DNA of 64,000 bases from Octopus vulgaris (taxonomy: Eukaryota): NCBI GenBank assembly GCA_951406725.2, contig OX597827.1, positions 29,698,001 to 29,762,000 of the forward strand, written 5' to 3'. How positions within the stretch are numbered: position 1 is the first letter of the stretch; the number at the start of each line of letters is the position of its first letter. Positions 1 through 64,000 of this stretch are shown in pieces. A program made the position numbers and the translations under genes. The notes below the pieces were generated by a model. That model had not been told where the DNA came from and searched no databases. It saw nothing but the letters and a program-made list of their open reading frames with translations.

Positions 1-211
1 TTATTATCATTATTATTATTACTATACATATTATATACGCATGTGAACTTAATTGATTGGGTGTGTATACTCACTCGACCACACACACGCGTACACATAT
101 ACGTACGCAGACATATACATACACATATGCGTGTGCATATGTTTGTACACATATATACCTATGTCTATACACATACTTATATAGATATGTATTTTAGATT
201 TACTATATACA

Positions 212-243
<32 letters not shown>

Positions 244-735
244 GACATATATTCATACACATGTATCTATCTATATTTCGTTTTTATATCAGGTTTGCAA
301 GATTCTTTACTTGAATTCGTGTGTTGAAACAAATCGTTTTAGTGTCTAGGGTGAGTCATTATGCTAATATTATTAACACACGCACTGGTTTAATTTCACT
401 TCTTTATTATTAGTCAATTTTTAAATATCCAACTGACTAATCGATTAGTCAGTTAGATATTTTATCAGTTTGACTAATAATAAAGGAGTGGAATTGAACC
501 AGTGCGTATGTTAATAATACTGATGTTATGACCCTCCCTAAACATAGTAAAATATCCATTTATATTTATATATTTACATATAAGCACATAGAAGCATGTT
601 TTCACAGAAACACACACATATGTGTGTTTGTGTGTGTATATATCTAAATACATACACACACACATATATATATGCATGCAAGCGTGCATATGCACACTGC
701 TGTACTTATTGATATAGCTGTGCACGTGTGTATGT

Positions 736-1130
736 ATGGGTGTAGGTATGTATGCATGTTTGTATGATTGTATTTATGTATGTATGTATGCATGTATGTA
801 TGTATGTATGTATGTATGTTTGTTTGTATGTTTGTGTGTATGTATGTATGTTTGTTTTTTTGTTTGTTTGTATGTATGTATGTTTGTTTGTATGTATGTA
901 TGTATTTATGTATGTATGTATGTATGTTTGTTTGTATGTATGTATGTATGTATGTATGTATGTATGTTTGTTTGTTTGTTTGTATGTATGTATGTATGTA
1001 TGTATGTATGTATGTTTGTATGTATGTATTTATGTATGCACGTATGTATGTATGTATGTATGTATGTATGTATGTATGTATGTATGTATGTATGTATGTA
1101 TGTATGTATGTATGTATGTGTGTATGTATA
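736..1130. repeat. (TATG)n/(TTTG)n compound microsatellite, representative of dozens of (TA)n, (CA)n, (TAGA)n, (GA)n and (TAA)n tracts in the window
   Basis: Directly visible tetranucleotide repeat; explains the YIHT/MYVC pseudo-ORFs. Confidence 0.97.
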
Positions 1131-1210
1131 TGAGCGTTTAACTTTCCTGACACATTAATTCAGCCGTGATTCTGTTTACAGTCTTCACGTTTATGCTTTA
1201 CATGCTCTGA

Positions 1211-1520
1211 AGGCGCCTGGCTTAGCGGTTGAATATTCGGCTCGCGATCATTAGGTCGTGAGTTCGATTCAGGGCGGCGCGTTGCGTCCTTGAACAAGGC
1301 ACTTCATTTGACGTTGCTCCAGTCCATTTAGCTGGCAGAAATGATTTAAAAGGGTCAACCTTGTCACATTCTGTATCACGCTGAATCTCACTGAGAACTA
1401 CATTAAAGGTCACGCGTGTTTGTGGAGTATTCAGCCACATGCATGTTAATTGCACGAGCTGTTTGTTCTGTTGATCCAGTCAACTGGAACCCTAGTCGTC
1501 GTAATCGACGAAGGACCAGT
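1211..1520 (+). mobile_element. tRNA-derived SINE, family 3 (other copies ~2154-2385 +, ~37895-38190 -, ~41765-41950 -, ~35400-35545 +)
   Basis: A-box TGGCTTAGCGG and B-box GAGTTCGATTC, followed by a body (gtccttgaacaag...cacgctgaatctc...gtggagtattcagccac) that recurs in several dispersed copies. Confidence 0.85.
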
Positions 1521-1729
1521 TTTACATACTTAGCCACGGAATATTCTCTTTTCTATCTCATTCCTGTCACTGCCAGATTTGAGTTTTCTCTTTATATTAC
1601 AGCTTGGTAATTATCTTGTGACCTCAAAATTTACATAAACTAAAGTGCGTGACCTCTTATTTCCTACAATAGAAAGAATTACGATAAAAGCATTCAGCAT
1701 AGTTTCTATCTAGAGATACGTTCGGCTCA

Positions 1730-1795
<66 letters not shown>

Positions 1796-1897
1796 ATCTA
1801 TTATTATTTTGCTTCTGTATCTATCTCCTTTCTCACTCTCACTGTTTATCGCTTCCACCGTATGTTTGTATATGTCTATATTTGCATACATATATAC

Positions 1898-1928
<31 letters not shown>

Positions 1929-2010
1929 CTTATGGCTGCATTTCTGTACGTCTGTATGTGTGGGTGCATATCTACATATACACTTATGCATAAACAAATA
2001 CATATATCTG

Positions 2011-2078
<68 letters not shown>

Positions 2079-2423
2079 AATATACACATACACTATAACG
2101 TAAATACATACATATATAAAATGTGTGTGCGCGCGCGCGTGTGTGTATGTGTGAAGGTGCTTGGTTTATTGGTTAGGATATTCGGCTTACGATTGCTAGA
2201 TCGTGAGCTCAATCTGCGGCGACGAGTTGGGTCCTTGAGCAAGACACTTTATTTCACGTTGCTCCAGTACACTCAGCTGGCAAAAATGAGTTGTACCAGT
2301 AATTCAAAGGGCCAGCCTTGTCACACTCGGTGTCACGCTGAATCTCCCTAACAACTATGTTAAAGGTACACGTGTCTGTACCTTTAATATAGTAGGTTTT
2401 CCGTTTCTGATTCACTGTAACCC

Positions 2424-2461
<38 letters not shown>

Positions 2462-2661
2462 CAAATGGAAATACCCTGGAACCAGACTTTTCCACTGGTC
2501 TTCTCACCGCTAGATGGTATGGGTTCGATCCCCTGCTCGCAATATATCGGACTCAGATTGTATCGTTAACCAGCGTGGGGAGATATCCTCCTGGCGTTAA
2601 AAAAATGGTACAAACGTAGTTCCGTACGAAACAGCAATATTGAAGTGGCATCAAACATTAC

Positions 2662-2762
<101 letters not shown>

Positions 2763-2799
2763 TAAATGAAGGAATGGAGTCGAACGATGATGTTAACAC

Positions 2800-2895
2800 A
2801 ATTCCTCTCGACACATGTTTCGAAGACAGCATGTTTTCATTCCAAAAGAATAAAGGGTGCATTATGCAATCTTCTCATCAGGAAAGAAAGGGAGC
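2800..2895 (-). ncRNA. Type I hammerhead ribozyme in the inverted pLTR copy
   Basis: Reverse complement of the 5565-5661 motif: CUGAUGA-GAAGA...UCUUC-GAAAC-AUGU-GUC. Confidence 0.8.
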
Positions 2896-3082
2896 CTCTC
2901 TCGACAACAGGACAAACAAAAATTTCGATGATTGCCTACATGGTAAACAAAGCGATAATGAGTGTTTTTTTAAAAAAACCGTTAGAAGAATTGACGTCAA
3001 AAATAGATAGTAGGAAGAGAAGGGATAAAGTAATAATAGGTAGGGAACAGTATGTTTGCTGTATGCATGGGAATGTGTGGCT

Positions 3083-4440
3083 GTGAAACTAAGCAGATTA
3101 TGGAGACTTATTGATTACAGATGAAGACGGAACCATTGAACCCTAGGCAACCCAGATTCATCTTAAAGGACCATAAACAGAACTTTCATACTAACCCAGC
3201 ATTGCGGCTCATATGCGCTTCCAGTTCAGACATCGGTACCCTTAGTAAATACATATTAGATAAGTATATCCCTATATTAATTAATAAATTAAAACTTAGC
3301 TTATGGTCCAATTCTGTTCAAGTCGTAGATTGGTTTACTTCTATTACTGATAAGGCCAACACTAAATTTATCCAATTCGATATATCTAGTTTCTATTCTT
3401 CAATCAACCCTATTATACTTAATATGCCCTATGGCACGCACACAATAAGGCAGGCCTCTCCAGGGAGGAAGTTAGTGTGATATTGACTGCTAGGAAATCT
3501 TTCATCCAGTCCGATAGCAAGTTGTGGGTCCGTAGAGACACCCCTAATGCGTTTGATGTACTAATGGGAAGTACAGACAGCGCCCAGATAGCCGATTTGG
3601 TCGGAATTTATATTCTTTATGAAATGGCCGACCAATTCCCGGACATCTGTGGAGGTCTTTATCGCGACGATTGTCTGCTTTACCTCCAAAACGTTTCGAA
3701 CCAAAAAATACAGGTTAAGAACAGATTAGTTAGGTTTTTTAGTAGAATGAGCTTGCGCATAGTTTTGACGATGAATTAACTAAAGCCAACTTCTTAGACA
3801 TTACCCTCAATCTGCAGAATAACTCATACTTCCCTTATCATAAACCTTCCACTAATCTTAAGTATATCAGCATTTTCAGTAATCATGCCAAGCCAATTAC
3901 CGATAATTTAGTTAAAAACATATCTCTGAGACTGTCCAAATTATCTGCTAATGTCGACATCTTTAACCAAAAGGCAGACTTCTATAACGCCGCCTTGTCA
4001 AGAGCCGGTTATAAGGAGAAAGTGTCATACATCAACCCAGTTCATTCTAAACCAACATCTGCTTCTCCAATAGTAAAGTTACTCGTAATAGGAATAAAGA
4101 TTTCAATTCTAATAGTGCCAGCAACCCTGTACATAAGATAAATTCTTTACGGACTAGGGGAGGTAAGCGCCATGCAACCCCAAATTTCCAACCCAGAAAT
4201 TTTCCCCTTACTATCACAAATAACACTAAGAACAATTCAAAGGCCACAAAAAACTGTATCTGGTTTGTAATACCTTTCGGAAAAGAAATTAAATCGAACC
4301 TTCCCTTACAGTTCCGTGAAGCCGTTGCTAGGAACTTTCCCAGAAATTCTAGATATTATTCTATTATCAATTCCCACAAGGTCAGAATAGCTTTCTCTAA
4401 CACTAGGAATCTTTCACAAATTCTTGCTAATTCCAAACCA
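3083..4440 (+). pseudogene. Penelope-type reverse transcriptase, frameshifted
   Basis: PLE RT motifs across three frames: FILKDHKQNF, LRLI, FIQFDISSFYSSI, FDVLMGS-D-AQIADLVG, GGLYRDD, followed by NFLDITLNL, PYHKP and SNH. Confidence 0.9.
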
Positions 4441-4707
4441 TCATACAATCATAATAATAAGAATAGTATTAATAGTAGCAGCATTAGTAGCAGCGAAAGT
4501 GTTAATAATGATAATATTAATAATAATATTAGTCGTGTTAATAACAATGGTAGTGTTGATGGTAACAACAATAACGGTATTATTGTCGGTGGTATTACTG
4601 ATTGTAATACCATTAATAATACTAATAATAATAGAAATAGTGTAGTTGTTAGCGCTAATAATAATAGTAACAACAATCATAACAAAAAAAACTTCGTCTC
4701 GATCTCG

Positions 4708-5124
4708 GTGGACAACCCCAACAGAATTAAATTTTTGTCTAGTAATTCTAAGATTAAGAATTCTATTTACCAGTGTAGAATTTCTTCCGGTACCGATGTC
4801 TTCTTCTATATAGGAGCGTCCACTTCCAAGTTATCCAATAGAATTTCAAACCACTACTCAACATTCAGGGATAATAAAAAACGACATAGCACAGGGCTAA
4901 GTAAATTTGTTTGGCGTCTTAAAGACAACAATATAACTTTCAAGTTAGATTGGTTCATACTGTCTGTATCCTTTCCTTTTGATAAGGGCAGGAGATTTTG
5001 TAACATTTGTAACTCTGAACTCTTCCATATTCTTTTCTCTAAGATTCCCCTAGTAAACACACTCATAGAAAAATCGTACAAATGTAAGCACTGGCAGAAA
5101 CACACTTTCTACTCATATAAATGA
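4708..5124 (+). pseudogene. GIY-YIG endonuclease domain of the PLE ORF (C-terminal, after an Asn-rich (AAT)n-like linker)
   Basis: SIYQC...FYIG...R..NH..TF...STGLSKFVWRLK...CNICNSE...LVN...KCKH. Confidence 0.9.
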
Positions 5125-5564
5125 TAACGATAGTCACTGTGGTTTGAACGATTAGCTTTACGTCCACCCCACTGCTATAGAGAAATTCTTTTCTAAGCCT
5201 TCGAACATTCTTTCAATCAACGTACCCTTCCCTCTCCACTTGTTCCTTTATACCTTCTCTTCCTACTATCTATCTTTGACGTCTGTCTCTCTCTCTCTCA
5301 CACACAATCACACACACATACACAAATGCAGTTATACACACACACACAAACACACGTACTCATTAACACAAGCACACACCCACACATTTCCATGCATACA
5401 GCAAACATACTGTTCCCTACCTATTATTACTTTATCCCTTCTCTTCCTACTATCCATTTTTGACGTCAATTCTTCTAACGGTTTTTTTTTTAAAAACACT
5501 CATTATCGCTTTGTTTACCATGTAGGCAATCATCGAAATTTTTGTTTGTCTTGTCGAGAGAAAC

Positions 5565-5661
5565 TCCCTTTCTTTCCTGATGAGAAGATTGCATAATGCA
5601 CCCTTTATTCCTTTGGAATGAAAACATGCTGTCTTCGAAACATGTGTCGAGAGTAAAGGAA
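5565..5661 (+). ncRNA. Type I hammerhead ribozyme in the 3' pLTR; predicted cleavage after GUC at ~5648
   Basis: CTGATGA core; stem II GAAGA-TTGCAT...ATGC-TG-TCTTC; GAAAC-ATGT-GTC; stem I ctttc with gagag. Confidence 0.85.
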
Positions 5662-5857
5662 TTTTGTTAACATCTTCGTTCGACTCCATTCTTTCATTTA
5701 TTCATATACAACACACAAATTTCTACACATGAACCCGGAGTTTCTACCCTTGACAGGTCGCTTCAACCGTGTTTTCTGACGTGAATTTGCTACCCAGGTT
5801 TCGGTTAAACGAATTTTCAATGCCGACGATAAACATAGGATAATTCATTCACCTACT

Positions 5858-5916
<59 letters not shown>

Positions 5917-5918
<2 letters not shown>

Positions 5919-6149
5919 GAGTGGCTGCGCGGTATGTAGCTTGTTTAGCAACCACATGCACACACACGCGCACACACATGCACGCACGTTCGCACACACT
6001 GGAAAATCACACGGGCAAGTGTCTTCTACTATAGCCTCGGGCCGACCAAAGCCTTGTGAGAGGATTTGATAGACGGAAACTGAAAGAAGCCCGTCGTATA
6101 TATATATATATTGCTGTCTGTCTGTATGTATGTATACATACATACATAC

Positions 6150-6204
<55 letters not shown>

Positions 6205-6230
6205 CTGACTGACTGAAACAAGTAAAAAAA
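5917..6230 (+). mobile_element. tRNA-derived SINE, family 1, partial and carrying a 50-bp foreign insert
   Basis: ggagtggctgcgcggtatgtagcttg...gggcaagtgtcttctactatagcctcgggccgaccaaagcc...gactgaaacaagtaaaa. Confidence 0.8.
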
Positions 6231-6348
6231 TATAAAAAAGATAAAAAGGATATTTTCTTCCGGTCATTCCAAAATTTATCTACAAGTGGATTGTTGGCGA
6301 TTTTTTTCCTCCGTCTTCCTTTGCTCTTGGACTTCCCTCTGTCTCCTG

Positions 6349-6381
6349 TTTCTGAAGGAGAGCTTTGCTCGAAACGTAAAA
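6349..6381 (+). ncRNA. Minimal hammerhead-like motif in a ~220-bp dispersed repeat (6240-6460), homologous to 57527-57712
   Basis: CTGAAGGA-GAGC-TTT-GCTC-GAAACGTA; stem III reduced to the palindrome ACGT. Confidence 0.6.
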
Positions 6382-6457
6382 CACCCTTCTCTTACTTCCC
6401 TGAGTGTCTTCTAATACTTTGTATGAACCACGTCCTCGTGTTGTTGCTTTTTCTCTT

Positions 6458-6523
<66 letters not shown>

Positions 6524-7797
6524 GAAGTCGAACTGAACCCGGAACCATGTAGTGGAGAAGCAAACTGCTTATCACACAGCCATGCCTTCGCACAATATTC
6601 ATTTTTATCTAGTTTCGCGCATACGTTTGTTTTCAGGCATTGTTCATCCGCTTATATTAAACAGCAAAACACACCTACACGCACGCACATAAGCAACCAC
6701 ACACGCACACACACACACGCGCGCGCACACACATGCACGCACGTTCGCACACACTGGAAAATCACATACTTAAGGATTGGGTAGACCCACTCAATTCCCT
6801 GAAACACGGAACTACTTGGCTGTCAAGTGACTTTCTCAAGTGCTCAACTACGACTAAGTTAAACATATTTTCGTTCGCAGTTCCTGGTTTATGTCTGTAT
6901 TTCGAGTTTCCTATTTTTATCCAGAAGACAGAGAGTAAAACAGACAGCACCAATTGAATCACCAGTGTGTGTGTGTGTGTGTGTGTGTGTTTGTGTGCGT
7001 GTTCTTATATATTCCTCTTTTCTTTTATTCCTTTACTTGTTTCAGTCACATTACTGCTGCCATGCTGGAGTACCACCTTTAGTCAAGCAAATCGACCCCA
7101 GGACTTATTATTTGTAAGCCTAGTACTTATTCTATCGCTAAGTTACGGGTACATAAACACACCAGCATCGGTTGTCAAGTGATGTTGGGGGGACACACAC
7201 AGACACACAAACATATACACACACGCATACATATTCATATGTATATATATATATATATATATAACAAATTAATAAATAAAACATATGCATATATACATAC
7301 ATATATGTACGTACCTACATCTACATGTATATATACATGCATATATGGGTACAGGACACCAAAAAAAACGTCGAACCTAATGAGAAACAAAAACAAACAC
7401 AAAACCAAGGAAATGGACATTTTTCTTAAACAACGAAAAAAAGAGTACAGGACATATAACACAAGGAAAATTCCCCTTCTTCAGCCGCCTCTGCTTCGTC
7501 TACTCCGCGTTTCGAAGGTCAAGGCGAGAAACGACTCCTGTGAAACATTCCTTCCCGCAAAAAGCAAATTAAATAAAATCTGAGATTTTTTTGCGGAGGG
7601 GTAAAAATGGTAACAAAAACAGGACAATATATATATACGACCGGTTTCTTTCAGTTTCCAAATCCATTCACAAGGCTTTAATCGGCCAGAGGCTATACTT
7701 GCTATACTTGCCGAAGGTGTCACACAGTGGCACTGAACCCGGACCATGTGGTTGCTAAGCAATCTACTTACCACACAACCGCTCCTGCGCCTCTGTG

Positions 7798-7859
<62 letters not shown>

Positions 7860-8514
7860 CATATCCTTTATTTAATTATAAATTTAGCACATATATATAT
7901 ATACATACACACGCACACGCATACATACATACATACATACATACATACATACATACATACATACATACATACATACATACATACATACATACGTATATAT
8001 GCATCGCATATTTGTGGAATCGGTGCGTTGTAAACATCAATAACGTATGGTCATTAGTTCTGCTTCGACTGCATCAAGGTTTCCGCTGCTATATTCTCTT
8101 CCTGCCACGAATCAAAAACATTAACAAAATAAATATCAAGCTAACCACGTGGCTCGATATAATCGCCCGAATCCTTTTAAAGGAAGGATGCACCAACATG
8201 ACCCTAATCCAGTCACTGAAATGTGCAAGAGAATTAGATTGAATAAGCTGACGTCCACAAAATATATTTCTAAAAGTACTTTACGTGGTTTAAGCCTAGT
8301 TGTTTGCTGATATCTTATATCCTTTACTTGCATCAGTCATTTGACAGCGGTCAGGGTGGGGCAACACGACCCAGAAATTATTCTATTTTTTAAACTTGGT
8401 ATTTATTCTATCTATTTTTTTATTGAGTTTCAACGTAGCAAAGACATGAACAAACCAACACCGGTTATCAAGTGATACTGGGGACAGACAGAAACAACCA
8501 CAGACACAAATATG

Positions 8515-9122
8515 GCGAATATCTACTCCTTATGCAGAGTACGACCATCTCTTGTAACTACATCTTAGATCCATCATGGGGTCTGATGTGACTTTTTACA
8601 CCAGACAATGTTCTGAAAAGACACCCAAATAGATTGCACCTCCGATTTGAACCACCAAGAGCTGCAGTTAAGTTCTGATCTTCGTGGATCTTAAAATGTC
8701 TTTTGAGGCCTCCGTTAGATTTGCAGACCTTATGGCACACACGGTATTGAAAGGTGTGCACAGACATATAGGCAAAATAGATGGTAGAGGTTCGATTTCC
8801 ATGGGTTTGCAAATGAGATTTGAGCCCGACAAAAGAAAAGCAAGGTCTGTCACAAACTGTGCACACAAAAGGTCATTGTGATTCACCTCCCCGAACGTTA
8901 CATTCTTCCTCAAATCTCTCTTGAGTTTTGCATGCGTCATCCTGGCCTCTTCAAACGCTTTCACTCTACTCCACACTTTTGTCCGCCATCCAGTTCGATT
9001 CGAAACAAGGGTTTCTATGTCCTCTGAACCCATTTCAATTGACTTCATGGTAGTCCTTATGCTGTCCTTAATCCGCTTTTTAGGTTTACACCGATAGCGT
9101 TTCCCCTCTGCAAGCTCACCAA
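8515..9122 (-). mobile_element. RTE-clade LINE 3' fragment with three C2H2-like zinc fingers
   Basis: FGELAEGKR..KPKKRIKD...NRTGWR (RTE C-terminus), then CTVC..LKSHLQTH, CHKVC..GLKRHFKIH, CNLFG..GVKSHIRPH in a second frame. Confidence 0.8.
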
Positions 9123-9348
9123 ACACAAATGCACATGGATATATACATACATACACGATAGTCTCCTTTCAGTTTCCGTTTACCAAATTTACGCTCAAGA
9201 CTTTGGTCGGCCCGAGGCTACTTGCTCTAAGGGAGATGCTGCTGGACTGAATCAGAAACCTATGTATGCATATGATATTGTGTGTGTATGCGTGTGTATG
9301 TGTCTATATGCCTGTGTGTCTGTATATATATATATATATATTTGTAAA

Positions 9349-9396
<48 letters not shown>

Positions 9397-9639
9397 ATCG
9401 ATGCTTGTGTGTTTATACGTATGCTTGTATGCGTAAATACATTTGCATATATATGTATATATGCATATACATATGAATGTATATATGTACGAATGCTTGC
9501 ACATACGTACGTATGCATCTAAGTATGGACGTATATACTGTGTATGTACCTACGTATGTATATATGAATGAATATATGTACGTATGTACATATATACAGG
9601 AATATGCATATACGTACATACATACATATATATATATAT

Positions 9640-9708
<69 letters not shown>

Positions 9709-9709
9709 A

Positions 9710-9744
<35 letters not shown>

Positions 9745-9810
9745 TAGATTTATAGATATATATGTATGTATATATAATCATGCCAAGGACCTAGAATCTT
9801 TAAGGGATTC

Positions 9811-9850
<40 letters not shown>

Positions 9851-9855
<5 letters not shown>

Positions 9856-10960
9856 AGATAAGAAAATGGAGAAATGCATCTAAATCAAATATCAATTACC
9901 AGATAATACTCAATCACATACTTTATTAAACCACCACATAAGAGACTGTAGGGTTAAATATAAAAAGCAGAACAAATCAGTGTACATAAAGGAATGTACA
10001 TAAAAAAGTGTACATAAAAGTGTAATGTTGTATGATAAGTAGAATATATATAAAAGAGAATATAAATATAAGTAAATATAAATATAAGTATAGATTACAT
10101 CTTACAGCTGTTTCGGCCATGTAGATAAGTATGTCTCATTTTACCAATATTAGCGTTTTATGGTAGGTCAATATATAGATATAAATGAGACATTTACAAA
10201 AATATCATAAGGCCTCTTCGGAGATTATGTAATATAAATCAGTCTTCATATATACCTACATGGGTGTGGGTACATACCCATAATACAACATATACATATA
10301 CATATGAGTGCATATACTCACACTCCTATACATATAAAAATATACATATACATAATGATATAAATAAATAATATAAATTAGTAAACATATATATGTGTTC
10401 CACATTCAACGTCTCAGTTTTTCGACTTATATTTATATTCTCTTTTATATATATTCTACTTATTATACAACATTACTCTTTTATGTACACTTTTTTATGT
10501 ACATTCCTTTATGTACATTGATTTGTTCTGCTTTTTATATTTAACCCTACAGTCTCTTATGTGGTGGTTTAATAAAGTATGTGATTGAGTATTATCTGGT
10601 AATTGATATTTGATTTAGATGTATTTCTCCATTTTCTTATCTTGTATTAGTAATTTGTGGTAGCAAGTATATCCAAAGGTAATGCAGTACGATCATTTCA
10701 TGCAACTCCATTTAATTTAAGAATGCAATCATTACTTAATTAAATTCTGTGTCTTTGTGCAGCTGAGGATTACTCTGCATTTTAAATTGATGTAAGGATT
10801 ACATTGTTCAATTAAATGGAGTTGCATGAAATGATCTTACTGCATTACCTCTGGATAACCTTGTTGGTTATTTTGATTTTAATCACCTTACTTTTAAATT
10901 GTATGGGTAATACCGTACTAAATTCTGGTGCCCCAAATTAAGTACCATATTCATCTGAAT
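9851..10960 (+). mobile_element. Non-coding fold-back element: inverted arm 9851-10072, sense arm 10425-10647, structured tail 10648-10960, within (TA)n
   Basis: ~220-bp near-perfect inverted repeat; HHR on the minus strand just inside the left arm; long hairpin in the tail. Confidence 0.85.
10095..10232 (-). ncRNA. Type I hammerhead ribozyme with ~100-nt stem II (CCGAAGA core variant)
   Basis: Minus strand: uuacauaaucu-CCGAAGA-GGCC...augucucauuu...aaaugagacau...GGCC-GAAAC-AGCU-GUA-agauguaau. Confidence 0.8.
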
Positions 10961-11437
10961 ATATATATATATAGGCGCAGGAATGGTAAGTGGCTTGCCT
11001 ACCAGCCACATGGCACCTTGGACAAATGTCTTCTACTATTGCATCGGGTTGAGCAGAGCTTTGTGAGTGGATTTGGTAGACGGTAACTGAAAGAAGCCAG
11101 TCGTGTGTGTGCGTGTCTACCATCGCTGGACAACCGGTGTTGGTGTGTTTACATCCCTGTAACTTAACGGTTCGGCAAAAGGTCCGATAGAATAAGTACT
11201 AGGCTTATTCTACTCCTAAAGTCGATTTGCTCGACAAAATGGCGGTGCTCCAGCTTGGCTGCATGCGAATGACTGAAACAAATAAAAGAATAAAAGAATA
11301 TATATACACATACGTGCGTGCCTACAAATGAACGTTCATTTATACACACATTCAAATACACATATACTTATACATACGTTGGCACATACATATATACATA
11401 TATATATATGCAATACCTTCATGCATTTATGCACACC

Positions 11438-11500
<63 letters not shown>

Positions 11501-11502
<2 letters not shown>

Positions 11503-11899
11503 GCGCAGAAGTAACTGTGTGGTAAGTAGCTTGCTAACCAACCACATGGTTCCGGGTTCAGTCCCACTGCGTGGCGTCTTGGGCAAGTATCTTCTGCTAT
11601 AGCCCCGGGCCGACCAATGCCTTGTGAGTGGATTTGGTAGACGGAAAGTGAAAGAAGCCTGTCGTATATATGTATATATATATGTGTGTGTGTGTGTAGG
11701 TTTGTGTGTGTGTTTGTCCCCCTAGCATTGCTTGACAACCGATGCTGGTGTGTTTACGTCCCTGTCACTTAGCGGTTCGGCAAAAGAGACCGATATAATA
11801 AGTACTGGGCTTACAAAGAATAAGTCCCAGGGTCGATTTGCTCGACTAAAGGCGGTGCTCCAGCATGGCCGCAGTCAAATGACTGAAACAAGTAAAAGA

Positions 11900-11900
<1 letters not shown>
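11501..11900 (+). mobile_element. tRNA-derived SINE, family 1, full length with internal microsatellite (copies ~7020-7790 -, 10973-11300 +, 12183-12680 +, 14808-16330 + split, 21922-22355 -, 38450-38770 +, 42380-42745 +, 49345-49500 +, 57320-57485 +, 58740-58945 +)
   Basis: A-box tgtgtggtaag, B-box ggttcagtcc, conserved body, internal (TA)/(TG) tract, 3' end gactgaaacaagtaaaagag; more than 10 copies in the window. Confidence 0.9.
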
Positions 11901-11943
<43 letters not shown>

Positions 11944-12072
11944 GCATACACATACATGCATACATATATTTGTTTGTCTATGTGTGCGTGTATGTACATA
12001 TTTATGAATATACGTATGTATATATATATACATATATATGTATGCATGTATGTATGTATATATATGTATATA

Positions 12073-12110
<38 letters not shown>

Positions 12111-12359
12111 CATACATATATATACATATATATATATATATATACATACATATATATATATACATCTACATATACATGTATAGAAGTGGCTGTGTAGTAC
12201 GTAACTTAATTACCGACCACATGGTTCCGGGCTCTGTTCTACTGCAGAGCACCTTCAGCAAGTGTCTTCTAGTATAGCCTCAGGCCGAGTAAAGATTTGT
12301 GAGTGGATTTGATAGACGGAAACTAAAAGAAGCCAGTCGTATGTGTGTGTGTGTGTGTG

Positions 12360-12392
<33 letters not shown>

Positions 12393-12393
<1 letters not shown>

Positions 12394-12545
12394 GTCATCA
12401 AATCTAAGTAGAGACTTCAAACTTGAAATCTTCAAAGCCACAGTCGAACCAATTCTACAATATGGCTCAGAAACCTGGACGTTATCAAAGAACCTTGAGA
12501 GGCGGTTGGATGGAACCTACACTCGCCTCCTTATGAGAGCTCATT
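12393..12545 (+). mobile_element. RTE-type LINE RT/thumb fragment embedded in a family 1 SINE
   Basis: KLEIFKATVEPILQYGSETWTLSKNLERRLDGTYTRLLMRA. Confidence 0.8.
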
Positions 12546-12717
12546 AGCGATTCGGCAAAAGTGACCGATAGAATATATACTAGGCTTACAAAGAATAAAT
12601 CCTGGGGTCGATTTGTTCGACTAAAGGCGGTGCTCCAGCATGGTTGTAGTCAAATGACTGAAACAAGTATAAGAAAAAAAGAATAAATGCATGTGCGTGT
12701 GTGTTTGTGTTTGTGTG

Positions 12718-12751
<34 letters not shown>

Positions 12752-12765
12752 CGCGCGTGTGTGTT

Positions 12766-12848
<83 letters not shown>

Positions 12849-13689
12849 ATAAGAAGTCTCGAGTTAATTCTGTTGAATTTGTCTATTGGAATTTGATGAA
12901 CTAGTTCCGTTAAGTTGTGCGTTGACAGGAAATGAAAGAAGGAAAATGGCGATAGCGGAAGTGGTTTTCGTCTACATTAAAGAACAACGTGTGGCTCACA
13001 AGATAATAAAAAAAAAAAAGAAACCCCTTCAAAACTACAAATTAGATTTTAATCAACCACACTACAGACGAGAGAGAGAAAAAACAGCAAAAAAGAAACA
13101 TAATTTGTTATTTTCTTCAATTGCTTTTGCAATCACCATCATTGTTCATGTCACTGTAGTTGTTGTTGGCGGCGGTGGCAACTGCTGTGGTGTGGTGGTC
13201 GTGACGGTGAGGCTATTGTAGGCTGTGACTGCGAGAGTGTTGTTGTTGTTGCTGTTTGTGATGACGAAAGTTATCGCTTCACAATAGACTGCTTATTCTA
13301 GTTATTTGATAGCAATCCCAGTACAAATATCTGTTGATAGTGGTACATTTTTAGTTTAGCCTGCTGGTTGTTCTGAAACAATATTTAATATATTAATAAT
13401 AACTGAATAGCTTTTATAGGACTAATTAATTCTTTCACTCAATTGGCGTTTGTTTGCTGGGCGGCATTGACAGGCGTACATATACTTAGACACACGCAAG
13501 CGCGTGTATGTGTGTATATGTCTGTATATCCGTATACGTTTATGGTGTGTTAGTTTGCGCGTGTAAATATATATGTCTATATACATACGAACGTACATAT
13601 TTATGCGTATATATAGATGTATATGTGTACCAATATCCATGTATGTATATGTATATGTGTGTATGTATGTATTTATATATGCATGTATG

Positions 13690-13740
<51 letters not shown>

Positions 13741-14141
13741 ATATATGTATGCGTGTATGTATATATGTGTGTGCGTATGTATGTATATGGCTGTATGTAT
13801 GTGTGTGTATGTATACATCTGTGTATTTATGTATTTGTGTATGTATGTATGTATGTGTGTATGTATGTATATATGTATGCGTGTATGTATATATGTATGT
13901 GTGGCGTATGTATGTATATGACTGTATGTATGTATGTGCATGTAGGTATGGATGCGTGTGTATGTATGCGTGTGTATGTATGCATCTGTGTATTTATGTA
14001 TGTATGCATGTATGTATGTGTGTGTATGCATGTATGTATGTATGTGTGTGCGTGTGTATGTATCTATAGCTAGATAGAATTACTACTGTTTATATTACAA
14101 TCTGTAACTGGATATAATTTTAAATATTTATTTATTATTAA

Positions 14142-14536
14142 CTAGCAGTATCGCCCGGCGTTGCTCGGATTTGTAAGGGAAATAACTATATAAGCATTTT
14201 TAGAGATGTAAAGTATAATAGCCATCTCAATATGGCTAACCACAAAGGAGGGGGTGTTACTGTAGCTTTTTACGTTCTGAGATTTAATAATAATTTTTTA
14301 GAGAGTTACTTCCCTTATATATGCCAAAAATGCATTAAAATGGGAAAAATTGATGGTAAATTTTTTTTAAATCGTAGACTCATCGTAGACGCGCGCTAAT
14401 ACCCAGAAGGGCTCGATATGAATCACGACTATAAGATACCCGGTTTTGGTTAAACTGCACCACAAAATGTGGGAGTAGTTAGGAATCTAAATCGTAGGAG
14501 ACAAACAGCACACAACCTTACTTTTATATATAAAGA
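14142..14536 (-). mobile_element. Non-autonomous Helitron
   Basis: Minus strand starts A|TCTTTATATATAAAAG and ends with a GC hairpin (ccgagcaacgccggg) plus CTAG|T; AT insertion site, no TSD. Confidence 0.8.
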
Positions 14537-14969
14537 TATTCATAGAAATATATATGTGTGTGTGTGTGTGGTTCGTTTATGGGTGTTCGCGAGCATGCTT
14601 GAGTACACGTAGTGAGTAAGCGTGTACAGATGAGTGTATCTGAGCGTGTACGCGCCCACGTGTGTGTGTATATGTGTGTGTGTTTGTATTGGAAACTGGA
14701 TAGTTAAGCGATTAAGTGAAACAATACGAATTAGTAATCGGAAAAATATGTTTCTGGACTTCTATAAGCAATTTTGCGAGTAACAAATACCATGGTTGCA
14801 AAAATGGCATGGCTGTGTGGTCAAAAGCTGACTTCCCAGTTACATTGTTTCGAGTTCAGTCCCATTGATGGTGACACCTTGCGAAAGTGTCTTCTACTAT
14901 AACCTGCGGCCAATAGTGCCTTGTGCATGGATTTGGTAGACGGAAATAGAAAGAAGCCTGTCGTGTATG

Positions 14970-15047
<78 letters not shown>

Positions 15048-15118
15048 TCATCATCATCATCATCATAATCATAATCATTTAACGTCCATTTTCCGTGTAT
15101 ATATATATATAGATAGAC

Positions 15119-15150
<32 letters not shown>

Positions 15151-15151
15151 C

Positions 15152-15212
<61 letters not shown>

Positions 15213-15215
15213 TGC

Positions 15216-15283
<68 letters not shown>

Positions 15284-15404
15284 CTTTGTGTCTGTGTTCA
15301 TTCGCTACCGTCGTTTGACAACCGATGTTGCTGTGTTTATAGCCCCGTAATATAGCCGTTCGGCAAAACAGACCGATAGAATAAATACCGGACCTAGCAA
15401 AACA

Positions 15405-16232
15405 ATGCCTCCACCAAATTTGGAGGTGGTCTAAAGAATGGGACCTGTGTCTGAACGTGTCAAAGTGCTGTCATCTGCCTGTTGGCTCTCCTCCTGCAAC
15501 TCAACTTGATTTGGAGCCGGGTCGTCTGCTGCTGGAGAGGACCGATCAGGTAAAGGACCTGGGTATCTTGGTGGATTCCTCCTTTTCGCTTTCGGCCCAG
15601 TGCGTCCATGCTGCCAACAAAGCACGCGGAATTCTGTTCTTGATTCGACGGTCATTCGGAATGCTCACAGCAGCCATATTCCTACCACTCTATGTCACGC
15701 TGGTGAGACCCATATTGGAATACAGGATTCAAGCCTCTTCTCCTTATCTCCTCAAAGACATACAGCATCTCGAAAGAGTCCAGAAGCTGGCTACCCGCAT
15801 GGTTCATGGTCTCAAAAATTTGTCCTATGAAGAAAGGCTGAGGACGCTCGACCTTTATTCTCTAGAAAACGCCGCCGCCGTGGTGATCTCATTCTCGCCC
15901 ACAGCATCATAAGCGGAAAGTGTAACCTCTTGAAAGAGCTGTTCTTCACTCCTGCTCCAAAGCGTCGGCTGCGGGGTCATTCCGAAAAGCTCTACCTGCG
16001 ACGATTTCATCTCAATCGAAGGAGAGGAGCTTTCTCCGTCCGGGTTGCGGATCCGTGGAACAAGCTGCCAGACGAGATGGTGAAGATGCCGACGACCGCT
16101 TTGTTCAAAGCCTCCCTTGACCTCAAGTGGCCTGAACTCTTTACATGAACACCACCCTGTACTTAACTCCATGTCCCCCAACATGGCCTTGCTATTTGCT
16201 TTTGAGCCAAATTAACTAACTAACTAACTAAC
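15405..16232 (+). mobile_element. 5'-truncated CR1-type LINE, same family as 50027-54287, inserted in a family 1 SINE
   Basis: Nearly identical to the ORF2 C-terminus and 3' UTR of the long copy; (TAAC)n tail; SINE halves on both sides. Confidence 0.93.
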
Positions 16233-16359
16233 AATAATGAAGTACTGCGGGTTGATTCATTCAACTAAAATTCCTCAAGGTGGTGCCCAGCATGGCCGTA
16301 GTCTAATGACTGAAACAATTAAAAGAATAAAAGAATACATATATGTGTGAGTGTGTGTG

Positions 16360-16433
<74 letters not shown>

Positions 16434-16512
16434 ATAAGATTAGCTCGTATACGAGTGGGTATATATTTGTAAAAAACGAAGTTTGAAAATGCTGCTATAT
16501 TAGACAAATTTT

Positions 16513-16560
16513 AATTTTTAACAGGTTTCGGTTCTTGAAATGACGAACCTTATCAAAAAA
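16513..16560 (-). ncRNA. Decayed hammerhead ribozyme
   Basis: UUGAUAA (vs CUGAUGA)-GGUUC-loop-GAACC-GAAAC-CU-GUU. Confidence 0.55.
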
Positions 16561-16760
16561 AATTATATATAATAAAGGGAGTTCATGCTATATGTTTAAA
16601 GAGTATGATGTAATAGTTCATAATTGTGACATATATTCAATAGAGTCAAATATAAAAAATTCATATATAATAAAGGGAGTCCATGCTATATGTTTAAAGA
16701 GTATGATGTAGTAGTTCATAATTGTGACATACAGTCAATAGAGTCAAATATAAAAAATTT
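16561..16760. repeat. Tandem duplication, about 100 bp x2
   Basis: tatataataaagggagt(t/c)catgctatatgtttaaagagtatgatgta...gagtcaaatataaaaaatt occurs twice. Confidence 0.9.
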
Positions 16761-17069
16761 ATGTTCTTGAAAAGGCAAGGAGTTCATTTTATATTTTACC
16801 TTGTGTTCCAATGGGAGCAACAGTAATGATTTTTGGTCGGTGTCTGTTCGCATAATTTTGGTGAATTTTGTGATTGTTGGGTTTATATGAGCTCAGCTAA
16901 GCTGTGGTCCCTTGCACTTTTCACTGACGTCGTATAGTTCCAAACCAATCAAAACCCAGTCTCAACGAATATAGTGAAAAGACTCTTGACTGTATACTGT
17001 TAGGCCACGGAAGAAATACGTCATCATTTTTTTGACGAATCGAAATTAGATCTGACCCATGACTGTATC

Positions 17070-17309
17070 CTGTTAGGTGGCTAGTCCAGCAGAACGAGAC
17101 GTCATCAATATTTGACCAATCATCCTGTTGGGTGGCTAGTCCAGCAGAACGAGACGTCATCAATGTTTTGACCAATCAGAATCGGGTCTGTTAGGTGGCT
17201 AGTCCAGCAGAACGAGACGTCATCAATGTTTTGACCAATCATCCTGTTAGGTGGCTAGTCCAGCAGAACGAGACGTCATCAATGTTTTGACCAATCAGAA
17301 TCGGGTCTG
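17070..17309. repeat. Minisatellite, ~55-63 bp x4, inside the PLE
   Basis: Unit ctgttaggtggctagtccagcagaacgagacgtcatcaatgttttgaccaatca. Confidence 0.92.
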
Positions 17310-17638
17310 ACCCATAGCTGTATCGTGTGGGGAAACCGACCAAGCAGGGTGACAATAGCTTGACCACTGAGGTAATACGTCATCAGTTTTTTGACGAATC
17401 AGGATTAGATCTGCTCGTAGAGAAAGAGATCTTTTTATAAATTTTTCCTTCCCGTCAGCGTGAGTGACTGTTTAAGGATCTGAGAAATTGTAATTCGCCC
17501 CACCTCCATTATTATAATTCTCTCACTGTGGCCGTAGCAACAGTGACCACGGTGGTTGTAGTAGTAGTGCGAGTTGGGGCAGTCGTAGTGGTTGTGGTAG
17601 AATTTCGTTTCTCTTTTTCGGAGGACCAATGTTTTGTT

Positions 17639-17965
17639 TTAATATTCCTGGCCCAGGGTGTTCAAACTTGGTCTAAATTTTTTGATGAAATAAAGTTCTT
17701 TATTTTGGCGTTGCGTGAAGGTTACGCTGTCACTGAATTTATAAAGTGGGTGAGTTGTAAATTTCGGATTTACATTTGCAGCACATCTATCTATGTGTTC
17801 GCTGACCGGTATTTTTCGGTATTCAGAGTTTCTAATTTGTGATTTATGCACCGCCATCCTGTTACGTAAGCTATTTTTTGTATGGCCTATATACTGCCTA
17901 TTGCAACTTGCGCATGTTAAGACGTAAATTAAGTTTTCTGATGCGCAGGTGTGAACTGATGGCCT
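17639..17965 (-). pseudogene. PLE GIY-YIG endonuclease with CxxC insert
   Basis: TCASENLIYVLTCASCNRQYIGHTKNSLRNRMAVHKSQIR...VSEH...KELYFIKKFRPSLN. Confidence 0.88.
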
Positions 17966-17967
17966 TG

Positions 17968-18026
<59 letters not shown>

Positions 18027-18617
18027 GCACATCACCATCATCATCATCATTTAATGTCTGTGGACGGTTTGATAGGAGTTTGCAAGCGGATAGGAGGAGC
18101 AGCTGACTCCATTGTCTGTTTTTATAGCTGGATGCCCTTCATAACGCCAACCACTTTACAGAGTGTACAGCGGGGGACTCGTGCGACTCATTTTCATGTT
18201 CCAGGACTCCAACAGTGTATGTAGATTTTATAATTGCGCGAGGCAACGATAAGAGTTGAAAAAAGCTGGAAATTAGTTTTAAAAGAGTAACTACATATCA
18301 AAATAGGAGACTGGAAAATAGTTTCTGGTAATATGTACTCGCCACAGCACGTGTTTCATTTGCTAATAAAAGTTACAACATTGTACACGCAGTAGAAAAC
18401 ATGTAAGATATCTCCTCTGTCTGAAGAATTTCTAGTAAGAGATATGTTTCTCCTACATGTACAATTTTGTAAGTCCTGCTAGCAAAGGAAACACGTGTAA
18501 TGGTGAATAAATGATTTCAAAAACATTTTTCCAATCTCTTCTTTTCGTATATATATATATATATACATACATACATACACATGTATATATGTACATACTT
18601 ACACACACACATACACA

Positions 18618-18656
<39 letters not shown>

Positions 18657-19889
18657 CAAAAAGATCAAAACCAAGAAGATCAAAGTTTCCTTCTGAGCCA
18701 TGGCTGCATGAGGCCGGATTCCCAGATTCTGTGACGCATATATGCTCCACTCTTGGAGCGGACACCAGTCTGTCGAGGATTACACATTTCCGCCTGCTGC
18801 GTGGACTGAGGCAACATGAAATGAGGTGTTTTTCTCAAGGACATAAAGCATCTCCCGGTCCAGGATTCGGAATCACAATCATACGATCAAAAGCGAAACG
18901 CCCTAACCATTAAGCTGTACATTTCCTCACTAAGTAGATATGTGATCTGAGTCTCGACGGTTGCCACATTATGCACGGTACGCTATACAAGCCCATTCAA
19001 TCGATGTGCTATCAAACCATGAAACTTAAAGTAGCTCGTAAATAACTCCTGTATTCATTAAATTCTTAACTTTCTTTTTCTTCTTTTTACTCAGAACACT
19101 TTTTTCTTTTACTTTTCTCTCATTCATTCTCGTTCCTTTTTGTTTGCTTTTTCTTAAAGATCAGCGCCTTTTCTGTTTTTTATTTTCTCAAAACCCAGCC
19201 ATATCGTATATTGGAGTTTGGAAGATTGCTTCGAAACACATGGTTTATTATACAAGCTTGTCCGATCTACGTGTACTCAAAGCATCACGCTAACAGTAAC
19301 TTGAATTTAAATCCTGTATATATAAATATATATGAGTCCGTGTGTGTGTTTGTGTTGGGAGGTGCGTATGTGTGCGCGCACGTGTGCGTGTGTATGCAAT
19401 ACATAAGCATTTTATAAATGTATATATACACATATATGTAAACACACAAAAGGATGTACACACACACGCACACACACACATACGCACTCACATACTCAGA
19501 CGTACACACACACATACACACACATACGCACTCACATACTCAGACGTACACACACACATACACACACACACAATACTCATAAACCCATTTCGGTGGCTAC
19601 GAACATGAAGGATGTGTAAAGATTTTTATCGTGGAGACACATCTGTTGCCGGTTAGTTAGAACAGTTTAGAAGAGGATAAAATTACCGGTTCTTATATAA
19701 TCTAACCAGGAAGGGAAAGAATGTTGAGAGGAACCCATCGGGATTTGATCGCAGAAATATGAGAAGTGGAAATTAAAGTATTGAAATCTCTATTCCTGTT
19801 TCCTGTCTTCTCTTCCTTTTGAATGATACACGCCCATGTGTGTGTTTGTGTATGTGCATGTGTGTATACACATGAATATATGTATGTAC

Positions 19890-19945
<56 letters not shown>

Positions 19946-20151
19946 TATAAAGAGACAATGGGTCAGATACCAAAGTATATGTATGTATATATATATATAT
20001 ATATACACACACACAACATACATTATATGCATATATATATATATACATATAATGTATGTCTGTGTGTGTGTATATATATATATATTATATGTATATATAT
20101 ATATACACATATATATATAATATATATATATATATACACACACAGACATAC

Positions 20152-20195
<44 letters not shown>

Positions 20196-20206
20196 AACAT
20201 ACATTT

Positions 20207-20246
<40 letters not shown>

Positions 20247-20777
20247 TGATACATTTTCTTTCTGAGTATTTAACATATATATTTCTGTGAGTGTTTATAT
20301 ATATACGTCTGCCTCTATGTACTTTTGTGCTCGCCTCTGTACGTGTTTGCGTGCTTGTTTGAAGACACATGCATACACACACACATACGCACGCACACAC
20401 ACACAAACACACATAAGCGCGCGCCCACTTATACGCTCACTTATGTAAGCGTACACGCGCGCATGTATGTAAACAATCGCTTAATTACGATTTAGCATTT
20501 TAAGATAATGCTTAGGGAGCTAATGTTTAGTGCAATTGCATTTGGGAAGAACGTATCATAGACAGGGTGTGAGGGCACATTTCTGCACCTTCAAGTATTA
20601 AACACCATTTCTTAATTATTACAATATGTCTCTTTGTCCTTTACAAACTAACTAACGTAGGGACATATCTAGCGGTCACTCGACCAGCTAGGCATGACAT
20701 CTAAAACTTACTCAAATTACACCCTTTCTCTTTAAAAAAAAATATGCTGTGTGACTAAAAGACCTTGTATGCATGGT

Positions 20778-21258
20778 CAGTACCATCTTAAGGCAAGATC
20801 TCAGTGGACGGTAACCCAAGGGGCCTCACGAGCCTAGGGCCCTATTTCTTTTTCTTTTCGCCCTTTGCAAGCCTAGCCAGGCTCATGGGCCCGGTTTGCC
20901 GGTTTCTGTGGCGTATGTGTTCCTCCCAGCTGGACGGGACGCCAGTCCATCACAGCGCTACTCAAGAAACAGGAAGAGAGAGTGAGAGAAAGTTGTGGCG
21001 AAAGAGTACACCCCCTGCCGGAGCCTCGAGGAGCTTTTTTTAGGTGTTTTCGCTCAATAAACACACACAACGCCCAGTCTGGGAGTCGAAGTCGCAAACC
21101 TCCGACCGCGAGTCCACTGCCCTAACCACTGGTCATTACGCCTCCACCTAGGACCCTATACTGATCTTTATATGTATTGGTTTGCTGCCAATAATCATGT
21201 ATACATGGCCCCGTGATTGACTTGGTCGGGGGCCTACAATGCTGCTTAGACGGATCTG
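20778..21258. mobile_element. Probable hAT-type MITE interrupted by a family 4 SINE
   Basis: Degenerate TIR cagtaccatcttaa / ttagacggatctg; subterminal gggcc motifs; weak 8-bp TSD tgcatggt / tatatgat. Confidence 0.4.
20850..21148 (-). mobile_element. tRNA-derived SINE, family 4 (sister of 34190-34465 +; related 3' parts ~24380-24545 and ~24950-25070)
   Basis: Reverse complement matches ggaggcgtaatgaccagtggttagggcag...ttcgactcccagactgggcgttgtgtgtgtttattgagcgaaaacacc. Confidence 0.85.
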
Positions 21259-22137
21259 TATATGATTATGATTTGATCATATTTCGTTCTGGATATACTT
21301 CATTCATAACTGAGTAACAGTTAATTAACAACAGACAATGGAACACTGAATGATTTGGTCCTTAATACGATATATCCGAAGGATAGTTACCACTGATGGA
21401 GGGCCTTCTATTGCAGAGCTTCCGGATTCAAAATCCACCAATATGTAACACTGGTCAAAATTGAAAGACACGAGATTTCCTTGTCGAATCCTCTTCAGTA
21501 AATTAATCCCCGGAAAAAGACCATGGTGATGTGATCGTTGTCTTTACAAAGATCAGATAAGGTCTTGCCATAAAATGCTTGAAATGAAAAGAAAATTAGG
21601 GAACTGAAGCGAAGGACCCTTCTGAGTGACATCACTCTATCACCATCGAAACTAACCTCCGAAGCCTTCTTGATAAAGAGAGTGATTTTCGTGACACCCG
21701 GCTGTAGAAAACACAAAAATCTGTCTAAGAAGCAATGAACTCAATGGAGTCAACAGTCATTCCACAACTACGAGTGGAGGACACAACTCTCTGTTAAAAC
21801 ATCTCTGTAGGAGAAGGGAAACTTTTGTGTAAAACCTATGACTTCCTTTGTATCCAATGACGTACATTAGCAAAAGTTGGGACAAACGTTGGACAGTGAG
21901 ACATATTGTAATAATTAGGGGTTACTCTTTTACTTGCTTCAGTCATTTGACTGTGGCCATGCTGGAGCACCACCTTTAGTCGAGCAGATCGACCCCAGGA
22001 CTTATTCTTTGTAAGCCTAGTACTTATTCTATCGGTCCATTTTGCCGAACCGTTAGTTACGGGGACGTAATCACACTAACATCGGTTGTCAAGCGATGTT
22101 GGGGGGACAAATACAGACACACAAACATATACATACA

Positions 22138-22200
<63 letters not shown>

Positions 22201-22588
22201 GCTGGGATTCTTTCAGTTTCCGTCTACCAAATCCACTCACAAGACTTTGGTCGGCCCGAGGCTATAGTAGAAGACACTTACCCAAGGTGCCACGCAGTGG
22301 AACTGAACCCGGAACCATGTGGTTGGTAAGCAAGCTACTTACCACACAGCCACGCCAGTGGTGTTTAATGCTTGAAGATGCTCAAATGTTAGCTGTGTTG
22401 ACCTAATAATAACCACACCCTGAATATGATATGTTTTTCCGAAGTACAACTGCACTAAACATTATCTCCAAAAGTATTATCTTAAAATGTTAAATTGTAA
22501 ATAAGCAATTGTTTACATACACGCGCACGCATACGCATACATAAGTGAGAGTACACATGCGAGTTTGAGTGTATGAGTGTATGTATGA

Positions 22589-23330
22589 GTGAGGTCGATT
22601 GAAAAGTTCATAGGCAGGCTAAGGTATTGTCAATTAAGTTTATTTTTCAACGTGGTCGCCCTAGGAGTCAGTAATTTTTTTCGCCGGTGTTGCACTGCCT
22701 GGATCCCATTAGGGAAGCTTTTAACCTGTTATTCCAAAAAAGTCATCAACAGCAAATATGAAGTCATCATCACTGTGATACCGGTTCCCAGCCAAATGCT
22801 TTTCCTTGTTGCGGGGGATGGACAGATGATAGACGGATGAGACGAAATCAGGAGAATAGGGTGGGTGATCAACTAGTTCAAAACCACAGTCAAACACAGC
22901 AAAGACGTGTGTTGGAACATTGATAGCCTTTCGTAACTACCTCAGCAAAACGGCGTAGTACTGTCGATTGAAGGTGTGGCCTTTTCAAGATGGTCAATAA
23001 ATACGATGCCTTTTGCATCCCCAAAAACTTCAGGTCATCACATTCCTCGCAGATGAAATGACATTGACCTTCATTGGAGCAGATGAGGAGGGGTGTTTCA
23101 CCTGCATGGATTATCTTTGTCTCTAGTTCAAAGTGATGACGCCAACACTCATCCTGGATTAGAAAAAGAAACCAGTTGGCTCTGCTTCAAACAATGTCAG
23201 ATTTTCCCGTGATGTCATCAGCCTGGTGTGCTTTTGATCAGGTGTCAAAAGATGTGGCACCCACCAAGCAGAAGCCTTCTTTATGCCAAGTTCATTGTGC
23301 AGAATATTCTCAACTCTCTCACGGGAATGC
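22589..23330 (-). mobile_element. Mariner transposon fossil, internally deleted
   Basis: WWVPHLLTPDQK, DECW..HFELETK and ELVDHPPYSPD motifs. Confidence 0.85.
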
Positions 23331-23524
23331 CATACATACATACGCATACATATATACATATGGTGGAGGAGGAGAGAAAACCGTAAAAACGCAAAATATA
23401 ACCCCGTCCTCCACCAGTTCTTCCATAGCTTCTATGTACTTGTTCTTTCGCATAAGAATTGGGCGTCTCAATCATCAACGTCATCGGCATGGGGGAATTA
23501 CGCCATCAGAAGGAAACTGGAATA

Positions 23525-23779
23525 CAGCAATCCCTCTCCATATCGCGATTCACCTATCGCGGTTCACATATCGCGGTTCACCTATCGCGGTTTACCTACC
23601 GCGGTGTATTATTAAACTTACGTTGATTCCTCTGTGGTGTTGTTTTGCATTTATGATAAAATAAATATATACAAATTATATATAAAAAAAACATACAGTA
23701 CTGTTTCTTCTTCATGGTTTTTCACCTAACGCGGCGGGGAGGTTGGAACGTAACACCCGCGATAATCGAGGGGTTACTG
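23525..23779. mobile_element. Tc1/pogo-type MITE
   Basis: TIR cagcaatccctc..atatcgcg / cgcgataatcgaggggttactg; TA on both sides; internal (tatcgcggttcacc)n repeats. Confidence 0.8.
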
Positions 23780-24191
23780 TATTTGGATTCAAGAAACAGC
23801 TGACAACTCGACTGATACGTAAGGTTAAGATAAACATTGACAAAAATATCAAGCAGTGATATATTTGGAGAATGCAGTCCTGGAATACAATCTAAGAATA
23901 AAATAAATTAAAGACGAGACAACAACAACAACAATGCTGACCTCGAAATGTTTCGGAAAAGATTTGAAATATCTTGTTAATGCGTAGCAAAGAGAATTCG
24001 TGAAATTTTCTTGAAGTAAACGAGAAAAGGGATTATAAGTGATCGGATGTGAAAATCGGAATATTTCGTTTAAGTGTTGATTTTTCCTACGGCTCCTGTA
24101 TGAAGCTGGGAGGGATTTGACGGCCGAGTTCATAAGTTAATGGAGAGTTGAGCGGTTTGAATCAGACTGGCAGACAAATAGATAGATAGAT

Positions 24192-24248
<57 letters not shown>

Positions 24249-24279
24249 TACAGTCATACATACATACAGACAGACAGAC

Positions 24280-24381
<102 letters not shown>

Positions 24382-24825
24382 CTCCTTCTCAAGCCATCCC
24401 TGGCTCATAAGGGCCAGTTTCCTGATTTCCTTGACGTGTAGGTTCCCCACCTGGAGGGGACGCCGCTCCGTCGCAGGTGAGCTGCAAGATGCAGGAGGAA
24501 AGAATGAGTGAAAGTTGTGACGAAAGAGTTAGCAGAAGTTGGCCGTTACCTTTTTTTTATGGCGATAGAGTATAATCTGAAGGCTATTTGGCTATTTCTT
24601 GCAGATCCATCGACCATATAGAGTGTGTGTGCAACGGGGTTTTTATATTATCATCTACCAAATCCAGTCAGTGATTTTGCCTGTCCAATGTTATAGCAGA
24701 AGACACCAATCGACGGTGCCGCCGCAAAGCGGAACAAACTCGGAACTAAGTAGCTGGAAAGGAAACTTATCGCACAGCTGCGCCTGCGCTTCTGTCTGCA
24801 TATATTTATGTGTGTATGCATACAT

Positions 24826-24953
<128 letters not shown>

Positions 24954-25233
24954 TTTCTCACTTTCTCTCACCTTCGACGGACTGGCATCCCGTCCAGGTG
25001 GGGAACCTATACGCGAAGGAAACAGGGAAACCGGCCCTTATGAGCCAGGCATGGCTTGAGAAGGAGCAAACAATCTATATATAACGTAAAGTATACTAGC
25101 CATCTCAATATGGCTAACCACTAAGGGTGGGTGTTACTGTAGCTTTTAGCCCCAGCTGGCTTTAGGCACACTTTCTGTGCCCTTATGATATTTGCAAAGG
25201 GAGGTCATCCCTCTCTCGCAAACCTAAGTGATA

Positions 25234-25277
25234 CGCACGGACTACAGTTTCGAGGTATTTGCCTCTTGTCAACGTAC
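25234..25277 (-). ncRNA. Decayed type I hammerhead ribozyme in a pLTR-like element (~25083-25300 plus ~30632-30840) split by the Tx1 LINE
   Basis: cguacg-UUGACAA-GAGG-caaaua-CCUC-GAAAC-UGUA-GUC-cgugcg; all three stems pair and the core differs from CUGACGA by two transitions. Confidence 0.7.
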
Positions 25278-25508
25278 GGTAATTACCGGTTTTCGGTGAA
25301 TAATTCTTTATTATGATTATAAAATCAGTACATAGAAGAACAATACAGGACATACATACAAAAAACAGTTAAGTGGTTCGTTTAAAAATTTCCAAAATAT
25401 ATGGATTATTCATTATACAAAAAACTGTATTTAAATTGTCCTTTGCATTGACTAATATAACATTACATTAGATTGAAATCTTACCGATATATTTTAAACC
25501 CCGGCAAC

Positions 25509-28500
25509 CTATAAGGCCCCGCAGCTTTCCTTTCCTCTTCTACATCCATAGTTAAACTGGGTTTCTGACACCCACCTTTTTCGCCACTTCCTTCCATCTT
25601 TTTTCATACACACCTCGTGGTAAGGTCTCCTTTCCAGCCCCATTTTGCTCTTCAGATGATATCGGAAGTAAGTGAGCAAGCCGGGGCCCGAGACAAAGGA
25701 TCCTATTGCGACTCCTTCCATTCTTGTACGCCACATGCATTCTTTTACTACTGCAACCGTGCAGTGAAAACATGCCTCACCTTCCTTCGAGAGTCCAGTT
25801 GGCGGTATCATCTTAATCATAGACTCATAGACTCGTCCCAGATGCGATAACACGTGTTCTGCGTAACTTATCAAGTCTGACAACTGCCGACAGTGTACAA
25901 AAGCGTGCTGGACGGTTTCATCGTCCAACCCGCATCTTGGACATGTCGGTGGCACTGAAATTCCGTGCCGCGATAACTTCTCGCGAACAGGTAAAGCATT
26001 CCTATAACACTGCCAGGCCAGGGATCTTTGGAAATTATCCAAATACCCCGTCCTGAAAGTCTTTTTAAACAGGTTGGTAAGCTGGTCTTCGTCGAACCCC
26101 AGAGCCCCTCCTAGGACGTCGTCGTTCTTTGCCTCTACCAGCCTGCTATAAAATACCGAGGTGGTATTTCCGCAGCCGGCCTTGCCCGCCTTGTGGATCA
26201 GCGTGAGTGCCTGTCGACACTCCTTTTGCCATAAAGTCAGATTCCGTCTTTTGAGGTAACCGGGTTTAAAATTCACCAAGGAAGCCGGTCTCAGGAAAAA
26301 TTCCCCTGCCAGCGGACTCCACACCTTATCACCTTCCAGGTGGTGCCAGAGATGCTTCAGCCTCAGCGCATGTCTGCGCATCATCAACCAAGGCATTCCT
26401 AACCCACCCTTTAACGGTTCCTGGCAGCAAACGGAGCGCCTCACAAGTGGCTTTCCTCCCTTCCACAAAAAGCAGAAAAGGATTCGCTCCAACTTGCTAA
26501 GCCATGAATCGGGGCAAGGGACAACGGTCAGGCGGTAAGTGATTACAGATGCAATAAACATCTGTACCACCTCCGCCCTTCCTTTTAAGGACAGAAACCT
26601 TCCGGACCAGGTCCGTACTATGGCCTCCACCTTGCCCGTCACCTCACTCCAATTCCTCTCCGTTTGGGAGTCTGGCCCAAACCAAACTCCTAGCAACTTA
26701 ACAGGACCATCTGTCCAGTGTCCCACGGCACTGGACGAAATCGACTTGCTCCTCCAGGTGCCGAGGCGCAAGCCAATCGACTTGTCCTTGTTAACTTTTG
26801 CTCCTGCCACCGCCTCGTATCCTCTGATAGCATCTTCTACACAAGGTAGCTGAGCCTCATTGGACACGATGAGGGTGACGTCATCCGCATAAGCAGAAAC
26901 CGTCCTCCTGCCTCCGATCTCATCCGGGTTACTTCCCAGCCTCTCCAACTTTCGCAGCAATGGCTCGAGAGCCAACACGTACAAAAGTGGTGACAAGGGG
27001 CACCCTTGACGAACTGAACATTCGATCGAAAACGGTTCCGTTAGGTAACCGTTTATCTGGACGGTGGACTTGATGCGGCTATACATTGCGGAGATCCACC
27101 CGCGAAATTCAGGGCCCAGTCCAGCCGCTTCGAGGACCGTCGCCAGGTACTTATGGTCTACCCTATCGAACGCTTTACTTTGGTCTAAATGGACCATTAC
27201 CCCGCCCTTGCCGGTTAATTTACCCACCCTATCTAAGGTGTAGCGTATAAAGTGAAGATTGTCCTGGATCGACCTGTCTGGAATTGCACATGTCTGTGCT
27301 TTCCCTACAAGTTTCTCCACGACAGTCGTCAACCTTTTTGCCAACACCTTGGCCAAAATCTTTAACTCTACATTAAGTAGACTTATGGGCCTGTAATTAC
27401 TAATGTTATCCCCCTTGCTCGGGTCTTTCTGGATTAGCGTCACCACTCCCCGGCTTACAGAACTGGGAATTCTCCCGTTCTGCTGCCAGTTCGCGTAGAC
27501 GCCTGCCAGTATTCCCCCGAACAAGTCCGGCATACTTTGATAAAACTCGTAGGGCAGACCATCCAGCCCCGGCGACTTCTCCCCGGCGCATCCGGCCAGT
27601 ACCCCCTCTATCTCCGCGGGAGTGATCGCTCCTTCACAGCACTCCACCTCACGCCCCGAGAGCCGCGGTCCGCCGGCTAGGAAGTCCTTTAAGGCCCTCC
27701 CCCGCTCCAGCGAACCACCACTCCCGAACGCGCGGGCGAAATGCTGGTGAAGAAACTTTTGCATCTCCTCCTGTCCATAGATCTTGTATCCCTGTTCGTC
27801 AGTTAAAGACTTGATTGAAGCTTTGTTGCCTCTCTGACTCTCCACTCGACGGGCCCATCCAGCAACGTTAATACCTTCTCGTTTCCCTGCGCGTAGCTTA
27901 GCTCTAACTCTGCAACCTTCGTGTTTGGAGTTAAGGTGATGGTACAATACCGTCCATGCTGCCATCACTCCGGATGCAGAGCCAGATTCCATTGCCTCGT
28001 TTAGATTCTTAACTAAATCGTCCTCTATCCTAGACCTATCTAACCTTAGCTGATTGCTAAATCTAATGGACTCTGAACGAATGGCTCTTTTGAGGGAGTG
28101 CTACCATCTATTGTTAATGATGGTGCCACATAATGCCCTCTGTACTAACACCTTAATCCGAGTACGGAAGTCTTAACAATTCAAAATAGACTTGTTCAGC
28201 TTCCAGTACCCGGGTCCCTGTCTATGACATTTATCTAATTGCACCCTACAAGTCACAAATTTGTGATCCGTGTAAGGCACAATGTGAAACTGTGGACAAC
28301 TAAACGTATCCTTATCTCTTTTCCTAACGAATATCCTATCTATATACGATCTGCGTGAGCTGTCGTTGTTACACCACGTCCACTGTGGAACGCTCGGCTC
28401 ATCCAGTCGATAACGGTCTACTAGATTAAAGCTCTCTAGTAGACCCTTGAGGCTAGGGTTCCCCTTCCTATTGGTTGAGCCAACACTGTCGACCTGCGCT

Positions 28501-28931
28501 TCGAGGACAGTGTTAAAGTCCCCTACTAAGACTACCGTTTTCGACGTCACTAAAAAGTGCTCCAGATTCCGAAAAAAACCCGACTGCCTATTCTCATTCG
28601 GAGCGTAGACAGCTACCAACCTGAGGGACTGTTTACTTACGTGGGTCACATCCAGAATGACCAGCCTGCCTTCTGGGTCCAGAAAGACAGTACTTACCTG
28701 CAAGTCCAAGCTCTTCCTGATAAAGACTGCCACGCCCCTTCCTCCTCCTCGGCTAGGAGAAATAAATTTCTCGAAACCATTAAGAAGAGGCGAGAACGCT
28801 TGGGCCCCGTTCATCTTGGACTCGATTACAATAGCTACGTCCACTCCGTGTGTCGTGAGGTCGTTCAGGAGACAAATTTGTTTCGATTTCGACCCCATTC
28901 CACGCACATTCACACAACCCAGCTTTGCCAT
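25509..28931 (-). pseudogene. Tx1/L1 ORF2 (AP endonuclease, reverse transcriptase, zinc finger) with in-frame stops near 28173 and 28102
   Basis: GCVNVRG, VGDFN, YIDRIF, YTDH, GYWKLN; KSPGLDG, NYRPISLLN, DQSKAFDRV, VRQGCPLSP, AYADD; CPRC..HAFVHC. Both ORF segments are in the same frame. Confidence 0.93.
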
Positions 28932-29006
28932 TGTCGGAGAGAGAGAGAAAAAATAAACTTACGGTTGGGACAGGGAGCATGACAGTTTAAATCTGCATGC
29001 TTCCCC

Positions 29007-30395
29007 TTATTCCTCCCTTGTGGTCGTAGCTGCAGGGCTCTTAACCGGCGTTGCCATCGGGCTCTGGGTAGGTGTGGTTGCCGGGGTTATAGTAAGTTTA
29101 CCCTCCAGTATTTCGTTAGTAACGTCTCTGATAAGGTTATTTTTAAAATGTTCTTGGAGTGTTTTTTCCTTCCACTCGTCTTCCTTTATTTTTGCAAAAC
29201 GAGTGGTCGACTTAGTGTCTGCAGACTTACTGAATAATTTCAGTTTTGAAAATTTAAAATACTTGAACACTCTATCATTTTTCTCGTCGAATGCTACAAC
29301 CCTTTCATTTTTTTTAATCAATTTTTTCAATCTTGTTTTATGGGGAGGGGCTTGGCGAACTGTGTTCCAATGAATACAGTGCCGTGGGGGTAGGGCTGCG
29401 GAATTTGTTTTGTATGTATCTCTGCGGTGTTTGCTGATTTTTTCTTTGTTTGGGGAGGGGAGTCCAGGGTATTTTCTTTTTTTCTTTTGTGTGTCACCTG
29501 TGTAAATTCCATTTGTTCATTTTTATCTTCCGTTTCGATTCCCTTCCTTGTCACAGTCTTGGGGTCTTTTTCCGCCTTTTCTTTTTCTGTGTTTGAAGCA
29601 CTTTGAGGAGGGGCTTCGCTGTTTTTCTTTTTTTTTAATGCAGTTCGAGCGGACGTGACCCTTTTCACCACATTTGAAACACCTAGGTCTGCGCCCCTCC
29701 ACTGACACTCTCATTGTAATTCCCTCCTCAATAAATACCCTATCGGGTAAGTTTTCTAGCACATTATTTTCTGCTTGAACGAGGAGTTCGAGCGCTTGTC
29801 CCTTCCAGTTTACCTCCTCTTTCCTTTTCATCTGCAGAATTGAGACTTTCTGCTCTACGTCGTGCAGAACCGCCGCTGCTACCCACATTATATCATATCC
29901 TCTTGGAATGTCTTCCACATATAGTTTCGCAGTTCTTTTTCCCATATATGTAGGTAGTAACATGATGTCCTCACTTTTTAAGGTCATCGATGAAATCTCT
30001 CTTGCCACATCAGCCGAGTCGAAATGTGCTTCAACGGTAGCGCTGCGGGCACCTCGACCGACGTAGCGAATTTTGCTCCACACTGGGGACAAGCACTTCT
30101 CTACTATTTCGTTGTTCACGTCCATTATTTTTTTCTCTTTGTTACTGTAAACCTTGTATACGACTGCCTTAGCCTTTATTTCCTGTAATATCGCTTGCGG
30201 CGGTACCAGTTTAATTTCGTTGCCTTCCTTTTTTACCAAGTTCCGGTATTCGAACAACTGTTCTATTTTAAATTCTATTTCCGTTATGGTTCCGCCCACT
30301 GCGGCTGAAAAAGACTGTTTTTTAACCTCGATATCCTTCTGTTCGCCTTTTCCCATCACGGGAAAGTCGCTCCTCGACGCCAAGTCGAACTCCAT
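29007..30395 (-). pseudogene. Tx1 ORF1 (gag-like zinc knuckle), frameshifted
   Basis: EGRRPRCFKCGEKGHVRSNC; three overlapping ORF segments upstream of ORF2. Confidence 0.85.
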
Positions 30396-30836
30396 TTCTC
30401 AAATTATGAGAACCAATTTTTCAATAAAAAAAATTACCCCGAAGGTAATAACAATGTTTATACACAGAATTTTCAGCCCCGTAGGGCGAAAATTACTGTC
30501 ATACAACGGACAACTGTTCAATTCACGAGCAAACACAAACAACGACGAACAAAAAACGAACTCACTCAACAAAATAGGCAGCTAACTTCTCAAAACGCAG
30601 ATGAAAGAGGGGTCCCTAGACGAGTCAAAACACCGGTTTTCGATGAAGAGAGACCTGTTTGCAAATATCTATTTAATGTTTTCCCAGTAACCACTGTCAC
30701 TGATTTCGAAAAACTGTCTGCAAGCAATAATAAATCTCTGATAATAAATCTATATATATATACTATATAAATTAGCAAAAAACCACCCTTTATCAATTCA
30801 AGTTTGTTCAATGTAAGTTTGGAATAATATTATTAC

Positions 30837-30887
<51 letters not shown>

Positions 30888-30962
30888 ATATATATATTGG
30901 TATTGATATTATTATTGAAAAATAGGTTTACAGAAAAAGAACATGGGATATATACATACATA

Positions 30963-31075
<113 letters not shown>

Positions 31076-31631
31076 CTCTCACGTGATCACGTGACCGACC
31101 AGACCATCAGATATTGTTACACATCGCTGGTCACAATGCGTTCGCATTGTTTTAGCCTTCGAATGACGCCACCCTGCTGGCTAAGCGAGCAGGGCAATAT
31201 ATATATATATTGTGTGTGTTTGTATATATATATATATATATACATAATATACATATATGTTTACACACACACACTCTATACCAGACTTGAATATATAATT
31301 TGAAGGTTACTCACAAAGAAGGGAGTTAAAAATAACAAAATTGGAACCTTTTTTTTTGTTGTTGCTCCTGCGTTTTTGCTTTTTATTTTATTACTTTTTT
31401 TCTAGTTGGCCTTTACACTAAGCACACAGCAGCGGGGAAGAGTTCTAAATGCTTTATCCATGACACACGGTTAATTGGTCGAAGGGTGGAGGCTGATACT
31501 GTGCTACAGAATGATGCGAAGAAATAAAGTCTGGAGAAAGAATAAATAGTCAAACGGACTTTGTCGTTTCTAAATGTTACAACTATAAGTAACTATTCAC
31601 TATGAAGTATACTTTACATGTGTGTGTGCAT

Positions 31632-31689
<58 letters not shown>

Positions 31690-31692
<3 letters not shown>

Positions 31693-31973
31693 ACAACATT
31701 TTGTAAACTTCGGAAGCGTCGAATGTGTTCCGTATTTTAAAGACAAGAAGGTTATATTTCGAATGTAGTATAGCTGTGAAAACTTGACGAAGACTGTTGT
31801 CAGTGGGCCGTTTAAATTACTGGTGAAGTACTCAGCTGGGATATGAGGGGTGCGGGTTCGAATCCCGCGACTATCAGCTGACACCTTTTTTCCGTCTTAT
31901 TAGGGTAAATTATCTCATTTTTCTACTGTTTCCACGGCTATACTACGTTCGAAATATTACTTTCTTGTCTAGA

Positions 31974-31978
<5 letters not shown>
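31690..31978. mobile_element. Small fold-back element in (TA)n enclosing a tRNA-like module
   Basis: Arms agacaagaaggttatatttcgaatgtagtatagctgtgaaaac / gtttccacggctatactacgttcgaaatattactttcttgtct. Confidence 0.7.
31798..31891 (+). ncRNA. tRNA-like Pol III module (not a canonical tRNA)
   Basis: T-arm GCGGG-TTCGAAT-CCCGC; anticodon-like arm CTCA..TGAG; D-loop-like TGG; closing stem tgtcag/ctgaca; T6 terminator. Confidence 0.55.
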
Positions 31979-32004
<26 letters not shown>

Positions 32005-32084
32005 CGCCATGCTGGACCGCCGAAGTCTACAAGTTTACTTTTTTTTTTTTTTTGCATTCTCTCTCTGTTTATTTTCTCTTATTG

Positions 32085-32121
32085 CTTTCTGTTGAAGAGC
32101 GTAGGCTTGAAACGTAAAGGA
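32085..32121 (+). ncRNA. Minimal hammerhead-like motif, decayed
   Basis: cttt-CTGTTGAA-GAGC-GTAG-GCTT-GAAACGTA-aagg. Confidence 0.5.
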
Positions 32122-32452
32122 CTTTTTCATTTTCCCGAGCGTCAAACTAATACACTTGCTTGTTGTTTACACACCTGTCTTCGTCTTTTGTTTTTCTGTA
32201 AATTTCAATTATATCTATTGTACGTATGCTTTAATTCTTTTTAATCTAGATTAAACTTTGACCGGCCACCTTAGTTGGTAGTAAGGGAAAGCATTTGTTT
32301 TGTTTATCATCTTTTAAATCTTAAGAACATCTTTCAGATTATTATAGTCCCAGATAGGTAGGTAAGTAGGTAGGTAGGTAGGTAGGTAGGTAGGTAGGTG
32401 GATACTGTGCAGATATTATGTTGGGCACTATATTATATTATAAAGAATAGAA

Positions 32453-32665
32453 AGGCGGTGAGCTGACAGAATCGTTAACACACCGGGCCAAATGTTTACC
32501 GGCATTTTGTCCGTCTTTACGTTCTGAGTTCAAATTCCGCCGAATTCGACTTCGCCTATCATCCTTTTGGAATCAAAAAAATAATTATCAATAAAGGGCT
32601 GGGGTCGATGTGATCGACTTATCCACTCCCTTAGAATTGCAGGCCTTGTGCCAAAGCTTGAAACC
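32453..32665 (+). mobile_element. tRNA-derived SINE, family 2 (copies ~35170-35405 +, 56083-56575 - multimer, 61605-62035 + multimer, 62390-62882 - multimer)
   Basis: ggcggtgagctgacagaatcgtta...gagttcaaattcc followed by a conserved central block gtcgactttgcctttcatcctttcggggtcgataaa. Confidence 0.87.
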
Positions 32666-33115
32666 AGCATTGTGGAAGAGAGAAAACAATATGAGGAGCT
32701 AAGAAACACACAGCTGCGCTCATCAGGGAAGTCGAAGTTTTCAATTAATATAACATTACTGTAATGTAATATGAATAATTATGCATAAATACTCACACAC
32801 ACACACATACACACACACATACACACATACACACACACATACTGTATACATGTATGCATGTATGTACGTACATAGGTAAGTATAATTGTATATGTGTAAA
32901 TAAATGTCTGAGCATGTGCATGAATGAATGTTTGTGTGTTTGTGTGTGTGTGTGTAATAATCGTGACACAAAGATATTTCTAAACAGAATGGCCGAACGT
33001 TCAACGTCTGCTGTTAACCACCCTCCTACACGCACTTATACATGTACACACACGCATTCATACTTATACATATACGCACATACATACACACATATACTCA
33101 CACATATGTACACAC

Positions 33116-33158
<43 letters not shown>

Positions 33159-33504
33159 TACCCACACGATGTCCACGTGTTTTATCTTTATAATATTCAG
33201 CCAAAAGATTTCTCTTATCCCACGCATTTATGCGATAAATAAGGATAAGTAGCGTTACCTTTGACCTTTCATGACCATACTGACCCCATAAGTGTTGGAT
33301 GAGGTCCCCTGACTGCTTTAATATTCTTTTTTAAAAATCGGGAATAACTGCGTAGTGACGTTCATGCATTTCCATACAGTGTTTTGAGGTTATTTTGTTG
33401 AACACCAGGCCAGTCTCGGTCAGAAATGTTCCAGTTATGACCATCTCACTGTTTTATGTATTTATTCGTTTATATATTCTTGGAATAGCAATCTTCCGAT
33501 TACA

Positions 33505-34011
33505 TTAACCATTGCCTGCCATGAGCCCCATTTGGGTATCTGCTAAAAATAGTCTCACTGCCATTTGTTCGTTGTATTTAAAGTGAATTACTTATGCACA
33601 TTGCATTTGCAGAGGTGTGTTTAACAATATTTAGTAATTAAAGTTTGTCATTATTAACTCTGGCTATTTCTAGAAGACATACTATGTCATAAATCGCAAT
33701 TTCTGAACTACAAAAATATTGACTGTTTTGGAAACCTTTTTTTTTTATTTTGCATTTCCTATCTATATCATTCACTGATACACATTTGTATTTGATACTA
33801 TAATTTCAAAAAGATTTTTAAAATTTTTATTGCAACTGAATAGAAAAGGATAAATATGCTTTTCTTCAGCGATGCCCATTGGGTACTTAACGAAAACTTT
33901 TATCATAATTCACAAATGAAGAAAATTTAAATACTGTATATTATTTCAACTCTTAAGACACCTGACAAAGCCAAAGAATATCAATAAAAAAATTGTCAGT
34001 TAACGGGTTAA
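33505..34011. mobile_element. Possible piggyBac-type MITE
   Basis: TTAA-CC...GGG-TTAA ends, weak TIR similarity, AT-rich interior. Confidence 0.3.
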
Positions 34012-34189
34012 CCATTGTCTTGCGCCGCTTTTTAAAACTATAAGGTACGGTGTGAGTAAGATTTCATAGCTATTTCATATCGGTCTAGCGACTACGTAGA
34101 GGTTCCTTTCGAATTTTGAAGACATTTTAGTTGCTTACGAAGTTATAAAATGACAAGCCAAACTTTCTCCACACTATAAAAACACGTGT

Positions 34190-34465
34190 GGAGGTGCAAT
34201 GGCCCAATGGTTAGGGCAGCGGACTCGCGGTCGGAGGATCGCGGTTTCGATTCCCAGACCAGGCGTTGTGTGTGTTTATTGAGCGAAAACACCTAATGCT
34301 CCACGAGGCTCCGGAAGGGGGGGGGCGACCCCTGTTGTACTCTTTCGCCCCAACTTTCTCTCACTCTTTCTTTCTGTTTCTTGAGTAACGCTGCGATGGA
34401 CTGGGGAGAACACGTAAGCCACAGAAACCGGAAACCGGGCCCATGAGCCTGGCTAGGCTTGAAAA
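34190..34465 (+). mobile_element. tRNA-derived SINE, family 4
   Basis: A-box TGGCCCAATGG, B-box GTTTCGATTCC; sister copy at 20850-21148. Confidence 0.85.
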
Positions 34466-34542
34466 CGACGAGGAGGAGTATAATAACACGTACATCGTGT
34501 GTGTGTATGTGTATGTATGTGTGTAGTATTATACACGCGTGT

Positions 34543-34579
<37 letters not shown>

Positions 34580-36184
34580 TAGTGATTATTTTGAGAGGGT
34601 CTTGCCGCCAATAAAACACACACACCGTTTATAATTCAATTTTGTTTTTATTATCAGTTAATTAGAAAATCAGTTAATAAATAAAATAATTATTTGCCGA
34701 ACGTCTTTTTCCACAGCCTATAACCTTATCGACACCTGCCCAGTGTTCGTAACTTGGAGTTATTTAATTGATGTTTATCTAAATGTGTGCCTCAAATTTT
34801 GATGCTGTAATGAGTAATTTTTGATAGATTTGACTGCAGTTTCTAGCTGGTCAAGCAATTATTTAGCAGTCCCATCATAGTTTTGTTTCCATGAGAATTA
34901 GAGATGTAAGTGAAATGAAATGATTTTAATCATTAACTCGAACCTACTTCGTCGTTTCACATCCATTTCGATAATAATAAGTATTTTATTAAGCAATGAA
35001 AGAAATGGGGCATGCGTATTCAGCTGTTCCATCGTTTGATCTTCCACGCTCATTTAATCAGCTTGTAAATGGCCGAGCATTCCACGGACATGTGTACCCT
35101 TAACGTGGTTCCCAGGAGTTAGTGAAGACACGTGGCTTAGTAATTAGAATATACAATTCACGGTCTTAAGTCGGTGAGCTGGCAGAATCGCTAGCACACC
35201 GGGCGAAATACTTAGCAGTATTTCGTCTGCCATTACGTTCTGAATTCAAATTCCGCCGAGGTCGACTTGGCTTTTCATCCTTTTGGGGAAGATAAATTAT
35301 GTACCGGTTACGCACTGGGTTCGAAGTAATCAACTTAATCCCTTTGTCTGTCCTTGTTTCTTCCCTCTATGTTTAGCCCCTTGTGAGTAATAAAGAAATA
35401 AGAATGTACGATTCATAGTCTTAAGGTTGTGAGTTCGATTCCTAGCGACACAGTATGTTCTTGAACAAGCCTTGCTCAAGTCCCTTCAACTAGCCTAAAA
35501 TGAGTTGTACCTGTACTTCAGAGAACCAGGCTCGTCACATCCTGTCGCAGAATGAGTAGATAACTGGCAAGTGGAGGAAAAATTATCAGAGCAGACGACG
35601 GAGTTTTCTTGACAGAGCGGAGGTTTTGCAGCCGATGCAATATTACAGTCACACTATTACGCAATATTACAGTCACACGCAATATTACAGTCACACTGTA
35701 ATATTAGCAAAAAACCATGAGCGATCCAATGAAAGAGAAACGTCATTATGCTTAAGTAGACAAGTGTGATCTCGAACCACCTTACGATTCTCTGAGCCCT
35801 TGTGCAACCTGCAAGAGATAGTACCCGATTGTATCTCAAATCACAACCCTACATTTTTGAAAATGTGAAACAGATGAGAGCATTTAGCCTGGTCACAGTC
35901 GACATGCTTTTTGATTAGAACCTGCTTGATCAGGGATGACTTAGGGCTAAAAGATAGATGATTCTTTCTTTCTCCAATAGGCACAAGGTTTGAAAATATG
36001 GTTGAAGGGCGAGTCAATTTCATTGCTACAGTATTTTATTTAACGTACTTTATTTTAGCGACCTTGAAAAAAATGAAAGGCAGAGTTAACCTCGGGATAA
36101 GAATTCAGAAGGCGAAGCCGGAAAAACTGCTGTGAAACATTTTGTCCGGCGTCATAATGATTCTACGAATTTGCTGCGTTACAC

Positions 36185-36246
<62 letters not shown>

Positions 36247-36370
36247 CCAAGTTTACAGAGAAACATGATCCCTAAAAGTGTTTTAAGTGCGATGACCTTT
36301 TCTTCCATTGCTAAAGAAATCGAAAATAACAACCATTCAAAACAACAAAAACCTCTTCATACCAGACATA

Positions 36371-36446
<76 letters not shown>

Positions 36447-36977
36447 ATTTAACCATTGCTTTCCCTCTGAAATTATCAGAGTTTGCACGAGATTTAACAA
36501 AGTGGTAGAAGTGTTAGAGCGTAGAACTAAATGCTTTAGTTTTGTTATGGCTCTTCGCTCGATGAGTTCAAATCCTATCGGGGACAAATTTTCTTTCTTT
36601 TCAGAGTCGATAAAATAAAGCATCATTCAAATACTAGGGTCGGTATTATTGACCATTGCCCATGTCCTCAAAAATTTTATAGGATAAAAACCTGAGCAAC
36701 AGCAATTCGAAACAAGCTCTCCTTTTACCTTGCCAGATTTTTTTCGCATTTTATGCATTTAAAAATTTTTTTTATTTGTTTTTCACTGTCTGGAATTTTA
36801 ACTAACATATTTCCCTTATGCCTCCGTAAAACAAAGAGAAACTGAAAGTAGTTTAAGAAAACATTCTGGGAAATTATTCTTTTTGCTAAAAGTTTTGATG
36901 ACTGTTATTTCTCATCAATACATAAGCACATACATACATACATACACACACACACTTATGTGTGTGTATAGAAAGAA

Positions 36978-37043
<66 letters not shown>

Positions 37044-37532
37044 GCTATTATGTTAAACTATCGTATATCCAAATTTGGCCAAATGTGTTTTCTTTTTAAA
37101 TATTAAAAGTTTTGGTCAAAGTGTAGTACAACGGTTTTGCTATGGAATAGTGAACCTATTTGTGTGTGTGTGTGTTCGTGTCTATCTGACTGTTTTTCTG
37201 TCTGTGTTTGTTCCCCAACTATCGCTTGACAACCGATGCTGGTGTGTTTACGTCCCTAAAACTTAACGGTTCGTCAAAAGTGACCGATAGAATAAGTACT
37301 AGGCATACAAAGAATAAGTCCAGGGCTCGATTTCTTCGACTAAGGGTAGTGCTCCAGCATGGCTACAGTCAAATGGCTGAAACAAGTAAAATCAATAAAT
37401 AAATAAATAAATATATATATATATATATATACATAAATATATATATATACATATATGTGTGTGTGTATATATTATATATATACACACTCACATGTTTATA
37501 TATATATATATGCACATACATATATATATATG

Positions 37533-37600
<68 letters not shown>

Positions 37601-38764
37601 CATACACACGTACACAAACACATAAGCATACATATTCATGTGTGTGTGGCTGGGCGCGATTGAGTGCGTGTGTACTTCTCCAAATTAAGTGGCTTTTTTG
37701 CGTGAATATTCAAAAAAGGGGAAAGGCTTTCACAATGGAACAGAACTTGATCCCCACTTGATCAAATTTACGCCTTGCCCAACCTATATATTTTTTAATG
37801 TATCCTGTTATGTTGGCCTCAAACAACATATATGATCTCAATTTTCTGAGGTTGAAACCTTCATGTCATTTTGTACAATATATTTGCGGTATATTAACCA
37901 AGTGGCACTCCGTCGATTACGACAACGAGGGTTCCAGCTGATCCTGCTCATGAAATTAATGTGCAAGTGGCTGAGTACACCACATATATGCGTAACCTTA
38001 ACGTAGTTCTCAGGGAGGTTCAAGGTGGCAAAGAATGTGTCAAGTCTTGCCCTTTGAAATACATTTGCTACTCATGTTTGCCAGCTGAGTAGACTGGAGC
38101 AACGTGAAATAGAGTGTATAGCTGAAGGAATTGAACTCACGACCTTGCGATCGTGAGCCGAACACCCTAACCACTAAGCCACGTGCCTTCACGGTACATT
38201 AAGCTTTACGTAATTAAAAGAGCGTGCATTGATAGAAGCGCCGAAGCACAACGTAACATTGCTTTTACACTTCTTAGTTACGTCTCTTAGTATCATGTTT
38301 TGGGTTCGAATCCTGCTGAGATTAACTTCACTTTCTGTTTTTCTCCCTATACGAATCGATACGTCATGCAGCAAAATCTCGTCTCCCCCTTCTCTCTCGC
38401 TCTCTCATATATATACACATGTGTATGTAATTTCATATATATATATATATAGGCGCAAGAGTGGCTTGCTTCCCAACCACATGGTTCTAGGTGTAGTCCA
38501 ACTGCGCGATACCTTGGGCAAGTCTCTTGTAGTACAGCTCTGGGCCAACCCCAAACCTTGAGAGCAAACAGAAGCTGTAAGAAACCGGTCATATATACAA
38601 GGGTATGTGTGTGTGCGTGTGCCTCGCCCCTGCTTGACAACCTGTGTAGGTGTGTTTATGTCCCCATAACTTAGGGGTTCAGCAAAAGAGACAGATGGGA
38701 TAAGTGCCAGGCTTAAAATAAATTTTAAAAGGTACTGGGGTCGATTCATTTGACTAAAAATTCT

Positions 38765-39100
38765 GGGGCTCAATACATCGTCAACAAATTCCTAGTTTTT
38801 CTGTCAAGTTTCTTTATTTCGTTTCTGGTCCATTCTATTATTCCAACTCCATATCTGATTAAGGGTACTGCACTTCAATATATTGCTTCAATGAAATTTT
38901 GGGAATTCAGTTTTGACTGCAATAATTTTCCGACTTTCCTTGAGTACTCTCTACGGGTAATTTGTTTCATTTCTTTTTTTTTTTTTTTACTTGATTTGTT
39001 TCCAGTATTCCAAGTACTGATACCACTGTCCTTTCTCAACCGCTCACATTGTTTGCCCATTTGGCATTACAATTCTCTGGCTTCTTTCAAATCTTACAAG
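38765..39100 (-). mobile_element. R4/Dong-clade LINE, RT C-terminal fragment
   Basis: QYLGILE...REYSRKVGKLLQSKLNSQNFIEAI..AVPLIRYGVGIIEWTRNEIKKLDRKTRNLLTM. Confidence 0.75.
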
Positions 39101-39273
39101 GCCTTCAAGCTGTTTCTCATTTTTCGCATAAAGTTTTATATCATCCATGAAAAGGAGATGATTTATCTGAACATTTCCTTTTCCTAAATTATAAATAATT
39201 CAATTTTAACTTTTCGTAGTATCATAGTCAATGGTGTCAGACAGTACGAATAGCAATGGAAATAAGCTATCAC

Positions 39274-39338
<65 letters not shown>

Positions 39339-39339
<1 letters not shown>

Positions 39340-39735
39340 TACGAAATCCTGAGCCAGTCATTGAAGGTAAAAATGTCACTATCCTCTGGGATTTTCCAGT
39401 CAACACCGACAAAACTATGCAGGCTAATCGACCAGACATAGTCATTAAAGAATGGGAAGAAAATACTTGTGGACTAATAGTTGTAAGTATTCCCACTGAC
39501 AAAAATATATCTGTCAAGGAATTTGACAAATTAAGTAAATATAAGGACCTGGAAATTGAAATACAAAAGATGTGGAATCTTAAGGCGAGAACCGTTCCTG
39601 TTATGTGGGTGACCTAGGTTTGATAAGAAAGGAATATCAGAAGCATCTAGATAATATTCCAGGAGAGCCATGTCTCAGAGAAATCCAAAAGATTGTGCTG
39701 ACAAGTACTGCCCACATCCTTAGAAAACCACTCCC
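39339..39735 (+). mobile_element. R4/Dong-clade LINE restriction-like endonuclease fragment abutting (TAA)n
   Basis: ILWDFPVNTDK..ANRPDIVI...KLSKYKDLEIEIQKMW...VPV..GLI...IQKIVLTSTAHILRK. Confidence 0.87.
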
Positions 39736-40009
39736 TCCTCAAGCCTTCAGTCATACTATAGCATCTCTTATCCTTCACTCGCCCCAAGACGCTGAGTCTC
39801 GTTATAAAACACGTAAACTTTTCTACTGTGTATTACGGCTATCCAGGGTTGAACAACTATCGCCAGGACTTCACCATATCTACCAGCATTAGTTATAAGA
39901 TTTTGTAGAAAGACATCAGGTAGAATGACATCAGCTTCGATATTCACCACTCCTACAACCATTCATACTTGCTGGAAACCGTGCCAACAAAAGGATGTAA
40001 ATCTGATAA

Positions 40010-40511
40010 TCTATATACTACTAAAACTCTGTGATTGCTTGCGTTCCTTCTTGTTTGCGTTCCTGCTTGTTTGCGTTCTTGCTTGTTTGCGTTCTTGCTT
40101 GTATGCGTTCTTGCTTGTGTGCGTGCTTCTCTATAATTTGATACAGCCAAACCGACGCATACTGGGAAAATACTCTGAAAGTAAGGTACCTTGAAATGTG
40201 AGTACAAACGGAATAAAAAAAGTTTCGCATAAATCGGACCACGGATTCCCGAGATATACGGTTTTTCTGAGGTTTGTTTCAAGAAATTTAAGCAGTGAAA
40301 CCTGGAGTTATTGCCCTTTACTCTGAACACTTTTATAAATCACCAAACCGGCACTAATAGGAAAATACTCTGAAAGTAAGGTACCATTCAAATGTGAATA
40401 GAAACAGAATAAAACAAGCTTCGCGTAAATCGGACCACGGATTCCCGAGATACGAAGATTTTTCATGGTACTTTTGACTGTTAGTGACCCAACGGGTCAT
40501 GGATAGTCTAG
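40010..40511 (+). mobile_element. Non-autonomous Helitron with internal microsatellite and ~110-bp internal direct repeat
   Basis: A|TCTATATACTACTAAAA start; 3' hairpin TGACCC-AAC-GGGTCA then CTAG; repeats at ~40156-40265 and ~40352-40460. Confidence 0.8.
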
Positions 40512-40628
40512 AATACGATTAAAATATACATAAATACATATGTACACATATATATATACACACGCATACGTACATATATAATACGCATATATGTATATGT
40601 ACACACACACATACATATACATATATAC

Positions 40629-40709
<81 letters not shown>

Positions 40710-40714
40710 TAGAT

Positions 40715-40783
<69 letters not shown>

Positions 40784-42032
40784 AGAATTTGGGGGTGGGT
40801 AGACAATACACCTGAATTTGGAAAAGGGGTAATTGTTTTTAACAACTACACGCTTTTCATGTTCAGGTGCATTTTCAAACACCGAAACAAATTCTCCAAT
40901 ATCGTTTCTTGCCTTGGAATACTCCTCTTCTTTCCTTCTTTCCTTTCCATAGATACATGTGTGTGTGTGTGTGTGTAAAATGTTAAATATAATACATTTA
41001 GGAGTATTAATCCCCTGAGACGAAAAAGGATGCAACAGGATCCCTCACATTCAAGGAATCACTCATATGAGTCTGTCGATTCCTCTTTAGAAAAACTCTG
41101 ACTTAGTAGAGCGTGAAAAGAAAATTAAGTGAACCATTTGAACACACTTTCATTTCCTGCCGTAGTTTATAAAGTTGCGTCCTTTCATGTCCTGTTTATT
41201 TCATATGCACGGAATTGAACCTCTTTAGATTTTTCCAAATCCTAGTTGAAAAAAAACAGGAAATTACTATTCTCTATCAGAAAACATCTAAATATTTACA
41301 ATATGTTCCAAACAAAACGTCAGATACACTTAACGTGTAAATAACCATTACCACAGATCGCTTGTTGTTTCTCGCACGACATCCAATTTTTTTTTTTAAA
41401 GTTTTACTCTTTTGATTCCATAGGTCAATTATTAGTGCACGATTTTGTAACACAGAGATCGTGACTTCGATCCACACTGGCGTCTGCTAAGTTGTTCGAG
41501 GTGGTGCCACAGTATGGCTGTAGTTCAAAGACTGAAACAAGTGAAATATATATTGTACGTTTTTCGCACTGGTTACGAATACCAAGGCCATTTTCTCTCT
41601 TTCATCTTTTGTATCTTTTTTTGTTTTGTTCTTTTTTCGAGCAATTTATACTAGTTTCAAACTTTGGCTTAACTTGTATTCTATAGATCCTCAAATGATG
41701 AAAGTAAAGAATTGTAAGAACCCACTGCCGGTCCTTACAATTCTAATAATTGGTTTTTGGTACCTCTAGTTGATCCGATCAACGGAACAGCCTTGTTCGT
41801 GAAATTAACGTGCAAGTGGCTGAGCACTCCACAGACACGTGTACCCTTAACGTAGTTCTCGGGGAGATTCAGCGTGACACAGATTGCGACAAGGCTGACC
41901 CTTTGAAATACAGGTACAACAGAAACAGGAAGAAAGAGTGTGAGAAAGTTGTGTGTGTGTGTGTGTGTGTGTGTGTGTCTGTCTGTCTGTTTGTCTATGT
42001 GTCTGTGTGTCTGTGTGTCTGTGTGCGTGTGT

Positions 42033-42091
<59 letters not shown>

Positions 42092-42333
42092 CGGCTTTGC
42101 CGTAGAAGTAACAATAACCAATAATGTTAAGTGTGGATTTCATCTTTAAAGCCAGCTTCGGAAAAATTGGATATATTTCGATCTTATTAGAACCCATCAG
42201 TGAAGCACATTCACCTCAGTGTTGATGACTGTATATAGAAATAGAAAGAATAATGACACTAATTCCATGTATTACATAACATGCATACACACATACATTC
42301 ATACAAACATACATTCATACACACATATATACA

Positions 42334-42381
<48 letters not shown>

Positions 42382-42781
42382 TATGGCTGTGTGGTAAGAA
42401 GCATAATTCCCAATCTCATGATTCCGGGTTTAGTATCACTTCGTAACCTTTGGATTCTGCTTTAGCCTTGGGCCTTTCAAATTCTTGTCTGTGCATTTGG
42501 TAAGTATGTGTGTGTGTGTGAGGGAGAGAGAGTTTGTGTTTATGTTTGTCCTTCAGCACCGCTTGACAACCGGTATTGGTTTGTTTAAGTCTCCATAACT
42601 TATCAGTTCGACATAAAATGGACAGACACAATAAGTACTAGGCATGAAAGATTACACGTACGTGGTTTGATTTCTGCGGCTAAATCATGACTGTGCCCCA
42701 GTATGGCCGCACTCTAATGACTGAAACAATTAAAAAGAGTAAAAGACAATATATATGAAACAACATCTTGACTCTAAAGAA

Positions 42782-42831
42782 CATCTGACGAAGGACGGAC
42801 GAGTACCAGATCCACGAAACTTTTAGCAATG
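42782..42831 (+). ncRNA. Decayed hammerhead-like motif
   Basis: cat-CTGACGA-aGGA...TCCac-GAAAC-tttta-GCA-atg; the cleavage triplet is non-canonical. Confidence 0.4.
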
Positions 42832-42925
42832 AGAAGCTGAATCAATCTGTTATTAAATACACCTGACTCCAACCTAACGTTTTGATTGTTATTATATTTC
42901 GTTTGTTCATTTATTTGTATATATG

Positions 42926-42976
<51 letters not shown>

Positions 42977-43047
42977 GAGTGTGTATAAAAGAAGAAAATG
43001 GAGACTGGGAAGTTAATAATTGTTTATTATTAACAGCAAATTTATCA

Positions 43048-43145
43048 TCTTCACTTAAAGCTGTTTCAATTAATACTCAGGAAATATTAAGTAAATATTA
43101 AATTTATATTTATATGATCTGAGCATAATATCTTCAGAGGGAAAA
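43048..43145 (-). ncRNA. Hammerhead ribozyme with long stem II, one stem III mutation, in a TA-flanked ~210-bp element (42975-43186)
   Basis: CUGAAGA-u-auuaugcucag...cugaguauuaau-u-GAAAC-AGCU-UUA; terminus aagaaaatggaga is shared with the 9851 element. Confidence 0.65.
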
Positions 43146-43180
43146 TATACCCTTGGATGTTTATGGACTCAGCATAGAAG

Positions 43181-44390
<1,210 letters not shown>

Positions 44391-45029
44391 TGTTAGCAAT
44401 TTAAACATGTTGATTTCCTGTATTTATTGTAGATGTGTATATGTAGGCAGAATATTGTTGCTTATGGTTTTTGCGATGGGGAAGTAACATTTTAATTTTT
44501 TATTTTCCAATTTCTACTTTTCATTTTTATTTTTATTTTTTTATTTTCACATTTTTGATTTTTGATTTTGGTATTTTTCTATTTTCTGTTTCTTATTTTT
44601 CTAATTGTTATTTTTCTATTTTTAATGCTAGCCTACTTGATAAGCAATCGAGCTTCTTGACACTCAGTTCTCATTAAAAAAAGAAACGCTTGTGAACTCA
44701 TTCACATAGGTAATCAGAAAGCATTTAGACCACATTTCAAGAGAAAGAAAAAAAAGAAAACCAGAGGGACGTAAAAAACACTTAACATGCACTAACATAA
44801 ACACCTGAGATACTTAACATATGTAAACAAACAGATACCTTCAGAGCACTTAACATGGGAAAAGAAAACAGGAACAGATTGTTGAAACGTCAGTATCTTG
44901 CAGGAGACCGTACAGTGTTAGTCAATGTTTCCCATGTGTGTACGTATATATGTGAGTGTTTTTTTGTGTGTGTATACGTATATATACACACACATACGTA
45001 CATATATACATATCTGCAAACACGTATAT

Positions 45030-45083
<54 letters not shown>

Positions 45084-45091
<8 letters not shown>

Positions 45092-45440
45092 GTTGTATAC
45101 TGTCAATCTAACACGAACGTGACAGTAGGGGGTCACCACTGCTGTTTAGCCCTAGGAAGCATCGACGCCTCCTGATGGCATTGACACATTTTTCCTGTGT
45201 CCTTATATACATTTACGAAGGGGAGACAAATATTTGTCTCCCCTTCGTAAATGTATATAAGGACACAGGAAAAATGTGTCGAAGCCAACAGGAGGCGTCG
45301 ATGCTTCCTAGGGCTAAACAGCGGTGGTGACCCCGCCCCCCTACTGTCACGTTCGTGTTAGATTGACAGTATACAACCATTCTATCGCCCCATCAACGTA
45401 CATGTCTCTACGAGAGATTTAGAAATTTAGTATTTCTGAT
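45084..45440 (+). mobile_element. Fold-back element forming a ~300-bp spacerless palindrome plus tail; same family as 59163-59698
   Basis: Arms 45084-45230 / 45232-45385 centred on ggagacaaatatttgtctcc; tail atgtctctacgagagatttagaaat. Confidence 0.9.
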
Positions 45441-45453
45441 ATATATATATATA

Positions 45454-45876
<423 letters not shown>

Positions 45877-45902
45877 AAAAAAGCAACAAGAATGGATTAA
45901 AA

Positions 45903-45989
45903 TCTCGGTACGATCGTTTCGTACGAGGACATCTTTAATAAGCTACAAAAAATGCAGTGAATACAGATGGCTCGTACTCGTCAGCCGAA
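45903..45989 (-). ncRNA. Type I hammerhead ribozyme, inverted copy
   Basis: Reverse complement of 46832-46917. Confidence 0.85.
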
Positions 45990-46831
45990 AAGACATCAGA
46001 GAATTCCCAAACATCAAAAGGGGTAGATACAAAAGAGGTTGTAAGATTAACTGCATTGAAGAAAGTTCGATTCATGGAGATCCGATGAAAGGTTTTAAAC
46101 TTATAGAATTTGTGCATGTCTACATATAGCTCATATTGAATTTTTAATCAAGTTGTGTGAAGAGATTTAGGGTACAATCATGCGAAAATATCAGGGAATC
46201 CGAATGAGAAGCAACTTGTGTCCATCCCCTTAGCTTCCCCTTTCCTTTCTCTTTGATAGCTTTAATAGCAGTAACTGATTAAATTCCACTTCCTTCCTCC
46301 TCTCTCTGTGATTCTTGTAAAGTTCATTAACAACCTGCACCTCTACAATATAAGACTGTCATTTTGCTTCTCATCCGGATTCCCTGATATTTTCGCATGA
46401 TTGTACCCTAAATCTCTTCACAAAACTGGATTATGAACTATAAGGACATGCACATATTCTGTAAGTTCAAGACTTTTTATCGGATCTCCAAGAATCGAAC
46501 TTATCTGCGATTCTTGTAAATTTCAATAACAATCTGTTCCTCTACACGATATGACAGTCACTTTGCTTTTACTCAGACTTTCCTCTACATGATAAGGCAG
46601 TCACTTTGCCTCTTACTCGGATTTTCAGAAATTTTGCATGACTGTATCCGAAAATTTCTTCACACAACTTGATTAAAAATTCAATATGAGCTATATGTAG
46701 ACATGCACAAATTCTATAAGTTTAAAACCTTTCATCGGATCTCCATGAATCGAACTTTCTTCAATGCAGTTAATCTTACAACCTCTTTTGTATCTACCCC
46801 TTTTGATGTTTGGGAATTCTCTGATGTTTTT

Positions 46832-46917
46832 TCGGCTGACGAGTACGAGTCATCTGTATTCACTGCATTTTTTGTAGCTTATTAAAGATGTCCTCGTACG
46901 AAACGATCGTACCGAGA
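46832..46917 (+). ncRNA. Type I hammerhead ribozyme with perfect core; predicted cleavage after GUA at 46911
   Basis: tcgg-CTGACGA-GTACGAG...CTCGTAC-GAAAC-GATC-GTA-ccga; palindromic stem III ACGATCGT. Confidence 0.9.
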
Positions 46918-47064
46918 TTTTAATCCATTCTTGTTGCTTTTTTCCTATTTGTAATCACCCCACTTGTCGTATGGGTAACACCATATAGATTTCCGGTGCA
47001 TCCTAGTTAAGGACCATATTCATGTGAATTCTTTAGAATTCACTTGAATCTCAATTACTTAACC

Positions 47065-47115
<51 letters not shown>

Positions 47116-48129
47116 CATATTTACATATATATATATATATCCATTCTTACAAATTTAGTTATATATATGTTATTGTTGTTGCTGTTGTTGTTGTTGTTGC
47201 TGCTGCTGCTGATGCTGCTGATGCTGTTGTTGTTGTTGTTGTTGTTGTTGTTCTTGTTCTTGTTCTTGTTATTGTTCTTCTTCGATTTTACTATAAGGTC
47301 AACCCAAACCCAGCCATCCTACGGTCAAAGACATTCCAGCCGGCATTACGTTGTTTTGCATAACCTTTTGAATTTTGAGTCCGTGTGTATGTGTGCTTCT
47401 TTTTTAAAAATAGGTTCAGCATGTAAGCCTCAGTTTTATGTTTATAGTGTCGGCCATGGTCCGTGTTGTTTATGATTTTCTCAAGGTAAGAATTCATTGA
47501 TCTCGTTTCCTTTTTATTTGTTACGTCGTCCCAATGGTCTTTAGGGATAACTGAAAATCTTTTGTCAGCCATGTTTGCCTTTTGCCACAACTGTTTGGCT
47601 CTGAAGTTCGAATGGATGGTTTATTTTAGATCCTAGTAGTTCTTCATACTTTTCATGCAACCTATCAAGGGATCTTCCCAGACCTTTTTATAGAATTGAT
47701 ACAAATCTTTGTCCGATTCAAAGGTTCATGGCTGTTCCTCTCAATAGTTTAGTGACCTGCGACAGCTGACCTCAGTCTCCTGTTCAGCCACGGTTTATGT
47801 TGTAGCAAAACCATTTCTTGATTTTCAGTTAATTGATTACGGCCATGATAGTCTATAACAAAAGATGCCTATTCGTATTGATCCATAAAAATTAATTTTA
47901 CGATAGGCTTGTATTAAAGTTAAAATTTCTAGGGGATGGTATTCATTACAGAACAACAAATATCCACTTTATGCCAACGCGACACATTTCGACGACATAT
48001 TATGTATGTATGTATGTATGTATGTATGTATGTATGTATGTATGTATGTATGTATGTACTTATGTACGTACGTATATCTCTTGTAATTTTTAATTATTAT
48101 AAATCTTCCATTAAGGAGGGAGCCGGTTT

Positions 48130-48712
48130 CCAACAAAGGTTCAAGGCTTAATCATTGGGATGTAGTTAACACAGACAAATTCACATTTGGAACTTGCATA
48201 TTTTTACTGTTCCACTCACTGATTGCACAAATTAGCCGGTCGATTTCTCTTTCTGAAAATCCTAGCTTATCCAGATTCTCCTTTAAGCAATTACTAACAA
48301 AACCTAATGCTACAATTATTATTGGTATAAATATGAATTCATAGTCTAGATATAGAAGCTGGAGGTTTCTAAGCAGTTGTCCATAGATATCCTCTTTTTC
48401 TTTGATTTTCAAAGAGATATTTATGTCTACAGGGCAGCTGACCATTATGATGGTACATACCTTTGCCCCTCTGTCCCAAGTAACAATATCCGATCTGATA
48501 TGTTTACATTTGACAGAAATTTTGGTGGTAATATTCTACCAGTATTCCTTGAGTTTATGAATGTATTCCATAACAGAGTGATTTTCTAAGTTTACTTCAG
48601 GACTGTCTTTTTTGCAGATGGCATATTGTAAATTGCTTTAGCAACAACATTGTTCTGCATAAGGCTGTAGTACCGTGACGACATTTTAGGATAGCTGCTA
48701 ATCACATGTCTG
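48130..48712 (-). mobile_element. Second R4-like (RLE) LINE 3' fragment, different family
   Basis: HVISSYPKMSSRYY...NVVAKAIY; VSCPVDINI..K.KEKEDIYGQLLRNLQLLY...FIPIIIVALG. Confidence 0.75.
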
Positions 48713-49499
48713 ATGTATGTATGTATGTATGTATGTATGTATGTATGTATGTATGTATGTATGTATGTATGTATGTATGTATGTATGCATGTATGTATAT
48801 ACGTATGTATGTATATACGTATGTATGTATAGATATATGTATGTATAGATGTATGTATGTATGAATGTATGTATGTATGTATATATGTTGGTAAGCCTTA
48901 AAAATAAACTTTGACTTCAGATCGTCTGATACAAAGCTTCTTCCTTCTTCTTTGACATATACAACGATGGTCTTTGCTCGTCAAACATAGTTGTTTTTGC
49001 ATCTCCACTCTCACCATCTCAACACATTCGTTTCATTAGTTCTCTTCACAAATATTCTCCCTCCACCTCTTTCAGGTCCCACACTAACCACTATACCCTC
49101 ACTTTTCTTCCCACATCTGTAATTGATTGATGTTTCTTTCTTTAGATGGCTGAAAAGACTTAGAATAGGAAAGAGCGGAAAAGAGTAAATTTTACATATG
49201 GTTCATATCTTTTAACAGAGTAAAAATTCTTTCAACCGCCTGGCCATTATCAAAAGTTTGATTCTGAATCAATACACAAAAACACAAAGCAGCATCCCCA
49301 AAACTGTTTCCATTCCCACTCTGATCAGATGCTGACATCATCGGCGCAGGCTTGTCTGTGTGGTAAGAAGTTTGCTTATCAGCCACATAGTTCTAGATTC
49401 AGTACCACAGCGTGGAACCTTGATGGGTGTCTTCTAGTAGCCTCGGGCCGACCGAAGTGTTAAGCGGATTTGGTTGATGGATATTAAAGGAAACCCATC

Positions 49500-49557
<58 letters not shown>

Positions 49558-49558
49558 T

Positions 49559-49778
49559 CTGGGTTGGCCAAAGTCACCCGACAGTAAATTAAAATTTCAT
49601 AAATACTATCTGTAATTCTGTATTGACTCGAATGGGAAAATGGCGTCGATCAAGGAATTCAGTTTCAACAATTTTCATGATGTTTCATTTTTTATTAAAT
49701 TCATTCAGTTGTTAAACATAAATAAATATTGGAATCAAATGGTTTTCATTTGCTGTCAGGTGATTTTGGCCAACCCTG
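49559..49778. mobile_element. Tc1/mariner-type MITE
   Basis: TIR gggttggccaaagtcacccgacagtaaat / atttgctgtcaggtgattttggccaaccc. Confidence 0.8.
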
Positions 49779-50024
49779 TGTATATATATATTAGGACACC
49801 CTTTGGTCATGAATAACCAAAGGATTGCACCTAGAAGGTTCCCCTCCGAGACACAAGTCTGGGTAAGTTTGTGTCTGGAAGACCAGTAGTCGCCTATGTA
49901 TACTAGCCTCCTGTCTCCACGCAACCAATGTTATCCGAAGGAAAGATAAACGCCGCTACAGCTTGGCACCAGTGACGTCGCAACTCATTTCTACAGATGA
50001 GTGAGCTGGAGCAACGTGAAATAA

Positions 50025-50057
<33 letters not shown>

Positions 50058-50121
50058 ATTTGGCTCAAAAGCAAATAGCAAGGCCATGTAGGGGGACATG
50101 GAGTTAAGTACAGGGTGGTGT

Positions 50122-53004
50122 TCATATAAAGAGTTCAGGACACTTGAGGTCAAGGGAGGCTTTGAACAAAGCGGTCGTCGGCATCTTCACCATCTCGTCT
50201 GGCAGCTTGTTCCACGGATCCGCAACCCGGACGGAGAAAGCTCCTCTCCGATTGAGATGAAATCGTCGCAGGTAGAGCTTTTCGGAATGACCCCGCAGCC
50301 GACGCTCTGGAGCAGGAGTGAAGAACAGCTCTTTCGAGAGGTTACACTTTCCGCTTATGATGCTGTGGGCGAGAATGAGATCACCACGGCGGCGGCGTTT
50401 TTCAAGAGAATAAAGGTCGAGCGTCCTCAGCCTTTCTTCGTAGGACAAATTTTTGAGACCATGAACCATGCGGGTAGCCAGCTTCTGGACTCTTTCGAGA
50501 TGCTGTATGTCTTTGAGGAGATAAGGAGAAGAGGCTTGAATCCCATACTCCAATATGGGTCTCACCAGCGTGACATAGAGTGGTAGGAATATGGCTGCTG
50601 TGAGCATTCCGAATGACCGTCGAATCAAGAACAGAATTCCGCGTGCTTTGTTGGCAGCATGGACGCACTGGGCCGAAGGCGAAAAGGAGGAATCCACCAA
50701 GATACCCAGGTCCTTTACCTGATCGGTCCTCTCCAGCAGCAGACGACCCGGCTCCAAATCAAGTTGAGTTGCAGGAGGAGAGCCAACAGGCAGATGACAG
50801 CACTTTGACACGTTCAGACACAGGTCCCAATCGTTAGACCACTTCCAAATTTGGTGGAGGCATCGACGAAGATCCTCTATATTACCGCGAGGAGCGACCA
50901 GTTTGATATCGTCGGCAAATAGAAGGGTGTGTTGCGTGAGGTCGTCGGGCAAGTCATTTATGAAGACTAAAAAGAACAAGGGCCCAAGCACTGAACCTTG
51001 AGGCACGCCACTGCTCGCACTGGAGACGTCGGACCGCGAACCATTAACTTGGACTTGGAAGGAGCGATCTGAGAGGAAGGCACCAACCCATCGTACAATA
51101 TCCGGATGGAAACTATATGCTTGAAGCTTGACAATTAATAGGCGGTGGTTTACCGAGTCAAAAGCTTTGGCAAAGTCCAATAAAACGATGTCAACAGCAT
51201 CACTATCATCGAGGATGCGCGTCACCAATTCTTCCATTACTAGTAAGTTGGTCAAGCATGATCTCTTCGGCACGAAACCGTGTTGGGAATCAGAGATAGA
51301 GGCTGTGTTTAGGAGGTGGAGCATCATACTTTTCTTAAGGATGGTTTCGAACATCTTGCTGATTATTGATGTAAGGGAAACCGGTCGGTAGTTAAGCGGG
51401 TCTTCGCGGCTCCCTTTCTTGAAAATTGGGCAGATTATCGCTGTTCTCCAGTCTGCAGGTATAACACCCGTCGCCAATGACATATTGAATAGTCGTGTTA
51501 AGGGCTCGCAGATGACCGGAGCCAACGCTTTGATAACCCGTGGGTGTATGCCGTCAGGGCCGTGACCCTTGTTGACATCGAGGCCTTGAATAACACGTTT
51601 GACTTCGTCCCGCGTGATGACCAATCGAAGCATTGGAGGTACCGATCTATCAACTGGAGGGGGTTCACGACCATCATCTTGTTTGAAAATAGTTGAAAAG
51701 GCCTCGGCAAATAATTGACTCTGTTGATAAGGGTCCTCAATCGATACGCCTGTTGAGTCTACCAACGTTGCAATCTGGTTGTTCAAGCGGGAATTCCGCT
51801 GGACATGGGCAAAGAAGGTTTTTGGATTGCTACTGGCATTTGCCGCGATTTTGTATTCATAACTGAAGCGTTCTTTCTTTTCAATTTTCACGGCTCGGTC
51901 TCGTTGAGTTTTGTACACCTCAAAAGCTGCAGTCGAATCCAGATTTTTGAATTCAGCCCCAGCAATATCTCTGAGTCGACGTTCTCGTTTAACCTTCTTC
52001 GTCACCCAGGGCTTGTGTTTCTTCTTGGGAAGCCCAACGGGAACTGCTTGGTCAGTCAAACAGATTACATATGCTTTGAGGGATGACCATAGTTCGTCAA
52101 CTGAGGACAACGTCATCAGGTATCGCCAGTCCAGAAGCGCGGAAGCCTCGGTTAGAATTTCAAGATTAATTGCAAAGAAGACTCTACGTGGCAGCGAAGT
52201 AGTCGTGGGCGTAGAAAAAGTTGTGTGCATGACGAACTTCAGGACCGCATGATCACTCTTGGCAAGAGGGGCGCACACAGATACGTCTGACACTGATCTT
52301 GGATAGTGGGAGAATACCAGATCTAGCATAGATGGCTGCTGCCCAGACCGATGCCTTGTCGGATATTCAACATGTTGCGATAGAAAACAATCTTCAGCCA
52401 CGTCAAGAAGGGCCTGGCCGAACCGGGAAGATGTTGTACAAATTGATGCGGGCCAATCGATCGTGGGAGCGTTGAAGTCTCCTACTACCAAACAGTCATG
52501 CGAAGCTGAAACGAATCTTATCGCTTCGAGTAAATGAGCATCGTCCTGGGGGTCGGCAAGAGGCGGCCTGTAGACAGCCAACACGGGCAGGCAAAACTCA
52601 GATAGGCTCAGCTTGCAATAGACGGCATCGAATTTTGTTGTAGGTTGAGCATTAGTGGGTAGAATACCGCTGGACGGTTTGTGCTCAGACTTAACATACA
52701 CAGCAACACCTCCACCTCGCCTTTTTCCTCTGTCACATCTGAAAAGAACGTAGCCCTGCAGGTGGATTTCTGAGTCCTTTACTGCTTGAGTCAGCCAAGT
52801 CTCGGTGATAGCTATCACATCAGGGGAGTCACGTATGGCCAGTGTAAATAGTTCACTGAACTTTGGGAATAAGGAGCACGAGTTGGTGTAGACGATGCTG
52901 AGCTGTGAAGTCTGAGGGGCGGGAGTTGGGGAACAAGCAGAATAAGGGGTATCAGAGATAGCATCGTTGACGGGGGTATCAAGTTCACTTCGATTTGCCC
53001 TCAC
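50122..53004 (-). CDS. LINE ORF2 protein: AP endonuclease plus reverse transcriptase, 960 codons, uninterrupted
   Basis: YTN, IAITETWL, VYRPP, VGDFN, SDH; GPDGIHP, NYRPVSLTS, QHGF, DFAKAFDSV, SGVPQGSVLGP, FADD, KDLG, LRGH. Confidence 0.95.
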   Translation of the reverse strand: MRANRSELDTPVNDAISDTPYSACSPTPAPQTSQLSIVYTNSCSLFPKFSELFTLAIRDSPDVIAITETWLTQAVKDSEIHLQGYVLFRCDRGKRRGGGVAVYVKSEHKPSSGILPTNAQPTTKFDAVYCKLSLSEFCLPVLAVYRPPLADPQDDAHLLEAIRFVSASHDCLVVGDFNAPTIDWPASICTTSSRFGQALLDVAEDCFLSQHVEYPTRHRSGQQPSMLDLVFSHYPRSVSDVSVCAPLAKSDHAVLKFVMHTTFSTPTTTSLPRRVFFAINLEILTEASALLDWRYLMTLSSVDELWSSLKAYVICLTDQAVPVGLPKKKHKPWVTKKVKRERRLRDIAGAEFKNLDSTAAFEVYKTQRDRAVKIEKKERFSYEYKIAANASSNPKTFFAHVQRNSRLNNQIATLVDSTGVSIEDPYQQSQLFAEAFSTIFKQDDGREPPPVDRSVPPMLRLVITRDEVKRVIQGLDVNKGHGPDGIHPRVIKALAPVICEPLTRLFNMSLATGVIPADWRTAIICPIFKKGSREDPLNYRPVSLTSIISKMFETILKKSMMLHLLNTASISDSQHGFVPKRSCLTNLLVMEELVTRILDDSDAVDIVLLDFAKAFDSVNHRLLIVKLQAYSFHPDIVRWVGAFLSDRSFQVQVNGSRSDVSSASSGVPQGSVLGPLFFLVFINDLPDDLTQHTLLFADDIKLVAPRGNIEDLRRCLHQIWKWSNDWDLCLNVSKCCHLPVGSPPATQLDLEPGRLLLERTDQVKDLGILVDSSFSPSAQCVHAANKARGILFLIRRSFGMLTAAIFLPLYVTLVRPILEYGIQASSPYLLKDIQHLERVQKLATRMVHGLKNLSYEERLRTLDLYSLEKRRRRGDLILAHSIISGKCNLSKELFFTPAPERRLRGHSEKLYLRRFHLNRRGAFSVRVADPWNKLPDEMVKMPTTALFKASLDLKCPELFI

Positions 53005-54090
53005 ATAACTTTCCCTGTCAGCACTACAGCATGGGACCAGAGGTAGGACTTGATTATCTGTCCATCTTGGATTCGTAAACCCTTCTCTCCCATTTGTTTC
53101 CTCATCTTTAGTTCGGATATTAGGTTTCTCCGGCGAATTCTCTCTCTTAGTGAGTATTCCTCGCGAAAACCCATATTGGGGTCCTCCCAGGCATGCGTCT
53201 GAGCTCTGTTCAAAAAGACTGAAGTCTCCCGATCGGAAGAAAAGATTACCCTTATTGGGCGTGGTCTAGTATCTGAGGTTGGGTTCGCTTGGAATCTTCC
53301 TAGCCGAGCGACCTTATGGACACTGACATTTTCGTTCACAGAGAACAATTCTCCAACTAAAATGGAAACAAAATTAATGCCATCTTTTAGGCGGTTTATG
53401 CCTGTATCACAGGTGGATTCAGCTTTACCATAAATTATTGCTGATCTTGAGTGGGCAAAATGTTCTCTACTATGAGCTGCGGTATTCGATTCTTCATTGG
53501 AAGATTTCGAAAGGGTGGTTTCATAGCCATCGGACTTATGTCGGCCTGTGGGGTCGATCGGAATGGGTTTAGTGGTCATAATTTTCCCGCCTGGTTTGGA
53601 ACTGCACTGCCTCTTCTTCGGTTTGGGGGAGCACCACTCCCCAGATGAACTCATATCGAGATCGTTCAGAATTGGTTGAGCAATGGCATTAATGGGAAGG
53701 ACAAGTGAGGGAGAATCCAAACAGATTTTATCGTGATCAGGTTTCATAGCTAAATCTGCCCCACTGGAGTTTTGACTACGTTTCTTCTTTTGGGGAGAAC
53801 AACGGTCTTCAGGAACGATCATGTGCAGAAACGACCGCCGGTTCCTTCGCCTTCTTTGGCCGCTTCGATTTTGTTCCCTTCGGATTGGACGTCTCCAGGG
53901 AAGAAATCAAGGGTGACTCTGCGTCAACAGGAGACTGTTTATTCAGTAAGAGAGCAACAACAGACTTTAGGTGCTCGACCTCTTGTTTGAGCAACAGCAA
54001 CTGCTCGTTGAGCTGACTATTGGTAGGACCATCATCTTGATGAGAAGCCCTTCTTGCAGATCTCAGTTTCGATCCGTAGGTAGCTGACAT
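53001..54090 (-). pseudogene. CR1-type ORF1 with one frameshift near 53815
   Basis: N-terminal coiled coil (LNEQLLLLKQEVEHLK); C-terminal RLGR...RPRPIRVIF...ERIRRRNLISELK..GEKGLRI, typical of CR1/L2 ORF1. Confidence 0.75.
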
Positions 54091-57000
54091 GATGGATGGT
54101 TGACTAAAAACAATCTTCTATGGGCTCTAGGACAAATCGGAGTTAAATCAGGAACAAAAAACAGGTGCAATCCTTGTAGGAGTAGGCAACAGCAGACAAA
54201 ATCTGAGAGAGTTTGGGCTGAGCCGAATCACAATCCAAGATTGAAAGCAGACGGTGCAACGAGTCGGGAACCCTTCCTAATTGTCTGAAGCAGCTTTAGG
54301 ATAAGGGATAGTATGTCCAACTTTAGAATATTGATATGCATGTAAAATGTTCCACACGATTAAATATCATTTGACGTGCCATTTAGTACTTCAATAATTG
54401 CATCTGTGTGAATAATGTGTTTATGTGCGAGAAGGCACATGTTTTTGTCTATCGTTAATTTAGATTATTATTTTTTTCTTTTTTTTCTCACGTTTTTCCC
54501 TTTTAAAGTATTTCTTTTTAAAGTAAATTATACGTTGGAAGGAGGGCTGAGGGTTTGTTTTTATTGTAAATTCTCTTTTCTCCCAACACAGAGAAAGAAA
54601 GGGATTTTTCGTTGGTGCCACCGATATAATTCAGACACGGGGAAAGACATCTCGGTGTCATCGTCAACTTGAATGTTTCTAATTGTAGCGATAGTAGTAA
54701 CAGCAGTAAATTCTGATAGCAGCAGTAGCAATAGCTCATAAAGTGAGATGAAGAACGATCGGTCAAAGAGAGTACAAATTGTCCGCAATAGTGTTGATGG
54801 AATTTGCGAACAGTGACCTTGACTTTGAGAAAAATCAAAGGAGGGGTCGACTATAAACAGTACTTGTGAATAGAGTCATGTACGAGCAGGGCGAAACTAT
54901 AAATAGTATTTTTTCTTTTTTTTTTTTCTTCTTATTCTCCACGTGTTTAATAATGTGATTGCAATAAAAGGTATGTCTGCATATTTCGGGTAGTCAAGAA
55001 GAAAATAAAGGTTAGCTGGTGTTTATGTCCATACTTTTAACTGTCATGATTGTATCAAATGTCCGCAGATAAATACCTTTAGATTAAGAGAAGTATTCAC
55101 AATGAGCCCCACTTGCTTCTTATTGCTACGAGATTTACAAAACTTTTAGTTTATGAAGCTAAAGTTGTTTTTACAGTAACGCAAAAAACTATATTGGTCT
55201 AACCGTAATATGTTTTAAAATAAGTATATACAACTCACTCACCCGTTCAGAAACCTGGAGAACCGTCATACAACTTCATGATCAAAATATGTTTTGCTAC
55301 TGAAGAATAAAAGTATTGATGGTTTCAGTATAGACTTGTACAGTATTGCACATATATTTTAAATAGTTTTTAAAGTGTATATATACGTTAATCCAAGCAT
55401 TTATAAGTTTGACCAGTTGTTTTCAACGGCCATCATCATCATAAATTCCTCGTAGTGAACTTTATGTTACCTATTTGATAAAAGTGATATCATAAGAAAA
55501 TATTGGAAAATACTTTGTAAATGACAATAAAGACACAGCACTTTACTGATTGGCCGGATATAAACATTAAAATCAACTGGATTTTTAAAACCAGCAGGAA
55601 GTTCAGACACATGCTATATCGTAAAAACTCGTTACTATTGAAATACTATCGTGTTGGCATGCCATTCAATGAATGACTTCCTGCAACAAACTTCAAGCAA
55701 AGAAAAAGCAAAGTTTATCTGTAATATAAAAAAAAATATTTATATCGTATTTCCAGTTTAGCGTTCACATTTTTTGTTGCATCTTTCCCTGGTGCATACC
55801 CTGCGACAAAATACATCCGTTAAGTAAATATGTGTGTGTGCGTGTACATACATATACACATATATATGTGTATATATGTATATATATATTCATATATATA
55901 CATATATACATATAGATACATATATACATATACATTTATATACATATATATATGCATGTGTATAAATATATATGTACACATACATACACACGCAAGCACA
56001 CACACACATAGCGTTATATAAGTACAATGTCGAAGGCACCCATACACAGACAGACACACGTCGATTAGATGGATGTTTGGATGAAAGGCGGAATTTGAAC
56101 TCAGAACATAAAGACAGACGAAATACCCCTAAGCATTTCGCCCAGCGTGCTAACGTTTCTTATTTCTTTATTGCCCACAAGGAGCTAAACATAGAGGGGA
56201 CAAACAAGGACAGACAAAAGAATTAAGTCGATTATATCAATCCCAGTGCGTAACTGGTACTTAATTAATCGACCCCAAAAGGATGAAAGGCAAAGTCGAC
56301 TTCGACGGAATTTGAATTCAGAACGTAAAGACAGACGAAACACCTATTTCGTTACTGCCCACAAGGGGCTAAACACAGAGAGGACAAACAAGGACAGACT
56401 TAGGTATTAAGTCGATTATATCGACCCAAGTGCGTAACTGGTACTTATTTAATCGACCCCGAAAGGATGAAAGGCAAAGTCGACCTCAGCGGAATTTGAA
56501 CTCACAACATAACGGCAGACGAAATACCGCTAAGCATTTCGCCCAGCGTGCTAACTTTTCTGCCAGCTCGCCGCTTTACAGATATCGTACAAGACAGAAA
56601 ACACACGAATATGCACGTGGTCTCCTGACTTGCTAGAAACAGCAGGCAAACACTATCATACTGTTTATAATTAAGGTGACGTTAGTGATGTAGTGCGGTT
56701 TGTAGAGAACATTTTGATGGCACGGAGCGGCCATTTCCTAAACGTTTGTTAGCAGTAGTTGAAAATGTGCTGCGTTTAAAGAAAGGTGCATCCGAAACGC
56801 ACGCTGCACCACGGGACCAGGCCAGCAATTTTGAAGTGAGTGTTTAAGTTGATACTACCAATTTCAGTATTTGACTGGTATTATATTTATATCGACCCAT
56901 GAGGGATAAAAAGCACATTTCACCTCGGCAGGATTTGAACTCAGGACGTAAAGACTGAGAAAGGATGAACCAAAGCATTTTTTACCCTCTACCGTTTCCG

Positions 57001-57481
57001 CCAGTCCCGTCACCTTACACATCAAAATGGGGCATGATAATATATAGCCTTGCTTGCTGAGAATAAGACAGGATGGTCATGTTTGGAATGTATTTGTTTA
57101 TAGGTTTTTTCGATCAATGAATGCCCAACTGAGGTAAAAAAAAAAGTCGATAAAAATATATATGGTCATCCGAATTGCTAGAAATCGCAGCGAAATCAGC
57201 CTCGAATCACAAGCTCGCCTCTCAAATAAGGAAAAAAACTCATTAGAAAATACTGTCGTACATATTCCTAAAAGGACGTGATGGCCACAGATGGAATCAT
57301 AGGTGGAATGCCTTTAATAAGCGCAGGAGTAGCTGTGTGGTTAGAAGCTTGCTTCCAAACCACATGGCTTGTAGTTCAGACCCTCAACGTGGCACCTTGG
57401 GCAAGTGTCTTCTATTGTAGCATTGGGCCGACCAAAGCCTTGTACGTGGATGTTGTAGACGGAAACTGAAAGAAGCCCGTC

Positions 57482-57519
<38 letters not shown>

Positions 57520-57579
57520 GCACTTGTGAATCGTTGGCGATTGTCTTCCTCCATCTTCCTTTCTATTGGACTTTCCCCT

Positions 57580-57616
57580 GTTTACGAAGAAGAGCGTCTG
57601 CTCGAAACGTTAAACC
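57580..57616 (+). ncRNA. Minimal hammerhead-like motif, same family as 6349
   Basis: gttt-ACGAAGAA-GAGC-GTCT-GCTC-GAAACGTT-aaac. Confidence 0.5.
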
Positions 57617-57969
57617 ATCTTTCTTTCCTCTCCTGAGCGTCTGCTAATACATTACATGTACCACGTCCTCACGTTGTTGTTTTTTTGCGGTTTGTTCTTT
57701 TTGGAGTTACTATATGTGTGTGTGTGTGTATGTAGAGAGAGAGAGAGAGAGAGAGAAATAATTGTATAGGGTATATTCATACATAAGGGCACATAAGCTA
57801 TTATGCTTATATGCCTTTGTGACCTTAAGTACAATTGTACCCTGTACGATTATATATCTCTATAAATGTATTTTACCCAAAGGGTCTTTGTATGCTGGCC
57901 ACTAATAAATTCATTAATTTTAATGATTTTATCCTCTAATTATGTTATATATATATATATGTATATATA

Positions 57970-58722
57970 TACATAAAGGGTGAAATATAATTAATTTAAT
58001 AAAATTAATAAATTTCACCTAGTAGTTTTTTCGGTATGGAAATGACAATATTCGGTAAGAATTATATTAATTATAATAAAGGGTTAATTGCAACAAGTTG
58101 CTCAAAACCACATACCGAAAATATTAGAAATAGCAGCCAAATAGGTCACTATTACTACTACTAGAAAAAATAAGTCTCCACAAACAAACAGAATGTGTAA
58201 CCCGTATATGGTAAAGAGGAAGAAGACAACGAAATCCCAGCCTATTGGATTAATTATGGACGAATTCGTTTCTGGATTAGAATCGAAAGTTCATTTCCTT
58301 GTCAACATAATATTTCCTATAAATCTAGAAATGCTAGGAAAAAAATCACCCATTACATCAACTCGATCAGGCGACATCGAACGATCTAACGGTCTGCCAG
58401 CATCCCCACATTTATATAGACAGGCGAATTCGTATCTCCCTCCAAAATCACCACGTAAGTTACAAAAACAGTACCACCGAAACGAAGTTTCGTAGATTCA
58501 TTGTATGGGAGTAATAGTATTCAATACACATAAAGGGTGAAATATAATTAATTTAATAAAATTAATAAATTTCACCTAGTAGTTTTTTCGGTATGGAAAT
58601 GACCATTAATCCAATAGGCTGGGATTTCTTCTTCCTCTTTACCATATACGGGTTACAAATTCTGTTTGTTTGTGGAGACTTGTTTTTTCTAGTAGTAGTA
58701 ATAGTGATCTATTTGGCTGCTA
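57970..58722 (-). mobile_element. Non-coding PLE-like element: partial tandem (78-bp direct repeats at ~57970 and ~58527, unit ~557 nt) plus inverted arm 58605-58722
   Basis: acataaagggtgaaatataattaatttaataaaattaataaatttcacctagtagttttttcggtatggaaatgac occurs twice; 58130-58255 is the reverse complement of 58605-58722. Confidence 0.82.
58254..58310 (-). ncRNA. Decayed type I hammerhead ribozyme
   Basis: uuaug-UUGACAA-GGA...UCCa-GAAAC-GAAUUC-GUC-cauaa; palindromic stem III. Confidence 0.6.
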
Positions 58723-59022
58723 TGTATATATATATATATTTGTGTGTCTGTGCTTGTCTTCCCACCATCTCTTCACAACCGACGTCCCCATAACTTAGCG
58801 TTTCAGCAAAAGATACAGATAGAATAATTACTAGGCTTAGAAAAAATAAGTCCTGTGGTTTGGAGGGGGGGGGGCGATTTGTTCGACTAAAAGTGGTGCT
58901 CCAACATGGCCGCAGTCGAATGACCGAAACAAGTAAAAGAATAAAACAGTAAAACACTCCTATCCTTGCGTCGTTTCGATTGATCTGAGACCCTAAGCAA
59001 CCACCACTGCTACGACGACGAC

Positions 59023-59058
<36 letters not shown>

Positions 59059-59162
59059 GCGCACACATACATACATACATACATACATACATATGTGTAT
59101 GTGTGTGTGTTTGTAGCTGTATATATATATATATACATATACATATACATACATATATATAT

Positions 59163-59698
59163 ATAGAATGGTTGTATACTGTCAATCTAACAAGAACGTG
59201 ACAGTAGGGGGTACACCACCGTTGTATAGCCCTAGGAGGCATCGAACGCCTCCTGACACCTTCGACACATTTTTTCCCTGTGTCCTTATATACATATACG
59301 AAGGGGAGACAAACACCCCCAACCGCCGGAACTGCATCTAGGGACACCGTGTTTCAGGATCATTGTCCTTCATCGGCCTAGAGTAGCAGACACCGGTCGG
59401 CTGGTGATATCTGTCTGGACTTCGTATCTGTATATATATAAACTCAGTGAAGTCTATTCACTGATTATCAAACACCCCCGGCAGTTGGGGGTGTTTGTCT
59501 CCCCTTCGTATATGTATATAAGGACACAGGGAAAAAATGTGTCGAAGCTGTCAGGAGGTGTTCGATGCCTCCTAGGGCTATACAACGGTGGTGTACCCCC
59601 TACTGTCACGTTCTTGTTAGATTGACAGTATACAACCATTCTATCGCCTCACCACCGTACATCTCTCTACGAGAGATTTAGAAATTCAATATTTCTTA
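59163..59698 (+). mobile_element. Fold-back element: arms 59163-59328 / 59478-59644, HHR in the spacer, short tail
   Basis: ~165-bp inverted repeat; homologous to 45084-45440; (TA)n flanks. Confidence 0.9.
59332..59389 (-). ncRNA. Type I hammerhead ribozyme (CCGAUGA core variant)
   Basis: cugc-uac-ucuagg-CCGAUGA-AGGA-caauga-UCCU-GAAACA-CGG-UGUC-ccuaga-u-gcag; all stems pair and stem I has an internal loop. Confidence 0.88.
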
Positions 59699-59726
59699 TA
59701 TATATATATATATATATATATATAGC

Positions 59727-59778
<52 letters not shown>

Positions 59779-59836
59779 GCTACATATATATATATATATA
59801 TATATATATAGCTACATATATATATATATATATAGC

Positions 59837-59868
<32 letters not shown>

Positions 59869-59874
59869 GCTACA

Positions 59875-60482
59875 TACTTTGATACTTTGATAGGTTCCGG
59901 CCATTATTGGCCCAGGCCATGTCTAACTTAATAGCACCACCTGGTGAAGTCTTTCAAGTCAGAATTTGGGCACTATGGCCCACTCAAGTAGAGAGTTATT
60001 GTTTACAGAGACATATCCGGGTGTAGGGGGTTTATCCGGGATTTCTTGAAGGAATCTGTCCAAAGACTTCTTGAACCCTATAGGGTCAGTTTCTGTTTTA
60101 ATGTGTTTTGGTGTAATGTTAAAGAGAGCGGGGCCAATTGAAGTGAAATAATTGTGCCGTATTGTTGTTATGAGATGAGAGTGCGATTTTTGTTTTGGGC
60201 GGATGGCACGGGGCCCAAGCCTTGGATGTACCTTAAAGGTGATGCCAACATCATTTGGGCAATGCTGATGGAATATTTTCCACATCATGCAGATGATGTA
60301 GCGCTCACGACGACGTTGGAGAGAATAGAGTTTTAGCTTTTCTAGTCGACCCCAATAGTCGAGGCCTGTCATGCCATCTATCTTTTTTGTGATTGCCCTT
60401 TGAGGTGCTTCAACTTTTATGATACCTTGTATTGTGTGGGGAGACCACAGTGGACAACATTATTCAAGGTGGGGTCGGGCAA
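59875..60482 (-). mobile_element. CR1/L2-group LINE 3' fragment with (TATCAAAG)n tail
   Basis: RPHLE.CCPLWSP...GLDYWGRLEKLKLYSLQRRRERY...GPALFN...FKKSLDRFLQEIPDKP. Confidence 0.85.
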
Positions 60483-60523
60483 ATATATATATATTTGAAG
60501 GACAACATATATATATATATAGC

Positions 60524-60648
<125 letters not shown>

Positions 60649-60667
60649 CTACATATATATATATAGC

Positions 60668-60756
<89 letters not shown>

Positions 60757-60860
60757 CATATATGTATATATATATATATAGCTACATATATGTGTGTGCG
60801 TGGCTACATGAATATCTCTTAGATTCTAGAACCAGCATTTTTGCTAGTAGCAAAATCAGC

Positions 60861-60929
<69 letters not shown>

Positions 60930-61396
60930 TATGCTGTCACGTTGACAGGACTTAAATATACACCCGCGGAATACAGGCAACAATTAAAACCTTAACCATA
61001 AAATTATCGAAATTAATTACTGCAATTATTCATTATGCATGCGTTTTGCAGTGATTGTCAACGAGACGCCGACTGGTATTTGTTTTGAGGAAGCAGAACT
61101 AAATGTCGCTCGGTGAAGTTTTTCACTTAACATCTGAGACGAATTAGTGTGGTCTGTGTGTGTGTGTGTGGTCATATGTTCTGATTTAATGGGATTGATA
61201 CAGAGGAGCAGGACGGGGAAAAAGTGTGTATGTATGTGTATGTGTGCGTTTGTGTATAAGCAGGTTGGTAGAGGCGACGTGATTACAGGTATGTAATGTG
61301 TGTAAGAGAAAGAGATTAATTGGGAGGGAGAAAGAAGGTCAGAGAGATAATAAGAAAGTGTATGTATGTATGTATATATGTATATATATATATGTA

Positions 61397-61496
<100 letters not shown>

Positions 61497-62039
61497 GAAT
61501 TTGACACTTTGTTTAAATGGAAAAGAAAACACACTATCCCATCAAAAATAAAGTGTTTTAAAATATCAGAAAATATCAACTACATTATTGATCGAAAATT
61601 ATGAGGGCGGCGAACTGTCAGAAACCTTAGCACGCCAGGCGAAATGCGTAGCCGTATTTCGTCTGCCGTTATGTTCTGAGTTCAAATTCCACCGATGTTG
61701 ACTTCGCCTTTCATCCTTTTGGGGTCGATTAAATAAGTACCAGTTACGCACTGGGTCGATATAATCGACTTAATCCGTTTGTCTGTCCTTGTTTGTCCCC
61801 TCTATATTTAGCCCCTTGTGGGTAGTAAAGAAATAAGAAACGTTAACGCACCGCGCAAAATGCTTTACGATGTTTGGTCCGCCCTTACGTTCTGAGTTCG
61901 AATTCCACCAAGACAGCTTTGCCTTTCATCTTTTCGGGATCGATAAATTAAGTACCAGTTAAGTACTGGGGTCGATGTAATCGACTAGTCCCTTCGCTAC
62001 AAATTTCAGGGCTTGTGCCCTATAGTACGAATGATTATT

Positions 62040-62390
62040 GATGGTAAATTACGGCTTACTCAAAGTAGCCGCCCTCAGCTTACACCACGGCCTCAAGATG
62101 AACCCGGTGTATGGTGCATGTGAATCTCATTGTGTCTAAGAAGATCTTCAAACACTTTCCTAATCTTGGCTTCCACTTCGGCCTTTATGTTTAGGCAGAG
62201 CGGTTGTTGAGTCTTTCTCAACCATGATCCATGCATAGTAATCCGTGAGATTACAATCAGGGGCATTAGGAAGCCAGAAAATGGGGCTGGTGAAATTGTA
62301 TAAATTTTCCAGTGACCACTTCTGATTCTTATCGGACGTATGACAAGGAGCCGAATCCTACTGCCACACATACGGCCTTCCAGCAGCGGA
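62040..62390 (-). mobile_element. Tc1/mariner-superfamily (maT-like) transposase C-terminal fragment
   Basis: Minus strand GRPYVWQ*DSAPCHTS...FWLPNAPDCNLTDYYAW. Confidence 0.75.
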
Positions 62391-63686
62391 AGGTGGAATT
62401 TGAACTCAGAACGTAACGTCAGACGAAATATCGGTAAGAATTTCACCCGACGTGCTAACGTTTCTTATTTCTTTATAGCCCACAAGAGGCTAAACATAGA
62501 GGGGACAAACAAAGACAGACAAACAGATTAAGTCGATTACATCGACCCCAGTGCGTTACTGGTACTTAATTTATCGACCCCGAAAGGATGAAAGACAAAG
62601 TCGACATCGGCGGTATTTGAACTCAGAACGTAAAGGCAGACGAAATACCTATTTCTTTACTACCCACAAGGGGCTAAACACAGGTGGAACAAACAAGGAC
62701 AGACAAACGAATTAAGTCGATTATATCGACCCCAGTGCGTTACTGGTACTTATTTAATCTACCCCGAAAGGATGAAAGCCAAAGTCGACCTCGGCGGAAT
62801 TTGAACTCAGAGCATAACGACAGATGAAATACCGCTAAGAACTTCGCTCGACGCGCTAACTTATCTGCCAGCTCACCACCTTATGAATATAAAGAATATT
62901 GTGGGTAAACAAATCGTCACAAATTACAAAAAGTTTCTAAAACACAGAGAAAAGCAAAAAAGAATATCATGTAATAATTAACTGTAAATTGTTGACAACA
63001 TACTTCTTTAATATGGATGTCTAAATATACCTATATGTATGTGTATAAGTACATCTTTATACAGCTGTGTGTATGAATATATGTGCATGTATCTATGTAT
63101 ATAGGTTAATAAGTAGAGCGAGAGAGGGGGGAGAGAGGTTATATTCTCAAAGGTTGTTTATTATACCCCTTGAATGTCAAGCCCAACCCTGACCAAAATC
63201 AGTGTTTACTTATCAAGCTTATCAAGCCATGGACACATAATGGTTCACTTGTCGTCAATGCATTTACCTTAATAGTCATTACTCGAGGTGTTGTGTTACA
63301 AGAAAGTAATGATTAGTTGATTGTACCTGCTGTCAGTTTTTCACACTTTAATTGTAAATCACGAAATGTTCTGAAGGAATTCCACATTTCTTTTCTTAAA
63401 TTGGGTTAGTAGAAGACGATAGACCTCTAAGATGACCTATAAGTGTATGCAACATTAATCTTTATTAATCACTGAAGGTATTGAATATGATTTTAATCAC
63501 TTCACTACTGCAGAATGTTGTTTTATATATGACATAAAGCTGGTGTTCAACTGTGGTTTTATAGCGTTAAGCAAATGAGAATTAAATGTTACTCTGAATA
63601 AGATAGACAACTGTCCTTCTCCGGTTACATTCCCTAATTGTCTGGTAAGTGTCATTAGACGCTTATCTGATCTCACATACGGAGAT

Positions 63687-63776
63687 TTAATGAACAAGAT
63701 ATGACTTTGCTGTAGGCTTGAACTCAAAGCTTTTGAGCTGATCGTCCAATATCATACCGACTCGCCTATCTCGCTT
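63687..63776 (-). CDS. Candidate terminal coding exon of an unidentified host gene (KRDRRVGMILDDQLKSFEFKPTAKSYLVH*)
   Basis: tttttcAG acceptor, 29 codons plus TAA, then non-repetitive UTR-like sequence with AATAAA; no homology recognised. Confidence 0.25.
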   Translation of the reverse strand, partial: KRDRRVGMILDDQLKSFEFKPTAKSYLVH

Positions 63777-64000
63777 CTGAAAAATCAGCTTGAACCTCTC
63801 ATTACATTTATTTCCTATCTTTTACTGTTACAGAAATAATTAACTAATACCAAAACGAACCAATGAGGCAGTCTCTATACGGTTCCTTGTCCTGCTAGGA
63901 ATGGCAACCAAACCTTCAAAGCGATCCCCCACCAAACAAAACAAAAAAAAAATACACCCTACTGTCTTAAAAGAACATATTGGCAGGTATAGCTGAATAA

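Follow-up and report, generated by a model that had tools for sequence, protein, structure and literature searches.

The conserved 3' tail of Penelope-like elements in Octopus vulgaris as the predicted 5' half of a structured leader RNA

Two 5'-truncated, tail-out inverted insertions of Hydra-clade Penelope-like elements (PLEs) lie in (TA)n microsatellites within the window, a stretch of 64,000 nucleotides of the Octopus vulgaris genome (Table 1). In both, a hammerhead stands just upstream of the tail. The hammerhead of element 1 combines stem I (TGCAG/CTGCA) with the core blocks CTGAGGA (10763-10769) and GAAA (10828-10831), and carries two changes in stem III relative to most copies of its family. 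Its tail comprises CACC, hairpin 1 (10901-10918), GGTG, the TTAAGTACC strand (10938-10946) and hairpin 3 (10949-10960), stops ~20 nt before the usual long end of the family, and is followed by a shorter (TA)n at about 10960-10972. The CTTGTTG link of this element is the predicted 5' strand of an outer helix, judging from the pairing in related families. Element 2, whose 3' UTR holds a ~240-nt tandem duplication, has a hammerhead made of TCGG, CTGACGA (46836-46842), helix II GTACGAG/CTCGTAC and GAAAC-GATC-GTA; its tail is built from CACC (46956-46959), hairpin 1 (46969-46986), GGTG (46995-46998), a long-range strand (47005-47015) and hairpin 3 (47018-47049). The outer-helix 5' strand of element 2 has its predicted pairing partner in the start-codon region of full-length copies.

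Table 1. Features of the two tail-bearing insertions (positions in the window).
Feature	Position	Strand	Remark
Element 1, inverted tailless 5' stub (hammerhead 3' half and link)	10664..10757	-	limits approximate; palindrome 10664-10863, 80% identity
Element 1, minimal type I hammerhead	10758..10844	+	predicted cut after 10839
Element 1, CTTGTTG link and U-rich segment with short-end site	10859..10879	+	
Element 1, tail	10880..10960	+	77.8 bits
Element 2, inverted tailless copy with hammerhead, adjoining (TA)n	45867..46214	-	
Element 2, 5'-truncated 3' UTR of Hydra-type family	46215..46831	+	left limit approximate
Element 2, minimal type I hammerhead	46832..46915	+	predicted cut after 46911
Element 2, outer-helix 5' strand (46925-46936), then short-end site	46925..46951	+	
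Element 2, tail	46952..47065	+	long end 47065; 110.5 bits
(TA)n target microsatellite after element 2 long end	47066..47110	.	

The similarity that an earlier note had reported between 10880-10960 and 46952-47029 is borne out by a local alignment score of 81, where 5000 shuffles average 17.5 and reach 37 at most; away from the two sites, the tiles of the window stay at or below 39. Both copies stand, as described there, directly before a (TA)n tract in tail-out fold-backs. The elements themselves had been called unrelated, which does not hold, since upstream of both tails stand a hammerhead of type I and the link CTTGTTG; moreover, 10750-10879 and 46825-46951 give a weak but above-chance alignment (score 41, reached by 21 of 3000 shuffles). 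The true arm of element 1 is the palindrome listed in Table 1, and the long arms nearby belong to a different, neighbouring element. This separate fold-back (9851-10647; arms 9851-10073 and 10425-10647) adjoins element 1, shows no tail, and has a minus-strand hammerhead-like motif near 10110-10225 whose core reads CCGAAGA. An abundant SINE-like repeat, presumably akin to the octopus tRNA-derived SINEs that it resembles, occupies 10975-11290, 11503-11890 and 12186-12391 beside element 1.

Several other repeats populate the window. The fold-backs at 45084-45440 and 59163-59700 are members of a single family (87-90% alike), and on one side of each a short extension of its own precedes (TA)n. Positions 3067-5861 (+) hold a 5'-truncated Hydra-type element of another family, with RT and endonuclease (EN) 43-50% and 36% identical, respectively, to those of the motif group; it has its own hammerhead near 5576, a different tail of ~160 nt and an inverted tailless stub at about 2760-2890 (-). 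Near-intact ORF sets of non-LTR retrotransposons are found at 25509-30398 (-; 863 and 261 aa) and 50122-53906 (-; 1047 aa), and 15405-16232 is a truncated copy of the second set, 97-99% identical.

Genome-wide, a tight pattern for the motif has 254 exact matches in 2.8 Gb and a looser pattern 2,693, with none for the reversed controls. Downstream of all 30 tight-pattern loci examined, within ~35 nt, lies a microsatellite or, at one of them, further element sequence, and the inverted arms stop ~17 nt before the motif core (30 loci). Rfam returned nothing over the motif at gathering score, the one weak hit in the window being a tRNA elsewhere, and on four family loci searched to an E of 5 it gave only sub-threshold, repeat-driven matches in the flanks; the motif thus matches no Rfam family, twister, pistol, hatchet and HDV included, in line with the earlier note's by-eye comparison with those four. 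The motif is also present on autonomous PLEs, where that note had advised looking, linked upstream to RT/endonuclease ORFs: long copies of element 2's family lead to near-full and full RT and EN reading frames. Four loci (L140-L143) have open frames of 976-1091 aa, consisting of a single ORF with the RT followed by a C-terminal GIY-YIG-type EN. Their motifs, IRWRT or IRWKT and ADKTGN (DKT in place of DKG), match the Hydra-1_Obim alignment rows by eye, and the translations show a CxCX5C linker (CNCRIKSKC), CQLC and CIH/CVH near the C-terminus, with no CCHH; two ORF pieces of another locus (L102) found no match in Pfam. Judged by these ORF motifs, a canonical hammerhead close to the 3' end and insertion in (TA)n, the elements are Hydra-clade PLEs as defined in section 11 of PMC8557442. 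Hydra-1_Obim is another family, with another hammerhead. Element 1's family is tied to an ORF only indirectly: it is 75% identical over 208 nt to the end of the ORF-bearing family A, and a possibly colinear EN fragment at 50% identity occurs in 1 of 25 loci.

In the ORFs of L140-L143, long Asn-rich low-complexity inserts lie between RT thumb and EN and are in frame in young copies. Another abundant young PLE family (L032-L041, e.g. L033:625-4370) has a linker of CxxC type and, upstream, an additional overlapping ORF of ~495 aa without Pfam match; a 3'-end hammerhead scan found none in it. One candidate ORF partner, at L008, was rejected: it belongs to another PLE family, one with two ORFs, whose copy there is nested in the same TA tract and whose full-length copies lack the motif. 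A metagenome scan with the RT found no relative. A survey of sequencing runs listed no RNA run among the holders of the sequence. Contigs of four sequencing runs cover the hammerhead and tail and are uninformative on strand, ends and expression. At L102:7739-7779, one of these runs (X1, guessed to be RNA) differs by clusters of A>G and T>C that the three others lack, a pattern that A-to-I editing of fold-back RNA might have produced.

On the genomic sequence, the motif is an optional, one-sided 3' tail of related PLEs that continues into the next tandem unit. Among 30 loci picked by upstream sequence alone, about half stop at the link and about half are tailed; in a query-biased sample of 186 distinct ends, 114 are tailed, and 67 of the 72 tailless ends stop within 19 nt of the link. 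Inserted copies thus end just before the tail or at its end, always at a TA-type word. In element 2's family (family 2), 20 and 29 of 67 genomic ends fall at two positions, both in unpaired UA-rich segments of the RNA predicted below; another family has 6 and 8 of 18 ends at the same two segments, and older families have additional ends near hairpin 3. The two kinds of end are combined within insertions: of the 42 inverted pairs that lie tail-out no more than 3 kb apart (not counting ends that continue into the leader), 39 join one tailed and one tailless copy, 3 are tailless on both sides and none is tailed on both.

The tail is also conserved. Among six families its identity is 70-89% (95% for the closest pair), similar to that of the hammerhead and the EN. 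Between distant families, by contrast, the final 300 nt of the UTR are close to shuffle level, and at fourfold EN sites the match to family A is 9/23 to 12/27. Conservation far above that of the upstream UTR and the fourfold sites places the tail under constraint, not neutral shared ancestry. The earlier note's inference of a cis-acting RNA is supported: the tail is conserved where Penelope-like insertions have their 3' end, and it probably acts in cis.

The specific fold put forward in that note did not survive comparison. Its G of the 'conserved GUAA' is private to the window copies: among the 30 best copies per family, with the window copy included as the sole G, family 2 has U in 29/30 and family 1 A in 29/30. 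Clustering of 159 tails gave 25 clusters, 12 of them with two or more members. The two proposed helices have a pairing probability of 0.00 in 11 of 11 subfamily representatives folded, while a local hairpin (hairpin 1) reaches 0.94-1.0 in nine of the 11. On the tail alignment A1 the proposed fold shows no double changes and 389 of 500 shuffles do as well; on alignment A3 it pairs 89% of cells, matched by 251 of 500 shuffles. The helix pairing is broken in three subfamilies, and one young subfamily that changes a G-C of hairpin 1 to U-A has lost 3 of 4 pairs of the proposed inner helix. An alternative pairing with an upstream strand had also been suggested, and here the CACC at the tail start does pair, its partner being GGUG rather than the strand named. 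The 'UUAAG' taken to be unpaired is instead the 5' strand of a long helix of the tail and leader together: the note saw only the 5' half of the structure; the partners lie in the leader and are absent from the 3' ends of genomic copies. A local three-hairpin fold of the tail alone is predicted, and was set aside with non-significant covariation (78 of 500 shuffles); when the leader is folded along, longer helices replace its second hairpin, which perhaps exists only in transcripts that stop at the tail.

The leader becomes visible in tandem copies, which are ordered ORF, 3' UTR, hammerhead, link, tail, 58-nt leader, ATG. In six of the loci the upstream repeat continues past its tail, by way of the 58-nt leader, into the ATG. 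The leader pattern has 43 genomic matches, of which 30 were fetched and 22 retain the link; none of the 30 provides a leader for element 1's own family. The ATG agrees by eye with the published Hydra-1_Obim protein start, and no conserved GT splice donor is seen in the leader by eye. Folded together, tail and leader (206 nt) give a z of -7.13, with 0 of 200 shuffles as stable. In all 22 link-retaining loci the long helix, hairpin 4 and the outer helix over the AUG form with probabilities of 0.83-1.0; the z of these loci spans -0.7 to -9.6, two loci folding weakly (-0.7 and -1.7). RNAalifold, unaided, on 10 leaders chosen to span subfamilies returned six helices with 41 pairs. In this predicted fold the outer helix joins the link to the start-codon region, including the AUG in all 10 aligned leaders, and closes two domains. 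One consists of CACC/GGUG around hairpin 1; the other is a long helix of 9-13 bp that encloses hairpins 3 and 4 and whose AAGUA core pairs with UACUU of the leader. The segments that hold the two end sites are unpaired and UA-rich.

Over the 10 leaders 98.0% of cells in the six helices are paired (0 of 500 shuffles) and 4 pairs show double changes (7 of 500 shuffles), a test that is inflated by the relatedness of the rows and by deriving the fold from those same rows, the independent events being few. The double changes are likewise few and lineage-inherited, and that at columns 4/209 is one copy. Sense-strand changes to G-U occur in seven pairs, which points to RNA rather than DNA. Invariant columns number 106 of 211, comprising 64 of 86 paired and 42 of 125 unpaired columns. 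We conclude that the motif is the predicted 5' half of a conserved ~205-nt six-helix RNA made with the element's own leader.

A more distant group provides an out-of-sample comparison. Its pattern has 591 matches, its Hydra endonuclease is 45% identical (one locus), and it repeats the layout of a tailless inverted copy with a tailed one. Its tail is undetected by the nhmmer profile and by the covariance model R1, remains unaligned to the main group by MAFFT, and lacks CCATA. Two copies extend past the tail, and at these two loci, the whole of the distant leader evidence, a 12-13 bp complement to the tail strand has the same AAGUA core with changed flanks (0 and 2 of 3000 shuffles). The predicted topology repeats, with a z of only -1.36 for the leader of L342 and of -3.13 for a shorter copy. 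The long helix is therefore predicted to recur with other letters in the distant family.

Much of this anatomy has precedents. The Hydra clade described by Craig et al. (2021, PMC8557442) shares the ORF motifs (RWK-type, DKT, CxCX5C, CxxC, CxH), the (TA)n targets, the hammerhead near the 3' end, the tandem and inverted copies and the one-sided tail, itself described in that paper. The octopus families differ in their length of 950-1070 aa from the ATG, the Asn-rich inserts, a 3' UTR of 0.8-1.5 kb, a long helix II insert, and a tail of 95-115 nt (97-117 nt as measured in six families) as against the 30-40 bp given for a PLE 'tail'; the sections of PMC8557442 drawn on here hold no leader or tail structure. 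The upstream ribozyme resembles the minimal metazoan PLE hammerheads (Cervera and De la Pena 2014, PMC4209133) in its intact core and short palindromic helix III. It is a separate motif ~40 nt upstream of the tail, which itself lacks the hammerhead core (CUGANGA and GAAA on three helices) in all 12 subfamily rows. In the Poseidon element PAc of Anolis carolinensis (Frangieh et al. 2024, PMC11167929), the RT starts at two internal sites that bound the tail and requires RNA 3' of them; there the starts lie downstream of the hammerhead, as predicted for octopus, and the targets are AT-rich, as they are in octopus. The PAc starts are inside the ORF, in an AC-rich stem-loop (PMC11167929), while the octopus starts, inferred from genomic ends only, are placed in unpaired, UA-rich segments of a leader that is non-coding and whose six-helix fold has support across families. 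The element class, the hammerhead and the tail are already known. The R2 3' UTR, hepatitis B epsilon and telomerase RNA are structured RNAs that recruit an RT and present a short unpaired template, and epsilon also overlaps a start codon. The likeness to the tail and leader RNA is one of logic only, with no sequence or Rfam match; unlike those RNAs, the octopus fold would offer two segments at which copying starts, with cut (TA)n of the chromosome as primer. Beyond the three papers cited, the literature searched, which left subscription journals and Repbase outside, yielded none on the fold of a PLE leader or tail and no account of the present leader fold, and the RNA fold of the anole template in Figure S2C of PMC11167929 may bear on its novelty.

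We consider it probable that the tail is the 5' half of a predicted leader RNA serving as RT recognition and initiation site; 'RT recognition site' was one of the options in the earlier note and is the best reading of the tail here too. The predicted fold likely sets two places where copying into DNA starts, and perhaps also gates translation. The element protein would bind the fold on read-through RNA, its GIY-YIG domain would cut both strands of (TA)n, and the two unpaired segments would each take one of the cut ends as primer for copying upstream. Head-to-head joining of the two truncated cDNAs would then yield a tail-out fold-back with one tail, as is found twice in the window. We infer the protein binding, the priming of both cut (TA)n ends and the joining with the same better-than-even confidence. 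A bolder version, which we put forward tentatively and think rather less likely to be right than wrong, likens the leader to telomerase RNA: a single scaffold that docks the RT-endonuclease, hides the start codon and so turns translation to copying, and offers two unpaired UA loops to prime both cut (TA)n ends.

The fold can also be read as serving mainly to control translation, by a cap-independent entry site or an autoregulatory switch, with the ends merely marking accessible UAUA words. The hammerhead-cut RNA would begin ~10 nt before the AUG-sequestering outer helix, the AUG lies within that helix in every aligned leader and matches the Hydra-1_Obim protein start by eye, and PMC4209133 lists among its references a work on translation initiation linked to ribozymes in non-LTR elements. 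As the main role this is unlikely: alone it leaves the predominance of tailed and tailless pairs unexplained, and in the anole element hammerhead cleavage is dispensable and uncut RNA is the main substrate (PMC11167929). Translational control is nonetheless compatible with the recognition and initiation reading. The letters might also act in DNA, as an internal promoter or endonuclease site, the complementarity being a by-product of old inverted duplications, which these elements readily form. Half of all columns are invariant, and PMC11167929 suggests a promoter in the pLTR and relates that, in an earlier study, the endonuclease required the Penelope tail to recognise plasmid DNA; the sense-strand G-U changes, the greater invariance of paired columns and the long helix kept with other letters in the distant family make this improbable.

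That the tail is a new self-cleaving ribozyme or a 3' processing signal making the RNA end for copying, as the earlier note had also proposed, fits a conserved, structured sequence beside the junction without Rfam match. We regard it as very improbable, given that the supposedly conserved loop varies at its first base, the proposed fold is unsupported, half of the copies lack the tail, and the ends fall at TA-type words matching the target. Descent from a second, decayed hammerhead would account for a TATGG...AAGTA-CCATA frame like that of Penelope-4_HM and -13_HM (by eye; supplementary file S2 of PMC8557442). The catalytic core is absent, the pairing involved is the helix broken in three subfamilies, AAGUA is explained by leader pairing and CCATA is missing from the distant family, so that this origin is largely refuted as a current function and deserves next to no weight. 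No more credible is a functionless tail inherited neutrally by two families that are, after all, related throughout; the constraint on the tail refutes this at the family level, unless recent recombination swapped tails.

Penelope-like elements are the closest relatives of telomerase RT. One of them has been reconstituted in vitro (PMC11167929). The octopus families add a 205-nt RNA with natural compensatory variants, two predicted starts and young copies with intact ORFs, which make RNA recognition directly testable; the same material makes the origin of one-sided tails and inverted copies testable. The scaffold reading, if true, would explain why the class as a whole has a one-sided tail and inserts in inverted form.

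What the first reader, a model, noticed from the sequence alone, without database searches (positions are those of the whole stretch)
58254..59490. Sense arms start just downstream of the predicted ribozyme cleavage site
Seen: in three elements the inverted arm runs through the whole HHR while the sense arm begins only ~3-30 nt 3' of the predicted scissile bond (58605 vs GUC at ~58259; 59478 vs GUC at ~59343; 10425 vs GUA at ~10103). Inference: the sense arm is cDNA that ran off the 5' end of a self-cleaved RNA, while the inverted arm came from an uncleaved, multimeric or circular template. That would be a genomic footprint of ribozyme activity and of a two-primer integration mechanism. Two other elements (2755 and 45873) keep the HHR in both arms, so the rule is not universal.
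Basis: partly seen in the sequence, partly recalled or inferred. Interest (0 to 1): 0.7.

Follow-up and report, generated by a model that had tools for sequence, protein, structure and literature searches.

The report
Head-to-head Penelope retrotransposon insertions with ribozymes
These are ordinary back-to-back insertions of a known kind of animal jumping gene that carries a self-cutting RNA motif; the idea that one copy stops where the RNA cut itself fits a few cases here but did not hold up in a second set of elements.

Summary
The three elements are real head-to-head (inverted-pLTR) insertions of Penelope-like retroelements (PLEs) in (TA)n, with genuine type I hammerheads (HHR). The short arms start +5 (or +1), +14 and +30 (or +14) nt after the scissile bond. 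The 'sense versus inverted' rule fails: both arms read sense outward, and the short arm is the tail-less one at 58605 but the tailed one at 59478. An unselected sibling (45084-45385) starts at +30; another related copy starts at +93; 8 arms read through. In-window clustering is marginal (p 0.02-0.11, post hoc). In an independent set of HHR elements from metagenome contigs, 4 of 14 partner arms read through, and of the other 10 none starts in +1..+20 and 1 in +1..+31, against about 3 expected. Public contigs show many family copies bridging the site, yet two single-contig tandem joints fall at +3 and +16. The architecture, priming on both strands at two RNA sites, and circular or multimeric templates are already published or proposed. 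Verdict: known kind; run-off from cleaved RNA is at most a minor, unproven route (about 20%).

The parts
57967..58603 (-). Element A long arm: non-coding partial tandem, 557-nt unit plus 83 nt of the next unit; 3' end at (TA)n
   Evidence: direct repeat 57967-58049 = 58524-58606, 97.6%
58253..58311 (-). HHR of A: 6-bp stem I, core with U3-A8 swap, palindromic stem/loop III, N17 at 58259; stem II out of register by one base
   Evidence: U3-A8 covariation described for PLE HHRs in PMC4209133
58605..58723 (+). Element A short, tail-less arm; starts +5 (or +1 with a 3-nt slip) after the scissile bond; ends at (TA)n
59163..59468 (-). Element B long, tail-less arm; reads through the HHR; 3' end at TAT microhomology with (TA)n
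   Evidence: public contigs cover the upstream part as family sequence (table 8)
59337..59382 (-). HHR of B: stem I 6 bp, core with U4C, stem II 4 bp, near-palindromic stem III, N17 at 59343
   Evidence: in family contigs the only listed core variant is N7 (59372), and both halves of a compensatory change at stem I pair 1 occur (59342, 59377)
59469..59479 (.). 11-nt templated (snap-back) insertion at the B arm-arm junction, complementary to 59487-59497
59478..59697 (+). Element B short arm (starts +14) to 59644, then the ~52-nt tail to (TA)n
9851..10424 (-). Element C long, tail-less arm with a long-loop-II HHR (C3 10221, U4C, N17 10103)
10425..10647 (+). Element C short arm, starts +30 (or +14)
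45084..45438 (.). B': sibling of B (88-90% identical), a perfect palindrome with both arms starting +30; tail on the right arm
2755..5859 (.). Element D: inverted pLTR 2755-3085(-) plus a 5'-truncated, frameshifted Hydra-type PLE on + (RT to C-terminal GIY-YIG, pLTR 5375-5708, tail); intact HHR in both arms (N17 2810 and 5648)
45872..47065 (.). Element E: arms 45872-46214(-) and 46606-46948(+) plus tail; intact HHR in both arms (N17 45909 and 46911)
25081..25278 (-). Solo HHR-bearing arm (N17 25240, same U3-A8 core as A); no inverted partner found nearby
14208..14270 (-). Copy related to the 25240 element; homology starts +93, a miss for the proposed rule (may be another subfamily sharing only the 3' part)

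Best explanation
These are standard inverted-pLTR insertions of PLE-mobilised, mostly non-autonomous elements, probably driven by Hydra-clade PLEs like D. The PLE protein nicks both strands of a (TA)n target and primes two cDNAs from internal RNA sites near the element's 3' end, one site giving the tail and one not (shown in vitro for another PLE; inferred here). Each cDNA stops after a variable, usually short distance, and the two 3' ends are joined head to head by microhomology or snap-back end joining (the snap-back insert is seen in B; the repair pathway is inferred). Templates are mostly uncleaved, multimeric or circular RNA, so arms often read through the HHR. Because the HHR lies only 40-250 nt from the priming site and arms are typically 50-350 nt long, some arms stop shortly downstream of it by chance. 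The HHR is probably under selection at family level, but its cleavage leaves no dominant footprint in arm ends.
For: Architecture matches published PLE insertions: inverted 5'-truncated copy, tail on one end, (TA)n targets (PMC8557442 passages; window). D's RT piece finds 700-800-aa ORFs with the Hydra-clade motifs. Both-strand nicking and two RT start sites are published, and HHR mutants do not alter insertion in vitro (PMC11167929). 8 of 14 window arms with a known HHR register read through, including all 4 with an intact consensus core. Independent set: 14 of 35 HHR loci have a clear head-to-head partner, starting at -190, -88, -42, -19, +24, +39, +46, +47, +54, +59, +61, +68, +71, +74; 0 of 10 in +1..+20 and 1 of 10 in +1..+31 (expected 1.9 and 2.9). 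A run-off share of 30% or more would give this with P<=0.01. 9 of the 32 listed contig pieces bridge B's site with 31 or more letters on each side, in all 4 runs.
Against: Four of five downstream-stopping events in the window start within +31 (p 0.05-0.11; 0.014 on the most favourable readings). A can be read as starting exactly at +1. Of 5 goes-back or opposite-strand joints listed for family B, two lie at +3 and +16 and two 5-13 nt upstream of the site (single contigs). The independent set comes from other hosts and older copies (alignments roughly 75-93% identical), so it may not speak for these families. Two weak partners left out of the 14 lie close to the site (L046 at about -6 to +17, L073 at +35), and a direct upstream copy in L046 starts at +17.
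Confidence: 0.68

Rival explanations
1. Run-off footprint as a real but partial route: a share of templates are HHR 3' cleavage products (5'-OH ends). RT runs off their end or jumps from it to another RNA, and end joining trims 0-30 nt, giving arms and tandem junctions that start just after the site.
For: Window starts at +1/+5, +14, +14/+30 and +30. Tandem joints at +3 and +16, the second with 21 nt of tail between the copies (tables 5, 5c). B's HHR core is invariant in family contigs except N7, with compensatory stem I variants. A templated insert at B's junction shows end processing that could blur +1. Precedent: R2 5' junctions track the ribozyme cleavage site (PMC3774820 abstract).
Against: No peak among 10 downstream-stopping partners in the independent set. 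Intact HHRs in D and E were read through 4 of 4 times. The +93 miss. Starts are scattered, not at +1. Joints rest on one contig each at 80% likeness and sit beside a hypervariable segment (59317-59338) where alignments break. No pile-up in table 6. No reads at the site in Anolis RNA-seq.
Confidence: 0.2
2. Single-cDNA fold-back: one cDNA stalls, folds back on itself and is extended back toward the target, so the inverted arm is a copy of the first strand and no second RNA-primed event is needed. Breakpoints then follow local hairpins and microhomology, not the ribozyme.
For: B' is a perfect palindrome with a 2-nt centre, and A has a long tailed arm with a short tail-less arm, both as fold-back predicts. 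A snap-back hairpin sits at B's junction. Several other near-perfect palindromes lie in the window.
Against: In B, and probably C, the tail-less arm is the longer one and holds sequence absent from the tailed arm, which a fold-back of the tailed cDNA cannot supply. Both-strand priming is shown in vitro.
Confidence: 0.08
3. Post-insertion erosion: long perfect inverted repeats were unstable and lost the inner part of one arm later, so present starts say nothing about the RNA.
For: An 11-nt templated insert at B's junction fits repair at any time; instability of long palindromes is general knowledge (recalled).
Against: Arms of B and C are still 98% identical with clean ends, and the perfect palindrome B' has survived.
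Confidence: 0.04

Closest known systems
Penelope-like elements, Hydra clade (C-terminal GIY-YIG; PMC8557442)
   Same: Inverted 5'-truncated copy next to the main copy, tail on one end, (TA)n targets, canonical HHR near the 3' end; D has CxxC and CxH around the EN's conserved E and N, and its homologs have RWR, DKT and CxCX5C.
   Different: A, B, C and E show no coding link to an ORF; tails here run about 52 to 160 nt against the 30-40 nt described; C, D and E have HHR loop II of about 40-90 nt.
Poseidon PAc of Anolis, in vitro mechanism (PMC11167929)
   Same: Two RT start sites bracketing the tail, both strands nicked and extended, AT-rich targets, HHR upstream of the start sites.
   Different: That work did not describe inverted products or 5' breakpoints in the parts read; it found unprocessed RNA to be the dominant substrate, against run-off.
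Non-LTR retrozymes (PMC7229834, PMC7761336; bioRxiv 10.64898/2026.07.22.740005)
   Same: Non-coding, type I HHR, more-than-unit tandem structure in A, PLE-dependent mobility proposed.
   Different: A's unit is 557 nt (typical 150-350) and holds one HHR only; no array with two HHR units and no circular RNA was shown here.
R2 retrotransposon HDV-like ribozyme (PMC3774820)
   Different: R2's ribozyme is at the element's 5' end and defines full-length copies; here the HHR lies near the 3' end and most arms read through it.
L1 twin priming (recalled, not read)
   Same: Two primers give an inverted insertion.
   Different: In L1 the two cDNAs copy non-overlapping parts of one RNA; here both arms copy the same 3' region.

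Membership tests
Penelope-like elements | RT plus GIY-YIG endonuclease in one ORF | tested here: met
   Element D only: RT piece 3423-3776 has 1276 hits at E<=0.001; C-terminal piece aligns to the EN end of the 759-aa homolog P0005. Pfam did not recognise D or 6 of 6 homologs as RT/GIY-YIG; the assignment rests on motifs.
Penelope-like elements | pLTRs in tandem or inverted arrangement, 5'-truncated | tested here: met
   A (tandem and inverted), B, B', C, D, E
Penelope-like elements | Tail on one end only | tested here: met
   B and B' share a ~52-nt tail; D, E and A have longer one-sided extensions; C's is obscured by an adjacent palindrome
Penelope-like elements | Type I HHR with palindromic stem/loop III in the pLTR | tested here: met
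   A is weak (stem II out of register); Rfam listed no hammerhead among the 150 of 301 matches shown
Penelope-like elements | A, B, C descend from or are mobilised by a given autonomous PLE | tested here: inconclusive
   No DNA homology of 50 nt or more between A, B, C and D in the window; no genome held
Hydra clade | RWK-like and DKT motifs, CxCX5C linker, CxxC and CxH in EN, (TA)n insertion | tested here: inconclusive
   CxxC, CxH and (TA)n present in D; RWR, DKT and CxCX5C present in 4 of 4 homologs fetched, but D is truncated before the first two and its linker is Asn-rich; no tree built
Non-LTR retrozymes | Tandem units each with an HHR (two or more) | tested here: not met
   A has 1.15 units and one HHR; B and C show no tandem unit
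Non-LTR retrozymes | Expressed linear monomer and circular RNA | not testable with these tools
   only assembled contigs were offered
Active hammerhead ribozyme | Self-cleavage after N17 | not testable with these tools
   indirect only: conservation pattern in family B; fold z-scores -1.2 to -3.1
Ribozyme-defined 5' junction (R2-like) | Genomic 5' ends pile up at the cleavage site | tested here: inconclusive
   marginal in the window, not met in the independent set, two supportive single-contig joints

The most novel reading that the evidence does not exclude
In these families a measurable share of insertions is templated by HHR-cleaved RNA, so arm starts and tandem junctions pile up at +1 to +30. 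This would be the first genomic evidence that PLE hammerheads cut in vivo during retrotransposition, and it would link template-end jumping to pLTR formation.
Probability: 0.2. Interest if true: 0.68.

Novelty: new member of a known kind. Interest (0 to 1): 0.3.

Why it matters
The in vivo role of PLE hammerheads is an open question (stated in PMC8557442 and PMC7761336 passages). A breakpoint peak at the cleavage site would answer part of it from genomes alone. Family B is abundant (504-1790 contigs laid per run on 315 nt), so the test is cheap once an assembly is at hand. As the evidence stands, the locus is a tidy example of known PLE architecture and the footprint claim is unproven, with the one independent test negative.

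Tried and rejected
Whole genome: none held, so no genome-wide breakpoint plot. Rfam scan: only microsatellite-driven miRNA matches among the 150 of 301 rows shown. A first strict HHR scan found only B because loop II was capped; the relaxed scan found the rest. An exact family-B pattern found 0 matches in metagenome contigs. An HHR pattern in viral contigs gave 4 loci, none with a partner arm. Sequencing runs: no RNA holder listed and no raw reads, only contigs; this is no evidence on expression. Depth profile: I compared local maxima. The fall across the cleavage interval (0.36-0.58) was close to that expected from the downstream interval (0.43-0.62; ratio 0.83-0.97), and the steepest fall lay 50-70 nt upstream of the site. 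The tool states that contig depth cannot rank parts of a stretch, and the dips coincide with variable segments, so I do not count this for either side. Rows dropped in the independent set: of 116 loci, 81 were not in the HHR group; of the 35 kept, 17 had no partner above noise, and L046, L067, L073 and L100 had weak or tail-only matches (scores 42-50; shuffled controls up to 32.5) and were left out. L083 and L048 have atypical flanks; L048's partner was placed on L101 coordinates. The search for homologous proteins found nothing for D's RT piece. Earlier findings: three look-ups, all empty. Other palindromes (343-544, 10664-10863, 18292-18553, 45450-45682, 31733-31978) could not be scored because no HHR register is known for them. 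Rejected: reading A's core as CpG decay, since the same U3-A8 core recurs at 25272 and is a described covariation.

Full report
Setting. The window is AT-rich, microsatellite-dense animal DNA; its likeness to cephalopod genomes is my recall and comes from no call. No whole genome is held.

The hammerheads are real. A relaxed type I scan gives 6 sites at score >=8 against 0.1 in 30 Markov controls. Five are B (N17 59343) and both arms of D (2810, 5648) and E (45909, 46911); one is a microsatellite artefact. C (N17 10103) scores 6 and needs a loop II of about 90 nt; its fold places stems I and II as drawn. A (N17 58259) scores only 2: stem I is 6 bp and stem III is palindromic, but stem II is one base out of register. 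Its core carries U3 and A8, the covariation reported for PLE HHRs (PMC4209133, results and discussion read), and the same core recurs in a seventh HHR at 25240. For B, contigs from 4 public runs list, within the core, only a variant at N7, plus both halves of a compensatory change at stem I pair 1 (not shown on one molecule) and a one-base loss that makes stem III a perfect palindrome; no row at U4 suggests U4C is family-wide, though 3 rows were not shown. This points to selection on the motif; cleavage itself was not testable.

Observation. The short arms start at +5 (A; or +1 with a 3-nt slip), +14 (B) and +30 (C; or +14 if a 16-nt duplication is discounted). The labels do not hold. Both arms read sense outward and end at (TA)n, usually through a TAT microhomology. 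What distinguishes them is the tail. In B the tailed arm is short; in C probably too. In A the tail-less arm is short, and the long arm is a partial tandem of a 557-nt unit plus 83 nt. In all, 8 of 14 arms with a known register read through, and 6 arms (5 events) stop downstream.

Is the clustering more than chance? Under uniform truncation, A+B+C give p 0.024-0.043, the five events 0.05-0.11, and the two unselected events 0.43-0.59; the most favourable readings give 0.014. This is suggestive and post hoc.

Independent test. 35 form a group of short HHR elements with the same head-to-head habit; their hosts are unknown to me. 14 of 35 have a clear inverted partner. 4 read through (-190, -88, -42, -19) and 10 start at +24 to +74. 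None of the 10 falls in +1..+20 (1.9 expected) and 1 in +1..+31 (2.9 expected); a run-off share of 30% would give this with P 0.01. Limits: older copies, uncertain alignment ends, possibly shared samples, and four weak partners left out, two of them near the site. Direct upstream partners start at +17 (L046) and +44 (L073).

Family B in public contigs. 1790, 1167, 648 and 504 contigs were laid. 9 of the 32 listed pieces bridge the scissile bond with at least 31 letters on each side (4119 pieces not shown). Table 6 lists no pile-up. The listed loose ends near the site are diverged family sequence that continues into the ribozyme (24 of 258 shown). Seven joints are listed, each from one contig per run: two internal skips, and five that define a 5' boundary, at +3, +16 (with 21 nt of tail between the copies), -5/-71 (opposite strands), about -13, and +154. 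The +3 and +16 joints are what template jumping from a cleaved end would give, but they are few and lie by a hypervariable segment. The depth profile is not counted (see Tried and rejected).

What drives them. D is a 5'-truncated, frameshifted PLE: its RT piece has 1276 relatives, and four long ones fetched show RWR, DKT, CxCX5C, CxxC and CxH, the features given for the Hydra clade, which inserts into (TA)n and carries canonical HHRs (PMC8557442 section 11). D's C-terminal piece aligns to that endonuclease end. A direct link from D to A, B or C was not shown.

Mechanism. Shown elsewhere: a PLE protein nicks and extends both strands, starts at two internal RNA sites that bracket the tail, is predicted to be a dimer, and does not need HHR cleavage in vitro; no RNA-seq reads began or ended at the site (PMC11167929, main text read; its supplements were not read and may bear on 5' ends). 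Seen here: outward-reading arms, one-sided tails, a more-than-unit arm in A, and an 11-nt snap-back insert at B's junction. Inferred: two cDNAs of variable length are joined head to head by microhomology-type end joining (pathway recalled). With the HHR only 40-250 nt from the priming site, chance stops near it are common. I give this 0.68, partial run-off 0.20, fold-back 0.08 and later erosion 0.04.

Comparison with print. Inverted 5'-truncated copies and one-sided tails: PMC8557442 (passages). Paired HHRs on opposite strands 100-700 bp apart, and circular more-than-unit templates: PMC4209133. Retrozyme circles: PMC7229834 and PMC7761336 (passages); retrozymes as non-autonomous PLEs: bioRxiv 10.64898/2026.07.22.740005 (first part). 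Ribozyme-set 5' junctions: R2, PMC3774820 (abstract only). Searches listed no paper that maps PLE 5' breakpoints to the HHR site, judged from titles and abstract starts; the library lacks most subscription papers.

Verdict. The elements are new members of a known kind. The two-primer and multimer ideas are in print; the run-off footprint would be new but is unproven, and the one independent test was negative. Interest 0.3; 0.68 if the footprint proves real (probability about 0.2).

Noticed in passing
window 10864-10960 and 46949-47030: The tail of the palindrome at 10664-10863 resembles the tail of element E although their arms are unrelated; tails may hold the shared RT-initiation signal.
   Followed up: partly
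window 343-544, 10664-10863, 18292-18553, 31733-31978, 45450-45682: Further short head-to-head palindromic insertions without a recognised HHR; two sit directly against the ends of C and B', suggesting nested insertion at (TA)n ends.
   Followed up: partly
window 10103-10221(-), 2810-2881(-), 45909-45984(-): HHRs with unusually long loop II (about 40-90 nt, with an inner hairpin); short-stem descriptors would miss them.
   Followed up: partly
window 59376-59370(-) and 10221-10215(-): Two unrelated families share a U4C core variant; in B it appears family-wide. Effect on cleavage unknown.
   Followed up: partly
window 17639-18031(-): A GIY-YIG endonuclease fragment (Pfam PF01541, E 1e-6) of another PLE type, ending at a microsatellite.
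   Followed up: no
window 25509-30398(-): Long ORFs with APE-like endonuclease, RT and an upstream zinc-knuckle ORF: a near-complete LINE (family by recall).
   Followed up: no
window 50058-53906(-) and 15405-16212(+): A 1047-aa LINE ORF2 with ORF1, and a 98% identical 3' fragment 34 kb away.
   Followed up: no
window 56085-56578, 61606-61986, 62390-62886, 35164-35404: A dispersed repeat with a 184-nt tandem unit.
   Followed up: no
L048, just after the HHR: The HHR-bearing arm jumps from N17 to about +90 of its relative L101; a short shared word at both ends suggests a microhomology deletion.
   Followed up: partly
window, elements B, B', D, E and palindromes at 10664 and 45450: The tail lies on the right-hand (+) arm in most elements of this window; A is the exception. 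Small numbers, possibly chance.
   Followed up: no
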